Positions 1 to 51,652 are shown, counted from the first letter of the stretch. The stretch is DNA of 51,652 nucleotides from Octopus bimaculoides (GCF_001194135.2 NC_068982.1:92565086-92616737); one strand, 5' to 3'. Notes: generated from the sequence alone by a model not told the origin. Translations and numbers: made by a program.

Positions 1-69
1 TTAGTGCCTTATTATTTAACATACTCACCTATAAAGTTTCCACTCATTTACTTAATTAATTTTTCTAAT

Positions 70-225
70 ATGTATGTATGTATGTATGCATGCATGTAAG
101 TGTGTGTATGCATGTATGTATGTGTGTGTGTGCATATGTATATATGTATGTATGTGTGTATGTTTGTATGTATGTATTCTGCATATTCATGTGTTTGTGT
201 TTGTGTGTTCCTGTTTGTATGTTTT

Positions 226-264
<39 letters not shown>

Positions 265-660
265 CTCTGTCCCCTTGTGTGTTCATGTCTGAGTGTGTTT
301 GTGTCTCTGTGTGTGTATAGGTTTTTGTGACTATGTACTATGTCTGTATGTATGGATGTGTGTCTCCATATGTGTCCTTGTGTGAAGTGAAGTGTATGTG
401 TATATGTATATGGTCATGTATTTCAGTCTTTGTTCGCATATGTATGTGTGTATGTGTGCTTGTCTGTTCATATTACCTATGTNNNNNNNNNNTCTTTGTT
501 CGCATATGTATGTGTGTATGTGTGCTTGTCTGTTCATATTACCTATGTACCTATCTGTCTGTATGTCTATCTGTTTACATTCATATCCATTTGCCTACAT
601 ACATGTGCATATACATATACGTACACACACGTGCACACACACACACACACATCTACATAA
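70..660. repeat. Compound (TG)n/(TATG)n/(CA)n microsatellite region with a 10-N gap at 483-492
   Basis: Directly visible di- and tetranucleotide runs; all ORFs here are low-complexity (CVCV/HTHT). Confidence 0.95.
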
Positions 661-2567
661 CAGCCCACAATGCTTCTAGGTGTCTCCCATATGTATGTCA
701 TGTTCATGTCTTTACAAGCACTTTCTATGCATCCTATGCTGTAGATTACATTTCTAGTTCTGCAGTTAATGCCAGGGTTAATCCTACATAACATTCAGTT
801 ATCATTAGCACATATGGTATCCTCAAAGGGGTACATCCTACATAGTTGTGATCTGATGGAGCTCCCTGGTTTTTCAACAATCTTAATGTTGAGTTTGGTC
901 TCCTTCAGAGCTTTCCTAAATCTACGAGCTAGTTCTCCATGAGCTGTAGCCTCTACAAACATCATTCCTTGATATTTGTCAGTTTTATCCTGTGTGTTCA
1001 CCCTGTTTGCTTTGTCACAAGCTCTTTGTATTCTATTCCAGTCTTTGCTTCTATATCTAGGGCAGGTACCACTGGTTTCATTGCATATAATGTTATCTAA
1101 CTTCTTTCTAGCACCCCTGTATACTCGAACCCTATCTTACTGATCATATCCAGAGAATTGCATGCAGTGCATGAAGTTCTGTACATGTTTCTTCATTTCA
1201 TAGGGTTTGCATAGTGGGGATACATTGTTCATTAAACTAAGTCTGCTTTCAATATGTTAATTTTCATGTTGTGTGACAAGGCTGAGTTCTTGTGAACAAC
1301 ATATTTAGAAACTATGGGTTTCATGTAATAGGAGTGGAGGAGTTGCACTCTATTGTTCACAGTCTCTAACCAAAGTTCAGTATCAAGGACAGGGGGTCTA
1401 TTGTTGGGGTGCCTAGTGGGGTAATCTATAGTTACCTTGATACTTTGGTGGATGAAGTTAGCTACTTGCTGGATGTTCCTCTCAGTTTCTACATTACTGT
1501 TACTAGAGTTGGTCTTAACCCGTATATTAATGTCGTCCCCATACCTACTGTAAAGTAAAAGAGTTATGGAATGTTCTGCTAAAGATTGCTTAAGTTTTCT
1601 GTCCCACCAGGTCATGAAGAGGGTGGCTACATCTCCAGCTATACTGACACCAATGGCTGCACCTTGAACCTGCATGTATAGTTTCTTGTTAAACTTTACT
1701 ATGTGGTTCTAGGTGGTTCTTATGCTAGCCCCTATTGCATGTGCAATCATTCCTGTCACCTGATCGTTGTTCTCAGGGTCGTGGGTAAGTACAGTCCAGC
1801 CACTCCAGTGCTCTGCAGTGCTTTTCTTCACTGCTGAGAAGATGGTGAGTGGTCTTTCCCTCTGTGACCTGGTGGAGCAGAATCTACTGAGGTCATGGTC
1901 ATCTAAATAGTCACTGTCGTAGCTTAGTCTAAAGAGGAGGCCCACTTCCCTCATGTTGACTTCATGGAACTCTACTTCACTCTCATTGATTATCTCAATG
2001 CATTTCTCCACAGCAAAATCTATGTCTGTAGATGGGTAGAGTGAAATCACATCCATACTACCCACTACACAACCTGTGAGGTCGTTGGAGTGGTTGCAAT
2101 TACTGATTTTACTGAGATCCTCTGTGCTCACACAGACATCTGGGGACATTTCTTTGAGAGGTCGTAATACCTGCAAGAGGAAGTAGGACAGTCTAAAATC
2201 GCTGGAGATATTCGCTTGTAAACTGGTCATGTTAGGGGCCCCATAACAGGGTTTATGTAGGGTTTATGGTCTTTATGTAACCCGTACAGTGTAGGAACAT
2301 CATTGTTGAATACTTGAAAATTGTGTGCAGTTCATTTCTTAGGTTGGAGTATGTTGCACCACATTCCCATGTGTGCATTGAGGAGTTTTTCCACTCTTTC
2401 ATTTTCCTGTGGTGCAACTTCTCTCATGCTACTAATGTGTTGTTGCATGGTCTGGATATATAGTTCTGTGGGCTGTCTATTGACAGTCTGCCAGATTTGT
2501 CCATAGGGAGGCACAGTAATTCCCTGTTCCTAATTTGCTGTTTCAGTTTTTGTAGCCCTTTGGGAAA
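660..2567 (-). mobile_element. Degenerate Penelope-like retroelement (RT + linker + start of C-terminal GIY-YIG endonuclease)
   Basis: Frameshifted minus-strand ORFs give PLE RT motifs: xDKSG (2424-2666), VVGSMDVISLYPS (1709-2230), QVQGAAIG and YSRYGDD (1232-1675). These are followed by FVEATAHGEL..IKIVEKPG (795-1001) and C-x4-(stop)-x2-C..NCRTRNVIYSIGC..C..YIWET (567-794). It ends in a (CA)n tract. Confidence 0.9.
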
Positions 2568-3077
2568 CCTATTAAACAAATATTGCATAAAAAACAGTAA
2601 ACACCAGGAGAAAAACCTGAAAAAACAACTGACAAGAGCAAAATTCTCATCAGAGAATAAAACCAAATTCTTTGTAAAAGAGTGTGGAGATGGTAGATGT
2701 GATCTGCAGTAACCTCATCTACAAATATAGAGAGGGAAACAAACAAATTAAATTTAAGAGTGGTCACACATTCAAAGTAAATGCAGACATGAATTGCAAG
2801 ACGCAGAACGTAATATACTGTATAATCTGTCCCACATGCAAGGAGAATTATATAGGCAAAACTGGAAATTCTTTATGCCAACAAGCCAGAATTCACCAAC
2901 AATATGTCTGACAGGAGGAACTGCGAAAGATTCCACTGAGTAAACACTTAGAAACATGTGGAGAAGGAAAATTTAAGATCTTTCCCTTCTATAAATGCCC
3001 AAGGAATGACACCTTCTTCAGAAAAAATATGGAACAACTCTTCATAACAATATTCTCCCCTAAACTGAATGGCTGAA
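2567..3077 (+). mobile_element. Penelope-like element 3' fragment, Neptune-type GIY-YIG endonuclease
   Basis: KHQEKNLKKQLTRAKF..ECGDGRC and MNCKTQNVIYCIICPTCKENYIGKTG..RIHQQ..SKHLETC..FITIFSPKLNG across frameshifts; typical PLE endonuclease with its Cys/His motif. Confidence 0.85.
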
Positions 3078-3281
3078 AATATGAAAATCACAGCAACTTC
3101 CCTATAAACCCATCTGTAACAATTAGCTTCGTCTGTGTAATAATGTCCTCACAATGTACAAGAAATTGTATGCATATCTGTTTCATTGAGCTCCTTCACA
3201 AGACATTTTCCCTTGTACATTATTACCCATCCTAATATCTTCATTTTTGTAAAGAATTGTTCCTTATCTTCATTCCTCTTG

Positions 3282-3284
<3 letters not shown>

Positions 3285-3319
<35 letters not shown>

Positions 3320-3440
3320 CTGTGACTGGTGCAATATCACTATTTCTGTAATGATTTGTACTGGATGAAGGACCACTTTTGTAAAGTAAACTATAATTTT
3401 ATATTAAGCACACACACACACACACACACGCACACACACA
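3285..3440. repeat. (TA)n and (CA)n microsatellites
   Basis: Visible runs at about 3285-3318 and 3409-3440. Confidence 0.95.
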
Positions 3441-3977
3441 GTACTATACATATGTGTATATGCATAAATAGAAACTTTCTTACATCCAGATTTTCCAACC
3501 CATACCAGCACAGGAATCAAGCATTGGACAAGGATGATGATGATGATAATAAATACAGACAATTTTTTTCAAAATTACTTTTATTAACCAACTTGTCATC
3601 TTCTATTGAAAGAACTGACCAGCTGTATAGATGTAAACACAATTTTTTCTTCTTCCTTTCTTCCTTCTTTCTTTCCTTCTCTTTTCCATTGACACTTCTT
3701 TTGGATACACAATCACACACACACACACAAAAACACACACACTCTCTCTCACTTTCTCCCCATTCCTCACCCTCTTTTACTATCCTATATCTCTCTCCAC
3801 CCCTACACACTCAATAATACTATAAAAAGAGACGAATCCCCTCAAAAAAATTTAAATCTGAAGAATCTACTAGAGTAGATGCAAGCGCTATTATATGATT
3901 AATAAAAACATGTGACATATTAATAAAAATTTGTAAATGTACAGCCATCCAGATCTCTGAGTATCTTATTTTTTCTA

Positions 3978-4009
<32 letters not shown>

Positions 4010-4429
4010 GAGTGAATGAGTGTGTGTGTGTGTGTACCTGCTCCTTTTCTATAGCCATTTATCATTCTATCTCTGTCTACCTATCAGTCTGCCTGCTTGC
4101 TTGTCTGTCTATTTATCTATCTATCTATCTGTCTATCTAGCTATCTGCTCATATATCAATGTGTCTCTGTCTCTTTCCTCTGTTCTTTCTTATTTATTTT
4201 ATTGTGGGTAATTAACAGAGTCGCTAGAGTATTGGATAGAATACCTCATAGTATTTGTCCTGACTTATTGCACTCTCAGTTCAACTCCTACCCAGGTCTA
4301 CTTTATTATGTACCCTCTCAGAGTCAATAAAGAGTACCAAACCAGGATCAACAAAAGTGCTAGTGGGTCAGGTAAGATGTCTTGAAATATCTATTCCAAA
4401 TCTTTGCAAATTCATAGAGGCATTCCATC

Positions 4430-4560
4430 TATCATCAAATTCTGCTGAAGCTGATTTTGCCTTTCATCCTTTGGGGAAGGTGGGGAGTCAATGAAATAAG
4501 TACCAGTTAAGCACTGGGGTCATTGTAATTGATTAATCCTCTACCTAACCAAATTTCAGG
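4430..4560 (+). mobile_element. tRNA-derived SINE remnant (family A)
   Basis: Contains the family A block TTTGCCTTTCATCCTTT..AATAAGTACCAGTT..ACTGGGGTC..GTAAT, repeated at 8005, 32555, 32780 and 33352. Confidence 0.7.
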
Positions 4561-4755
4561 ACTTATTGTTTTAACATCCATTTTCTATGCTTGAATGAGT
4601 CAGAAATAATTTATTGAGGCACATTTCTATGGCTGGATACTCAGTCCTTTGCACATGAATAACACAATATCCAGACATATTTTCATGGAAGATTTATTTA
4701 TCATTTTTATTTTCATATTAACATTCTGATAAATAGATAAAATAATAACTCTTAC

Positions 4756-5119
4756 CTTTTCTAAGTCCAGCCAAAAATGCCATTCCATTTTGAGTAACTT
4801 CTATTACAGTGACAAATTTGTCACTAGAAATAGAAAAACCACAATCTTTCAGCCTTCCACAGTGTAAGACAAATTCACATAACTCAGACACAATTCCAAG
4901 AGAAGTTGGAAAGCTTTTCTTGCTCTTCATTAGAACCATGATTACATCTGCAGACAACCCATCAACATCATAACCATCAAATTCAATTATTCTATCTCCA
5001 ATTTGGAGGCCAAATTCTTCAGCAATGCTATCTTTTTCTATTGATGCAATAAATGCTGGACCATTTCCAACAAGCTTTAAACCATATTTCTGAAGCCAGG
5101 TCTTCTTAGCTAAAGCCAT
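4756..5119 (-). CDS. GRID2IP: First coding exon of a delphilin-like PDZ-domain (formin) gene: PDZ1 plus the first part of a second PDZ
   Basis: MALAKKTWLQKYGLKLVGNGPAFIASIEKDSIAEEFGLQIGDRIIEFDGYDVDGLSAD..FPTSLGIV matches, from memory, the delphilin N-terminus pattern W..dFG.rL.G.GPcF..GL..GD.I.E..G..V.GLS..P.SLGV. Acceptor ttctcattacag| opens the exon at 5173 (54-nt 5'UTR). Donor AAAG|GTAAGA is at 4756/4755 (phase 1). Later exons are not in the window. Confidence 0.78.
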
Positions 5120-5329
5120 TTTATTAGGTAAAGTAAAACATTATGAGTGGGTGACTCATTTGTTTTGGTAAACCTGTAATGAGAATTTTAAGGAAATAGA
5201 AAAATGTATGAGTAATTTACTTAGATTATATTTTTAGGACTTTTTTTAAAAATTTGATTTTCCTTTCAAATATAAAGAATAAATTTTTACCATGTTATAG
5301 AAGATAACTCTTTCAAAGAATTTAATGAT

Positions 5330-5990
5330 ATCTTATATAGAAATTTTGGGAGCCAAAACTGAAAACTATGGAAAGAAAAGAGAACAAACTTTACCCACCA
5401 GTGGCTCAAAACAAACTGGTATATGGGGCAACCTCAATGTTAATAAGGGAATGTAGTTTCTGTATGAAGAGTTAATCAAAATCTGTCAAAAACATACTCC
5501 ACATAAACTCATCTGTTCCTGCAAGAGCTTGATTCCATGCAATAGATGGATACTAATGCATAAGAGAACCAAACTAATAAAGCAACGTAAATACCCAAGC
5601 TCTCTCAACAGATGAGATTGTGGAAAAAAATAAGAAAATAAAAAGTACTGAGGTGGACCTAAAAATGTCTTATGAAAAAGAAACTTCCCTGAAGGAACAC
5701 TGAGCAGTGTAGAATATAAAGCCTAATTCCTAAGTTTTTTCCCATTTTGCTAAACAAAAATCATCTACATATAACCAGATTAATCCGCTGGTAGACCAAA
5801 ATGGATTATATACAAATGATTCATCATAAATATGCACACTCTTGAGTTAGCAATAAAACAGTTCATTTTCCCAACCCATAACCAACAAATGAATTCTTTG
5901 ATCCCCAGAATTCAACTGCAGAGACATATCTAGAAATTAATGATATTATGGAAGATGATATACTTGTAGCTATCAATTTACCATCAACCA
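5330..5990 (+). mobile_element. Degenerate CR1/L2-like LINE fragment (endonuclease-RT linker)
   Basis: Frameshifted translation ..FAKQKSSTYNQINPLVDQNGLYTND..SSFSQP..DPQNSTAETYLEINDIMEDDILVAIN resembles the CR1-clade pre-RT region. Confidence 0.55.
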
Positions 5991-6339
5991 CACCTTCACT
6001 CTTGCTTGCCATTCACTACATTCACCTCTAACCCCATCTCTAACCATCAGTTAATCTCCTCTCATACAATCATGAAATTAACCACCTTCTCCTCTCCACC
6101 TGACTCATTGTCTGTATTCTCTCTTATATTCTACTTTATGCTTTGAGGGGAGCCCTGACACCTCATCACCACCATCTTTATCTCTCTTTTAAGTTATTTC
6201 CACCCACTCTTATATAATGTGGGGTAGCCATGTATCTCTAAAGCAAGACATCTTTTCCTGCCCCTTTTGGCTTAGTATGAAGCCACCTCCCTCTCTACTA
6301 CAACTCCAGTTAGTTGAGGGCCTTTTTCCTTGTCATGCA

Positions 6340-6545
6340 AGACACTTAACTACATCACTACTGTTGGTGTCCTTCAGAGAAAAAGCACCCAGTACTCTCT
6401 GTAAAGTGGTTGGTATGAAGAAAGGTATTCATCTATAGAAATCATGCCAAAACAGACATTGGAGCTTGACACAGTTCTCTAACTCACCGGATCCTGTTGA
6501 ACCATCCAATCCATGCCAGCATAAAAGATAAGTGTTTAATGATGA
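6340..6545 (+). mobile_element. RTE LINE 3' end fragment
   Basis: AACCATCCAATCCATGCCAGCAT..TTTAATGATGAT tail shared with the other RTE 3' ends in the window. Confidence 0.6.
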
Positions 6546-8004
6546 TAAAAAAATGTTTTTTTAAAAGCTGTGCTAAAGCACTTTTTGTGCCTTATTTGGT
6601 GTGCTGTGGTTCAAGGAATATTGAAAATTTCTGCTCTAAACCAATAAAAATGGTAAAAAAATAATTGTTTCATACATTGAGAGGCTGATTGTTATTAGCA
6701 ATAGCAGGTGTGATGTTCTTGTTGCTATTGGGTATACTAACTCCCTAATAATCAGCTTTGAGCACATTAATGGCACAGAGGAACTTCTCAAAGAAAACAT
6801 TTATGAGTTCTCACAGTAAGAGCTTCTCTGTTTTCATTATAATGCATGAGATCATACAAGTTAGTGAGATTGCTAAGAAAGAATAACCTTCCACACTAAG
6901 AAGGCTGAATGACTACAAAGGCACTTTCTCAGTAATATGATATTGGATGTTTATATTTCTCCTGATCTAATCTATCTTTCAGATTGTCTAATGAATTTCA
7001 TTTAAGTGGTATAAATAGATGACAAATAAATAAACCTAATCTGTCACACAGTTTAACACCATCACCTGGCACTTTGAGTGTCTTTAGCAGTCAACTCTGT
7101 TGTTAGCTCTGAGACTAAAAGATATTAAAAAAAAAAAAAACAAGACCAGCTCTGACCTATTTAGTTTACTACTGTGACCTTGACATAATACTGTAGTTGT
7201 GAGGAAACTGTAAACATCTTTTAATTCAATATTTCTATATTTTGTTATTGAAAAAGGAAATTTGCACAATTTTGAGTTTCAATTATTTTTATTGTGAATT
7301 CTAGTAACAAAAATAAAGCAAACTCAGTGATAGTATGTCTAGTAATGTACTTATTTAAGTCTAATGATATAGTTTCACTGTGAAGAACTTATTTATAACA
7401 AAGCTGTAGTTTCAAGAGGTCCTTTATTTATGGAAACCTTCAACTGAATAACTAAGCTACCTTCATCACACCTGCAGCCATGTTTATAGAATTCTCCACT
7501 TAAAGCCTTATGAGTGTATTATCAAGATTCTTCTTTCAGGAATTATATCACCATTTGTTATTTCATCTCTAATGAAACTTTCTGGATTTCAAGAATACTG
7601 ATATGAAAAGTTCTGTCACCAAGAGCATAGGTAGCAATTATTCTATTGTACTTATTTGAACCTTAACTACTAGATTGTTGGTTAGGCATCACAAGTGAGC
7701 CACCACAGTTTCATGTGATTGATCTATAAATCAATCAAACAACATGAAGCTGTAGCATGATATGGCTTCTCTGTGTTCTAGAATTTACCTTTTTGTTGCT
7801 TTATATAAACAGATAAGTGCCTAATTCACAAGGCAAACAACTTCTGGCATTCGAGCAGACAGCTTCTTACTTTGCACAGAGGATTTCAGGTTTTTGGACT
7901 GATATTGAACATTCACATATGTCCCCATAAGTAGCTTTCTATGGACATGGTGTGGTTTTTCTCTCTTCTTAGTTAGCAGTCATATTATTAATATTCTTCA
8001 TTGT

Positions 8005-8200
8005 AAAGGCAGTGAGTTGGCAGAATCATTAGCATACCAGGTAAAATATTTAGTGGCATTTTGTCTGTCTTTACACTGTGAATTCAAATTCCATTGGGGT
8101 TCAACTTTGCTTTTCATTCTTTCTAGGTTGATAAAATAAGTACCAGTTAACCCCACTCCCTCAGAGCTGCTGACCTTGTGCCAAAATTTGAAATCAATAT
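8005..8200 (+). mobile_element. tRNA-derived SINE (family A)
   Basis: Head GGCAGTGAGTTGGCAGAATCATTAGCA (A-box-like), GAATTCAAATTCC (B-box-like), core AATAAGTACCAGTT, tail CCAAAATTTGAAA. Confidence 0.8.
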
Positions 8201-8289
8201 TTTCCATTGTAAATAATCAATGTCAAATATCATGTCTGGCAATAAATATTGAAGTTAAATGTTTGTGACATTGCTTCAGTTATTATTCA

Positions 8290-8445
8290 CGCTGCCAACA
8301 GCATCTAATATCACAAACAGCATCTCCGTATAGGGCTTGTACAGCCCTTATTAACCATTTGTCAATCCCCAGTTTCCACATTGCCCACCAGATAAGGGAT
8401 CGGGGGACCTTGTCAAAGGCTTTCTCCAAGCAACTCTATGACATT
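8290..8445 (-). mobile_element. RTE LINE RT fragment
   Basis: Minus-strand translation ..LEKAFDKVPRSLIWWAMWKLGIDKWLIRAVQALYGDAV; paralogous to 10050-10175. Confidence 0.8.
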
Positions 8446-8509
8446 ATCTTTACTTTTGTCCATTCTAAAGTTGACTGTTGATTAATTTATCATGTAGTAT
8501 GTCATCGTG

Positions 8510-11130
8510 ATTATCATCATCCTCATCATTATCACCATTATCATCGTTTAACGTCCATGGGTTGGACAGTTTGACTGGGGTCTGGGAAGCTGCACCAGGC
8601 TCCAGTCTAATCTGGCAGTGTTTCTACAGCTGGATGCCCTTCCTAACACCAACCACTCTGAGAGTGTAGTGGGTGCTTTTTACGTGCCACCGGCACAGGG
8701 GCCAGAGGAGGCTGGCAATGACAACAATTGGTTGGTGCTTTTTACGTGCCACCAGCATGGAAGCCAGGCAAATTGGTGTTGGCATTGGCCATGTTCGGAT
8801 GGTACTTTTACGTGCCACCAGCATGGGGATCTCAACTACAATTTCCATTTGATTTTGATGTACTTGACTCAATAGGTCTCCTCAAGCACGGCATGTCACC
8901 TTATGATCCAAGGTACTTTTGAGTGGGCTGGTTATGTGGCAGTGGTGTAGGCTACAGCTGTGAACTCACTTTATTTGCTGGGTCTTCTCAGTCACAGCAT
9001 ATCTCCAGAAGTCTCGGTCTTTTGTCATTGTCTCTGTGAGGCCCAACATTCGAAGCTCATGCTTCACCACCTCACCCCATGTCTTCCTGGATCTCCCTCT
9101 ACCCTGGATTCCTTCCATTGTTTGGAGTGGAACTTCTTCACACAGCTCTCTTCATCCATCCATAGTACATGACCATACCAACGCAAATGTCTCTCTTGTA
9201 TGCCGTCCAACATTTCGCTCAGGGCACTTACACCCTGTCATGTATGCACACTGACATTACACATCCAGTGAATCATGCTAGCTTCATTTCTTTCGAGCCT
9301 ACGCATGTCTTCAGCAGTCATGGCCCATGTTTCACTGCTGTGAAGCATGGCAGTTTGCACAATGCATCGTACAATCTATCTTTCACTCTGAGCTAGAGGC
9401 CCTTTGTCACCAGTAAGGGTAGAAGCTTTCTGAACTTTACCCAGGTTATTCTTATTCTAGTGGTAACACTCTTTGAGCATCCACCCACACTACAGACTTG
9501 GTCCCCTAGGTAGCTTAAGCTATCAACTACTTCTAGTTTCTTCTACTGGCATGTGATGGAAACTGTTTTCTGAGCATCTGTGGTGTTTATTGCCTCTGTG
9601 CATCTGCTGCACACAAAAGCTATCTTCCCGGTTAATCTTCCTTTGATGTTGCCTCACCTTTTGTGTCCATAGCTTACACTGGGTACATCTTATGGAGTTT
9701 CCACCTACACCTTTTCTAGAGATCGAGCAGAGCCACCTACCTGAAGGGGTGTGTGATGTGTTCGCCTTCCTACTTACTAGAACTTTGGTTTTTGCAACAT
9801 TGACTCTAAGGCCATTCGATTCTAAACCGTGCTTCTACACCTGAAATTTCTTCTTTAGTTCTGGCAGTGATTCTACTACGAGGGCCAGGTCATCAGCATA
9901 GAGGAGCTCCCAAGGGCAATGTGTCTTGAATTCCTCTGTTATTGCCTGGAGGACTATGATGAATAAGAGGGGTCTGAGGGCTGATCCTTGGTGGACCCCT
10001 ACTTCTACCCGGAATTTTTCACTATACTCATTGTCAACCCTAACCTTACAAACAGCATCTCTGTATAGGGCTTGTACAGCTCTTATTAACTATTCGTCAA
10101 TACCCAGTTTCCACATCGTCCACCAGATAAGGGAACGGGGGACTTTGTGAAAGGCTTTCTCCAAGTCTACAAAAGCCAAGTATAGGGGTTTGTCTTTGGC
10201 TAGGTATTTCTCTTGTAGTATACCTGTCGCCCAGCCTCTCTTCTGGACATCTGGTACAGTTCCCTGTTACCCCCACCCTTCCAGGCTTTCCAGGCCTGTT
10301 TCTTTGCTCTAATGGCCTTGTCTACTGTATTATTCCACCACCACATTACTCTAGGTCTGGAAGGAACTTTGCACCATCCACAGACTTGGTCTGTGGCACC
10401 CAGTAAGCTGTCCCGTAGGAATTTCCATCTATCTTCTATGTCTGAGGTCTGTAGCACCTCCTTCCTCTCATCAAATTTCTTGATGAAGATGTCCCTAAAT
10501 CTCTGACCATGTGAAGGGTTCTTTAGCTTCCAAATCCTTCTTTTCTGGATTGGTCTGCTTCTTGACATCCTTCTGGCCTTGAGTCTGAATACACTAATGA
10601 CTAGCCTATGCTGGAGGGTACATTCTTCACCCAGGAAGGTCTTTGTATTTAAGAGCAACCCTGCGTCCTGCTGTCTGGTGAGGATGAATCACCTGGTTGA
10701 TAGGTTATCAGGTGGCTGTCTGGCTTCTTGAAGTTAGTGTTGCAGATTAAAAGGTTACATGCATCACAGAACTCCAGTAGCCTAGTTCCCTCATCGTTTT
10801 GGGAACCAGTACCATAGCCCCCATGTACACCAGTGAAGATACCGGATTGCTGCCCAACATGCCCATTAAAACCTCCAGCCGCAAAGATGAGGTCATTGCC
10901 ACTCGTCTTTGAGGTAGCCTGCAGAAGGGTATCATAAAAATGGTCCTTCTGATCATTTGGTAGCCCCACTTGTGGGGCATAGGCAGAGATAATTGTAGCT
11001 GTGTTGTTCTGCAGGACTAGCCTGAGCTTAAGCACTCTATCGCATACCCTGACAACCTCTATGACCTTATCCACCCATTTCTCCGCAAGGAGTATGCCTA
11101 CACCCCCTACTCCATCCATGTTACCTTGCC
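8510..11130 (-). mobile_element. RTE-clade LINE, 5'-truncated and degenerate (AP endonuclease, RT, 3'UTR, (ATG)n tail)
   Basis: APE motifs GVGILL..IISAYAPQVG..GGFNGHVG..EGTRLLEFC..CNTNF (10649-11119); linker ..MWWWNNTVDKAI (10200-10658); RT KAF..GVHQGSALSPLLFI..ELLYADD (about 9890-10170); 3'UTR with repeated GGTGCTTTTTACGTGCCACC; tail TAAACGATGATGAT. Confidence 0.93.
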
Positions 11131-12654
11131 AGAAGATTTTTAAATAAAAAAACTGGCCAACATCTTATGTAGCCTATCTTTGAGAATCATTGAAATAAGC
11201 AGTGACATTAGTGCAGCATTTTAAACAAAAGTTCCAAGGTAACTATTTGTGTCTGGTTTATTTTCATCACAATAAAGGGTTGGTGAGAATATTTTGCCAT
11301 TGATTTTAACTCAAGTATCCCATGGGAAGCTTTCCCTATTTTGTAAGAAACAGAGACATCTCTATCTGTACATTTTTACCACTATCTTTCCTTACTTCTT
11401 TTGATTCTCACTCACCTGTGATTGCTTCTGGTTCTATGATTCAAATTTACTGGTTTTTAGTGATATGAATTAAAACCTTCCATTGAAATTTCATATTATG
11501 TTCCAAATAGCAGCATAATAATGACAAAATTAATTTACTAAATTCTTCATAATTTTCAAAACTAATTAAAACAAAGACAATATATGTCAATAGAAATATT
11601 GTAACAGAAATTATTTTGTGTACTGGTGACAGCTTGACTCTTGTAAACATTCAAGTGAAAAATTCACTACCCACTGTGGATCCTACAACTGATGGAGTTG
11701 TTTGTGTTCCTTCTACATTTTCCAAGGCATTTTATTTTCCAAAATAAATTATGGTCACCAAATTAATATCAACAACATGACTTTTAAGAATGTCAGACAC
11801 ATACTGTCGGTCATGTGCATATTTAAAAGTATTAGTTCATTTCATTATAGTACATGTCTGGTGGTGACTTCTACAAGAGCTAATCACTTTATTCTTAAGG
11901 TATAAATGTATTGATATTCAATTGATTTTGAACATGATTGATGCAGTAAACCAAAGAACAGAACATTCAACTACAAAGACCGTGGTCTAATTACCTTGAT
12001 TTCAACCCAAGCATTTCCATTGAAATTTTTCACTATCTTATAAGAAATGGAATGCCACACCACCTTCCCATGAGCCTCATGGCAATAGAAACTGTATTTT
12101 GAGCATTGGGAAACAGCATGATACTTGGGAAACGTTTCAGCCAAGTATCAAGCTGTCACCTGTGACTGTGTGTATTTCAAAGTAATTTTCTATATGTATT
12201 TATTTAGCTTGCAAACATTGATTCATCTGTTGATTTTTAACCCATAAAGTGAAATCTATTGTTGAGCAAAGATTGCATGAACATATATAAAAAACAGAAT
12301 TTTGAAAACGAATTACTTATATGAAAAGCAAGAGTTGGAAGACAGTAAATTAAAAGAACCCTTTTTTCTCAAACCCATTTAAATGCCCGTTTTAACTAAG
12401 TTTATCTGTTGTGGCTGTCATTTATTCACCTGCTATGAATGTTATAACAGCTGCTTCTGCTATTACATCTCCAGCCATATGTCTAAACATTTTTTTTTTA
12501 ATGCATGTAACTATGAGTCACACTGAACTGAATGCCCGGAACTCTGTGATGCATCACCCTGCTCTTTGTTCTCTGAAATTCTTTATGACATTTTAAGATG
12601 TAAAGAAAATGTCTTTGCATCAGATTTTCTGCAGCCAGATACCCTTCTTGTCAC

Positions 12655-12826
12655 CATCACCATCACCATCATTATCATCATCATTGCTGTTGTCATTATC
12701 GTCATTGTCGTCATTATTGACATCATTATTGTTGTTGTTGTCATTGTCGTCATCATCGTTGTCATCGCTATCATCATCATTGTCATCATCATCATCATCA
12801 TCATCATTATCATCTTCGTCATCATT
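12655..12826. repeat. Degenerate (CAT/CGT/TGT)n trinucleotide tract
   Basis: Visible; abuts an RTE 3' end on the minus strand. Confidence 0.95.
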
Positions 12827-13180
12827 TAACATTTGTTTTCCATGCTGGCATGAGTTGGAGAGTTTGACATGTGCTGGTAAGCTGGAGGGCTATACCAAGA
12901 TCTATTGTCTGTTTTGACATGGTTTCTACTGCTGGATGCCCTTCATGATGCCAACCATTTTACAGAGTGTAAAGGATGCTTTCTTCCATGGCACCAACAA
13001 CAGTGAGGTCACTGAATAACTTGTAAAACATAACAGATTCCCCTTGAATGGGGAGGGGTAGTATTGAGGGAGGTGCATTTGTGCCAGTTGATGACAGGTT
13101 AAAAGAATAATAGAGGGTAGAGATAGGTGTGTTGCTGTAGAAAAAATACAAGGATATCCTAATTGGAGAAGAAGAGAGAA
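12827..13180 (-). mobile_element. RTE-related 3' end / SINE-like fragment
   Basis: TTTAACATTTGTTTTCCATGCTGGCATG..TGGATGCCCTTCATGATGCCAACCA is the reverse complement of the RTE 3' terminus. Confidence 0.75.
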
Positions 13181-13984
13181 AGAAACTTAGAAAGATGGAG
13201 ATAGAGTGGGAGACGTTGTGTTGGATATGTGTCTGGACATACCTTTAAGGCAGAGTGGGTGGGGGGAATATAGGCAAAGTAACACAGAGAATTGGACTGG
13301 GTGAGGGTAAAATTTCATAAGAAAGTGAGGGGAGAATAGATGGTATAGAGGTGGTCGTAGTAATTGAAAGTGAGAGATATAGGAGTGGTTAAGTGGGTGG
13401 GTGGGAGGTTATGTTAGACATGTGAGGGAATTGGGAGAGACAGGGGCTGAAAGAGGTGTAAGGATTGATGGAGTATAGAAGAGAAGAGAGAGCATGGCTG
13501 GAGAAAGATAATGAAGAATGGAAGTGGTGAGGGGGTTGAAAGGGGTGCAAGTGCATGGTATGTGCCTATTTTGCTCTCGGGTGATTATGGTAGCTGAATA
13601 ATATCAGAGATAAAGAAGTGATGAATGTGGGAAATGAGATGTGGGGAAGCTTGAAGGAGCAGTGAGAATGGGGTGCAGGACAGAGATTTTCACATACAAG
13701 CATTTACCAAGGTGGTTTTAGGATATCAGTTCTGTTGAGGTGGGTGGGGTTTCTCAAGTACAGCAAGGCACCAGATATATATATATATATAAAAACCTTA
13801 TCAAACATATATCACAAGTATGTAAACCTTTGAATAATGGTTAAGTGCAAAAAAAAAAAAAAAAAACCTGAAAATCTACTCATATAAAGAAAACACCATT
13901 GCATCACTTCTAAGCATGAGTGGTACTTATCTTCAGTCCTTACAGTTTGCTCTAAATGGCAGGTCACTATCACCAACCATCTCT

Positions 13985-14320
13985 CCTGGTAAAAGCATAT
14001 CCTTAACAAAGGATCTCAACAGACTGGCCTGTCTCTTCATTGCCAGAAAATATCGACCCTCAATAATTGCAGACACTCTATGAAGATCAAATAAAGTGTA
14101 TTGCTCACACATCTAGGACACTGCTGCTGCTGCTACCCACACATCCAGAGAAGATCACTCAATTGATTGACATAAAATCATTCACAAACACGCTCCAACC
14201 TCTATCTCACAAGTGACCTCTTTCTATTCTCAGCCTTTTGTACTGCTGCTGTAATGACATCTGTTCTTTGAGAGGCGGTAAATATACTTCCTCCACACAC
14301 TCGTCTCCCTTCCTCTCATC
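13985..14320 (+). mobile_element. Highly degenerate Penelope-like (Neptune-type) thumb/linker fragment
   Basis: KDLNRLACLFIARKYRPSII..THP..(F)RR..L..AVNILP-like remnants; flanked by purine/pyrimidine-skewed repeat similar to 49300-49950. Confidence 0.4.
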
Positions 14321-14864
14321 AACCCCAAATCTCACATCTTTCTTCCTCTTCTCAGCCTTGATCTATCCACCTCCCAGGTCCCATACTAACAACTATGCCT
14401 ACTCTTTCCTTCCCAAAACTTCATCCCCCAGGAAAATTCTCCCTGCTTATATCTTTCATGCAGGTGCTAACAGAGGGCCTGTAATAGCCTTAGGCACTGC
14501 TCCTTACCTTTAACTCAGCAAGTAAAATAAAAAGCATTTAATGATCAATGTTATGTATAAATTTGATTACAAACACGAAAGTTGCAAACTTTGTGACAAT
14601 GTTATATTACCATGCAAATATGACACTCTCTCATTGGTTCACCATGCACTTACAAGATGTCATTTCCATACACTATGCATACAATACAAAACAAAACTAG
14701 ATAGACAAACATTAGTAGACAACACATCCATACGGTTCAAGACACCTCACAAAAAGGGACAAGTAATGATGGAAGTAGTATTTACAGAACTGCACAATGC
14801 CACAATAAACATACTGACAACATGAAGCAATCATTGTTGTCATCATTGTCCTCATCATTACCAT

Positions 14865-15262
14865 CATCATTTTAACATCCATTTGTCAGATGGAGTTTAC
14901 TGAAGCAAATTTTCTATGGCCAGATACCCTTCCTGTCACAACACCCTACTTGTTTTGAAGGAAGGTAATATTTCCCTATGGCCAGACATGTTTTTGCAGC
15001 AGATTGGAACTGAATAACACTGCTTGTATGACAGTGACATTCATTTACAACTACAATATAATGTCAAGACAGGGAGACACAAACACACACATATATTTAC
15101 AATGGGCTTCTTTCAGTTTCTGTCCACCAAATCCACTCACAAAGTTTTGGTTGATCCAGGGCTCTTGGAGAAGACATTTACCCTAGGTACTATGCAGTGG
15201 GATGGAACCCACCATGATGTGGTTTGGAAACAAATTTCTTAATCACAAAGTCATACCTATAC
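14865..15262 (-). mobile_element. Composite SINE (family B, CORE-like tRNA head plus LINE-derived tail)
   Basis: The reverse complement reads GTGATTAAGAAATTTGTTTCCAAACCACATCATGGTGGGTTCCATCCCACTGCATAGTACCTAGGG..GTGAGTGGATTTGGTGGACAGAAACTGAAAGAAGCCC. Same family at 16755, 31595, 41430, 41880, 42925 and 45455. Confidence 0.75.
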
Positions 15263-16144
15263 CCGCACCTAATCACAAACAAAAATAATCAACTGAATAA
15301 TGACTTATATACTAAATGATCAAAATTAAAATCCCCTTAGTAATGTCTACCCCAATCGTATTGGTTTTGCTACTATAAAGAAGTGGTAACCCATGTCAGC
15401 AATACTTCATCTTAAAGATGAGACTATGAAGATCTAGAAACGTTAATGATAGATTTAGGAAGTTTATTGTTAAAAACGAACTGCTTGGATCTCATTAGAA
15501 AATTCAAAAAAAAAAAGAAACAAAACACGAGGTAAAAAAATGAAACTAGATCACAGTCATGTATTCAATGTCTAAAAGAAAAGCTGTTCTTTATATGTAC
15601 AAATATGTGTGCTTGAGTGTGTGTGTGAGTGTGAGTGTATGAATTTGATGTGTATGGGTCTGCATTTATGTTTACCTATGAGTTGCATGTCTTTATGCCT
15701 GCATATGTCATAAGTGTAATATAGTAGTTCAATAAATCAATAGAATAAGTACTATAAGAACTTAAGAAATAAGAACTGAGTTCAATACAATCAACTAAAA
15801 TGTCTGAAGGTAATGGCTGCAAGTTCAGTGATCTGAACTAGTAAAAGAATAAAGGAACAGACAAAAAATAAAAGAGAGGGTGATGAAAGCAAAACTTGAG
15901 TAAGAGCATAGCAAAAGAAACAGTAAAAACAGAAATACACACACACACACACCAACAACAACATTTGACGTCCACTTTTCCATGTTGTTGAGACAGATTT
16001 TCTATGACTTGATACCCTTCCTATTGCCTGACCCTCACCTGTTTTCAAGTAGGGTAATATTTTCCTCAAGACTAGATACAAACATGTCTTGGAAGATTGT
16101 TGATTGCATGACAGTAACACTCATTTACAAATATCATACAATAT

Positions 16145-16218
16145 CAAGGAAAAGAGCTCCACATACACATACACACATAAACACACACATACACATACAC
16201 ACACACACATACACACAC

Positions 16219-16252
<34 letters not shown>

Positions 16253-16480
16253 NNNNNNNNNNNNNNNNNNNNNNNNNNNNNNNNNNNNNNNNNNNNNNNN
16301 NNNNNNNNNNNNNNNNNNNNNNNNNNNNNNNNNNNNNNNNNNNNNNNNNNNNNNNNNNNNNNNNNNNNNNNNNNNNNNNNNNNNNNNNNNNNNNNNNNNN
16401 NNNNNNNNNNNNNNNNNNNNNNNNNNNNNNNNNNNNNNNNNNNNNNNNNNNNNNNNNNNNNNNNNNNATATATATACATT
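16145..16480. repeat. (CA)n/(TA)n microsatellite spanning an assembly gap
   Basis: Visible; Ns at about 16253-16467. Confidence 0.9.
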
Positions 16481-16482
16481 TT

Positions 16483-16602
16483 AAATAAATGAAACAACAA
16501 AACCAAAGCTGTGTGGAATTTATAGGACATTTATAAAGAGAAAGGTAGTCTTAAATGTCCTATAAATTCCACACAACTTGGTTTTGTTGTCTCATTTTAT
16601 TT
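16483..16602. mobile_element. 120-bp near-perfect palindrome (MITE-like foldback)
   Basis: Left arm AAATAAATGAAACAACAAAACCAAAGCTGTGTGGAATTTATAGGACATTTA (16483-16533) pairs with right arm 16552-16602; 18-nt spacer. Confidence 0.75.
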
Positions 16603-16754
16603 AACATATACATGCTCACAAAAGACTCGCATTAGACTCCTCACTCGTATTGTTATCAAACTGAGAGTCTAACTATGGTCCTCCTGTAGCACTTGCATAG
16701 CCTTACCTGCCATCTTGGGTCTTCTGGATACCAATACCTCTCACATATATATAA

Positions 16755-16905
16755 CAGGCTTCTTTCAGTTTTCATCTACCAAATCCACTCAAGGCTTTGG
16801 CCTGAGGTTATAGCAGAAGACACTTACCTCAAATGACATGCAGTGGAATTGAATCCAGAACCATGAGGTTGGGAAGCAAACTTCTTACCATACAACCGTG
16901 TCTGC
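16755..16905 (-). mobile_element. SINE family B
   Basis: CTTCTTTCAGTTT..ACCAAATCCACTC..AAGACACTTACC..GAATCCAGAACCATGAGGTTGGGAAGCAAACTTCTTACCA. Confidence 0.8.
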
Positions 16906-17104
16906 ATGTCTATATATGTATGCAAGTATAATGTATGAATGAATAATTTAGTATTTGCAAAACATGCTTCCTGACTCATGTATAAAGACAGTAACGTTTA
17001 ATAAGAACTGGCTCAATCTGTGATGACATATTCAAATTATGCCTGCATGGCAAAATAAATGTTAAAGATAGGTGAAGATGATAACGATAATATCATACAT
17101 GCAC

Positions 17105-17400
17105 TTGTGTATACATCATCATTTAATGTCCGTTTTCCATGCTGGCATTGGTTGGATGGTTTAACAGAAACTGGTGAGTCAGAAAACTGTACCAAGCTTT
17201 GGTGTCTGCTTTGGTATGGTTCCTATGGTTGGATACCCTTCCTAATGCCAATGTCTCTACAACTGTACTGGGTGCTTTTTACATGACACCACCAACAATA
17301 AGGTCACCAAGTAACTTGCAAGACAAGACCCTTCAGCTGAGGTGAGGATAACTATTGAGGGACAGAAAAAGGTGTCTCACTGTAAAAGAGAAACATGGCT
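17105..17400 (-). mobile_element. RTE-related 3' end fragment
   Basis: CATCATCATTTAATGTCCGTTTTCCATGCTGGCAT..GGATACCCTTCCTAATGCCAA. Confidence 0.75.
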
Positions 17401-19789
17401 ACTTCACATGGAAAAAGAATGGAGAGAAAGAGAGAGAGAGATAGATAGAGATAGAAGAGAGAGAAGATGGTGAAGATATGATGGGGGGAGAAACATACAC
17501 ACACACATGTATATATGTATGCGTATATTAATCAATGAAATTTCAACTTAGTCTGATTTTCACGTTTCATTATTTGCAATTTTTACAACTTCACAATTTT
17601 ATGATATTGAAATAAAGTAATACTTTCATGCATTATGCAATTATCAGGTTTATGTAGTGACAACCTTGTTCCACAACTGACAACTGTAAGTGTGTGTGTG
17701 TTTGTGTGCAAATATATAAAGAATGATGATCAGAATTTTGGATCAAACTGGCTTTTGGGAGTGGCTGATAGGTATGTATTTGTGTGTATGTATGGGTATG
17801 TTTGTATGTATATGATTGCGTGTGTTGCCGTTTTGAATTCCTTTCTGCGATTGAACTTAAATTGACACCTGGCTATTAAAGACCCAACTACACACACACA
17901 CACATTTATTTTAGGTCTTGTAACCATTTGAACTGTGGCTATACACCAGATAACATGGTAAGTCTCATGTTCTGAAATTTAAATTTTAAATTTGTTTTAA
18001 TTATAAAATTACATCCCAGCTAAAGACACATCTTTTGGCTTTGAAAAACAGAACCTTTTCTTTCTCTTTCTATATTTTTTTGTTAAGTTAAAAATTCTCT
18101 GTTTTGGTCAGGATTTTCCAAGTTTCTGTATCAAGCAATGAACAGAAGCATTTAAAAACATTAAATTCACAGAGCCGAACAAAATCAAAAATATTAATTT
18201 TAATCATTATAATGGAGAAGAGTAAAAATTTTCCCTTTCCTTAATACTAACTAACAAGAGCATAGTATGAGGGAGATTTGGCTGTTATTTCTATCAAATT
18301 GAACAACCACACAGAGAGTACCACATTGGCTCTTTTGTAGATGTGTCTAAGTAAACAAAAACTAAAGGATAAACAGACACTAGCAAACATAAAGACACAC
18401 ACACACACGAATTATGATGTAAGCATGTGCTATAACTCCTCATAACTTATGTATTTTTACGAATTTTGACAAAATTGTTTTCAATTCTGTCTTCTGCATA
18501 ATGGAATTGCTATGATTATGCAACAACAACAACGAAATCTTCCACCCTTTCAATATTTTTTTTGAAATTCATGGTTTTAAAATACGGAAAGGAGAAATGA
18601 ATGGTAGATTTCTATCATTTATTTCTCTTTATAATTTCCAAATAATTTTTTAATACTTTTATGAAAGAAAGTCAATTGACTGTCTTCACACTTTTTCACA
18701 TAATCCTGGACTTTATATGATGTGAAATGCCAGTGACATGCTGCATGTCCATCAGCAATATTAGGAGACAGATGTGCCATGGTATGACATATAGTCCAAG
18801 TAGATGAAAGCCTTCTTTTTATGAGGGAAAATGAAGTTGGAAGAGTGATGAAGAAGTTTTGGATACTTGTGATTGTTGTAACTGATGGTGTGCCAGTTTT
18901 TTATATGTGTATGTGCATGTCTAAAGATATAATTAAAACAATATGTACACACACACATATATATATACAACAAAGCCTAATGGTGTGAATTTTCTAAAAC
19001 TCCTTTAGGGACAAATGGTTTTCACAATGAATTCCAATTTAATAGGAATTTACATGATCTAAAGCATATTTGTAGAAAAGAAATATTTAATTTTCTCAAG
19101 GTTATGAAAACGCAAATCTTTGGGGCACAATTGCATAGATATACCAAAGTATTTATATATATACAAGGATGTATATAAAATTAACTCTGTAAAAATGTAT
19201 ATGTGTGTGTATATATTTGTATTTTCTGTATACATTTATACATGTATATGTATAAGTTTCAGAAGATATTAAAATAATGGAATAAAAGTCAGTCATAATA
19301 AGAGATCTCCCAAAAATCAATTTCCTTAATTTTTAACTACTGTTTCTGGCATATGCAATTTTGATTTTGAAGTATTTAAAAGATTATTTGGAAATTATAA
19401 AGAGTAATGAACGGTAGATTTGGACTGTCTGTAAAAGTGAAGACAAGGAGACACACATGCACATACATACATACATACATACATACATAGAGCTGTATAT
19501 TACTGGTTATGGTACTTAATTGGTCAGAATGTTACCATCAGTTTTGTGCCAACTATTGCACCTAGTAATAGGGATGACTCTTGAATCATACTAGCTGGAA
19601 GTACATAGCCTTTTTTATGCTGGAGGTATGTATAGATCCTGGTTGGCTTGGTGTTGGTAAAAGGAACCAGAGTGAGACAGTGAAAAATTACATCATTTTC
19701 CAGTAGGAAAAGAAGAGTTACTTCCCGTGTTAGGCGCATGTATGTACATGTATGCCATTCTCTAGTTAAAAAAATAGGCATAATCATGT

Positions 19790-20000
19790 TCTCAAAATGA
19801 ATTTCTTCTCATGAGGGCAGCATCCAAATATTTTGCTTTTGAGTTCAGAAAAGCAGCTGGATTGCATGAATTTTTTTAGAATGACTCTCCCCTCTGCCAC
19901 ACAAAGCTTGTAACATCTACTTCCATTCAGATATGGTCTAGATTGTTCTAGCAATTTCCAATTGTTTTGGACAGCATTTCCTCCCCTTTTAATCACCATA
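19790..20000 (-). mobile_element. Penelope-like endonuclease C-terminal fragment
   Basis: NWKLLEQSRPYLNGSRCYKLCVAEGRVIL..LKSKIFGCCPHEKKFIL resembles the W.IL..A.PY..G...C.LC..EK..I..SEL...C.H..K.LL terminus of a PLE endonuclease type. Confidence 0.6.
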
Positions 20001-20049
20001 TTGCTGGCTGATACACATGCACATATGCATGTATGATGGGATGCTTTGC

Positions 20050-20053
20050 TAAG

Positions 20054-20096
<43 letters not shown>

Positions 20097-20199
20097 NNNN
20101 NNNNNNNNNNNNNNNNNNNNNNNNNNNNNNNNNNNNNNNNNNNNNNNNNNNNNNNNNNNNNNNNNNNNNNNNNNNNNNNNNNNNNNNNNNNNNNNNNNN

Positions 20200-20232
<33 letters not shown>
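20050..20232. repeat. (CA)n/(TA)n microsatellite spanning a gap
   Basis: Visible; Ns at 20098-20200. Confidence 0.9.
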
Positions 20233-20234
<2 letters not shown>

Positions 20235-20389
20235 ACTTAATGTATGTGTCTATTTTGTTTAAACACTTTTCAGGAAGACTTATAAAACAACTCTGTACTA
20301 TAAAACATACAAAATAATATAAATGAGTCCTGGTTTTAGACATAAACATATAGATTTAAAAAGAAACAAAAAATAGATACACTTCATTA

Positions 20390-20860
20390 GTATACACCAA
20401 AGAATTAAGCAAATTCATGTGCTTACACAGAGACAATGAATGCTCACATGACTAAGATGACAATGGTAAAAAAACACTCCTCAGAAGAGCATTCTTGGCC
20501 ACAAGCAATGCACTGAAGAGAGAAATACATAGAATTAAACAAATATTGATTCACAATGGATATTCTAATAGATTAGTGGATCAAACTATAAAAAATTACA
20601 AACACAAATGCAATAAATATATCAGAGAATATACCTAATAAAAATACACAATCTACACAAAAGCTATTACATGAACTAAATGCACCAAAAATTATCAAAC
20701 AGCTGAACATATAATAAAAACATTCATAAAATACAACACAAAATGCATCACATTTGACTAAACTTAAACTAATAATATACAACAAAAATACCAAAACCAA
20801 AACTTCTTTCTCGACAACACACAGAAACATGTGAGGTCAAGAACAAATTATGGCTGACCA
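20390..20860 (+). mobile_element. Degenerate Penelope-like RT thumb fragment
   Basis: KKTLLRRAFLATSNALKREIHRIKQILIHNGYSNRLVDQTI matches the PLE thumb motif L..RA......L..E...I...L..NGY. Confidence 0.65.
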
Positions 20861-21098
20861 AAGTGATCTATAAATGTTTCTAACTCTAGGATACTAACTA
20901 TTACATTGGACAGACCAGTATAACACTCTCATGTAGGTTGAATATGCACTTGCAGCATGGAGTTAATGCACAACATCACAAAAATAGGTAGGAAAATACT
21001 AGAGGGAAATACTTGTGTACTTCTAAAGTTCCTCACAAAAAAAAAAATAGAAGGCTAATTATGGAAACTATACTTTTTATTTTATAATCATCAAAATT

Positions 21099-23807
21099 TG
21101 TGAGGATGAGATGAGCTGGAAAGAAAGGGCTGCGCCATCAATAGTCAAGGGACTTGACTGGAACAGGAAGGGCAGGAGGGGAAGTGAGGAAAGCAAGACC
21201 AGGGTTGTCTTCTTTCGGCTTGGGACACTCACCACGAACAAATGTCAGCAGAGCAAGCTAGCAGGATTGGTAGTAGCAGCTGCTTACATTAGGTGTGCTG
21301 GGTAGGGTGTGAGTTTTGGACTTAGTACAGCTGGACGGTCAACGACGAGAAGGTAGGTGAACCATATCTTATTTCTCCGTATTACATTACCCTCATACGA
21401 CAAGTTATTTTGGCAATCATGTATAAATATATTTCTCTATTGTTGTTGTCTGCTTCAACGAGATGGCAGTGAAGATAAGGACCGGCAGCAATGTTGTCAG
21501 ACATTTCTTTGGTGAAAGAGATGTAGTGGCCTAGATCTGTAAAATCAAAGTAGTAGCCAGGCTACAAGGCATCAATGATGTAGCAGTTCTCATGGCCCTG
21601 TACCTGGAGAGAAGTGCACTGGTGAAATGAATGAGGGATGGATGAGGAAGACCAATTGAACATGGCAAAGACTGAGCAGCACTTGAGGGAAGCCTATATG
21701 GAGGGACTGTGCACCATGTTTGCTAAATTGGGAACAGTCAGATGGACAGGGGAACAGGCTGATGAGTATACCGTGAAAGTTCAGAGACTGGCCATGATAT
21801 CCTTACTGGAGAAGGTCTAGAGAAGGTGGCATGACTGGTCTTCATAAATGGCTTTCTTGGCAGCATATTGGTGTGACTGCAACAACTGGCAGGCAGTGAG
21901 AAAATGGCAATGAGTGAGCTCATTGCTTAAGCCTGCATGTCGACACAGAACACCAGGTGGAAGGCAGTGGTGATGGCAGCCCGCAATGTAGTGCAATGAC
22001 TGGTAAAGAATGAGGAGAAGAAAACTGCTGTGGAGCGACAGCAACCATTCATGGGGTGGTGTTTCAAGTGCCAGGGCCCGCACATGGCAAAGGACTGCAC
22101 AGAGATGAAACTTGGACCTGTTTGTTACCAGTGCAGGCATACTGGGCATATTGCTCGAAATTGCAGTCAGGGAAAAGGCCATGGGGAAGTTGCTGCCTCT
22201 TAAACTTCCCCTGTGAATGAGTAGAGGTGCTTGTACAGTTGCTGCCTGTACAAAGACGTTCAAAGCCCTCATGGATACAGGCTGTTCGATGTCTCTTGTG
22301 ACCCTGAGGATGATAAAAAAATGGAAGGGGTAGTAATTGGGCTGTCAATGACAGCAAAATTGGATGTAAGAGTGGCAGCGACATGGAGATAATGGTGCAG
22401 GACACAACACTGATGCTGTGGGCGATTGTGATTGACCATGTGGTAGATGGAATTGACATCGTGATGGGGATGGACATGATCAACCACCTNNNNNNNNNNA
22501 TGGAATTGACATCGTGATGGGGATGGACATGATCAACCACCTTGGAGATGTTAGTGTTGGTGGAGATGTGGTTTTGTTTGGTGGTGCAGGGGCATCATGT
22601 GCCATGAGTCTGCAACATGTGAGGGAGCAGAGCTCTGTGAGGGACTGTACTGCTTACATTGTTGAGGACAAAGATTTTCAGTTGGTGTTTGACAGTCAGT
22701 GGTGGATGGTAGAGTGGTGCTGGAAAGGGGAGCTCCCAATGCTGAAGAACAGGCTGAGCTGCTACTAGCATACCTTGAAAGGACATGCCATGAGTGAGTT
22801 TGAAGGAGAGGTGGAGATGTAGATTAAAGAGGGTGTCTTTATCCTGTGGAAGAAGGAGGTGGTGAGCGGAATGCTACCACTAATGGCAGTGGTGCAGTAA
22901 ACAAAGGGCAAAGGCAGGTTGGTACTGGACTTTTGTGAGAGGAATGGTAAGGTGACTGACGTCTGCGGTGAGACACTGCATAAATGGAGACAGATGACAA
23001 GGGTGGCAACAATTGTCAACTTGAAGTTGGCAGCTCCATGTGAGTGAGAAACCATGGCAGTATCAGCTGGTGCAATATAAGGGCCAGACATACTCTTTGA
23101 CTAGGCTGGGTCTTGGGTTAAACTCTGCATTGAAGATCATGGTGACAGTGCTCAAGTCTATCCTGGGAAAAGTAGACAAGATAAGAAGGGCCACCAATTC
23201 CTATATAGAGGACTTCTTGGTATATAGTTGGAGGAGCTGCACTGGGGCTCAAGCTTCAAAGAGTTAAAAAAAGGCTTGTTGGTGTTTTGGAGGGGGAATG
23301 AAATTCTGGAACTGGGTAGCAGCATCAGCAGGAGAGAACTATTCTCAATGTATGAGAGACTAGTGGGTCACTATCCATCGCAGGGTGGCAATGAACAGAG
23401 TGCAGCTACATCAAGAGATGAGTAGAAGGGGCAAACTGGGGAGACAAAGTGGGAGAGGGGACGGTGGCAATGATGCGGTGGTGCAGATCCTAGAGAGGAC
23501 GAGAGTAGAAGACCTGTAGGGATGAAGGAAAGGGCTGTGACATCAATGATCAAGGGGCTTGACTGGAACAGGAAGGGCAAGAGAGGAAGTGAGGGAAGCA
23601 AAATCAGGGTCATCCTGTTTTGACTTGGGACACTTGCCACGAACAGATGTCAGTGGAGTGAGCTAGCAGGACTGGTAGTAGCAGCTGCTTACATTAAGTG
23701 CGATGGGTAGGGCATGAGTTTTGAACTTAGTACAGCTGGACAGTTGACAATGAGAAAATAGGTGAACTGTATCTTATTTCCCCATATTACAGTTCCCTTG
23801 TACAACA
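21099..23807 (+). mobile_element. Gypsy-like LTR retrotransposon, internally deleted, both LTRs and 5-bp TSD retained
   Basis: LTR1 21099-21402 and LTR2 23515-23807, both TG...CA and about 85% alike by eye. AAATT lies on both flanks (21094-21098, 23808-23812). Gag knuckles CFKCQGPHMAKDC and CYQCRHTGHIARNC (about 22060-22170), protease ALMDTGC and IVMGMD, RT remnants RLVLDF, TRLGLGLNSA and YIEDFLV. A purine tract precedes LTR2. No integrase is visible. Confidence 0.92.
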
Positions 23808-24195
23808 AAATTTTTAAAAAAACACATGAAAATTAAAACTTGCACCTTGCAATGCCAAAATTAACACTCAAAGCACACACATCAAAAAATTAACATGTGG
23901 CTTGTTATGTAAAAGTATAAAAAAAAAAAAACATAACAGTCAAAATTTGATTGTGACAAACAGACCATCAAGTGGCTGCTGAGGCGTTATGCTGATGGTC
24001 AGTAAAGTTTTGGCAGGAAAGTCTACACAAATCCAAACAGTATTTAAGAAAATAAGAAACAACATCAATGCCAAATCCATTCCACCCAATTCTTGATAAT
24101 AAGGCTGTAAAGTTCTAAAAACACTGGGTGGGGATTTAAAAACTCTACTGTCCCAGACAGACTGTAAAGAAACTAATGAGAAAAAAATGAAAATA

Positions 24196-24412
24196 TGATG
24201 GGGTGTTGAAAAGTTCCTGGCTTTAAGGGTATCATAAAAGGCCTGGCTGGATACCCGACTTTCCGAGTTCTTTTACAGGTCTTAGAAAAACTGAAGGACT
24301 GCTGCAATAGGTGTGTGAAGTCTGAGAGGGGAATATGTTGAATAAAATCATAATTAACTGATCCTCCTCTATTTTTTTTTACCTAAAGCCAAGAATATTT
24401 AGCACCCAATCA
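24196..24412. mobile_element. Tc1/mariner-type MITE
   Basis: About 30-bp imperfect TIRs TGATGGGGTGTTGAAAAGTTCCTGGCTTTA / TAAAGCCAAGAATATTTAGCACCCAATCA, flanked by TA at 24194-24195 and 24413-24414. Confidence 0.85.
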
Positions 24413-24449
24413 TATAAAACAAAAAAGATAACATTTGAACATAGCCATG

Positions 24450-24457
24450 TATTTAAC

Positions 24458-24503
<46 letters not shown>

Positions 24504-24552
24504 TATACATACATATGTACATTCATACAAATTTATACATACATACATACAT
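24450..24552. repeat. (CA)n and (ACAT)n microsatellite
   Basis: Visible; immediately upstream of an R4/Dong insertion. Confidence 0.9.
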
Positions 24553-24554
24553 GC

Positions 24555-25571
24555 GTTTGCAATCCAAGAACAGGAAATATCAACCAAATACCTGATGCAC
24601 AAATACCTGATGCAGGAAAAGCTGTAAAATGAGACAACCGATGCAGACTTTATAGAGTTCACGCTGAAGATATCATGCACATCATAAGTAGTTGTCCAAA
24701 AATGTCATCACAAATATTATCTACCAATGAGATATGATGTTGTAGTTAGGACACTATAATGAAATCTGTCAGAAGGAAAATCCCGAGGACAAAGAAATAA
24801 GAACCCACAATATGGTAGAAGCCATAGCCACTCATAATAAAAAGGAATACTGGTGGAGTGTACCAGTGAAGACCAAAATAAACTGTAAGTACATATAATG
24901 ATTTGGGATAGAGAAGAGAAACTGTGCACAGTTGTGGAAATTAGCTGCCCAGTAGGTGTTAACATAAAGCTGAAGATCAGTGAAAAAGAGAACACCTNNN
25001 NNNNNNNTGCCCAGTAGGTGTTAACATAAAGCTGAAGATCAGTGAAAAAGAGAACACCTATGCTGAACTATTGAGAAATCTGCAGTTACTCTATCCAGAT
25101 TACAAGTTCAAGTTTTTACTTGTAATTATTTGGGCCCTGGGATATGTAACACACTGCCTAAATTCCAATCTTGAAAAATTAGGCTTCTCAAAACCAGAAA
25201 GGAGAAAGCTAATTTGAAGACTACAGATCTAATCCATCACTGGAACTGTAAAAATTTGTAAAACGTTCCAGAAGTTTATCATTTAAATATATATATGAGC
25301 ATGTCTAGATATGCATCTATATGCATGAGAATATATACATAAAACATACAAATCTGCACATACATACATACAAATCTGCACATACATACATACAAATCTG
25401 CACATACATACATACATACATACATACATACATACATACAAACAAAAATACCTTGTTGTTGATGTTGAAATTCCAATGAAGGGGCATTGGATCTAGGTTA
25501 GAAACCAGTTCTTTCTCTATTGGCAAGAAATCTTGAAATAAACTGAATAATGACATACATACATACATACA
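24555..25571 (+). mobile_element. R4/Dong-clade non-LTR retrotransposon 3' fragment (Zn knuckle, RLE endonuclease, 3'UTR, (ACAT)n tail)
   Basis: QEQEISTKYL..DNRCRL..EDIMHIISSCPKM..PDIMIWDREEKLCTVVEISCP..EKENTYAELL..ALGYV..ICKTFQKF; the 3'UTR ends GAAATAAACTGAATAATG(ACAT)n. Confidence 0.88.
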
Positions 25572-27410
25572 TTGTACAAAGGTTGTTTGAATATGTTTCT
25601 CCAAGACCACTGCCAAACAAATGGTATGATAACTGATGAACTGACAGGAGGAAAAGCAGGAGTCTGGGGCTCTGTTGAACAGCTCCTCCTTGACAAAACT
25701 GTCCTTAAGGAAGCCAAGCAACATTACCATAATCTCTTAATGATTTGGCTAAACTACAAGGTGGTGTTCAATTAATAGATGATAGAATCACTACACCTCA
25801 TCAAAGTATCAGCTGCTATAGGGAATACCATTGAAAGACTGACCACAACATGGTCCACACAGTTATCACTGACAACTACTAAAGCAACACCTATTTTTAC
25901 AAACAGAATTAAGTTATCAACAGGCATATTCCAGGGTGATTGTTTATCTATAATGTTCTTTGTACTAGTAGTGAATTCCTTGTCAGTCCTGTTAACAAAA
26001 TGCCAAGGCTACATGCTGGGATATGCAGAAAAGAATAAAATTAATGTCATCCATACATTTTTTGTTGATGTCCTAAAGTTTTATTATGGTAATATGATCA
26101 ACATCAAGAGACAATTAGAATTAGTCACAACATTCTCACAAGATATAGGAAAGGAGTTTGGGCAAGATAAATGCTCATACGTGATAGTCAACCGGGGGAA
26201 GATTGTTGACCAGGCAACAAACATGTACATCAATGGCTTGTCTATCTCTCCTATCTCTAATGATGAAAGCTACAAGTATCTCAGAATCAATGAGAATGTT
26301 GCATATGTTGGTGCTGTGACTATAGCCAGAATAATAAAAGAGTACTGGAAAATATGGAACTCAGAGCTGTCAGCATTTAACAATACCTTCCATGCTGCAA
26401 TTATATATCACAATGTTTTTGCAGTACCAGCACTAGTACCAACATTTGGGATTTTGGACTGGCACTTGATGCGATATACAGCCTGGACATGAAAACTGGA
26501 AAGATACTGACCACCACTAGCAACTTCCACATTAACAGCAACACTGATAGGATTTATGTGAGACAAAGTAATGGTAGTAGAGGCATAATGTCAGTCCAAG
26601 CAGCCTTTGAATGTAGCATTGTATCAGTCAAACAACACCTGCTGAACAGTAAAGAAAGAAATGAGTACATACTCAAAAGTGAGAGCAATAACATCCTCAG
26701 AGTTGGAAAAGAATCACTGTGCAGGTACTCTGAGAATACAACTAACCCTCATGCAACCCAAAGGAGGCTGGCCTACCTAAACAGAACCTTAGAGGAGAAG
26801 CAGGTATCATACCAACAAAAGGCAATGCATGGGTACATATCCCATAAGATAGAGGGCAACAACAGCATTGACAGGCAGAGTAGCATCTCTTGTCTTTCAA
26901 TAGATATATTACATCCTACCTAGAAGGATATGCCTTCACTATCCAGGAATAAGAGATAACGACTAAATACCTGATAAACAAGAGAGACAAAGATACCACC
27001 AAACTTCCACATTGTGATAAAAAAAAAAGGTCAACTCTGCTAAACCAGTGTGAAAGATATCATCAACAGCTCCTTCAAAATGTCTACAAGATACTACCTG
27101 CCCCTGAGGTATGATGTAGTTGCAAAGATTATTTACAATGCTATCCACAGGAAGGCCTGCCCTGACATATACATCAAAGGATGTCAGAACCAGCAGGTAT
27201 TCACACCTTTGAAAACAAAGAATATTGATGAAACACCCCAATAAATGCATCAATTCAGTGCAAACATAACAGACCTGATATTGTTCTGTGGGACAGGGAA
27301 CTGTTGTAGAGATCAGCTGTCCAGCAGATGTAATGTGAATGGACAATCAAAAGTCCAGGAAAAAGAGAACATTTATGGTGAATTAATGTAGAATCTCCAT
27401 CTGAGATTCT
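25572..27410 (+). mobile_element. R4/Dong-clade non-LTR retrotransposon, second copy (RT to RLE)
   Basis: EQLLLDKTVL, GIFQGDCLS..F, HTFFVDVLKFY, FGQDKC, YKYL, R..GSRGIMSVQ, AMHGY, LRYDVVAK, PDILFCG..EISCPADVM..QEKENIYGEL (ORFs 25572-27244). Confidence 0.92.
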
Positions 27411-27602
27411 TATGGGAATAGATGCACACACTTGAGTGTATGCATCAACTGTTCAATAACCATACCAGCTCAATCACATATTTACAAACATTGGAACTTT
27501 CTTAAGTCAAAAAGTCTTGTTGCTTTGTTAGCAACCGGCTTGAACTCTCTTGAGATCTTAAATAAAACTCAAAGAAAAATCATGAATACATACATATATA
27601 AA

Positions 27603-27604
<2 letters not shown>

Positions 27605-27668
<64 letters not shown>
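27605..27668. repeat. (TG)n microsatellite
   Basis: About 30 perfect TG units. Confidence 0.97.
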
Positions 27669-27669
<1 letters not shown>

Positions 27670-28059
27670 CCTGATATCCAAGTCTATATGAAGAGCTTTG
27701 CAATGGCTGGACGATTCTCTGAATGTGCATCATATGCTACACACACACATACGTATATATGTATGTATATATTTATACATGGATAGTGACTGAGGGCGCT
27801 ATTCAGCACCAGTATTGCTAGAAATAAGAGTCAAAACAATCCATAGCCACAATAACACACTGTCTAATTTACTGACAAGAGAAGCAAGCTCCCTGAGCAC
27901 CGGACATAGCCAGTTTACCAGTGATTTTGCATTTACCTTAGTGTTCATCAGTGGCTCTCACCAGTGCCTTGGGTTAAACGCAACTTGCCTTGCCAGCTTA
28001 TAAGATCACTATAGAAATCATATACTGATTTCATAAATAGTAAATGTGGAAATTATAAA

Positions 28060-28337
28060 TAATAAGGGTCGCTTGTTAGCAATTTTTCAACTGAAAGGCA
28101 AAAATATGTCACTAAAGCATTTGAGGGCATTATTCAGCTCCAGTATTGCCAGGAATAAGAGTCAAAACAACTCATAGCCATCATTGTCAGTAAATAAAAC
28201 AGTACATTATTATGGTTGTGAGTTGTTTTAACTCTTATTTCTAGCAATACTGGTGCTGAATAGCATCCTCAGTTGCTTTAGTGATGTACATACTTTTGCC
28301 TTTCAATTGAAAAATTGCTGACAAGTCACCCTTATTA
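28060..28337. mobile_element. Foldback MITE with about 120-bp inverted arms
   Basis: Left arm 28060-28181 pairs with right arm 28212-28337 (TAATAAGGG..CCCTTATTA ends); a partial third arm lies at about 27790-27850. Confidence 0.85.
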
Positions 28338-28379
28338 TACACACACACAGATATACATACATACATATATACACACACA

Positions 28380-28424
<45 letters not shown>

Positions 28425-28638
28425 GTATATATGTATATGTATATAAATTGAAGTGTACAGTATTATACATCCATTATGGCCAATCTTACTGAACAGTTTC
28501 GCACTAGAACTTCAATGGAGTGTTAGGTAACAATGTGATTATATAACCCTGCGCTCTTCATAAATGGCAGTTACAGAATAAAATATGGTGACTGCTCTGG
28601 TGCGTGTGGTTAATTGGCAAAATATGACCCTCCCCAAG

Positions 28639-28680
<42 letters not shown>

Positions 28681-29008
28681 TTATACTTGGGGATGGTCAT
28701 ATTTTGCCAATTAACCATATGCACAATATGTTTGGTCTTTACATCAGTTTTATCCTGATTATTCATGTTCCTTTGTCATAGCTCTTCCATCACACATCCT
28801 GTGACATATTCAATGACTCTTTAGACCACGTGTCTCCTCTTGATAACAAAAAGAAACACGTGGGTTAAAGAGTCATTGAAGAGATTGTAGGATGTATGAT
28901 GGAAGAAGTTTAGCAAAGACACAAAAATAATAATAATAAAGCTGAACTGAAGACCAAACATATAGTGCATGTGTTTAATTGGCAAAAGATGACGATCCCC
29001 AATTATAA
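28681..29008. mobile_element. Foldback MITE with about 150-bp inverted arms
   Basis: Left arm 28681-28833 pairs with right arm 28856-29008 (TTATACTTGGGGAT..CCACGTGT / ACACGTGG..ATCCCCAATTATAA); a terminal fragment of the same family lies at 28607-28643. Confidence 0.85.
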
Positions 29009-29046
29009 CAATATCTGTTTCAACACATGATTTCACATCAAGAGTC

Positions 29047-29097
<51 letters not shown>

Positions 29098-29803
29098 NNN
29101 NNNNNNNNNNNNNNNNNNNNNNNNNNNNNNNNNNNNNNNNNNNNNNNNNNNNNNNNNNNNNNNNNCTCTAAATGAGGTATTAACAGTAACTGCACGATAA
29201 AGTGAAGTATATTGCCACTTAAATGTGGCTGACCCCTAGGGGTGGATGTTACTGTTGCTTTTAGCCCCAGGAGGACATCTCCTCCAGCTGGCTTATCGAC
29301 ACACTTCTGTGTCCTGTTTGTTTTGCCAAGGGAAGTTATCCCTCTCATCGTGATCTGTAGCACGAACGGACCCGGGTTTCAGGGTTATTTCAATACACAC
29401 ACACATTGTATGTTTTTATGTCAAGTTATAATAAAAACAACTTAACATTAAACTAATGATTTTCTCAGTATATAAATACACACATATGCATGCTCATATT
29501 ATAAATCTGTGTGTGTGTGTGTGTGTGTTTGTGTGTATACCAGAGAGGTCTTAGACCAACAGGTCTAGGGGTCTGATGATACACCATAAAGCTAAACCCT
29601 TTATGGCCAGGAAACCCAGGGTAACCCCATAAACTGGCCTCGGCCTTCCCCAGTAAAAATCATAGACTGCTCTACTTCTTACAGTGTGCTTCTTCTCTGG
29701 ATTTATGTTTTCTAAAAATTTTATATATATTATATAGATAGATATATAATATACACACATATTTATACATGCATAGATACATATATATGTTTGTATAAAA
29801 TGG

Positions 29804-29837
<34 letters not shown>

Positions 29838-30629
29838 AAGAGAGAGAGATCAAGGAGAGAAGATATTGATAAAATAGATATCAAGCAAACTTCATTATTT
29901 TTCAGTTTGAGACCTCTTTTTAGATATCCGAAGCCAAAGCTATTTATAGCCTTAAAGAACATTCCAATTAATTTTAAGTGAACATATTAAATAACAACAA
30001 ATGAATATATATATAACCAACCTAAAGAATCCGTGTGTATAACTGTATAAGGCCAGCTTGGTTCCTGAGTACATCAAAGTTTTTGTTTTAAAAGGTATCC
30101 AGATTCTAAAATAAATGCTCAAAATATATAAATGTAGAAAAAACTTTAAAATGGCAACAGAAACTATGACAGGAAGCCAAAATCCTCAACAACATTGCAT
30201 GTGTTACAGGAAATGTGATAACATGGCCTATATATTTTTAGTAATATATTTATATTATGATTAAGTCTTTTATGAGTGGCTAATATACGGCTCACATAAC
30301 ATATTGATTAGTTTCATGCCAGGTGTTCAGTATTTTTTGTTTGTTTTTGGCAATCAATGTAATGGGCCTTCTGCTTCATGATATATTAATTATAAACAGA
30401 TGGGTGGTGGTATAACACAATTATTAGAGTATTGGATAAAGGCTATGGGTGTCATCTAGTTCCATCCCTTTTGTGCTCTGAGTTCAAATTTTACCAAAAT
30501 CATCTTTGCCTGTATATTTTAACAGGTATATATACACAAACATCATGTAACATAAACTTCCTGACCTTAAAAACTAAATTATACCTCAAAATCAACTCAT
30601 CAAAAGCGACATATCCTCCATCTTCCACT

Positions 30630-30870
30630 AGATTATCCTACCAGGGCTTTACACTCATTCAACGCAGCAGCTGTGGGTTGGAAGAGGTGTCCAGACAGGC
30701 CCTGCGCCAGACGGTTGGATATGACTGAAGAAGATGTCCAGAGGTTTGACATCACTTTGGAGAATGCAGAGGGCTGGCATGGGACCACCAGTGATGGAGA
30801 GCACTGGTAAACCTGGTCAGTTCTACGCATGAGGATACCTCTGGGACCACTAACTTGGAATGATCCCCAG
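30630..30870 (+). mobile_element. RTE-like LINE C-terminal fragment
   Basis: GWKRCPDRPCARRLDMTEEDV resembles the RTE G.R..GRP..RW.D.V..D terminal motif. Confidence 0.5.
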
Positions 30871-31159
30871 CCCCATCAAGCAAGAGCATGAAGCCAAACG
30901 AAGCATGTGCATGTATATGGTTAACTTTGGAGGTTAATAGAACAAGTATTGGGGCAAGGAGTAGTTTATTTGATTATATTCTTTCCCTAAATTTATGATC
31001 AAAGTTAGAAATCCTTATTGATATTTTTTGTTGCTGCGAAAACAAAACAAAATTATTATTTAGATTAAAAACTTTTAATCTCTAATTTAATCTAATTTTG
31101 CTTTTGGTGACATTTTCTGCTTACATTATCACTCTGTGTATCAGTATCAGAGTGTGTAG

Positions 31160-31178
31160 GTGTGTGTGTATGTGTGTG

Positions 31179-31250
<72 letters not shown>
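31160..31250. repeat. (TG)n microsatellite
   Basis: Visible run. Confidence 0.97.
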
Positions 31251-31254
<4 letters not shown>

Positions 31255-31594
31255 TGTGTGGTAGTGTGTTATTATCTTTATCAATATCATTAATTTGAAC
31301 TCTGCTATTTTTGCCTGTTCAGCAAGTAAACACCTTTGTATATTGTCATGGATTTAATAGGCACTTTAGATATTGTGTTCAATTGTATGTTATTCAAAGA
31401 TTTAGGTCATACCAATACGTGACACAGAGCACCTAAATTACCCTATCACCTGAAACTCAGTTACACTCTGTATGTAAAAAGTCATCATCAAGCATATATT
31501 CAATACCAATGCCCTGAGTTCAAACCCTGTTTGGATTGTCTTTATTTGTGATCCTTGAGGGATCAATAAAAGTAAATACAATCTAATAGAGTGC

Positions 31595-31720
31595 AAGGAC
31601 GGCTGTGTGGGTAAGAAGATCACTTTGCAATCATGTGGTTCAGGTTTAATTTCATTGCACAACATCTTGGGAAAGGGTTTTTCCACTATAGTGTTGGGTT
31701 GACTAATTCCTTGACAGTGG
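31595..31720 (+). mobile_element. SINE family B head
   Basis: GGCTGTGTGGGTAAGAAGATCACTTTGCAATCATGTGGTTCAGGTTTAATTTCATTGCACAACATCTTGGGAAAG. Confidence 0.7.
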
Positions 31721-31749
31721 ACCTCATATATCCTTGACATCAGAATACA

Positions 31750-32095
31750 CATCACTTGGACAACTTAACTCAGTTCTCCTCAGTACCTCCCCAGTCTGTA
31801 TGGCCAGCAAAAGTTACCCCCAAAACATACTATCCACTCCAATTATGAAGAAAAGAGAGGATGAAAACAATAAACTGTCCACAGTCTGTCTACCCTACGT
31901 GAAAGGCCTTTCTGAAAAGATACAAAAGATATGTGGGTCATATGACATCAGGACAGTATTCAAGAGTAATACAACACTTCGCAAATATCTCCTTCGAGTA
32001 AAACCACCAATAGAAGAGAATATAACCAAAGACTGATTGTACTCCATCCCATGCAGCTGTGGTAGGTTATACAAAGGTGAAACATGCTATGCTGC
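31750..32095 (+). mobile_element. Penelope/Poseidon-type linker and GIY-YIG start
   Basis: VCLPYVKGLSEKIQKICGSYDIRTVFKSNTTLRKYLLRVKP..LYSIPCSCGRLYKGET. Confidence 0.88.
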
Positions 32096-32554
32096 CCCTT
32101 CATGTCAGTATGACTCAAGAAGGTAACTTTACTTTTACTCAGGCCTGATCTTGGCTAAACAACAATAACAACAAAAATAAGATTAATACTTCCTTGTTAT
32201 AATTTGCAGAACCTAATTAGACATTCATTCATATCAAGTTCTGAATTGTTGAAGTACAGCATAAACTACCCATGTCAGATTTTAGCTTCAGGACACTGAA
32301 TCCTTAAAAGAGTCTATGCTTTCTAAAATTTGCCAATATTACTTTTGACGTGCCTTTGTACCCTTTCCCCGTTATGATTCTTTTATTGTTCATTTTTCTA
32401 TCTTTTTGTGTTTTATTCTGTGTGCAGTGGATTCACTTTGGCTATCATTGCTCTCTTTCTTTACTTAACTTACTACTACTTTCTTGCTTTTAACCTTTTC
32501 TGATGAGTTGTTGTGCACCTGAGCCCTGTATACAGTAAACTCATTATTGACTAG

Positions 32555-32990
32555 CTGGCGGAATTGTTAGCATGTTGGGCAAAATGATTAACTGATTTTC
32601 CCAGCTCATTGAGTTTTAAGTTCAAATCTCGCCGAGGTTAATTATGACATTCATCCTTTCAGGATCCATAAAATAAGTACCTGTCAAGTACTGAAGTTGA
32701 TGTAATCAACTTACTCCTTTCTTTAAAATTACTGGCGTTGTTCCAAAATTTGAAACCATTATTGTAATTATCATCATCGAGCTGGTAGAACTATCTGCTC
32801 TCAGGACAAAATGCTTAGTGACATTTCTTCCAGGTCTTTACATTCTGATTTCAAATTACTCAAGGTCAATTTTGCTTTCCATTCTTTGAAGGTCCATAAA
32901 ATAAGTACCAGCGAAGTACTGGTGTTGATGTAATCGACTTTCCCATCCCTTAAAATTACTGAATTTGTGACAAAATTTAAAACCATTATT
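32555..32990 (+). mobile_element. Two tandem family A SINE copies
   Basis: Heads at about 32555 (AGCTGGCGGAATTGTTAGCA) and 32780 (GAGCTGGTAGAAC), each ending CAAAATTTGAAACCATTATT. Confidence 0.8.
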
Positions 32991-33234
32991 GTTATTATTG
33001 TTGTTCTTGTTATTTTATCGTTTGTCACACACCATCTATTGTTGTTGGTGTAATACTGGTGCCAGCTGTCCAGGAGCAGTGGAGTGAGGTGGCTCCTTTA
33101 GCTGTCAAGTACTTTTCTAAGTATTCTATAATAATAATAATAATGAATTTATTGTATACAGTGCTCAGGTGCACTACAACTCATCAGAAAAAGTAAATCA
33201 AAACTAGCAGTTCCAAGGAGTGTTGTTTTCTGTA

Positions 33235-33560
33235 TTACCATCATCATCGTCATTGTCGTTGTTGTCGTCTTCGTTGTTGTTGTCGTCGTTGTCATCATCA
33301 TTGTCGTCATTGTCATCATTATCGTTGTCATCATCATCATCATCATCAAAATAGCGAGCTGGCAGAATTGTTAGCAGGCCAGGCAAAAATGCTTAGCAGC
33401 ATTTCATCCATCTTTACATTCTGAGTTCAAATTCCGCCAAGGTTGACTTTGCCTTTTCATCTTTACTAGGTCAATAAAATAAGTACCAGTTGATCATCAG
33501 GGCTGATGTAATCACCTTATCCCCTTCCCTGAAAATGCTCAAAATTTGAAACCATTATGA
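33235..33560 (+). mobile_element. (CAT/CGT)n tract followed by a family A SINE
   Basis: Trinucleotide tract at 33235-33347; SINE head GCGAGCTGGCAGAATTGTTAGCAGGCCAGGC at about 33355; GAGTTCAAATTCCGCC B box. Confidence 0.85.
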
Positions 33561-33561
33561 C

Positions 33562-33597
<36 letters not shown>

Positions 33598-33619
33598 CAT
33601 TATTTTTATTATTATTATT

Positions 33620-33851
33620 GATTTGACTCAGGCTTGATCTTATTCTTGGTAGGACTTATGTGGGTAGCAGGTTACTGTCTGTAACCTTAGGTATCCACAA
33701 GCTTTCAATAGTCTTTTGAGTGCTTAAGACTTTCCTGATAATCTTTTCTGCCCCAAAGAAGCAAACTTTCTAAGGAAGCTCTACAGGACACTCTATTCCA
33801 GTCTCCTTCAACCATTTGTCTATATCTTTCCTTACAGTTCCCAAAGCACCA

Positions 33852-33860
<9 letters not shown>
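33620..33860 (-). mobile_element. R4/Dong-clade extreme 3' fragment embedded in (TAA)n
   Basis: IIGALGTVRKDIDKWLKETGIECPVEL..VCFFGAEKIIRKVLS; (TTA)n on both flanks (33560-33620, 33852-33882). Confidence 0.8.
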
Positions 33861-33884
<24 letters not shown>

Positions 33885-34269
33885 TATATCTAAGATAAAA
33901 GAATCTATATGTTACACCTCGAAATTCGACCAGCATGAGCATAAGTCTACTTGATCAGTGTTGTCTAGACAGTAAAAGGACAACAACAAACAACACAACA
34001 ACAATTTCAATGACAATGATAAAGACAACAATAACAACAATAGCAGCAGCAGCAGCAGCTACAATATGGAAAACTAGTTGTTACATAACAGCATGAAATA
34101 AAATACTATAAAATAAAATTGAATATCTTTTAAATAAAACAATGTTTAACATCTTTTTAGCAAATTGTATTTTGATAAGAGTTACTTTAGAGTTGGTAAC
34201 ACTTACAAGGTTAGAAGATAATGAAGATATTTATAGAAACCAGCTGTCATTTCTCACAGATTTTTACCT

Positions 34270-34332
34270 TATAAAATACTTGCCTTTCTGCAAAACCTCA
34301 TCAAAGATTTTCTGAAGAAACTCCAGGTATGT
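34270..34332 (+). promoter_or_regulatory. Candidate TATA box, Inr and short non-coding first exon of the plus-strand secreted-protein gene
   Basis: TATAAAA at 34270-34276, TCA at 34298-34300 (A is 30 nt after the first T), strong donor CCAG|GTATGT at 34326/34327, no ATG in the exon. Alternatively an internal UTR exon opened by tttctcacag| at 34260. The next acceptor is at 37483. Confidence 0.45.
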
Positions 34333-34854
34333 AACAGTTCTGACTTTGGTAACAAGCCTCTTCACAAAATGGAAATATTAGTTTCATTTTTGTTAAATAA
34401 CCACAACGGTTATTGTCATTATTTTCAGAGATATTATCATCTCATTGTCGTTGTCATCGTCATCATCGTAGTCATCATCATCATCATCACTTTAACTTTC
34501 TCCTGTAACATGATGGTATGCTTTTAATGTAACTCTTGAATTATAGCACTTTATATTGATGCATTGTTCGAGGGTAATATATGTGTGGAGCAACATGTAT
34601 ATATGATAACATATCTATGGGAGAGTAGATTAACAGCCTTAAGGACTTGTAGGACAACAAAGTAACAACATAGTATATATAACTGTAGGACAACATATCT
34701 GCAGGACAGCATGTCTATACCAGGTTTGTTATGAGACTAGATCAACATATATGTAGGAGATAACTTGAATGTAAGGGCTAAAGATAGAAATGATTAGCAT
34801 TGGGAATGATTAAAAAAACATGCAAATATATAACCAAAACTACAAGACTTTGAA

Positions 34855-35420
34855 ATATTGATTTCAAATTTTGGCACAAGGCCAGTAATGTTGGAGAAAG
34901 CGATAAGTCAATTATATTGACCCCAGTGGTCAACTGGTACTTATTTTATCAATCTTGAAAGGATGAAAGGCAAAGCTGACCTTGGCAGAATTTGAACTCA
35001 GTACATAAAGATGAACCAAATGCCTCTAAGCAGTTTGTCCAGTGTTCTAACAATTCTGCCAGCTTGTTGCCTTACAAGATTTAGAAATATTCACTACAAG
35101 GCACTGTTCATATATTGTACAGATGACTTTTAATGCAATAAAAAGTACAAATGCAAAACAAAACACTGTACGTACCTATGACTCACAGAGTGAAAATGCA
35201 TAATACAAATAAGACTATTGAATAATTATAACAACATCAACAGTAATGACAATAATCATTCTTTCCAATTCTGGCAGAAGGCCAGCAATTTTGAGTGGAG
35301 TGGGTAGTATAACATGCTGAACCCAGAAAGGATGAGAGGCAAAGTCAAACTCAGAACATAAAGAAGGACAAAATGTCACTTAGCATTTTGCCAGGCATGC
35401 TAAAGATTCTGTCAGAAAGC
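34855..35420 (-). mobile_element. Two family A SINE copies (minus strand)
   Basis: ACTGGTACTTATTTTATC..GGATGAAAGGCAAA..GGCAGAATTTGAACTCAG..AATTCTGCCAGCT (34855-35065) and a partial copy at 35265-35420. Confidence 0.75.
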
Positions 35421-35597
35421 CACCTTAGACACCTTGTATAATAATAACAGTAATAAAAAAATTTTAAATTCACTTCAAAGGCTTAAAAAGAAACAATAAA
35501 GTACAAAGACTGTTTAACAGGGAGCTTACAAAGAGGTATGGGGTGGGAAAGACAGCTTATACAAAGACAAGAGGAGTGAAATTTGTTATATAATATA

Positions 35598-36200
35598 TCA
35601 TTATCATCATCATCCTTATCATCATCATCATCCTTATCATCATCATCATCCTTATCATCATCATCATCATCATTTAACATCTGATTTCCATGCTGGCATG
35701 GGTTGGATGGTTTGACAGGAGCTGGCCAGCCAGGGAGCTGGCCAGACTCCAAATTGTCTGTTTGTGGCATGGTTTCTACAGCAGGATGCCCTTCCTAATG
35801 CCAACTACTTTGCTGAATGCTTTTTATGTGGTACTGGCAAAGGCTACACTTATGTAGCACTGGCACTGGTGCATTTTACATGGCACCAGCACTTGTAAAG
35901 GAAAAGCTTGTATGTAAGGATGACAGCGAATTGTACCTGGCTTGACATGTTTTCTCAAGCACTGTTAATCACCAAAACTCCCAGCCCCTTGTCATTTCCA
36001 CAGTGAGGTCCAGCATCTGAAGATCCTTTCTCACCACTTTGTCCCATGACTTCCTGGGTTGGCTCCTCTACAATTACAGCTCTGCACTTCTTTACACAAC
36101 TGTCCTCATCCATATGCATCATGTGACTACACCAACAGTTTTCTCTCTTGTACACAACATCTGATGTCTCTTATACGCAGTTTTCCTCTTAAATCCTCTT
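35598..36200 (-). mobile_element. RTE LINE 3' fragment with (ATG)n tail
   Basis: (CAT)n at 35598-35672, then TTTAACATCTGATTTCCATGCTGGCATGGGTTGGA; the RT C-terminus reads WCSHMMHMDEDSCVKKCRAVIVE (35955-36155). Confidence 0.85.
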
Positions 36201-36204
36201 TCAG

Positions 36205-36566
36205 GATCCATAAAATAAGTACTAGTAAAGTACTTGTGTTGACATAATTGACTTACTCATCCTTTAAAATAACTGAACTTCTGCTAAAATTTGAAACCAT
36301 TATTATTATTGTTATTTTATTGTTTGTCACACACCATCTGTTGTCGTTGGTGTAATACTGATGACAGCTATCCAGAAGCAGTGAATTGAGGTGGCTCCCT
36401 CAATAGTGAAATACTTTTCTAAGTATTCTATAATTATAATAATAATGAACTTATTGTATACAGTGCTCAGGTGCACTACAACTCAGAAAAATTAACCAAA
36501 ACAAGCATTTCCAAGGAGTGTTGCTTTCAGTATCACCACCACCACCGCTGCCACCGCCACTGCCGC

Positions 36567-36597
<31 letters not shown>

Positions 36598-36735
36598 GTC
36601 ATCATCATCATCATCATCATCATTAAGGCAGTGAGCTGCCAGAATTGTTAGCAAGCCAGGCAAAATGCTTTGCAGCATTTCATCCATCTTTAAGTTCAGT
36701 GTTCAAATTCTGCTGTGGTCAACTTTGCCTTTTTA
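36205..36735 (+). repeat. Second copy of a local duplication of 32890-33460
   Basis: Shared unique junctional sequence, e.g. TTTGTCACACACCATCT..GAGGTGGCTCC..TTGTATACAGTGCTCAGGTGCACTACAACTC..TTCCAAGGAGTGTTG, in the same order with flanking SINE parts. Confidence 0.88.
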
Positions 36736-37516
36736 AGTGGCATCAGCACCTGAAAGGACAAGCCTGTATATGTGGGAGGCAGCGATTTTACTTGGCTGGA
36801 TGAGTCTTATCAAGTACAGCAAATCACCACATCTCATGGTCCCCTGTAATTTCCTCAGTGAGGCCCAGTGTCCAAAGATCGTTATAAAGGGATGAATTAA
36901 TAATTCATATAAAGTGCCACAGATGATTACATGGAGTAAATAAAAATGTATAAAACAATATTTAAAACAAGATATATATAATGTTTAAACATTTATTTGT
37001 GTTAGTTCCTTCCTGTATTATTTACAACTGGAGATTCTGGAATCTACCACTTAGAGCTCTTGGATTACAATGAACAAGTAAAGGCCCACCTCTAGTGGAC
37101 TGATAATATACAACACTTCATAATGTGTCAGAAATTTGTACTAATATTCTGCCCTTTTTATCCTGTTACAATGTGACCCCATTTCCTTCTTGATCCATAC
37201 ATCATTTGGAAATTGCTGATATTTTATAAGATCTTTGCTAGTCTTGTGAAGGGCTGTGAATTTCATTTATTCAGGGTGAAGGCTGGTTCATCCTCTCAGA
37301 AGATGAATTGTTTTATGGTAAAGAGAGTCTCCCCTTCATGGGAGGTGTACCTTCCTGACTTTTTAACTGCCTTTAAGTCTTTTCTTTATATTTTCTGTAA
37401 CCTCCTCATTATTTATTTATGCTATTAAACTCTTGCAATGCTATCTTAATTGAAATTGTTTACATTTTTTATTTGTTTACAGGTAATTGGAAATATCTTT
37501 TTGGCATCATAAAACC

Positions 37517-37583
37517 ATGCTAAACCAAAAGGGAGCTCTTTTGTTTGGTTTTCTTGTACTCTGCTCTGTATTGAGTATAAGCT
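37517..37583 (+). CDS. Signal-peptide exon of an uncharacterised secreted Cys/His-rich protein
   Basis: Acceptor tttgtttacag| opens the exon at 37483; ATG at 37517 in AAAACCATG context; MLNQKGALLFGFLVLCSVLSIS; donor T|GTAAGT at 37583/37584 (phase 1). Confidence 0.8.
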
Positions 37584-38988
37584 GTAAGTATTTTATGAAT
37601 ATAATGCAAGATATTTACTAAAAGTTGTTATTGATGATGATAATATAGCAGAGTTATGATCAGAGATTAGGAGCTATGTGTGGTGTATGCTGAGAATAAA
37701 TTTTTCCCACAAGACTCCAAGGAGCTGATGCTTATTTATGATTTTCATAGCATTAAAAAGAAAAAAAAAAATTAGAGAAAAATCTGTCTGGAGTGAATGC
37801 CAGTCTATTGTGAGTAGCTTTCCTCTGTTAGGTATTGAAATTGACACTGGATAAAGTGTTAATTGCACAGTTTGGCAAAGATGTGAAATAAGAGAAAGAG
37901 ATGTGACCGAATTAGATAAAGTTGTTGGGAAGTGATATAAACTTTTTAGTTTGGTGAAAAGGAGCCATTGTAGAAGCTGGGTGAATAGCGAATGAAAGCC
38001 TCCCAACCAAAGGCACAGTATGGTGAGTGCAGGGTGTTCAGATCATACAGGTTAACTACTTTATATACATGCATTTACTGTAGTCAAAAGTATGTTACAT
38101 TTTTAAAAAGTGGTCAGTTTGGTCACCACATTGAGTACCCACAATCCATTGCTTCTGTGTATTGTTTCCTTGATAATTCTAACACAAAACTTAATCTGGC
38201 AGATAAACTTTTGTTAGTGATTGTGGATTATTTCATCCCAGTATTAGATATTCTAATTTCAGCCTGAATAACTGTATAACCTTATACAACACAGATGAAG
38301 TACATAAAATTATAAACATTTATGTGCAGGATATGTAGAAAAAATACAATGTAGATAACAAAGATAAACTTTAGAAAGGCAAGCTGGTCACTGAAAATAA
38401 AGCATACTTGATATCTAATAAAAAGGTAGAATTATTAACCTTAGTTTATGGAAAGAAACACTGGAGTCTGTTGAGATTTTGATAAACAACAATTTATTCT
38501 TTTCGTGCACTAAAAATGATAGTTGTCTTACTATAAACAACAAAACGTCGAGGGAATTTTTGTTCTTGGTGTTGTTGTAGTATCAGATAAAGTGTGGTTA
38601 GTTGCTTATTGGTTACTGACTTCCAATGTTGTAGGCCCTCCAACTGTTCATTGTTTTTGTGTTGTCAGCTGCAGTCCGCTGTCTCTGTCAGCCAACTTCT
38701 ACAGTGTCAGTCAATGCTTTCTCTGCAACATGCCAAAATTCTGTTTAGTGTTCATGATGTACTGACTTTATACTGCAAGATAGGTTCAGAATGAAGTGTG
38801 CCAAAACACAAAAAAAATCATTATTTGATGTGATGACGTGATCAGTCAGATTTCGTGGATCATGTAGGCAATATGAATTGTGATATTGGGCGATTGCTGA
38901 ATATTCCTACTACAAACCTATCAGGACTAAAAGAATAAAATGGTGGATATTAATAACATAGTTTAAACAACTTCTTGATAAATGAAAC

Positions 38989-39286
38989 CAGGGGTTTTCA
39001 AACTGTGGTCCACGGACCACAGGGGGTCCGCAATGACAAGACAGGGGGTCCGTGGACAGTAAATACTTTTTATGGGCAATTTGATTTTATATATGTTTTT
39101 TTAATCGAAATCTTTTAATTGACAATAAACCTATTTGTTAAATACTGTTAAATAAATAAATGTAAAAATATATGTTATTTTAAGCAAATATTTATGTATA
39201 AATTTCATAAGCATTTATAAGGGGGTCCTTAAGGTAAAGAGTGAAATATAAAGGGGTCTGCAAGTCAAAAAGTTTGAAAACCCCTG
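38989..39286. mobile_element. hAT-type MITE
   Basis: Perfect 16-bp TIR CAGGGGTTTTCAAACT / AGTTTGAAAACCCCTG; 8-bp TSD AATGAAAC / AATTAAAC (7 of 8 match). Confidence 0.92.
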
Positions 39287-39740
39287 AATTAAACAACTTT
39301 TTGATACATTTTGAAGATGTCAAAAATGAAGTGAGACCCAACAGAATTTGAACTTAGAGAAAGAAAAAGATTAATTAGATACTGTAAAATTGTTTCTGTC
39401 TAGCATCAGGCTAGCTATGTTCAAGTAAACCTATAACCAAAGGTATTTAAACCTTGACCACCTTGATCATCCTGTCTTTTTAGGAATATATGAGACTACA
39501 TTATCTAGTATGTCCTTTATTTTTTTTAAGATGGTAAGGTATAATTTAAAGAGATTTGACTGGTCTTTCTTGGAGGTTAAACATCTACCTAGAGGTTCCC
39601 TCAATAATTGTTAGTGTATCTCAAAAGCTTCAGCTTCATCTTCAGTTCTTTCATCACCATAAATATTATGAAAAATTTATTCGTGGTTTTGAATGTTACT
39701 TTCAAATATTTAATCATTGTTTCTTTTATTTTTGTTCCAG

Positions 39741-39848
39741 TTTCCACATGTACACACAAAGGTGTTGACCACCAGCAGGGTGAAAAATGGGGAGAAAAAT
39801 GTGTGAAATTTACCTGTCATAGAGACAAGGTTAAAGTGATACAATCTG
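39741..39848 (+). CDS. Module exon 1 of the secreted Cys/His-rich protein
   Basis: ttttgttccag| ... TCTG|GTAAGT; 108 nt, phase 1-1; (F)STCTHKGVDHQQGEKWGEKCVKFTCHRDKVKVIQS(G). Confidence 0.85.
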
Positions 39849-40139
39849 GTAAGTATTTCATTTAGCAAAGACCAAAGTCTTAGTAAGTAGGAAGGCAGAA
39901 AAATCACAAATCCCTTCAGGTAGATGGCCCTGCTCGATCTATAGAAAAGGCATAGGTAGAAACTCCATAAGATGTACCTGGTGTAAGCTATGGACACATA
40001 AAAGATGCAACAATATCAAAGGAAGGTTAACTGGGAAGGTAGTTTTTGTGTGTGGTAGCTGCACAGGGGCAATAAACACTGAAGATGTACAGAAAACAGA
40101 CTCCATCATATACCAAAGGTAAAAACTAGTAGTAGTTGA

Positions 40140-41065
40140 CAGCTTCCGTTACCTAGGTAACCAAGTCAGTAGTGAGGGTAAATGCACTGAGATCATAGCT
40201 GCTAGAATAAGAATATCCTGGGCAAAATTTAGGGAGGTTCTACCTCTGCTGGTAACAAAGGGCCTCTCACTCAGATTGAAAGGTAGACTGTATGATGCAT
40301 GTGTGTGAACAGCCATGCTACACAGTGGTGAAACATGGGCTGTGACTGCTGAGGACATGTGTAGGCTTGAAAGAAATGAAGCTAGTATGCTTTGCTAGAG
40401 GTGTAATGTCAGTGTGCATACACGACAGAGTGTAAGCACCCTGAAAGAAAAGTTGGACACAAGAAACATCAGATGTGGTGTGCAAGAGAGAAGACTGTGC
40501 TGGTATAGTCATGTGTTCTGTATCGATGAGAACAGCTGAGTGAAGAAGTGTCACATCCTAACAGTGGAGGGAAGCTGTGGAAGAGGTAGACCAAGGAAGA
40601 TCTGGGATGAGGTGGTGAAGCACAACCTTTGAATGTTGGGTCTCACAGAGGCAATGACAAATGACCAAGACCTTTGGATATTTACTGTGCTTGAGAAGAC
40701 CTGTTGAGACAAGCGAAATTGTAGTCATGGCTGATGCCAGTGCTGCCTGACTGGCACCCATGCTGGTGGCACATAAAAGGCAACATTTGAGTGTGGCCGG
40801 TGCCAGTGCCGATGGCACATTAAATAGCATCATTCGAGTGTGGTCGATGTCAGTGCTGCCTGACTGGCTCCTGTACTGGTGGCACATTGAAAGCACACAC
40901 TACACTCACGGAGTGGTTAGCATTAGGAAGGGCATCCAGCTGTAGAAACCTTGCCAGATCAGATTGGAGCCTGTGCAGCCTCCTGACTTGCCAGTCCTTG
41001 GTCAAACCGTCTAACCCATGCCAGCATGGAGAGTGGACATTAAACGACGACGACGACGATGATGA

Positions 41066-41070
<5 letters not shown>
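40140..41070 (+). mobile_element. RTE LINE 3' fragment with (GAT)n tail
   Basis: LPLLVTKGLSLRLKGRLYDACV..LHSGETWAVT..LERNEASML, then the 3'UTR and TAAACGACGACGACGATGATGAT. Confidence 0.9.
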
Positions 41071-41117
<47 letters not shown>

Positions 41118-41429
41118 ATATGTATATACATAATATTTAATATATATGTAAAATGTAATATATATATGTATATATATGTGTATGTTTGTGTGAGTGTGAG
41201 TGTGTGTGTCATTGTGGTTGAACTGTATTTGTCCCAATCATCACTTGACAATCAGTGTTGCTTTGTTTACATCCCTGTAATGTAGCACTTAGGCAAAAAA
41301 GGACCAATAGAATAAATACAAAACTTTTAAAACATATCTACTGGGCTTGATTTGTTCAACTAAACCCTTCAAGGTGGTGTTCCCTCATGACTGTAGTTCA
41401 GCAACTGAAACAAATAAAAGGTAACAGAT

Positions 41430-41556
41430 AGAAGATAATATCCACTTGCCCAAAGTGCCACACAGTGGCACCTTGAGGAAGTGTCTTTTACTATAGCCTT
41501 GGGGCCAACCAAAGCCTTGTGAGTGGATTTGGTAGATGGAAGCTGAAAGAAGCCTG

Positions 41557-41626
<70 letters not shown>

Positions 41627-42030
41627 GTATTTATGAGTATGTGAGTCTGTGTTTGTCCCCGCACCATTGTTTGACAACCAATGCTGGTATGTTTATATCG
41701 CTGTAACTTAACGGTTTAGCCAAAGAGACTGATAGAATAAGTACTAGGCTTACAAAGAATAAGTCCTGAGGTTGATTTTTTTCTAAAACCCTTTAAGGTG
41801 GTGCTCCAGCATGGCCACAGTCAAATGACTGAATCAAGTAAAAGAATACTGGTGAAAGAATGTATTGGTGCAACAAGGAGTAGAGGCATAACTGTGTTGT
41901 TAATAAATTTGTTTCACAGCCACATGGTTCCAGGCTCAATCTTCCTGCATGTCACCATGGGCAAATGTCTTCCTGCATAGCCTCAGGTTGACTTTGTGAG
42001 CAGAATTTAGTAAACTGTGTGGAAGGCTCT
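41430..42030 (+). mobile_element. SINE cluster (family B at about 41430-41540 and 41880-42030, another SINE-like repeat between) with (TA)n
   Basis: GGCACCTTGAGGAAGTGTC..AAAGCCTTGTGAGTGGATTTGGTAG; CACATGGTTCCAGGCTCAATC. Confidence 0.65.
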
Positions 42031-42712
42031 TGGTAGATTGGCAGAACTGTTAGAGAAAGTTTATTAAGTATGACAAACAAAAGTCATAACAGGTTAATAT
42101 AAGGTTGAATATAATTCTGGTGTGTTGGACTAGTTGTTCTTGATATCAATCCTTATGATACAACTTGCTGAAAATTCCTTAAGATCCAAATTAGTAACTC
42201 ATCATCATTATCATCATCATTGTTTCAACATCCACTTTTCCATGCTTGCATGGGTTAGATATTCTATGGCCAGATGCCCTCCCAGTCACCAACCCTCACC
42301 TGTTTCCAGGTGAAGTAATATTTCTCCCATGACCTGACATGTTATCATAGAATATTGGAAATGAATGACACTGCTTGTATGAGAGTGACAATTATTTTAC
42401 AACTATCATGTGATGTCACAATAAGGGAACACACACACACACACACACACACACACGATAGGCAGGACCGAACCCAAAACCATGTGGTTGGGAAACAAAC
42501 TTCTTACCACACAGTCATGCCTGGCCTTATCTAACAAGCCCCAAATATTTTATCCAATGTGTCTTTTCATTTTTTTTAAGACAATAGGATGTGATATGAC
42601 AAAAATTTGGTTGCTCTTTCTAACAGATCTACTGATCATGTAATGATTCCTCATTGGCTTGTGAAATGATGATGTTGATGTTCATATTGTACATATGTTT
42701 GTGTTTTTTTAG

Positions 42713-42826
42713 GTTGTGATGATGGTGCTATTTGCCGAAATGTTGGCAGTCATTGGACCAAAAACTGTATTGGCTATACTTGTGAAAATCACCATGGTAA
42801 ATTCAATTTGAAGAAAGTTACACTAC
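42713..42826 (+). CDS. Module exon 2 of the secreted Cys/His-rich protein
   Basis: gtgttttttttag| ... CTAC|GTAAGT; 114 nt, phase 1-1; (G)CDDGAICRNVGSHWTKNCIGYTCENHHGKFNLKKVTL(R). Confidence 0.87.
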
Positions 42827-43093
42827 GTAAGTTGATATACTTTTTCAATTCAAATTCTTTCATTACACTATATTTCTGGCACACAGAACTCACTAGCAAT
42901 AGTAACCTTGGTTGTCTATAAGAATAGACATGGTGGTCTTGGACAAGAAATTCACTTTGTAACCACCTGGTTTTGGATTCAGTCCAACTGTGTGGCACCT
43001 TTGGCAAATGTTTTGTACAGCTTCAGGCAAACCAATATCTTGTAAGTGAATTTGCAAGATGGTAACTGTGTGGAAGCTCATCATGTATATCTA

Positions 43094-43138
<45 letters not shown>

Positions 43139-43154
43139 GTATCTATCTATCTAT

Positions 43155-43445
43155 CTCAGTGAAGTTCATGGGGAGGGAGTACTGGAGGATCTTAGGAGTT
43201 GAGAAATTCTGTTGGAAAGTGTGTAACCTGATCAAGGGGTCGGTAATAGTGTCAACTGATCTGTAACAACGTTCTTGAGAAGGTAGCTGACTGAGTTAGT
43301 CGTAGATTAAGAGTGTTGACAGCTGCATTTGTAGGTGCAAGAACAGCCCTGTCACGAAGCCAATCTGGTTTTATGTATTCCATTGTAAGATTTGTGTAAA
43401 CAGTAGAAGATAAGTCATCAGAGCTGAAGAATGTGGCCAATATAT
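43155..43445 (-). mobile_element. Helitron PIF1-like helicase fragment
   Basis: VYTNLTMEYIKPDWLRDRAVLAPTNAAVNTLN, then SVDTITDPLDQVTHFPTEFLNS..PHEL; matches Helitron WL.ERAILAP.N and YPTEFLNSL...PPH motifs. Confidence 0.85.
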
Positions 43446-43504
43446 ACACACACACTCACATCTTCCATCTTATATATTATAGATAAAAACACACATACTC
43501 GTAT

Positions 43505-44005
43505 ATTAGGATGTCCCCCCCCCACAAAAAAAATGTATGCATACTTTGAAAGTTTATAAAGTCAGTGTTTATTAAGATATATTTCATTTTAAATTTAATA
43601 GAAATTACAGACAAAATTAAAATTTTTATGAATGTCTATTTTCAAACTGATGACTGTTCTAGTCCAGGCACTGCTGATGACAGGAAATAAGAAAATTGCA
43701 AACTTCAAGAAACATTTTGTTTGATATTTTATCTGTATTCTCATTCAATGGTTACCCTCAATTTGTCAACTGTCATTGGTTTTGTATTGTAAACTTAATC
43801 TTTTAATAGCCCCTTTAAAAAAATCTTGTGGTAAGAGGTCTAGAGAACACAGAGAGTATTCTACTGAACTTCTTCTTCCAGTCTGCCTGTTTGACAAAAA
43901 TCTCATCATATAGGCCCTAACACTATTATGGTAGTATAAAGGTGCCCCATCTTGCTGGAAATAAAACTTCACATTTTCAAAACCATTTTCAGTGCTTGGC
44001 ATGAT
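43505..44005 (-). mobile_element. Tc1/mariner transposase C-terminal remnant (DD37D/maT-like)
   Basis: FYFQQDGAPLYYHNSVRAY..RQTGRRSSVEY..SLDLLPQDFF, a decayed FQQDGAP.H..WIGR.G..WPPRSPDL.P.DFF; TIR-like TAGGATGTCCCCCC at about 43507. Confidence 0.8.
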
Positions 44006-44149
44006 AGATTACCATGGCAAGTTCAAGTAACTGGAACTGGTCACCCATTTGCGTCTCTATTCACCAGAGTAGGATGGTGCGAAAACTTATAAACAATGCT
44101 CTCAAGTAATTTAAATAAAATAAATGGAACTTATACTTTAAATCAGTAG

Positions 44150-44660
44150 ATCACCTTTGGCAATATGCTGTGCTTGAGAAGATGTGTCAAGCCAAGTGAA
44201 ATTGTAGTCGTGGCTGATACCGGTGTCACATAACTGGCACCTGTGCTGGTGGCACATAAAAAACACATTTCGACTGTTGGGCCTCACAGAAGCAATGTGG
44301 TTGCTGTCAGTGTTGCATAACTAGTACCTGTGCCAGTGGCATATGAAAAGCACCTTCCTATCTTTGGGTTTCATGGTGGCAATGACAAATGACCATGACC
44401 TTTGGCAATATGCTGTATTTCAGTAGAAGACCCATCAAGCCAAGTGAAATCATAGTCATGGCAGATACTGGTGTCATGCAAGTGGCATCTGTGCTGGTGG
44501 CATGTAAAAGTGCCCATTACACTCTTGGAGTGGTTGGCGTTAGGAAGGGCAGCCAGCCAAATCAAACAAGTCTGGTGTAGCCCCTCAGCATACCAGCCCT
44601 GGTCAAAGCATCCAACCCTTGCCAGCATGGACAATGGATGTTAAATACTGCTGCTGATGA
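44150..44660 (+). mobile_element. RTE LINE 3'UTR fragment
   Basis: CCTTTGGCAATATGCTGT..GTTGGCGTTAGGAAGGGCAGCCAGC..GCCAGCATGGACAATGGATGTTAAAT..GATGATG. Confidence 0.85.
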
Positions 44661-44667
44661 TGTTGAT

Positions 44668-45023
44668 CAATGATCTCAACTGGGCCCCATATGGCCCCAG
44701 GATAGCCATTAAAGATTTTGGGGGAGTCCACACAAGTGGAATAGTAACTTGGAGATCCACAGTATTATTTTAAGGGTCCATGAAAAAATTTTGCTTTAGA
44801 TGTGTTTATTGCAAGAAGCAGCTGGGTTTCTTTCTCTAACACTTAACATAGTTCAACATGTTTTTTACTAATTTATGCCAGTGAGTGTAGGAAAAACAAA
44901 ATAGGAATTTTGAAAGAAGTATCTATAAGACTATTTTTTAAAACATTGAATGGTTATGGGGCTCCACCAGAATAAAATAGTAATTGTATAGGTCCATAGA
45001 TAAAAAATGTCTGAGAACCCCTG
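44668..45023. mobile_element. Degenerate hAT-type MITE
   Basis: Right end TGAGAACCCCTG; decayed left end CAATGATCTCAAC; putative TSD ATGTTGAT / ATTTAGAT (6 of 8 match). Confidence 0.65.
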
Positions 45024-45053
45024 ATTTAGATATATATCTTTGAAATATTTCAG

Positions 45054-45179
45054 GTTGCAAAGGTCATGACCATAAATGCCACAAAATAGGATCCCACTGG
45101 AATGAGACAGTTCATGGAAACTGTATCACCCGTAAATGCATCAAGAAAGACCATTTGCCAGAAATTGTTAAACTGTCCA
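45054..45179 (+). CDS. Module exon 3 of the secreted Cys/His-rich protein
   Basis: tatttcag| ... TCCA|GTAAGT; 126 nt, phase 1-1; (R)CKGHDHKCHKIGSHWNETVHGNCITRKCIKKDHLPEIVKLS; no stop, so the gene continues. Confidence 0.87.
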
Positions 45180-45410
45180 GTAAGTATCTTTTATCTTTTA
45201 TCTTTTACTTGTTTCAGTTATTTGACTGTGGCCATACTGGGATACAGCCTTGAAGGGTTTTAGTCAAATGAATCAAACCCTGTACTTATTCTATCGGTCT
45301 CTTTTGCCAAATGACTAAGTTACTGGAACATAAGCAAATCAACATTGGTTGTCAAGTGATAGTGAGGAACAATCACAAACACATAGAGACAAGCACACAC
45401 ACACACGCGT

Positions 45411-45446
<36 letters not shown>

Positions 45447-45454
45447 TCTATATT

Positions 45455-45620
45455 TGACGGACTTCTTTCAGTTTCCATGCACCAAATCCACTCACAAGGC
45501 TTTATAGTCAGCCTGGAGCTATAGTAGAAGGTACTTGCCCAAGGTGCTATGTGGTGAGACTGAACCCAGACCGATGTGGTTGGGAAACAAACTTTTTATC
45601 ACACATGCCTGTGCCTTACA
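45455..45620 (-). mobile_element. SINE family B
   Basis: CTTCTTTCAGTTTCC..CCAAATCCACTCACAAGGCTTT..ACTTGCCCAAGGTGC..CTGAACCCAG..GTGGTTGGGAAACAA. Confidence 0.8.
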
Positions 45621-46074
45621 TTATAGTATATTATAAATATTTCATTACATATTTAATATATATTCTAAAGAATATATATTAAATAAATGTTACTGAAGAA
45701 CATTCTTTTGTTCATTCAGGAGATTTTACTGCTATTTTTAGTAGATCAAATTATTGTGCAGAAGCTCTCTCACTGAGTCATTGAAAATTGCTTGAAACAC
45801 ACAGGTAGTGTAATCAAGTAAGAATATAGTCATGAAAGCATTAACTGACACAATCTCTGACAACCAGAGGGTAAATAATTTTAGAGAGTATCAATACTGT
45901 AGTGCAATATCTTCATCATAATTTGGTAGAAAAAAGAAATTCGCATTCTAAACTAATAAAGATAACAACAACATACATACATACATACTGACACATAATA
46001 TATTAAGATATGTGTGTGTGTATATATATATATATATATTAACTTTCACTATCTCTGATAACAAGAGAGTAGAC

Positions 46075-47560
46075 CCCTCACCACCATCACCATCACCAAC
46101 CCCACCAGTTGGTGGGGCTAATATTTCCAGAAATTATAGACTGTCCTACTTCTTGAAAGTCCTGTGACCACTCACTGAAATGTCCCTGGATGTCTGTATG
46201 AGCACTGAAGACCTCTTTAGCAGAATCAGTGAATGTAACTGTTGGTTGTGTAGTGGGTAGGATGGATGTGATATCATTCTATTGATGTTGATTTTGCTGT
46301 AGAGAAATGTGTGAAGATAATCTGTAAGAGTGAAGTTGAGTTTCATGAGGTAAACACAAGGGAACTGAGCCTCCTCTTAAGATTAACCTATGACAGTGAT
46401 TACTTGGATAACTATAACTTATATAGTTCGTCCCCACTGGCCCAAATGAGGAAGACCACTCACCATCACACTGACAGCATAGAAGAGCATCACAGAATGC
46501 TGGAGTGGCTGGACTATACCCATCCAGGATCCAGAGAACAGTAATCAGGTGTAAAAGATATATTGCACATGCAATAGATGCTTGTATAAGAACTGTTTTG
46601 AACCACTTAGACAAGTTCAGTAAGAAATTATATAGGCAGGTTCAAGGAGCTACCATTGTTGTTGGTGCTGCTGGGGATGTGGCTGGCCTCTTTATAGTCT
46701 GGTGGGACAAAAAATTTAGTCAATTCCTAGATGAACACTTTATAGCTGTAATACTATACTGTAGATATGTAGATGATACCAACATTCTAGTTAGAACAAT
46801 ACCAAGTAGTGATACCGAGGGAGCCAAGAGAAGAATGATAGAGCATTTAGCACATAGTTAAAACTATCCATCAGAGTATCAAAGTAATGATAGGCTACCC
46901 AACTAAGCACCCTAACAAAGACTCCCTGTCCTTAATACTGAACTTTGGTTAGATAGTACAAACAAGGTTCCATGCTTCCATTCCTTTTATATGCAACACA
47001 TAGTTTCCAGGTATGTTATTTACAAGAACTCAACTTTATCACACAAATAATAAGATAAACATACTTATACTGGATTTAGTTAGGATAGTGAATAACATAT
47101 TCCTCTTGAGCAACTCTTGTGAAATATTATAAAGACATGAACAGGTCTTTATGCACCATATGCAGTTCTCTGGCTACAACCAGAGAGATGGTGTCAGAAT
47201 GTACAGGGTGGTGGTTGGGAAGAAGTTAGATGACATCATGGGTAAGGATGCCAGTGGAACATACCCTAGATACCAAGGCAATCATTGGAACAGAATACAG
47301 ACAATTACTGATAATGCAAATGGAATAAACATGTGGTACAACACAAAGATATTTCAAGGGGTAATGGTTTGTAGAGGCCACACCATATGGGGAGTTGGCC
47401 CTTAGGTTCAGGAAGGCTATGAAGGTAGCTAAACTCAACATTAAAGTTGTATAAAACCTAAGAGGTTGAAATCATAGTAATGTAAAACATACCCATTTGA
47501 CAAGACCACATGTACTGATAGGAACTGCATTGCATGTACTTTTAATCCTAGTATTAACTG
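46075..47560 (+). mobile_element. Second degenerate copy of the Penelope-like family seen at 660-2567
   Basis: VVGRMDVIS.., QVQGATIVVGAAGDVAGLFIVWWDKK, YCRYVDDTNI, IGYPTKHPN, then TYPFDKTTCTDRNCIACTFNPSINC; ends in (TA)/(TG)n. Confidence 0.9.
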
Positions 47561-47914
47561 TATATATAAGTGTGTGTGTATGTGTGTGTGTACAGTAATA
47601 CTTCACTTTATGAGGACCCACTTTACAAGACCCCAGGTTTACGAGTTTTATTTTATAATAAATATAAAAAGGTTAAACAGCCATTTTGTGNNNNNNNNNN
47701 NNNNNNNNNNNNNGGGGGGGGGCAATGTTGTAACATGTGGCAACACTGGTTCTGATGCATCTACACAGCAACAGAATAAAATGATGGCATAACATTTAAT
47801 TGCTACTATGGGAAATTATTGCTCTGCTTTACAAGCTTTCACTTTATGAGCGATCTCTGGGAACAATTTAACACATATATTGAGTCATTACTGTATATAT
47901 ATATAACTACAGTG

Positions 47915-48005
47915 AGAGGGGGAGGGGGAGAGGGGGAGAGAGGGAGTGAGAGAGAGAGAGAGTGAGAGAGAGAGAGTGAGAGAGAGAGAGTGAGAGAGAG
48001 AGAAG
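47915..48005. repeat. (GA)n/(GAGT)n purine tract
   Basis: Visible. Confidence 0.9.
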
Positions 48006-49959
48006 AGCATACAGCTTCTTAGAGGAAAGTTTTGCAAAATTATTGCAAACATAATTTAAATAGTGGCACAAGGTTAACAGCTGTACCAACAAAGTAGAAT
48101 TACGTTTCAATTTGCTAGGAAAAGAAGTCTCATGAATAAATAATGGGGCCTTTGATTGTTTAAAATGAAAATCAAACTAATTAATTTCATCTTTCATTAA
48201 AAGCACATCAGATATTTCCTACCTTGCCTTTGCAAGTACAAGTCATAAAGTGGGGACAATTTAATCAACTACACTTTCTACATAAGTTTTTTGACCTTAT
48301 GCCTATTAACATTATATTTCACACCTGAGTTATTAGTTACTTTTTAAGGTATGACGTATATTTTAAAGTATGAAGACTTGAGATATCAATTCTTTTAGTC
48401 TGTATCTCAACTCATTAGACAAGGGGTTGGTGATTTACTTTTCACAGCAACCTTTTTTTTCAATAGTTTCTAAATTTCATGTTCATTTTGTCAATAAAAC
48501 CCTTTGATTATCTTTGAGCTGATATATTTTCTCACACTTATTTTGTTTTTTATAAATTTCTTTCAGAATGTTAACAACATGGCAGCTATATTCTGATGGT
48601 ACATTATTTTTTTGAAAATAAAATTTGAATCAGTCAATGTGAACAAAGTGTTTTGTGTAAACTTAATATTTGAACTGACTCATGCTGTATTAAATGTAAT
48701 AATATTTATGTTTGCATAAACATGAAATGATGAAACTAAGAAGACTTGATTGGCTGTGAAATTTTATCAGGTGTTTTACATCTAATAAAAACAAGATGTC
48801 CACGTAGTCAAAATTGACAGCTTTATATAGTAGCTGGATTTGGATGGTTTAAGTGCTAAATGATTAAATCAATTTAAAAAATGATCTGTAAGTATATGTA
48901 TTGAGTGTCATAGTCAAGTGAACAGTCTGAAGTGATATGGACGTTTGATAGAAATAGATTGTTACAGAAGCTAATTAGAGAAATGTGATTGGTAATGAAA
49001 AAAACTTGGAATGATATAGACAGATTATTTATAGAGCACTAGAACAGACAAAAGAAATAATTATTTATCTCATTGGCTCAAAGTCATTATTTTAATAGGG
49101 AATAGCCTGTTGACAAAACCTGGTGGTAGAGTGAAATGTAAGTTGATCCTAGTGAAATTTGAAATCTGAATATAGAGACACAAGCAGAACCTTGTGTATT
49201 TTAAATTAATTAAAATAAAAATACATGAAGAACTGAGATGATTGGTGATATGTGATACTCAAGCAGACCCACCAGTCATGGTAAAACTGAGATTCTGGAA
49301 GTACAATGTATATATATATGCACAACTTACCCAATTTCCTTCTTAAACCATCCCCACTACCCATTATCTCTCTATTGTTATTCCCTCCAACACCTGCATA
49401 ACTGCAGTATTCTGTTGCAGTAATTAAATATGAGCAGAATTGCTTATTTCATCTTTCTTTCTGATACCACTTATCTTTCTCATTATCCAGAACCATTTCA
49501 GTTGATATCTACCCTTCCTTTTTAATACTGTTTTGCTCCACCCACATTTTACATTGATCACCCTTCTGTACCCCAAATTATTTTGCTTTCTCTACCACTA
49601 TACATCTTTCACTCTCCCCATACACTATGTTCGTCTTTCTACTCACACTCTTGCAATCCACCCAGATATCATCTCCCTCTCATTCTTCCTTTTTTTATTG
49701 TATCATTATTACCATTCTGCTACCCTTTACCTCTTTCTGTACTGTCAATCAGCACCTACTCTCTGTTACCTCCCTCCAACTCATATGTATCACTGACCAC
49801 CCTCTCACTCCTTCTCCGTCATTCACTACACCCACCCTTCATTACAACCCAATTTCTACAGTCCATCATTTATTTTCTATACTTTCTCTCCAATATATAT
49901 TTATCATTTATCCCTCAATACTCGCTCTTTATTCATTATATTCACCGCCTCATCCATTC

Positions 49960-50226
49960 TTGGTTCTGCAAGCTGCATGGTGACCTCACTAGAGCTGGTG
50001 CCATAAAAAAGACCACAAAGTGGTTGGCATTAGAAAGGGCTCCCAACTATAGAAACTATGTCAAAGCAACATTGGAGTATGATGCAGTCCTTGGGTGCAT
50101 TGGATCTTGTCAAACCATCTAACCCATACCAGCATAGAAGTTGGATGCAAAATGATGATGATGATAACGACGATGGTGACGGTGGTGGCGGCGGTGGTGG
50201 TGGTGGTGGTGGTGGTGGTGGTGGTT
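49960..50226 (+). mobile_element. RTE 3' end with (GAT)n/(GGT)n tail
   Basis: TGGTTGGCATTAGAAAGGGC..AAACCATCTAACCCATACCAGCAT..AAATGATGATGAT, then (GGT)n. Confidence 0.8.
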
Positions 50227-51257
50227 GTGACACAGGGGCTTGTTGCTGATAGTATTTGTATCTGATTGAAAGTATAAAGTAATAAAAGTAATATCCTCTC
50301 CATTCAGTGGGTCATTGGAAACCTGGTAAAACTTCCATCCTGTGATTTAAGGGATGGTGAATTGAAGTATTTTCCTATTTCTTTTTCTCAAGCATATAGA
50401 GGTATTTGAGATAAATTCTATGAAACAGATGGATTAATGAATATTTGTGACATTAAACTGAACTTTACATTCACATTTACAGCTGAATGTCTACAAATAA
50501 TTAGTTTTGTAATTAGGTAGAGTGGACTATAGTTGAGTGTACATGTCAGGAACAGGACAACAAAGATTGGTGGAGTATGAACTATTAATCCTTCAGTTCT
50601 TAGACTAACATCCTGTTGGCTGGCTGCAAATCTAATTTAAATTTTAATCAAAAGAATTAATACAAGGATTTGATAAGTATTGAGAACAAACTAGCATACC
50701 AGCTGTTACTTGTCACCTATTTTATAGATAAATCATTAAAATTGTTTCTATAATTTGAAATACAAAAATCAATTGGAAGAAATAGTAAATAGAAATACAG
50801 AGTTGTACTGAACCAACTTCCATGAATTTACTTCTTGCTTTTACAAATGAGGGAACTTCCACATGGTTTTTCAACCTGCTAAAATTAGTAAATCTCTCTC
50901 TGACCACATTCTATCATCTAAAAAGACAAAGGACTCACTGGACAATGCAATCTTTTATCTACAAAAAGATGAAATGTTTAAAGCTGAATGTGTTTGATCA
51001 TTAGTGTACTTGATTAGAGCTGATCTGCAGTTAAAGTACAACTCACAAAAATTTATTCTCACTTTAATATTTCATCAGGGATGGTCAATGGGTTGGAAGA
51101 TTAAGAAAAGACAAAAGGCTTTGTGGTATTTATTTAAGTACATTTTTTTACATTCTGAGCTGAGATCCCATGAAAGTGGAACTTAATATTTCACTCTCCA
51201 AGAGATCAATTATATAAGTATAAATTATATAATGGAGTTGATATAATCTTCAACTTT

Positions 51258-51616
51258 ATTTGTTGTTGGCACTCCGTTGCTTACGACGTCAAGGGTTCCA
51301 GTTGATCCAATCAACGGAACAACCTGCTCATGAAATTAACGTGCAAGTGGCTGAGCACTCCACAGACACGTGTACCCTTAATGTAGTTCTCAAGGATATT
51401 CAGTGTGACATACAGGTACAACAGAAACTGGAAGAAAGAGTGAGAGAAAGTTGTGGTGAAAGAGTACAGCAGGGGTCGCCACCACCCCCTGCTGGAACCT
51501 TGTGGAGCTTTTAGGTGTTTTCGCTCAATAAACACTCACAACGCCCAGTCTGGGAATTGAAACCGTGATCCTATGACCGCGAGTCCGCTGCCCTAACCAC
51601 TGGGCCATTGCGCCTC

Positions 51617-51620
<4 letters not shown>
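51258..51620 (-). mobile_element. Near-intact tRNA-derived SINE (family C)
   Basis: Head GGAGGCGCAATGGCCCAGTGGTTAGGGCAGCGGACTCGCGGTCATAGGATCACGGTTTCAATTCCCAGAC (A and B boxes), body ..GCACGTTAATTTCATGAGCAGG..GGATCAACTGGAACCC.., (AAC)n-like tail. Confidence 0.88.

Positions 51621-51652
<32 letters not shown>

What the first reader, a model, noticed from the sequence alone, without database searches (positions are those of the whole stretch)
37483..45179. Hidden multi-exon gene for a secreted, modular Cys/His-rich protein
Four short exons with canonical splice sites and matching phase splice into one open frame: MLNQKGALLFGFLVLCSVLSISF-STCTHKGVDHQQGEKWGEKCVKFTCHRDKVKVIQSG-CDDGAICRNVGSHWTKNCIGYTCENHHGKFNLKKVTLR-CKGHDHKCHKIGSHWNETVHGNCITRKCIKKDHLPEIVKLS... 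Seen in sequence: a signal peptide, three related modules C-x(5-6)-(C)-x3-G-x2-W-x(3-7)-C-x4-C, and an N-E-T glycosylation sequon. Established: G-x-x-W followed by C-x4-C is typical of the small beta-sheet VWC/fibronectin-type-I/beta-microseminoprotein fold group. Inference: I do not recognise this protein; it may be a lineage-specific secreted family (mucus, egg-case, skin, gland or pheromone-type product). A beta-MSP-like protein is known to act as a contact pheromone on squid eggs, so that role is worth testing.
Basis: partly seen in the sequence, partly recalled or inferred. Interest (0 to 1): 0.8.

Follow-up and report, generated by a model that had tools for sequence, protein, structure and literature searches.

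The report
Octopus secreted three-module FN1-like protein
The exons are real and form an already annotated but uncharacterised Octopus bimaculoides gene for a small secreted protein made of three fibronectin-type-I-like modules, one of a protein family spread across molluscs, so it is a sound gene call but not a hidden or octopus-only novelty.

Summary
The four exons exist exactly as described: canonical GTAAGT donors, pyrimidine-rich AG acceptors, and every intron in phase 1. A fifth 8-nt terminal coding exon (48567-48574, K-C-stop) completes a 140-aa protein. That protein is 100% identical to RefSeq XP_014790644.1, "uncharacterized protein LOC106883995" of Octopus bimaculoides, and O. sinensis and O. 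vulgaris carry 84%-identical orthologues with the same five exons. So the gene is annotated, not hidden.

After the signal peptide, the mature protein is about 117 aa, with pI 9.2, 12 Cys, 12 His and 18 Lys. It reads as three 4-Cys modules, C…G-x-x-W…C-x4-C…C. The last Cys of each module is encoded at the start of the next exon.

An exhaustive HMMER search found relatives in gastropods, bivalves and a nemertean. Some are single-unit proteins and some are giant repeat proteins fused to VWA or ApeC domains. A Lottia relative has the same three phase-1 introns.

AlphaFold2 with a 12-sequence alignment gave pLDDT 88. Foldseek matched tandem fibronectin type I modules (E 6e-6). At sequence level only Pfam Fn1_2 (the MIG-18-like FN1 domain) matches relatives, weakly. 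The β-microseminoprotein link is not supported.

The most likely role is a non-enzymatic extracellular binding protein. Its ligand and tissue of expression are unknown.

The parts
37517..37583 (+). Coding exon 1: ATG plus the signal peptide (M1-S22) plus the first base of codon 23. Donor GTAAGT, phase 1.
   Evidence: identical to residues 1-22 of XP_014790644.1
39741..39848 (+). Coding exon 2 (108 nt, phase 1-1): F23-G59, holding C1-C3 of module A (C26, C43, C48) and G36-x-x-W39.
42713..42826 (+). Coding exon 3 (114 nt, phase 1-1): C60 (4th Cys of module A), the linker DDGAI, and C1-C3 of module B (C66, C77, C82) with G70-x-x-W73.
45054..45179 (+). Coding exon 4 (126 nt, phase 1-1): C98 (4th Cys of module B), the linker KGHDHK, and C1-C3 of module C (C105, C120, C125) with G109-x-x-W112. 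The N-E-T sequon lies at 45101-45109.
48567..48574 (+).
   Evidence: needed to reach the 140-aa RefSeq protein; conserved in O. sinensis and O. vulgaris
48617..48622 (+). AATAAA polyadenylation signal, starting 43 nt after the stop codon.
   Evidence: sequence only; the cleavage site was not verified
39749..42717 (+). Module A at protein level (C26-C60, 35 aa, spans intron 2): C-x16-C-x4-C-x11-C. The model predicts five strands.
42733..45058 (+). Module B at protein level (C66-C98, 33 aa, spans intron 3): C-x10-C-x4-C-x15-C.
45077..48571 (+). Module C at protein level (C105-C140, 36 aa, spans intron 4): C-x14-C-x4-C-x14-C.

Best explanation
This is the Octopus bimaculoides gene LOC106883995. 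It has five coding exons over 11 kb and encodes a 140-aa precursor.

Shown: exon 1 encodes the signal peptide. The mature chain of about 117 aa (13.3 kDa, pI 9.2, 12 Cys, 12 His, 18 Lys) is one 'A-B-C unit', that is, three consecutive 4-Cys all-beta modules joined by 5-6-residue linkers. The same unit occurs alone, or repeated many times, in secreted proteins of gastropods, bivalves and a nemertean.

Predicted, not measured: each module adopts a fibronectin-type-I-like fold, and the three form an elongated rod resembling FN1 modules 7-9 of fibronectin.

Inferred mechanism: the protein is a non-enzymatic, disulfide-locked extracellular binding or adaptor protein. By analogy with FN1 modules it would bind extended peptide segments by beta-strand addition. 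Its cationic His/Lys-rich surface, which is specific to the cephalopod branch, would favour anionic partners such as microbial surfaces, sulfated mucus or matrix. Its fast evolution between octopus species (dN/dS about 0.8) points to an interface role such as host defence, surface or egg coating, or reproduction, rather than a conserved developmental role.

The tissue, the ligand and the disulfide map are not known.
For: - Gene structure and identity.
- Orthologues with the same exons, an intact frame and all 12 Cys.
- Spliced, polyadenylated homologue cDNA, and a genomic contig showing the same phase-1 introns.
- Family: phmmer against 1.84 billion representative proteins gave 31 hits at E<1e-3, 10 of them at E<1e-10. 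Named members come from Bulinus, Physella, Aplysia, Haliotis, Lottia, Patella, Elysia, Mya, Ylistrum, Saccostrea, Pinctada, Mytilus and Tubulanus.
- The 12-sequence alignment has 10 invariant Cys.
- Lottia P0028 has introns at the same three positions, all phase 1.
- A 4-Cys regular expression found 332 module matches in 39 family proteins.
- Fold: AF2 pLDDT 88.2, pTM 0.68, all-beta. Foldseek against PDB gave fibronectin FNI7-9 at E 1.8e-5 to 6e-6, 8-9FnI crystal structures at E 3.5e-3, and NELL VWC regions at E 8e-4, all with probability 1.00.
- Nearest sequence family: Pfam Fn1_2 (PF23003) recurs in relatives at 16-26 bits and passes its cut-off in two Mytilus members at 30 bits. UniRef names those members 'Abnormal cell migration protein 18-like fibronectin type I domain-containing'.
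- Domain partners: relatives are fused to VWA or to ApeC, a peptidoglycan-binding domain (PMC9585378).
- Composition.
- dN/dS 0.81, from 7 synonymous and 23 nonsynonymous changes.
Against: - I had no expression data. No transcript-derived contig in the collection encodes the exact octopus protein; only genome assemblies do.
- The protein alone matches no Pfam family (best hit E 0.096) and no PDB sequence.
- The fold assignment rests on a predicted model. TM-scores are low (0.3-0.5) because the rod-like arrangement of modules differs between proteins. I could not read model coordinates, so disulfide pairing is unverified.
- Profile-profile comparison with the nine N-terminal human FN1 modules is not significant (2-14% probability).
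- With dN/dS 0.81 and exon identity (93%) barely above intron identity (86-92%), constraint is weak, so relaxed selection is possible.
- The binding mechanism and the ligand class are inferred by analogy only.
Confidence: 0.6

Rival explanations
1. Matrix or basement-membrane cofactor, like C. elegans MIG-18. A small secreted FN1-like protein would dock on basement membrane and assist an ADAMTS protease or another matrix remodeller.
For: The only Pfam family that recurs in relatives is Fn1_2, the MIG-18-like FN1 domain (UniRef naming). MIG-18 is a small secreted cofactor of MIG-17/ADAMTS that localises to basement membranes (PMC4856095). Some relatives carry VWA matrix domains. The fold matches collagen- and fibrin-binding FN1 arrays.
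Against: The octopus protein itself scores only 7.7 bits (E 5.3) against Fn1_2. A dN/dS of about 0.8 between congeners is unusual for a conserved developmental cofactor.
Confidence: 0.15
2. Host-defence or surface-coating effector. A cationic, His/Lys-rich secreted protein would bind or agglutinate microbes in mucus, haemolymph or egg coats. This is a specific version of the best explanation.
For: The protein has pI 9.2, 10% His and 15% Lys, and the other His/Lys-rich homologue P0005 shares this composition. It evolves fast. Several relatives are fused to ApeC, a peptidoglycan-binding domain (PMC9585378). Cationic Cys-rich cuttlefish egg-case proteins agglutinate Vibrio (PMC4500399), but that is an analogy only. 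FN1 modules are the known docking site for bacterial adhesins (PDB 3cal, 2rl0 and 2rkz among the fold hits).
Against: All of this is circumstantial. There is no expression, induction or binding data. ApeC, not the FN1-like modules, is the known peptidoglycan binder. Homology to SepECPs was not tested.
Confidence: 0.3
3. β-microseminoprotein-like contact pheromone or reproductive signal.
For: It is small, secreted, Cys-rich and fast-evolving. A local motif, C..G….S-x-W…NC-x-x-x-x-C, lines up with the N-terminal part of human MSMB. A β-MSP is reported as a squid egg-capsule pheromone (cited in PMC4500399).
Against: There is no PSP94 (PF05825) match even at E<=10, whereas human MSMB scores 149 bits against that model. 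hhalign probability is 3.2%. No entry described as MSMB appears among the 50 fold matches listed. The protein has 12 Cys in three equal modules, against 10 Cys in two unequal domains for β-MSP.
Confidence: 0.07
4. VWC/SVWC-type growth-factor or cytokine-like regulator, for example a BMP binder like chordin repeats or a Vago-like single-VWC cytokine.
For: Relatives give weak VWC (E 0.016), SVWC (E 0.0049) and FnI_RECK (E 7e-4) Pfam matches. NELL VWC regions and VWF/mucin regions appear among the fold hits. C-x4-C equals the VWC motif C-x-x-C-x-C without its middle Cys.
Against: All those matches fall below the Pfam cut-offs. The modules have 4 Cys rather than 10, and there is no C-terminal CC-x-x-C subdomain. 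The FN1 fold hits are stronger than the VWC ones.
Confidence: 0.08
5. A decaying or functionless gene model: the frame is conserved only because the octopus species are close.
For: dN/dS is 0.81 and exon identity is barely above intron identity. No transcript contig encoding the exact protein is held in the collection.
Against: There are no indels, no stops and no lost splice sites across 423 nt in three species. All 12 Cys, the three G-x-x-W motifs and the sequon are retained. A 44%-identical homologue keeps all 12 Cys and is expressed as polyadenylated mRNA. The gene structure is conserved as far as Lottia.
Confidence: 0.07

Closest known systems
Tandem fibronectin type I (FN1, PF00039) modules, e.g. 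FNI7-9 or 8-9FnI of fibronectin
   Same: Both are strings of 33-40-residue, 4-Cys, all-beta modules joined by 5-6-residue linkers (C4-x5-C1 as in fibronectin), with a G-x-x-W motif between C1 and C2. They are the best structural matches (Foldseek probability 1.00, E down to 6e-6). The modules are encoded by phase 1-1 symmetric exons.
   Different: C2 and C3 are spaced C-x4-C rather than C-x-C, and the conserved Tyr of Y-x-x-G-x-x-W is absent. There is no Pfam fn1 match, and profile-profile comparison is not significant. Introns lie just before the fourth Cys instead of between modules. The family is found in protostomes, whereas classical FN1 is, to my knowledge, a chordate domain.
Pfam Fn1_2 (PF23003), the MIG-18-like fibronectin type I domain (C. 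elegans MIG-18, secreted cofactor of MIG-17/ADAMTS)
   Same: It is the only sequence family that repeatedly matches relatives, aligning over modules A+B. Two Mytilus members exceed the cut-off. MIG-18 is likewise a small secreted protein (PMC4856095).
   Different: The octopus protein scores 7.7 bits against a cut-off of 27. Most relatives are sub-threshold. There is no evidence of orthology or of an ADAMTS link, and the octopus protein evolves fast.
Unnamed lophotrochozoan 'A-B-C unit' proteins, e.g. Lottia XP_009048046.1 (141 aa), Patella KAK6171318.1 and KAK6171306.1, Elysia ElyMa_002993900, and repeat giants such as Physella XP_059164182.1
   Same: This is true sequence homology (phmmer E 1e-34 to 1e-4). 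The members share the three-module unit, 10 invariant Cys, a signal peptide, and phase-1 introns at the same positions in Lottia.
   Different: The octopus protein and its 44% homologue P0005 are His/Lys-rich. They have C-x4-C instead of C-x-C in module C, and the octopus gene puts the last Cys on a separate 8-nt exon. Lottia has at least three family genes within 12 kb, while I found no second copy in the window or in the 10-kb flanks of the three octopus loci. None of these proteins has a described function.
β-microseminoprotein (PSP94/MSMB, PF05825), including the squid egg-capsule pheromone
   Same: Both are small, secreted, disulfide-rich beta proteins with a local W…C-x-x-x-x-C motif.
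   Different: No family-level similarity was detected. The cysteine number and the domain plan differ.

Membership tests
Fibronectin type I module (PF00039) | Module of about 40 residues with four Cys, arranged in tandem with short linkers | tested here: met
   There are three modules of 35, 33 and 36 residues, each with four Cys, joined by linkers of 5 and 6 residues.
Fibronectin type I module (PF00039) | C2-x-C3 spacing and the Y-x-x-G-x-x-W aromatic core | tested here: not met
   All three octopus modules have C-x4-C. G-x-x-W is present but the Tyr is absent.
Fibronectin type I module (PF00039) | Significant match to the family profile | tested here: not met
   The protein gives no fn1 hit at E<=10. 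hhalign of the module alignment against nine human FN1 modules gave 2-14% probability. My recalled fibronectin sequence was validated by 9 fn1 hits at E 1e-109.
Fibronectin type I module (PF00039) | Two small antiparallel beta-sheets (FN1 fold) | tested here: met
   The AF2 model has pLDDT 88 and is all-beta, with 4-5 strands per module. Foldseek top hits are FN1 arrays with probability 1.00. This rests on a predicted model only.
Fibronectin type I module (PF00039) | Disulfides C1-C3 and C2-C4 | not testable with these tools
This needs mass-spectrometric disulfide mapping or an experimental structure.
Fn1_2 / MIG-18-like FN1 domain (PF23003) | Profile match at or above the gathering score (27 bits) | tested here: not met
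   The octopus protein scores 7.7 bits, E 5.3. Relatives score 16-26 bits, and two Mytilus members score 30 bits. The family as a whole therefore sits at the edge of this Pfam model.
VWC domain (PF00093) | Ten Cys with C-x-x-C-x-C and C-C-x-x-C motifs | tested here: not met
   Each module has four Cys and no CC motif. There is no VWC hit for the protein, and only an E 0.016 hit in one relative.
β-microseminoprotein (PF05825) | Profile match and a two-domain plan with 10 Cys | tested here: not met
   There is no PSP94 hit. hhalign against human MSMB gave 3.2%. The human MSMB control scores 149 bits. The octopus protein has 12 Cys in three modules.
Lophotrochozoan A-B-C unit family (unnamed) | Significant sequence similarity over the whole three-module unit with conserved Cys | tested here: met
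   phmmer E-values run from 2e-34 to 5e-4. The 12-sequence alignment has 10 invariant Cys.
Lophotrochozoan A-B-C unit family (unnamed) | Shared gene structure: a signal-peptide exon, and phase-1 introns just before the 4th Cys of modules A and B | tested here: met
   Octopus exons are 67/108/114/126/8 nt. Lottia P0028 exons are 64/114/117/131 nt, all introns phase 1. The unknown species of L005 has the same two phase-1 introns flanking exon 2.

The most novel reading that the evidence does not exclude
The A-B-C unit would be a so far undescribed, lophotrochozoan-wide extracellular domain family. It would show that FN1-type modules, usually regarded as a chordate invention, have ancient protostome counterparts that spread by phase-1 exon duplication. 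The single-unit, His/Lys-rich octopus form would be a rapidly evolving secreted effector, for example microbe-binding, egg- or mucus-coating, or a chemical signal, possibly with pH- or metal-dependent binding.
Probability: 0.25. Interest if true: 0.55.

Novelty: new variant of a known kind. Interest (0 to 1): 0.3.

Why it matters
As a gene call it adds nothing new, because RefSeq already holds the model. The value lies in the characterisation.

An 'uncharacterised' octopus protein can now be placed in a mollusc-wide family of secreted proteins built from FN1-like modules. That family has a confident predicted fold, a conserved exon plan, and informative domain partners (ApeC, VWA).

This gives a concrete starting point for asking what small FN1-like proteins do in molluscs. 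It also bears on how old the FN1/VWC-type module is outside chordates. Without expression or binding data, the biological role stays open.

Tried and rejected
- Pfam on the protein alone gave only noise: D8C_UMOD E 0.096 and Fn1_2 E 5.3.
- PDB sequence searches with the protein and with the family profile gave nothing, or LDL-receptor noise at E>1.
- AlphaFold2 with only the two octopus sequences failed (pLDDT 37). It became usable only with the 12-sequence family alignment.
- The word-indexed homology search found almost nothing beyond the octopus cluster. The exhaustive HMMER search was what opened up the family.
- A local iterative module HMM drifted to a short core and was discarded. I replaced it with a regular-expression extraction of modules.
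- hhalign against human FN1 modules and against human MSMB was not significant.
- A search for paralogous exons in the window and in the 10-kb flanks of the three octopus loci found none.
- Rfam found nothing in the window.
- No paper in the library names any of the accession numbers of the octopus, Lottia, Aplysia or Haliotis proteins.
- The Kim et al. 2014 MIG-18 paper is not held.
- Model coordinates could not be read, so I made no disulfide-distance check.
- The species behind Logan runs SRR25158136 and ERR12945500 (homologue P0005) could not be identified.

Full report
**1. Observation**

The coding exons are 37517-37583, 39741-39848, 42713-42826 and 45054-45179. Each donor is GTAAGT, each acceptor is a pyrimidine tract followed by AG, and all junctions are phase 1. 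Exons 2-4 are 108, 114 and 126 nt, so they are symmetric 1-1 exons.

The ATG is at 37517. Position 37483 follows an 'acag' and may begin a 5'-UTR exon, but I could not test that.

The frame does not end at 45179. The only downstream site that fits the known protein end is 48567-48574 (ctttcag|AA TGT TAA). It adds K139, C140 and the stop codon, and AATAAA follows at 48617-48622. A motif scan and a tblastn search of the whole window found no further copies of the module.

**2. Identity**

The 140-aa product is 100% identical to XP_014790644.1, 'uncharacterized protein LOC106883995 [Octopus bimaculoides]'. A 140-aa orthologue with 84% identity is annotated in O. sinensis (XP_029648886.1) and O. 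vulgaris (CAI9717303.1). The window is 100% identical to GCA_001194135.2 chromosome CM046602.1. The gene is therefore already annotated, though not characterised.

In the two other species all five exons, the frame and the splice sites are kept, with no indels. There are 7 synonymous and 23 nonsynonymous differences, giving dN/dS of about 0.81. CDS identity is 93%, against 86-92% in introns and 84-89% in the 2-kb flanks. Constraint is therefore weak overall. Even so, all 12 Cys, the three G-x-x-W motifs, 11 of 12 His and the N-E-T sequon are unchanged.

**3. Anatomy of the protein**

Exon 1 encodes a classic signal peptide: MLNQK, a 16-residue hydrophobic core, then S-I-S. This is judged from sequence by the -3/-1 rule, because no SignalP was available.

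The mature chain of about 117 aa weighs 13.3 kDa and has pI 9.2, 12 Cys, 12 His and 18 Lys. Counting cysteines shows that the structural modules are offset from the exons:
- Module A is C26-C60.
- Module B is C66-C98.
- Module C is C105-C140.

Each module has the form C…G-x-x-W…C-x4-C…C, and the modules are joined by linkers of 5 and 6 residues. The fourth Cys of each module is the first full codon of the next exon. The 8-nt terminal exon is what gives module C its fourth Cys.

**4. Relatives**

The word-indexed search saw only the octopus cluster. The exhaustive phmmer search of 1.84 billion representative proteins gave 31 hits at E<1e-3 and 10 at E<1e-10. Named members come from:
- gastropods: Bulinus, Physella, Aplysia, Haliotis, Lottia, Patella, Elysia;
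- bivalves: Mya, Ylistrum, Saccostrea, Pinctada, Mytilus;
- the nemertean Tubulanus.

All are 'uncharacterized' or 'hypothetical'.

Some are single units of 141-185 aa with a signal peptide. Others repeat the unit or its modules up to about 20 times, and some of these carry an N-terminal VWA domain or an internal ApeC domain. A 12-sequence alignment of single units has 10 invariant Cys. A 4-Cys regular expression finds 332 module matches in 39 family proteins.

The closest non-Octopus relative, P0005 (44% identity, 12 Cys, 12 His, 17 Lys), comes from a 1,092-nt poly(A)-tailed contig. That contig joins the parts homologous to exons 2-5 without interruption. A genomic contig of the same species shows exon 2 bounded by phase-1 introns at the homologous positions.

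The Lottia gene for P0028 has exons of 64, 114, 117 and 131 nt with all three introns in phase 1 at the same positions. Two further family genes lie within 12 kb of it. The gene plan therefore predates the split between cephalopods and gastropods.

**5. Fold**

With two sequences AlphaFold2 failed (pLDDT 37). With the 12-sequence alignment it gave pLDDT 88.2 (about 95 over the mature part), pTM 0.68, and an all-beta structure with 4-5 strands per module.

Foldseek against PDB put tandem fibronectin type I modules first:
- FNI6-9 and FNI7-9 models, E 6e-6 and 1.8e-5;
- 8-9FnI crystal structures, E 3.5e-3;
- the 2-3 and 4-5 FnI pairs.

NELL VWC regions (E 8e-4) and VWF/mucin assemblies came next. 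TM-scores are low (0.3-0.5), as expected for flexible rods of several modules. I could not read model coordinates, so the disulfide connectivity is unverified.

**6. Sequence-level family tests**

- The protein alone hits no Pfam family and no PDB sequence.
- In relatives, the recurring match is Pfam Fn1_2 (PF23003) at 16-26 bits. Two Mytilus members pass the 27-bit cut-off at 30 bits. UniRef calls them 'Abnormal cell migration protein 18-like fibronectin type I domain-containing protein'.
- MIG-18 is a small secreted cofactor of the ADAMTS protease MIG-17 that localises to basement membranes (PMC4856095).
- Classical FN1 (PF00039) is not matched. hhalign of the module alignment against nine human FN1 modules gives 2-14% probability, aligning only the G-x-x-W region.
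- β-microseminoprotein is not matched either: no PSP94 hit, and hhalign gives 3.2%, while the human control scores 149 bits.
- The VWC defining motifs are absent.

**7. Interpretation**

Shown: this is a real, annotated gene. It encodes a signal peptide plus three 4-Cys modules, belongs to a mollusc/nemertean family, has a conserved exon plan, and evolves fast between octopus species.

Predicted: each module has an FN1-like fold, and the three form a three-module rod.

Inferred: the protein is a non-enzymatic extracellular binding or adaptor protein. FN1 modules bind extended peptides by beta-strand addition. The cationic His/Lys-rich surface seen in the octopus proteins and in P0005, the ApeC and VWA partners of relatives, and the high dN/dS together lean towards a defence, coating or other interface role. 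A conserved developmental role like that of MIG-18 looks less likely. The cationic, Cys-rich, Vibrio-agglutinating egg-case proteins of Sepia (PMC4500399) are an interesting but untested parallel. I found no support for the β-MSP pheromone idea beyond general resemblance.

**8. Caveats**

No expression data were available. Only genome assemblies, and no transcript contigs, carry the exact octopus protein in the collection. A weakly constrained or rarely expressed gene therefore cannot be excluded. The species of P0005 is unknown, and its cDNA contig lacks an in-frame signal peptide.

**9. Verdict**

The gene is already annotated, and the protein is a divergent variant of a known module type inside an uncharacterised lophotrochozoan family. 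Interest is modest.

Noticed in passing
window 4718-5119 (-): A 133-aa open frame encodes a PDZ domain (PF00595, E 8.7e-11). It is probably an exon of an unrelated neighbouring gene on the minus strand.
   Followed up: partly
window 46279-46861 (+, inside intron 4) and 1232-2230 (-): Two mutually similar ORF fragments that look like retroelement pieces (the motifs ...QVQGA.I....AGDVA.LF..WWD.K... and Y[VG]DD). Neither has a Pfam hit. One of them sits inside the gene's last intron.
   Followed up: partly
window 10200-11119 (-) and 25779-26923 (+): Further long ORF fragments of likely transposable-element origin, with no Pfam match at E<0.01.
   Followed up: partly
window 32883-33457 and 36197-36733: Two copies of a dispersed repeat of about 575 bp (79% identity) lie upstream of the gene. 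Another repeat in intron 2 (41465-41845) matches, in inverted orientation, sequence beyond the end of the window (L001 29457-29776).
   Followed up: no
window 483-492, 16253-16467, 20097-20199, 22490-22499, 24998-25007, 29098-29165, 47691-47713: Seven runs of N (assembly gaps), several of them flanked by TA/CA microsatellites. The one at 47691-47713 lies in intron 4.
   Followed up: no
L002 31350-31815 (O. sinensis, 9.5 kb downstream of the orthologue): A second called gene with a 141-aa product begins with a signal-peptide-like exon (MYTQSFFIVCCLSSLLCFISAG). tblastn shows no similarity to our protein. The rest of the gene lies outside the fetched locus, and the corresponding O. bimaculoides region lies beyond the window.
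   Followed up: partly
L004 1-620 (Logan SRR25158136 cDNA contig of homologue P0005): The 5' 620 nt of this polyadenylated contig do not encode a signal peptide in frame (stop at 595-597), although exons 2-5 are spliced as expected. It may be a chimeric assembly or an alternative 5' exon. This remains unexplained.
   Followed up: partly
L006 21-2668 (-), 4204-5631 (+), 10001-12039 (+) (Lottia gigantea KB200521.1): Three family genes sit within 12 kb, separated by tubulin-like gene fragments. In Lottia the family forms a tandem cluster, and Patella and Elysia locus tags also suggest clustering.
   Followed up: partly
P0018 (JGI/IMG contig, 492 aa): This relative combines two fibronectin type II domains (PF00040, E 1e-16) with the FN1-like modules, which recalls the FN1/FN2 gelatin-binding region of fibronectin. 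Its organism is unknown.
   Followed up: no
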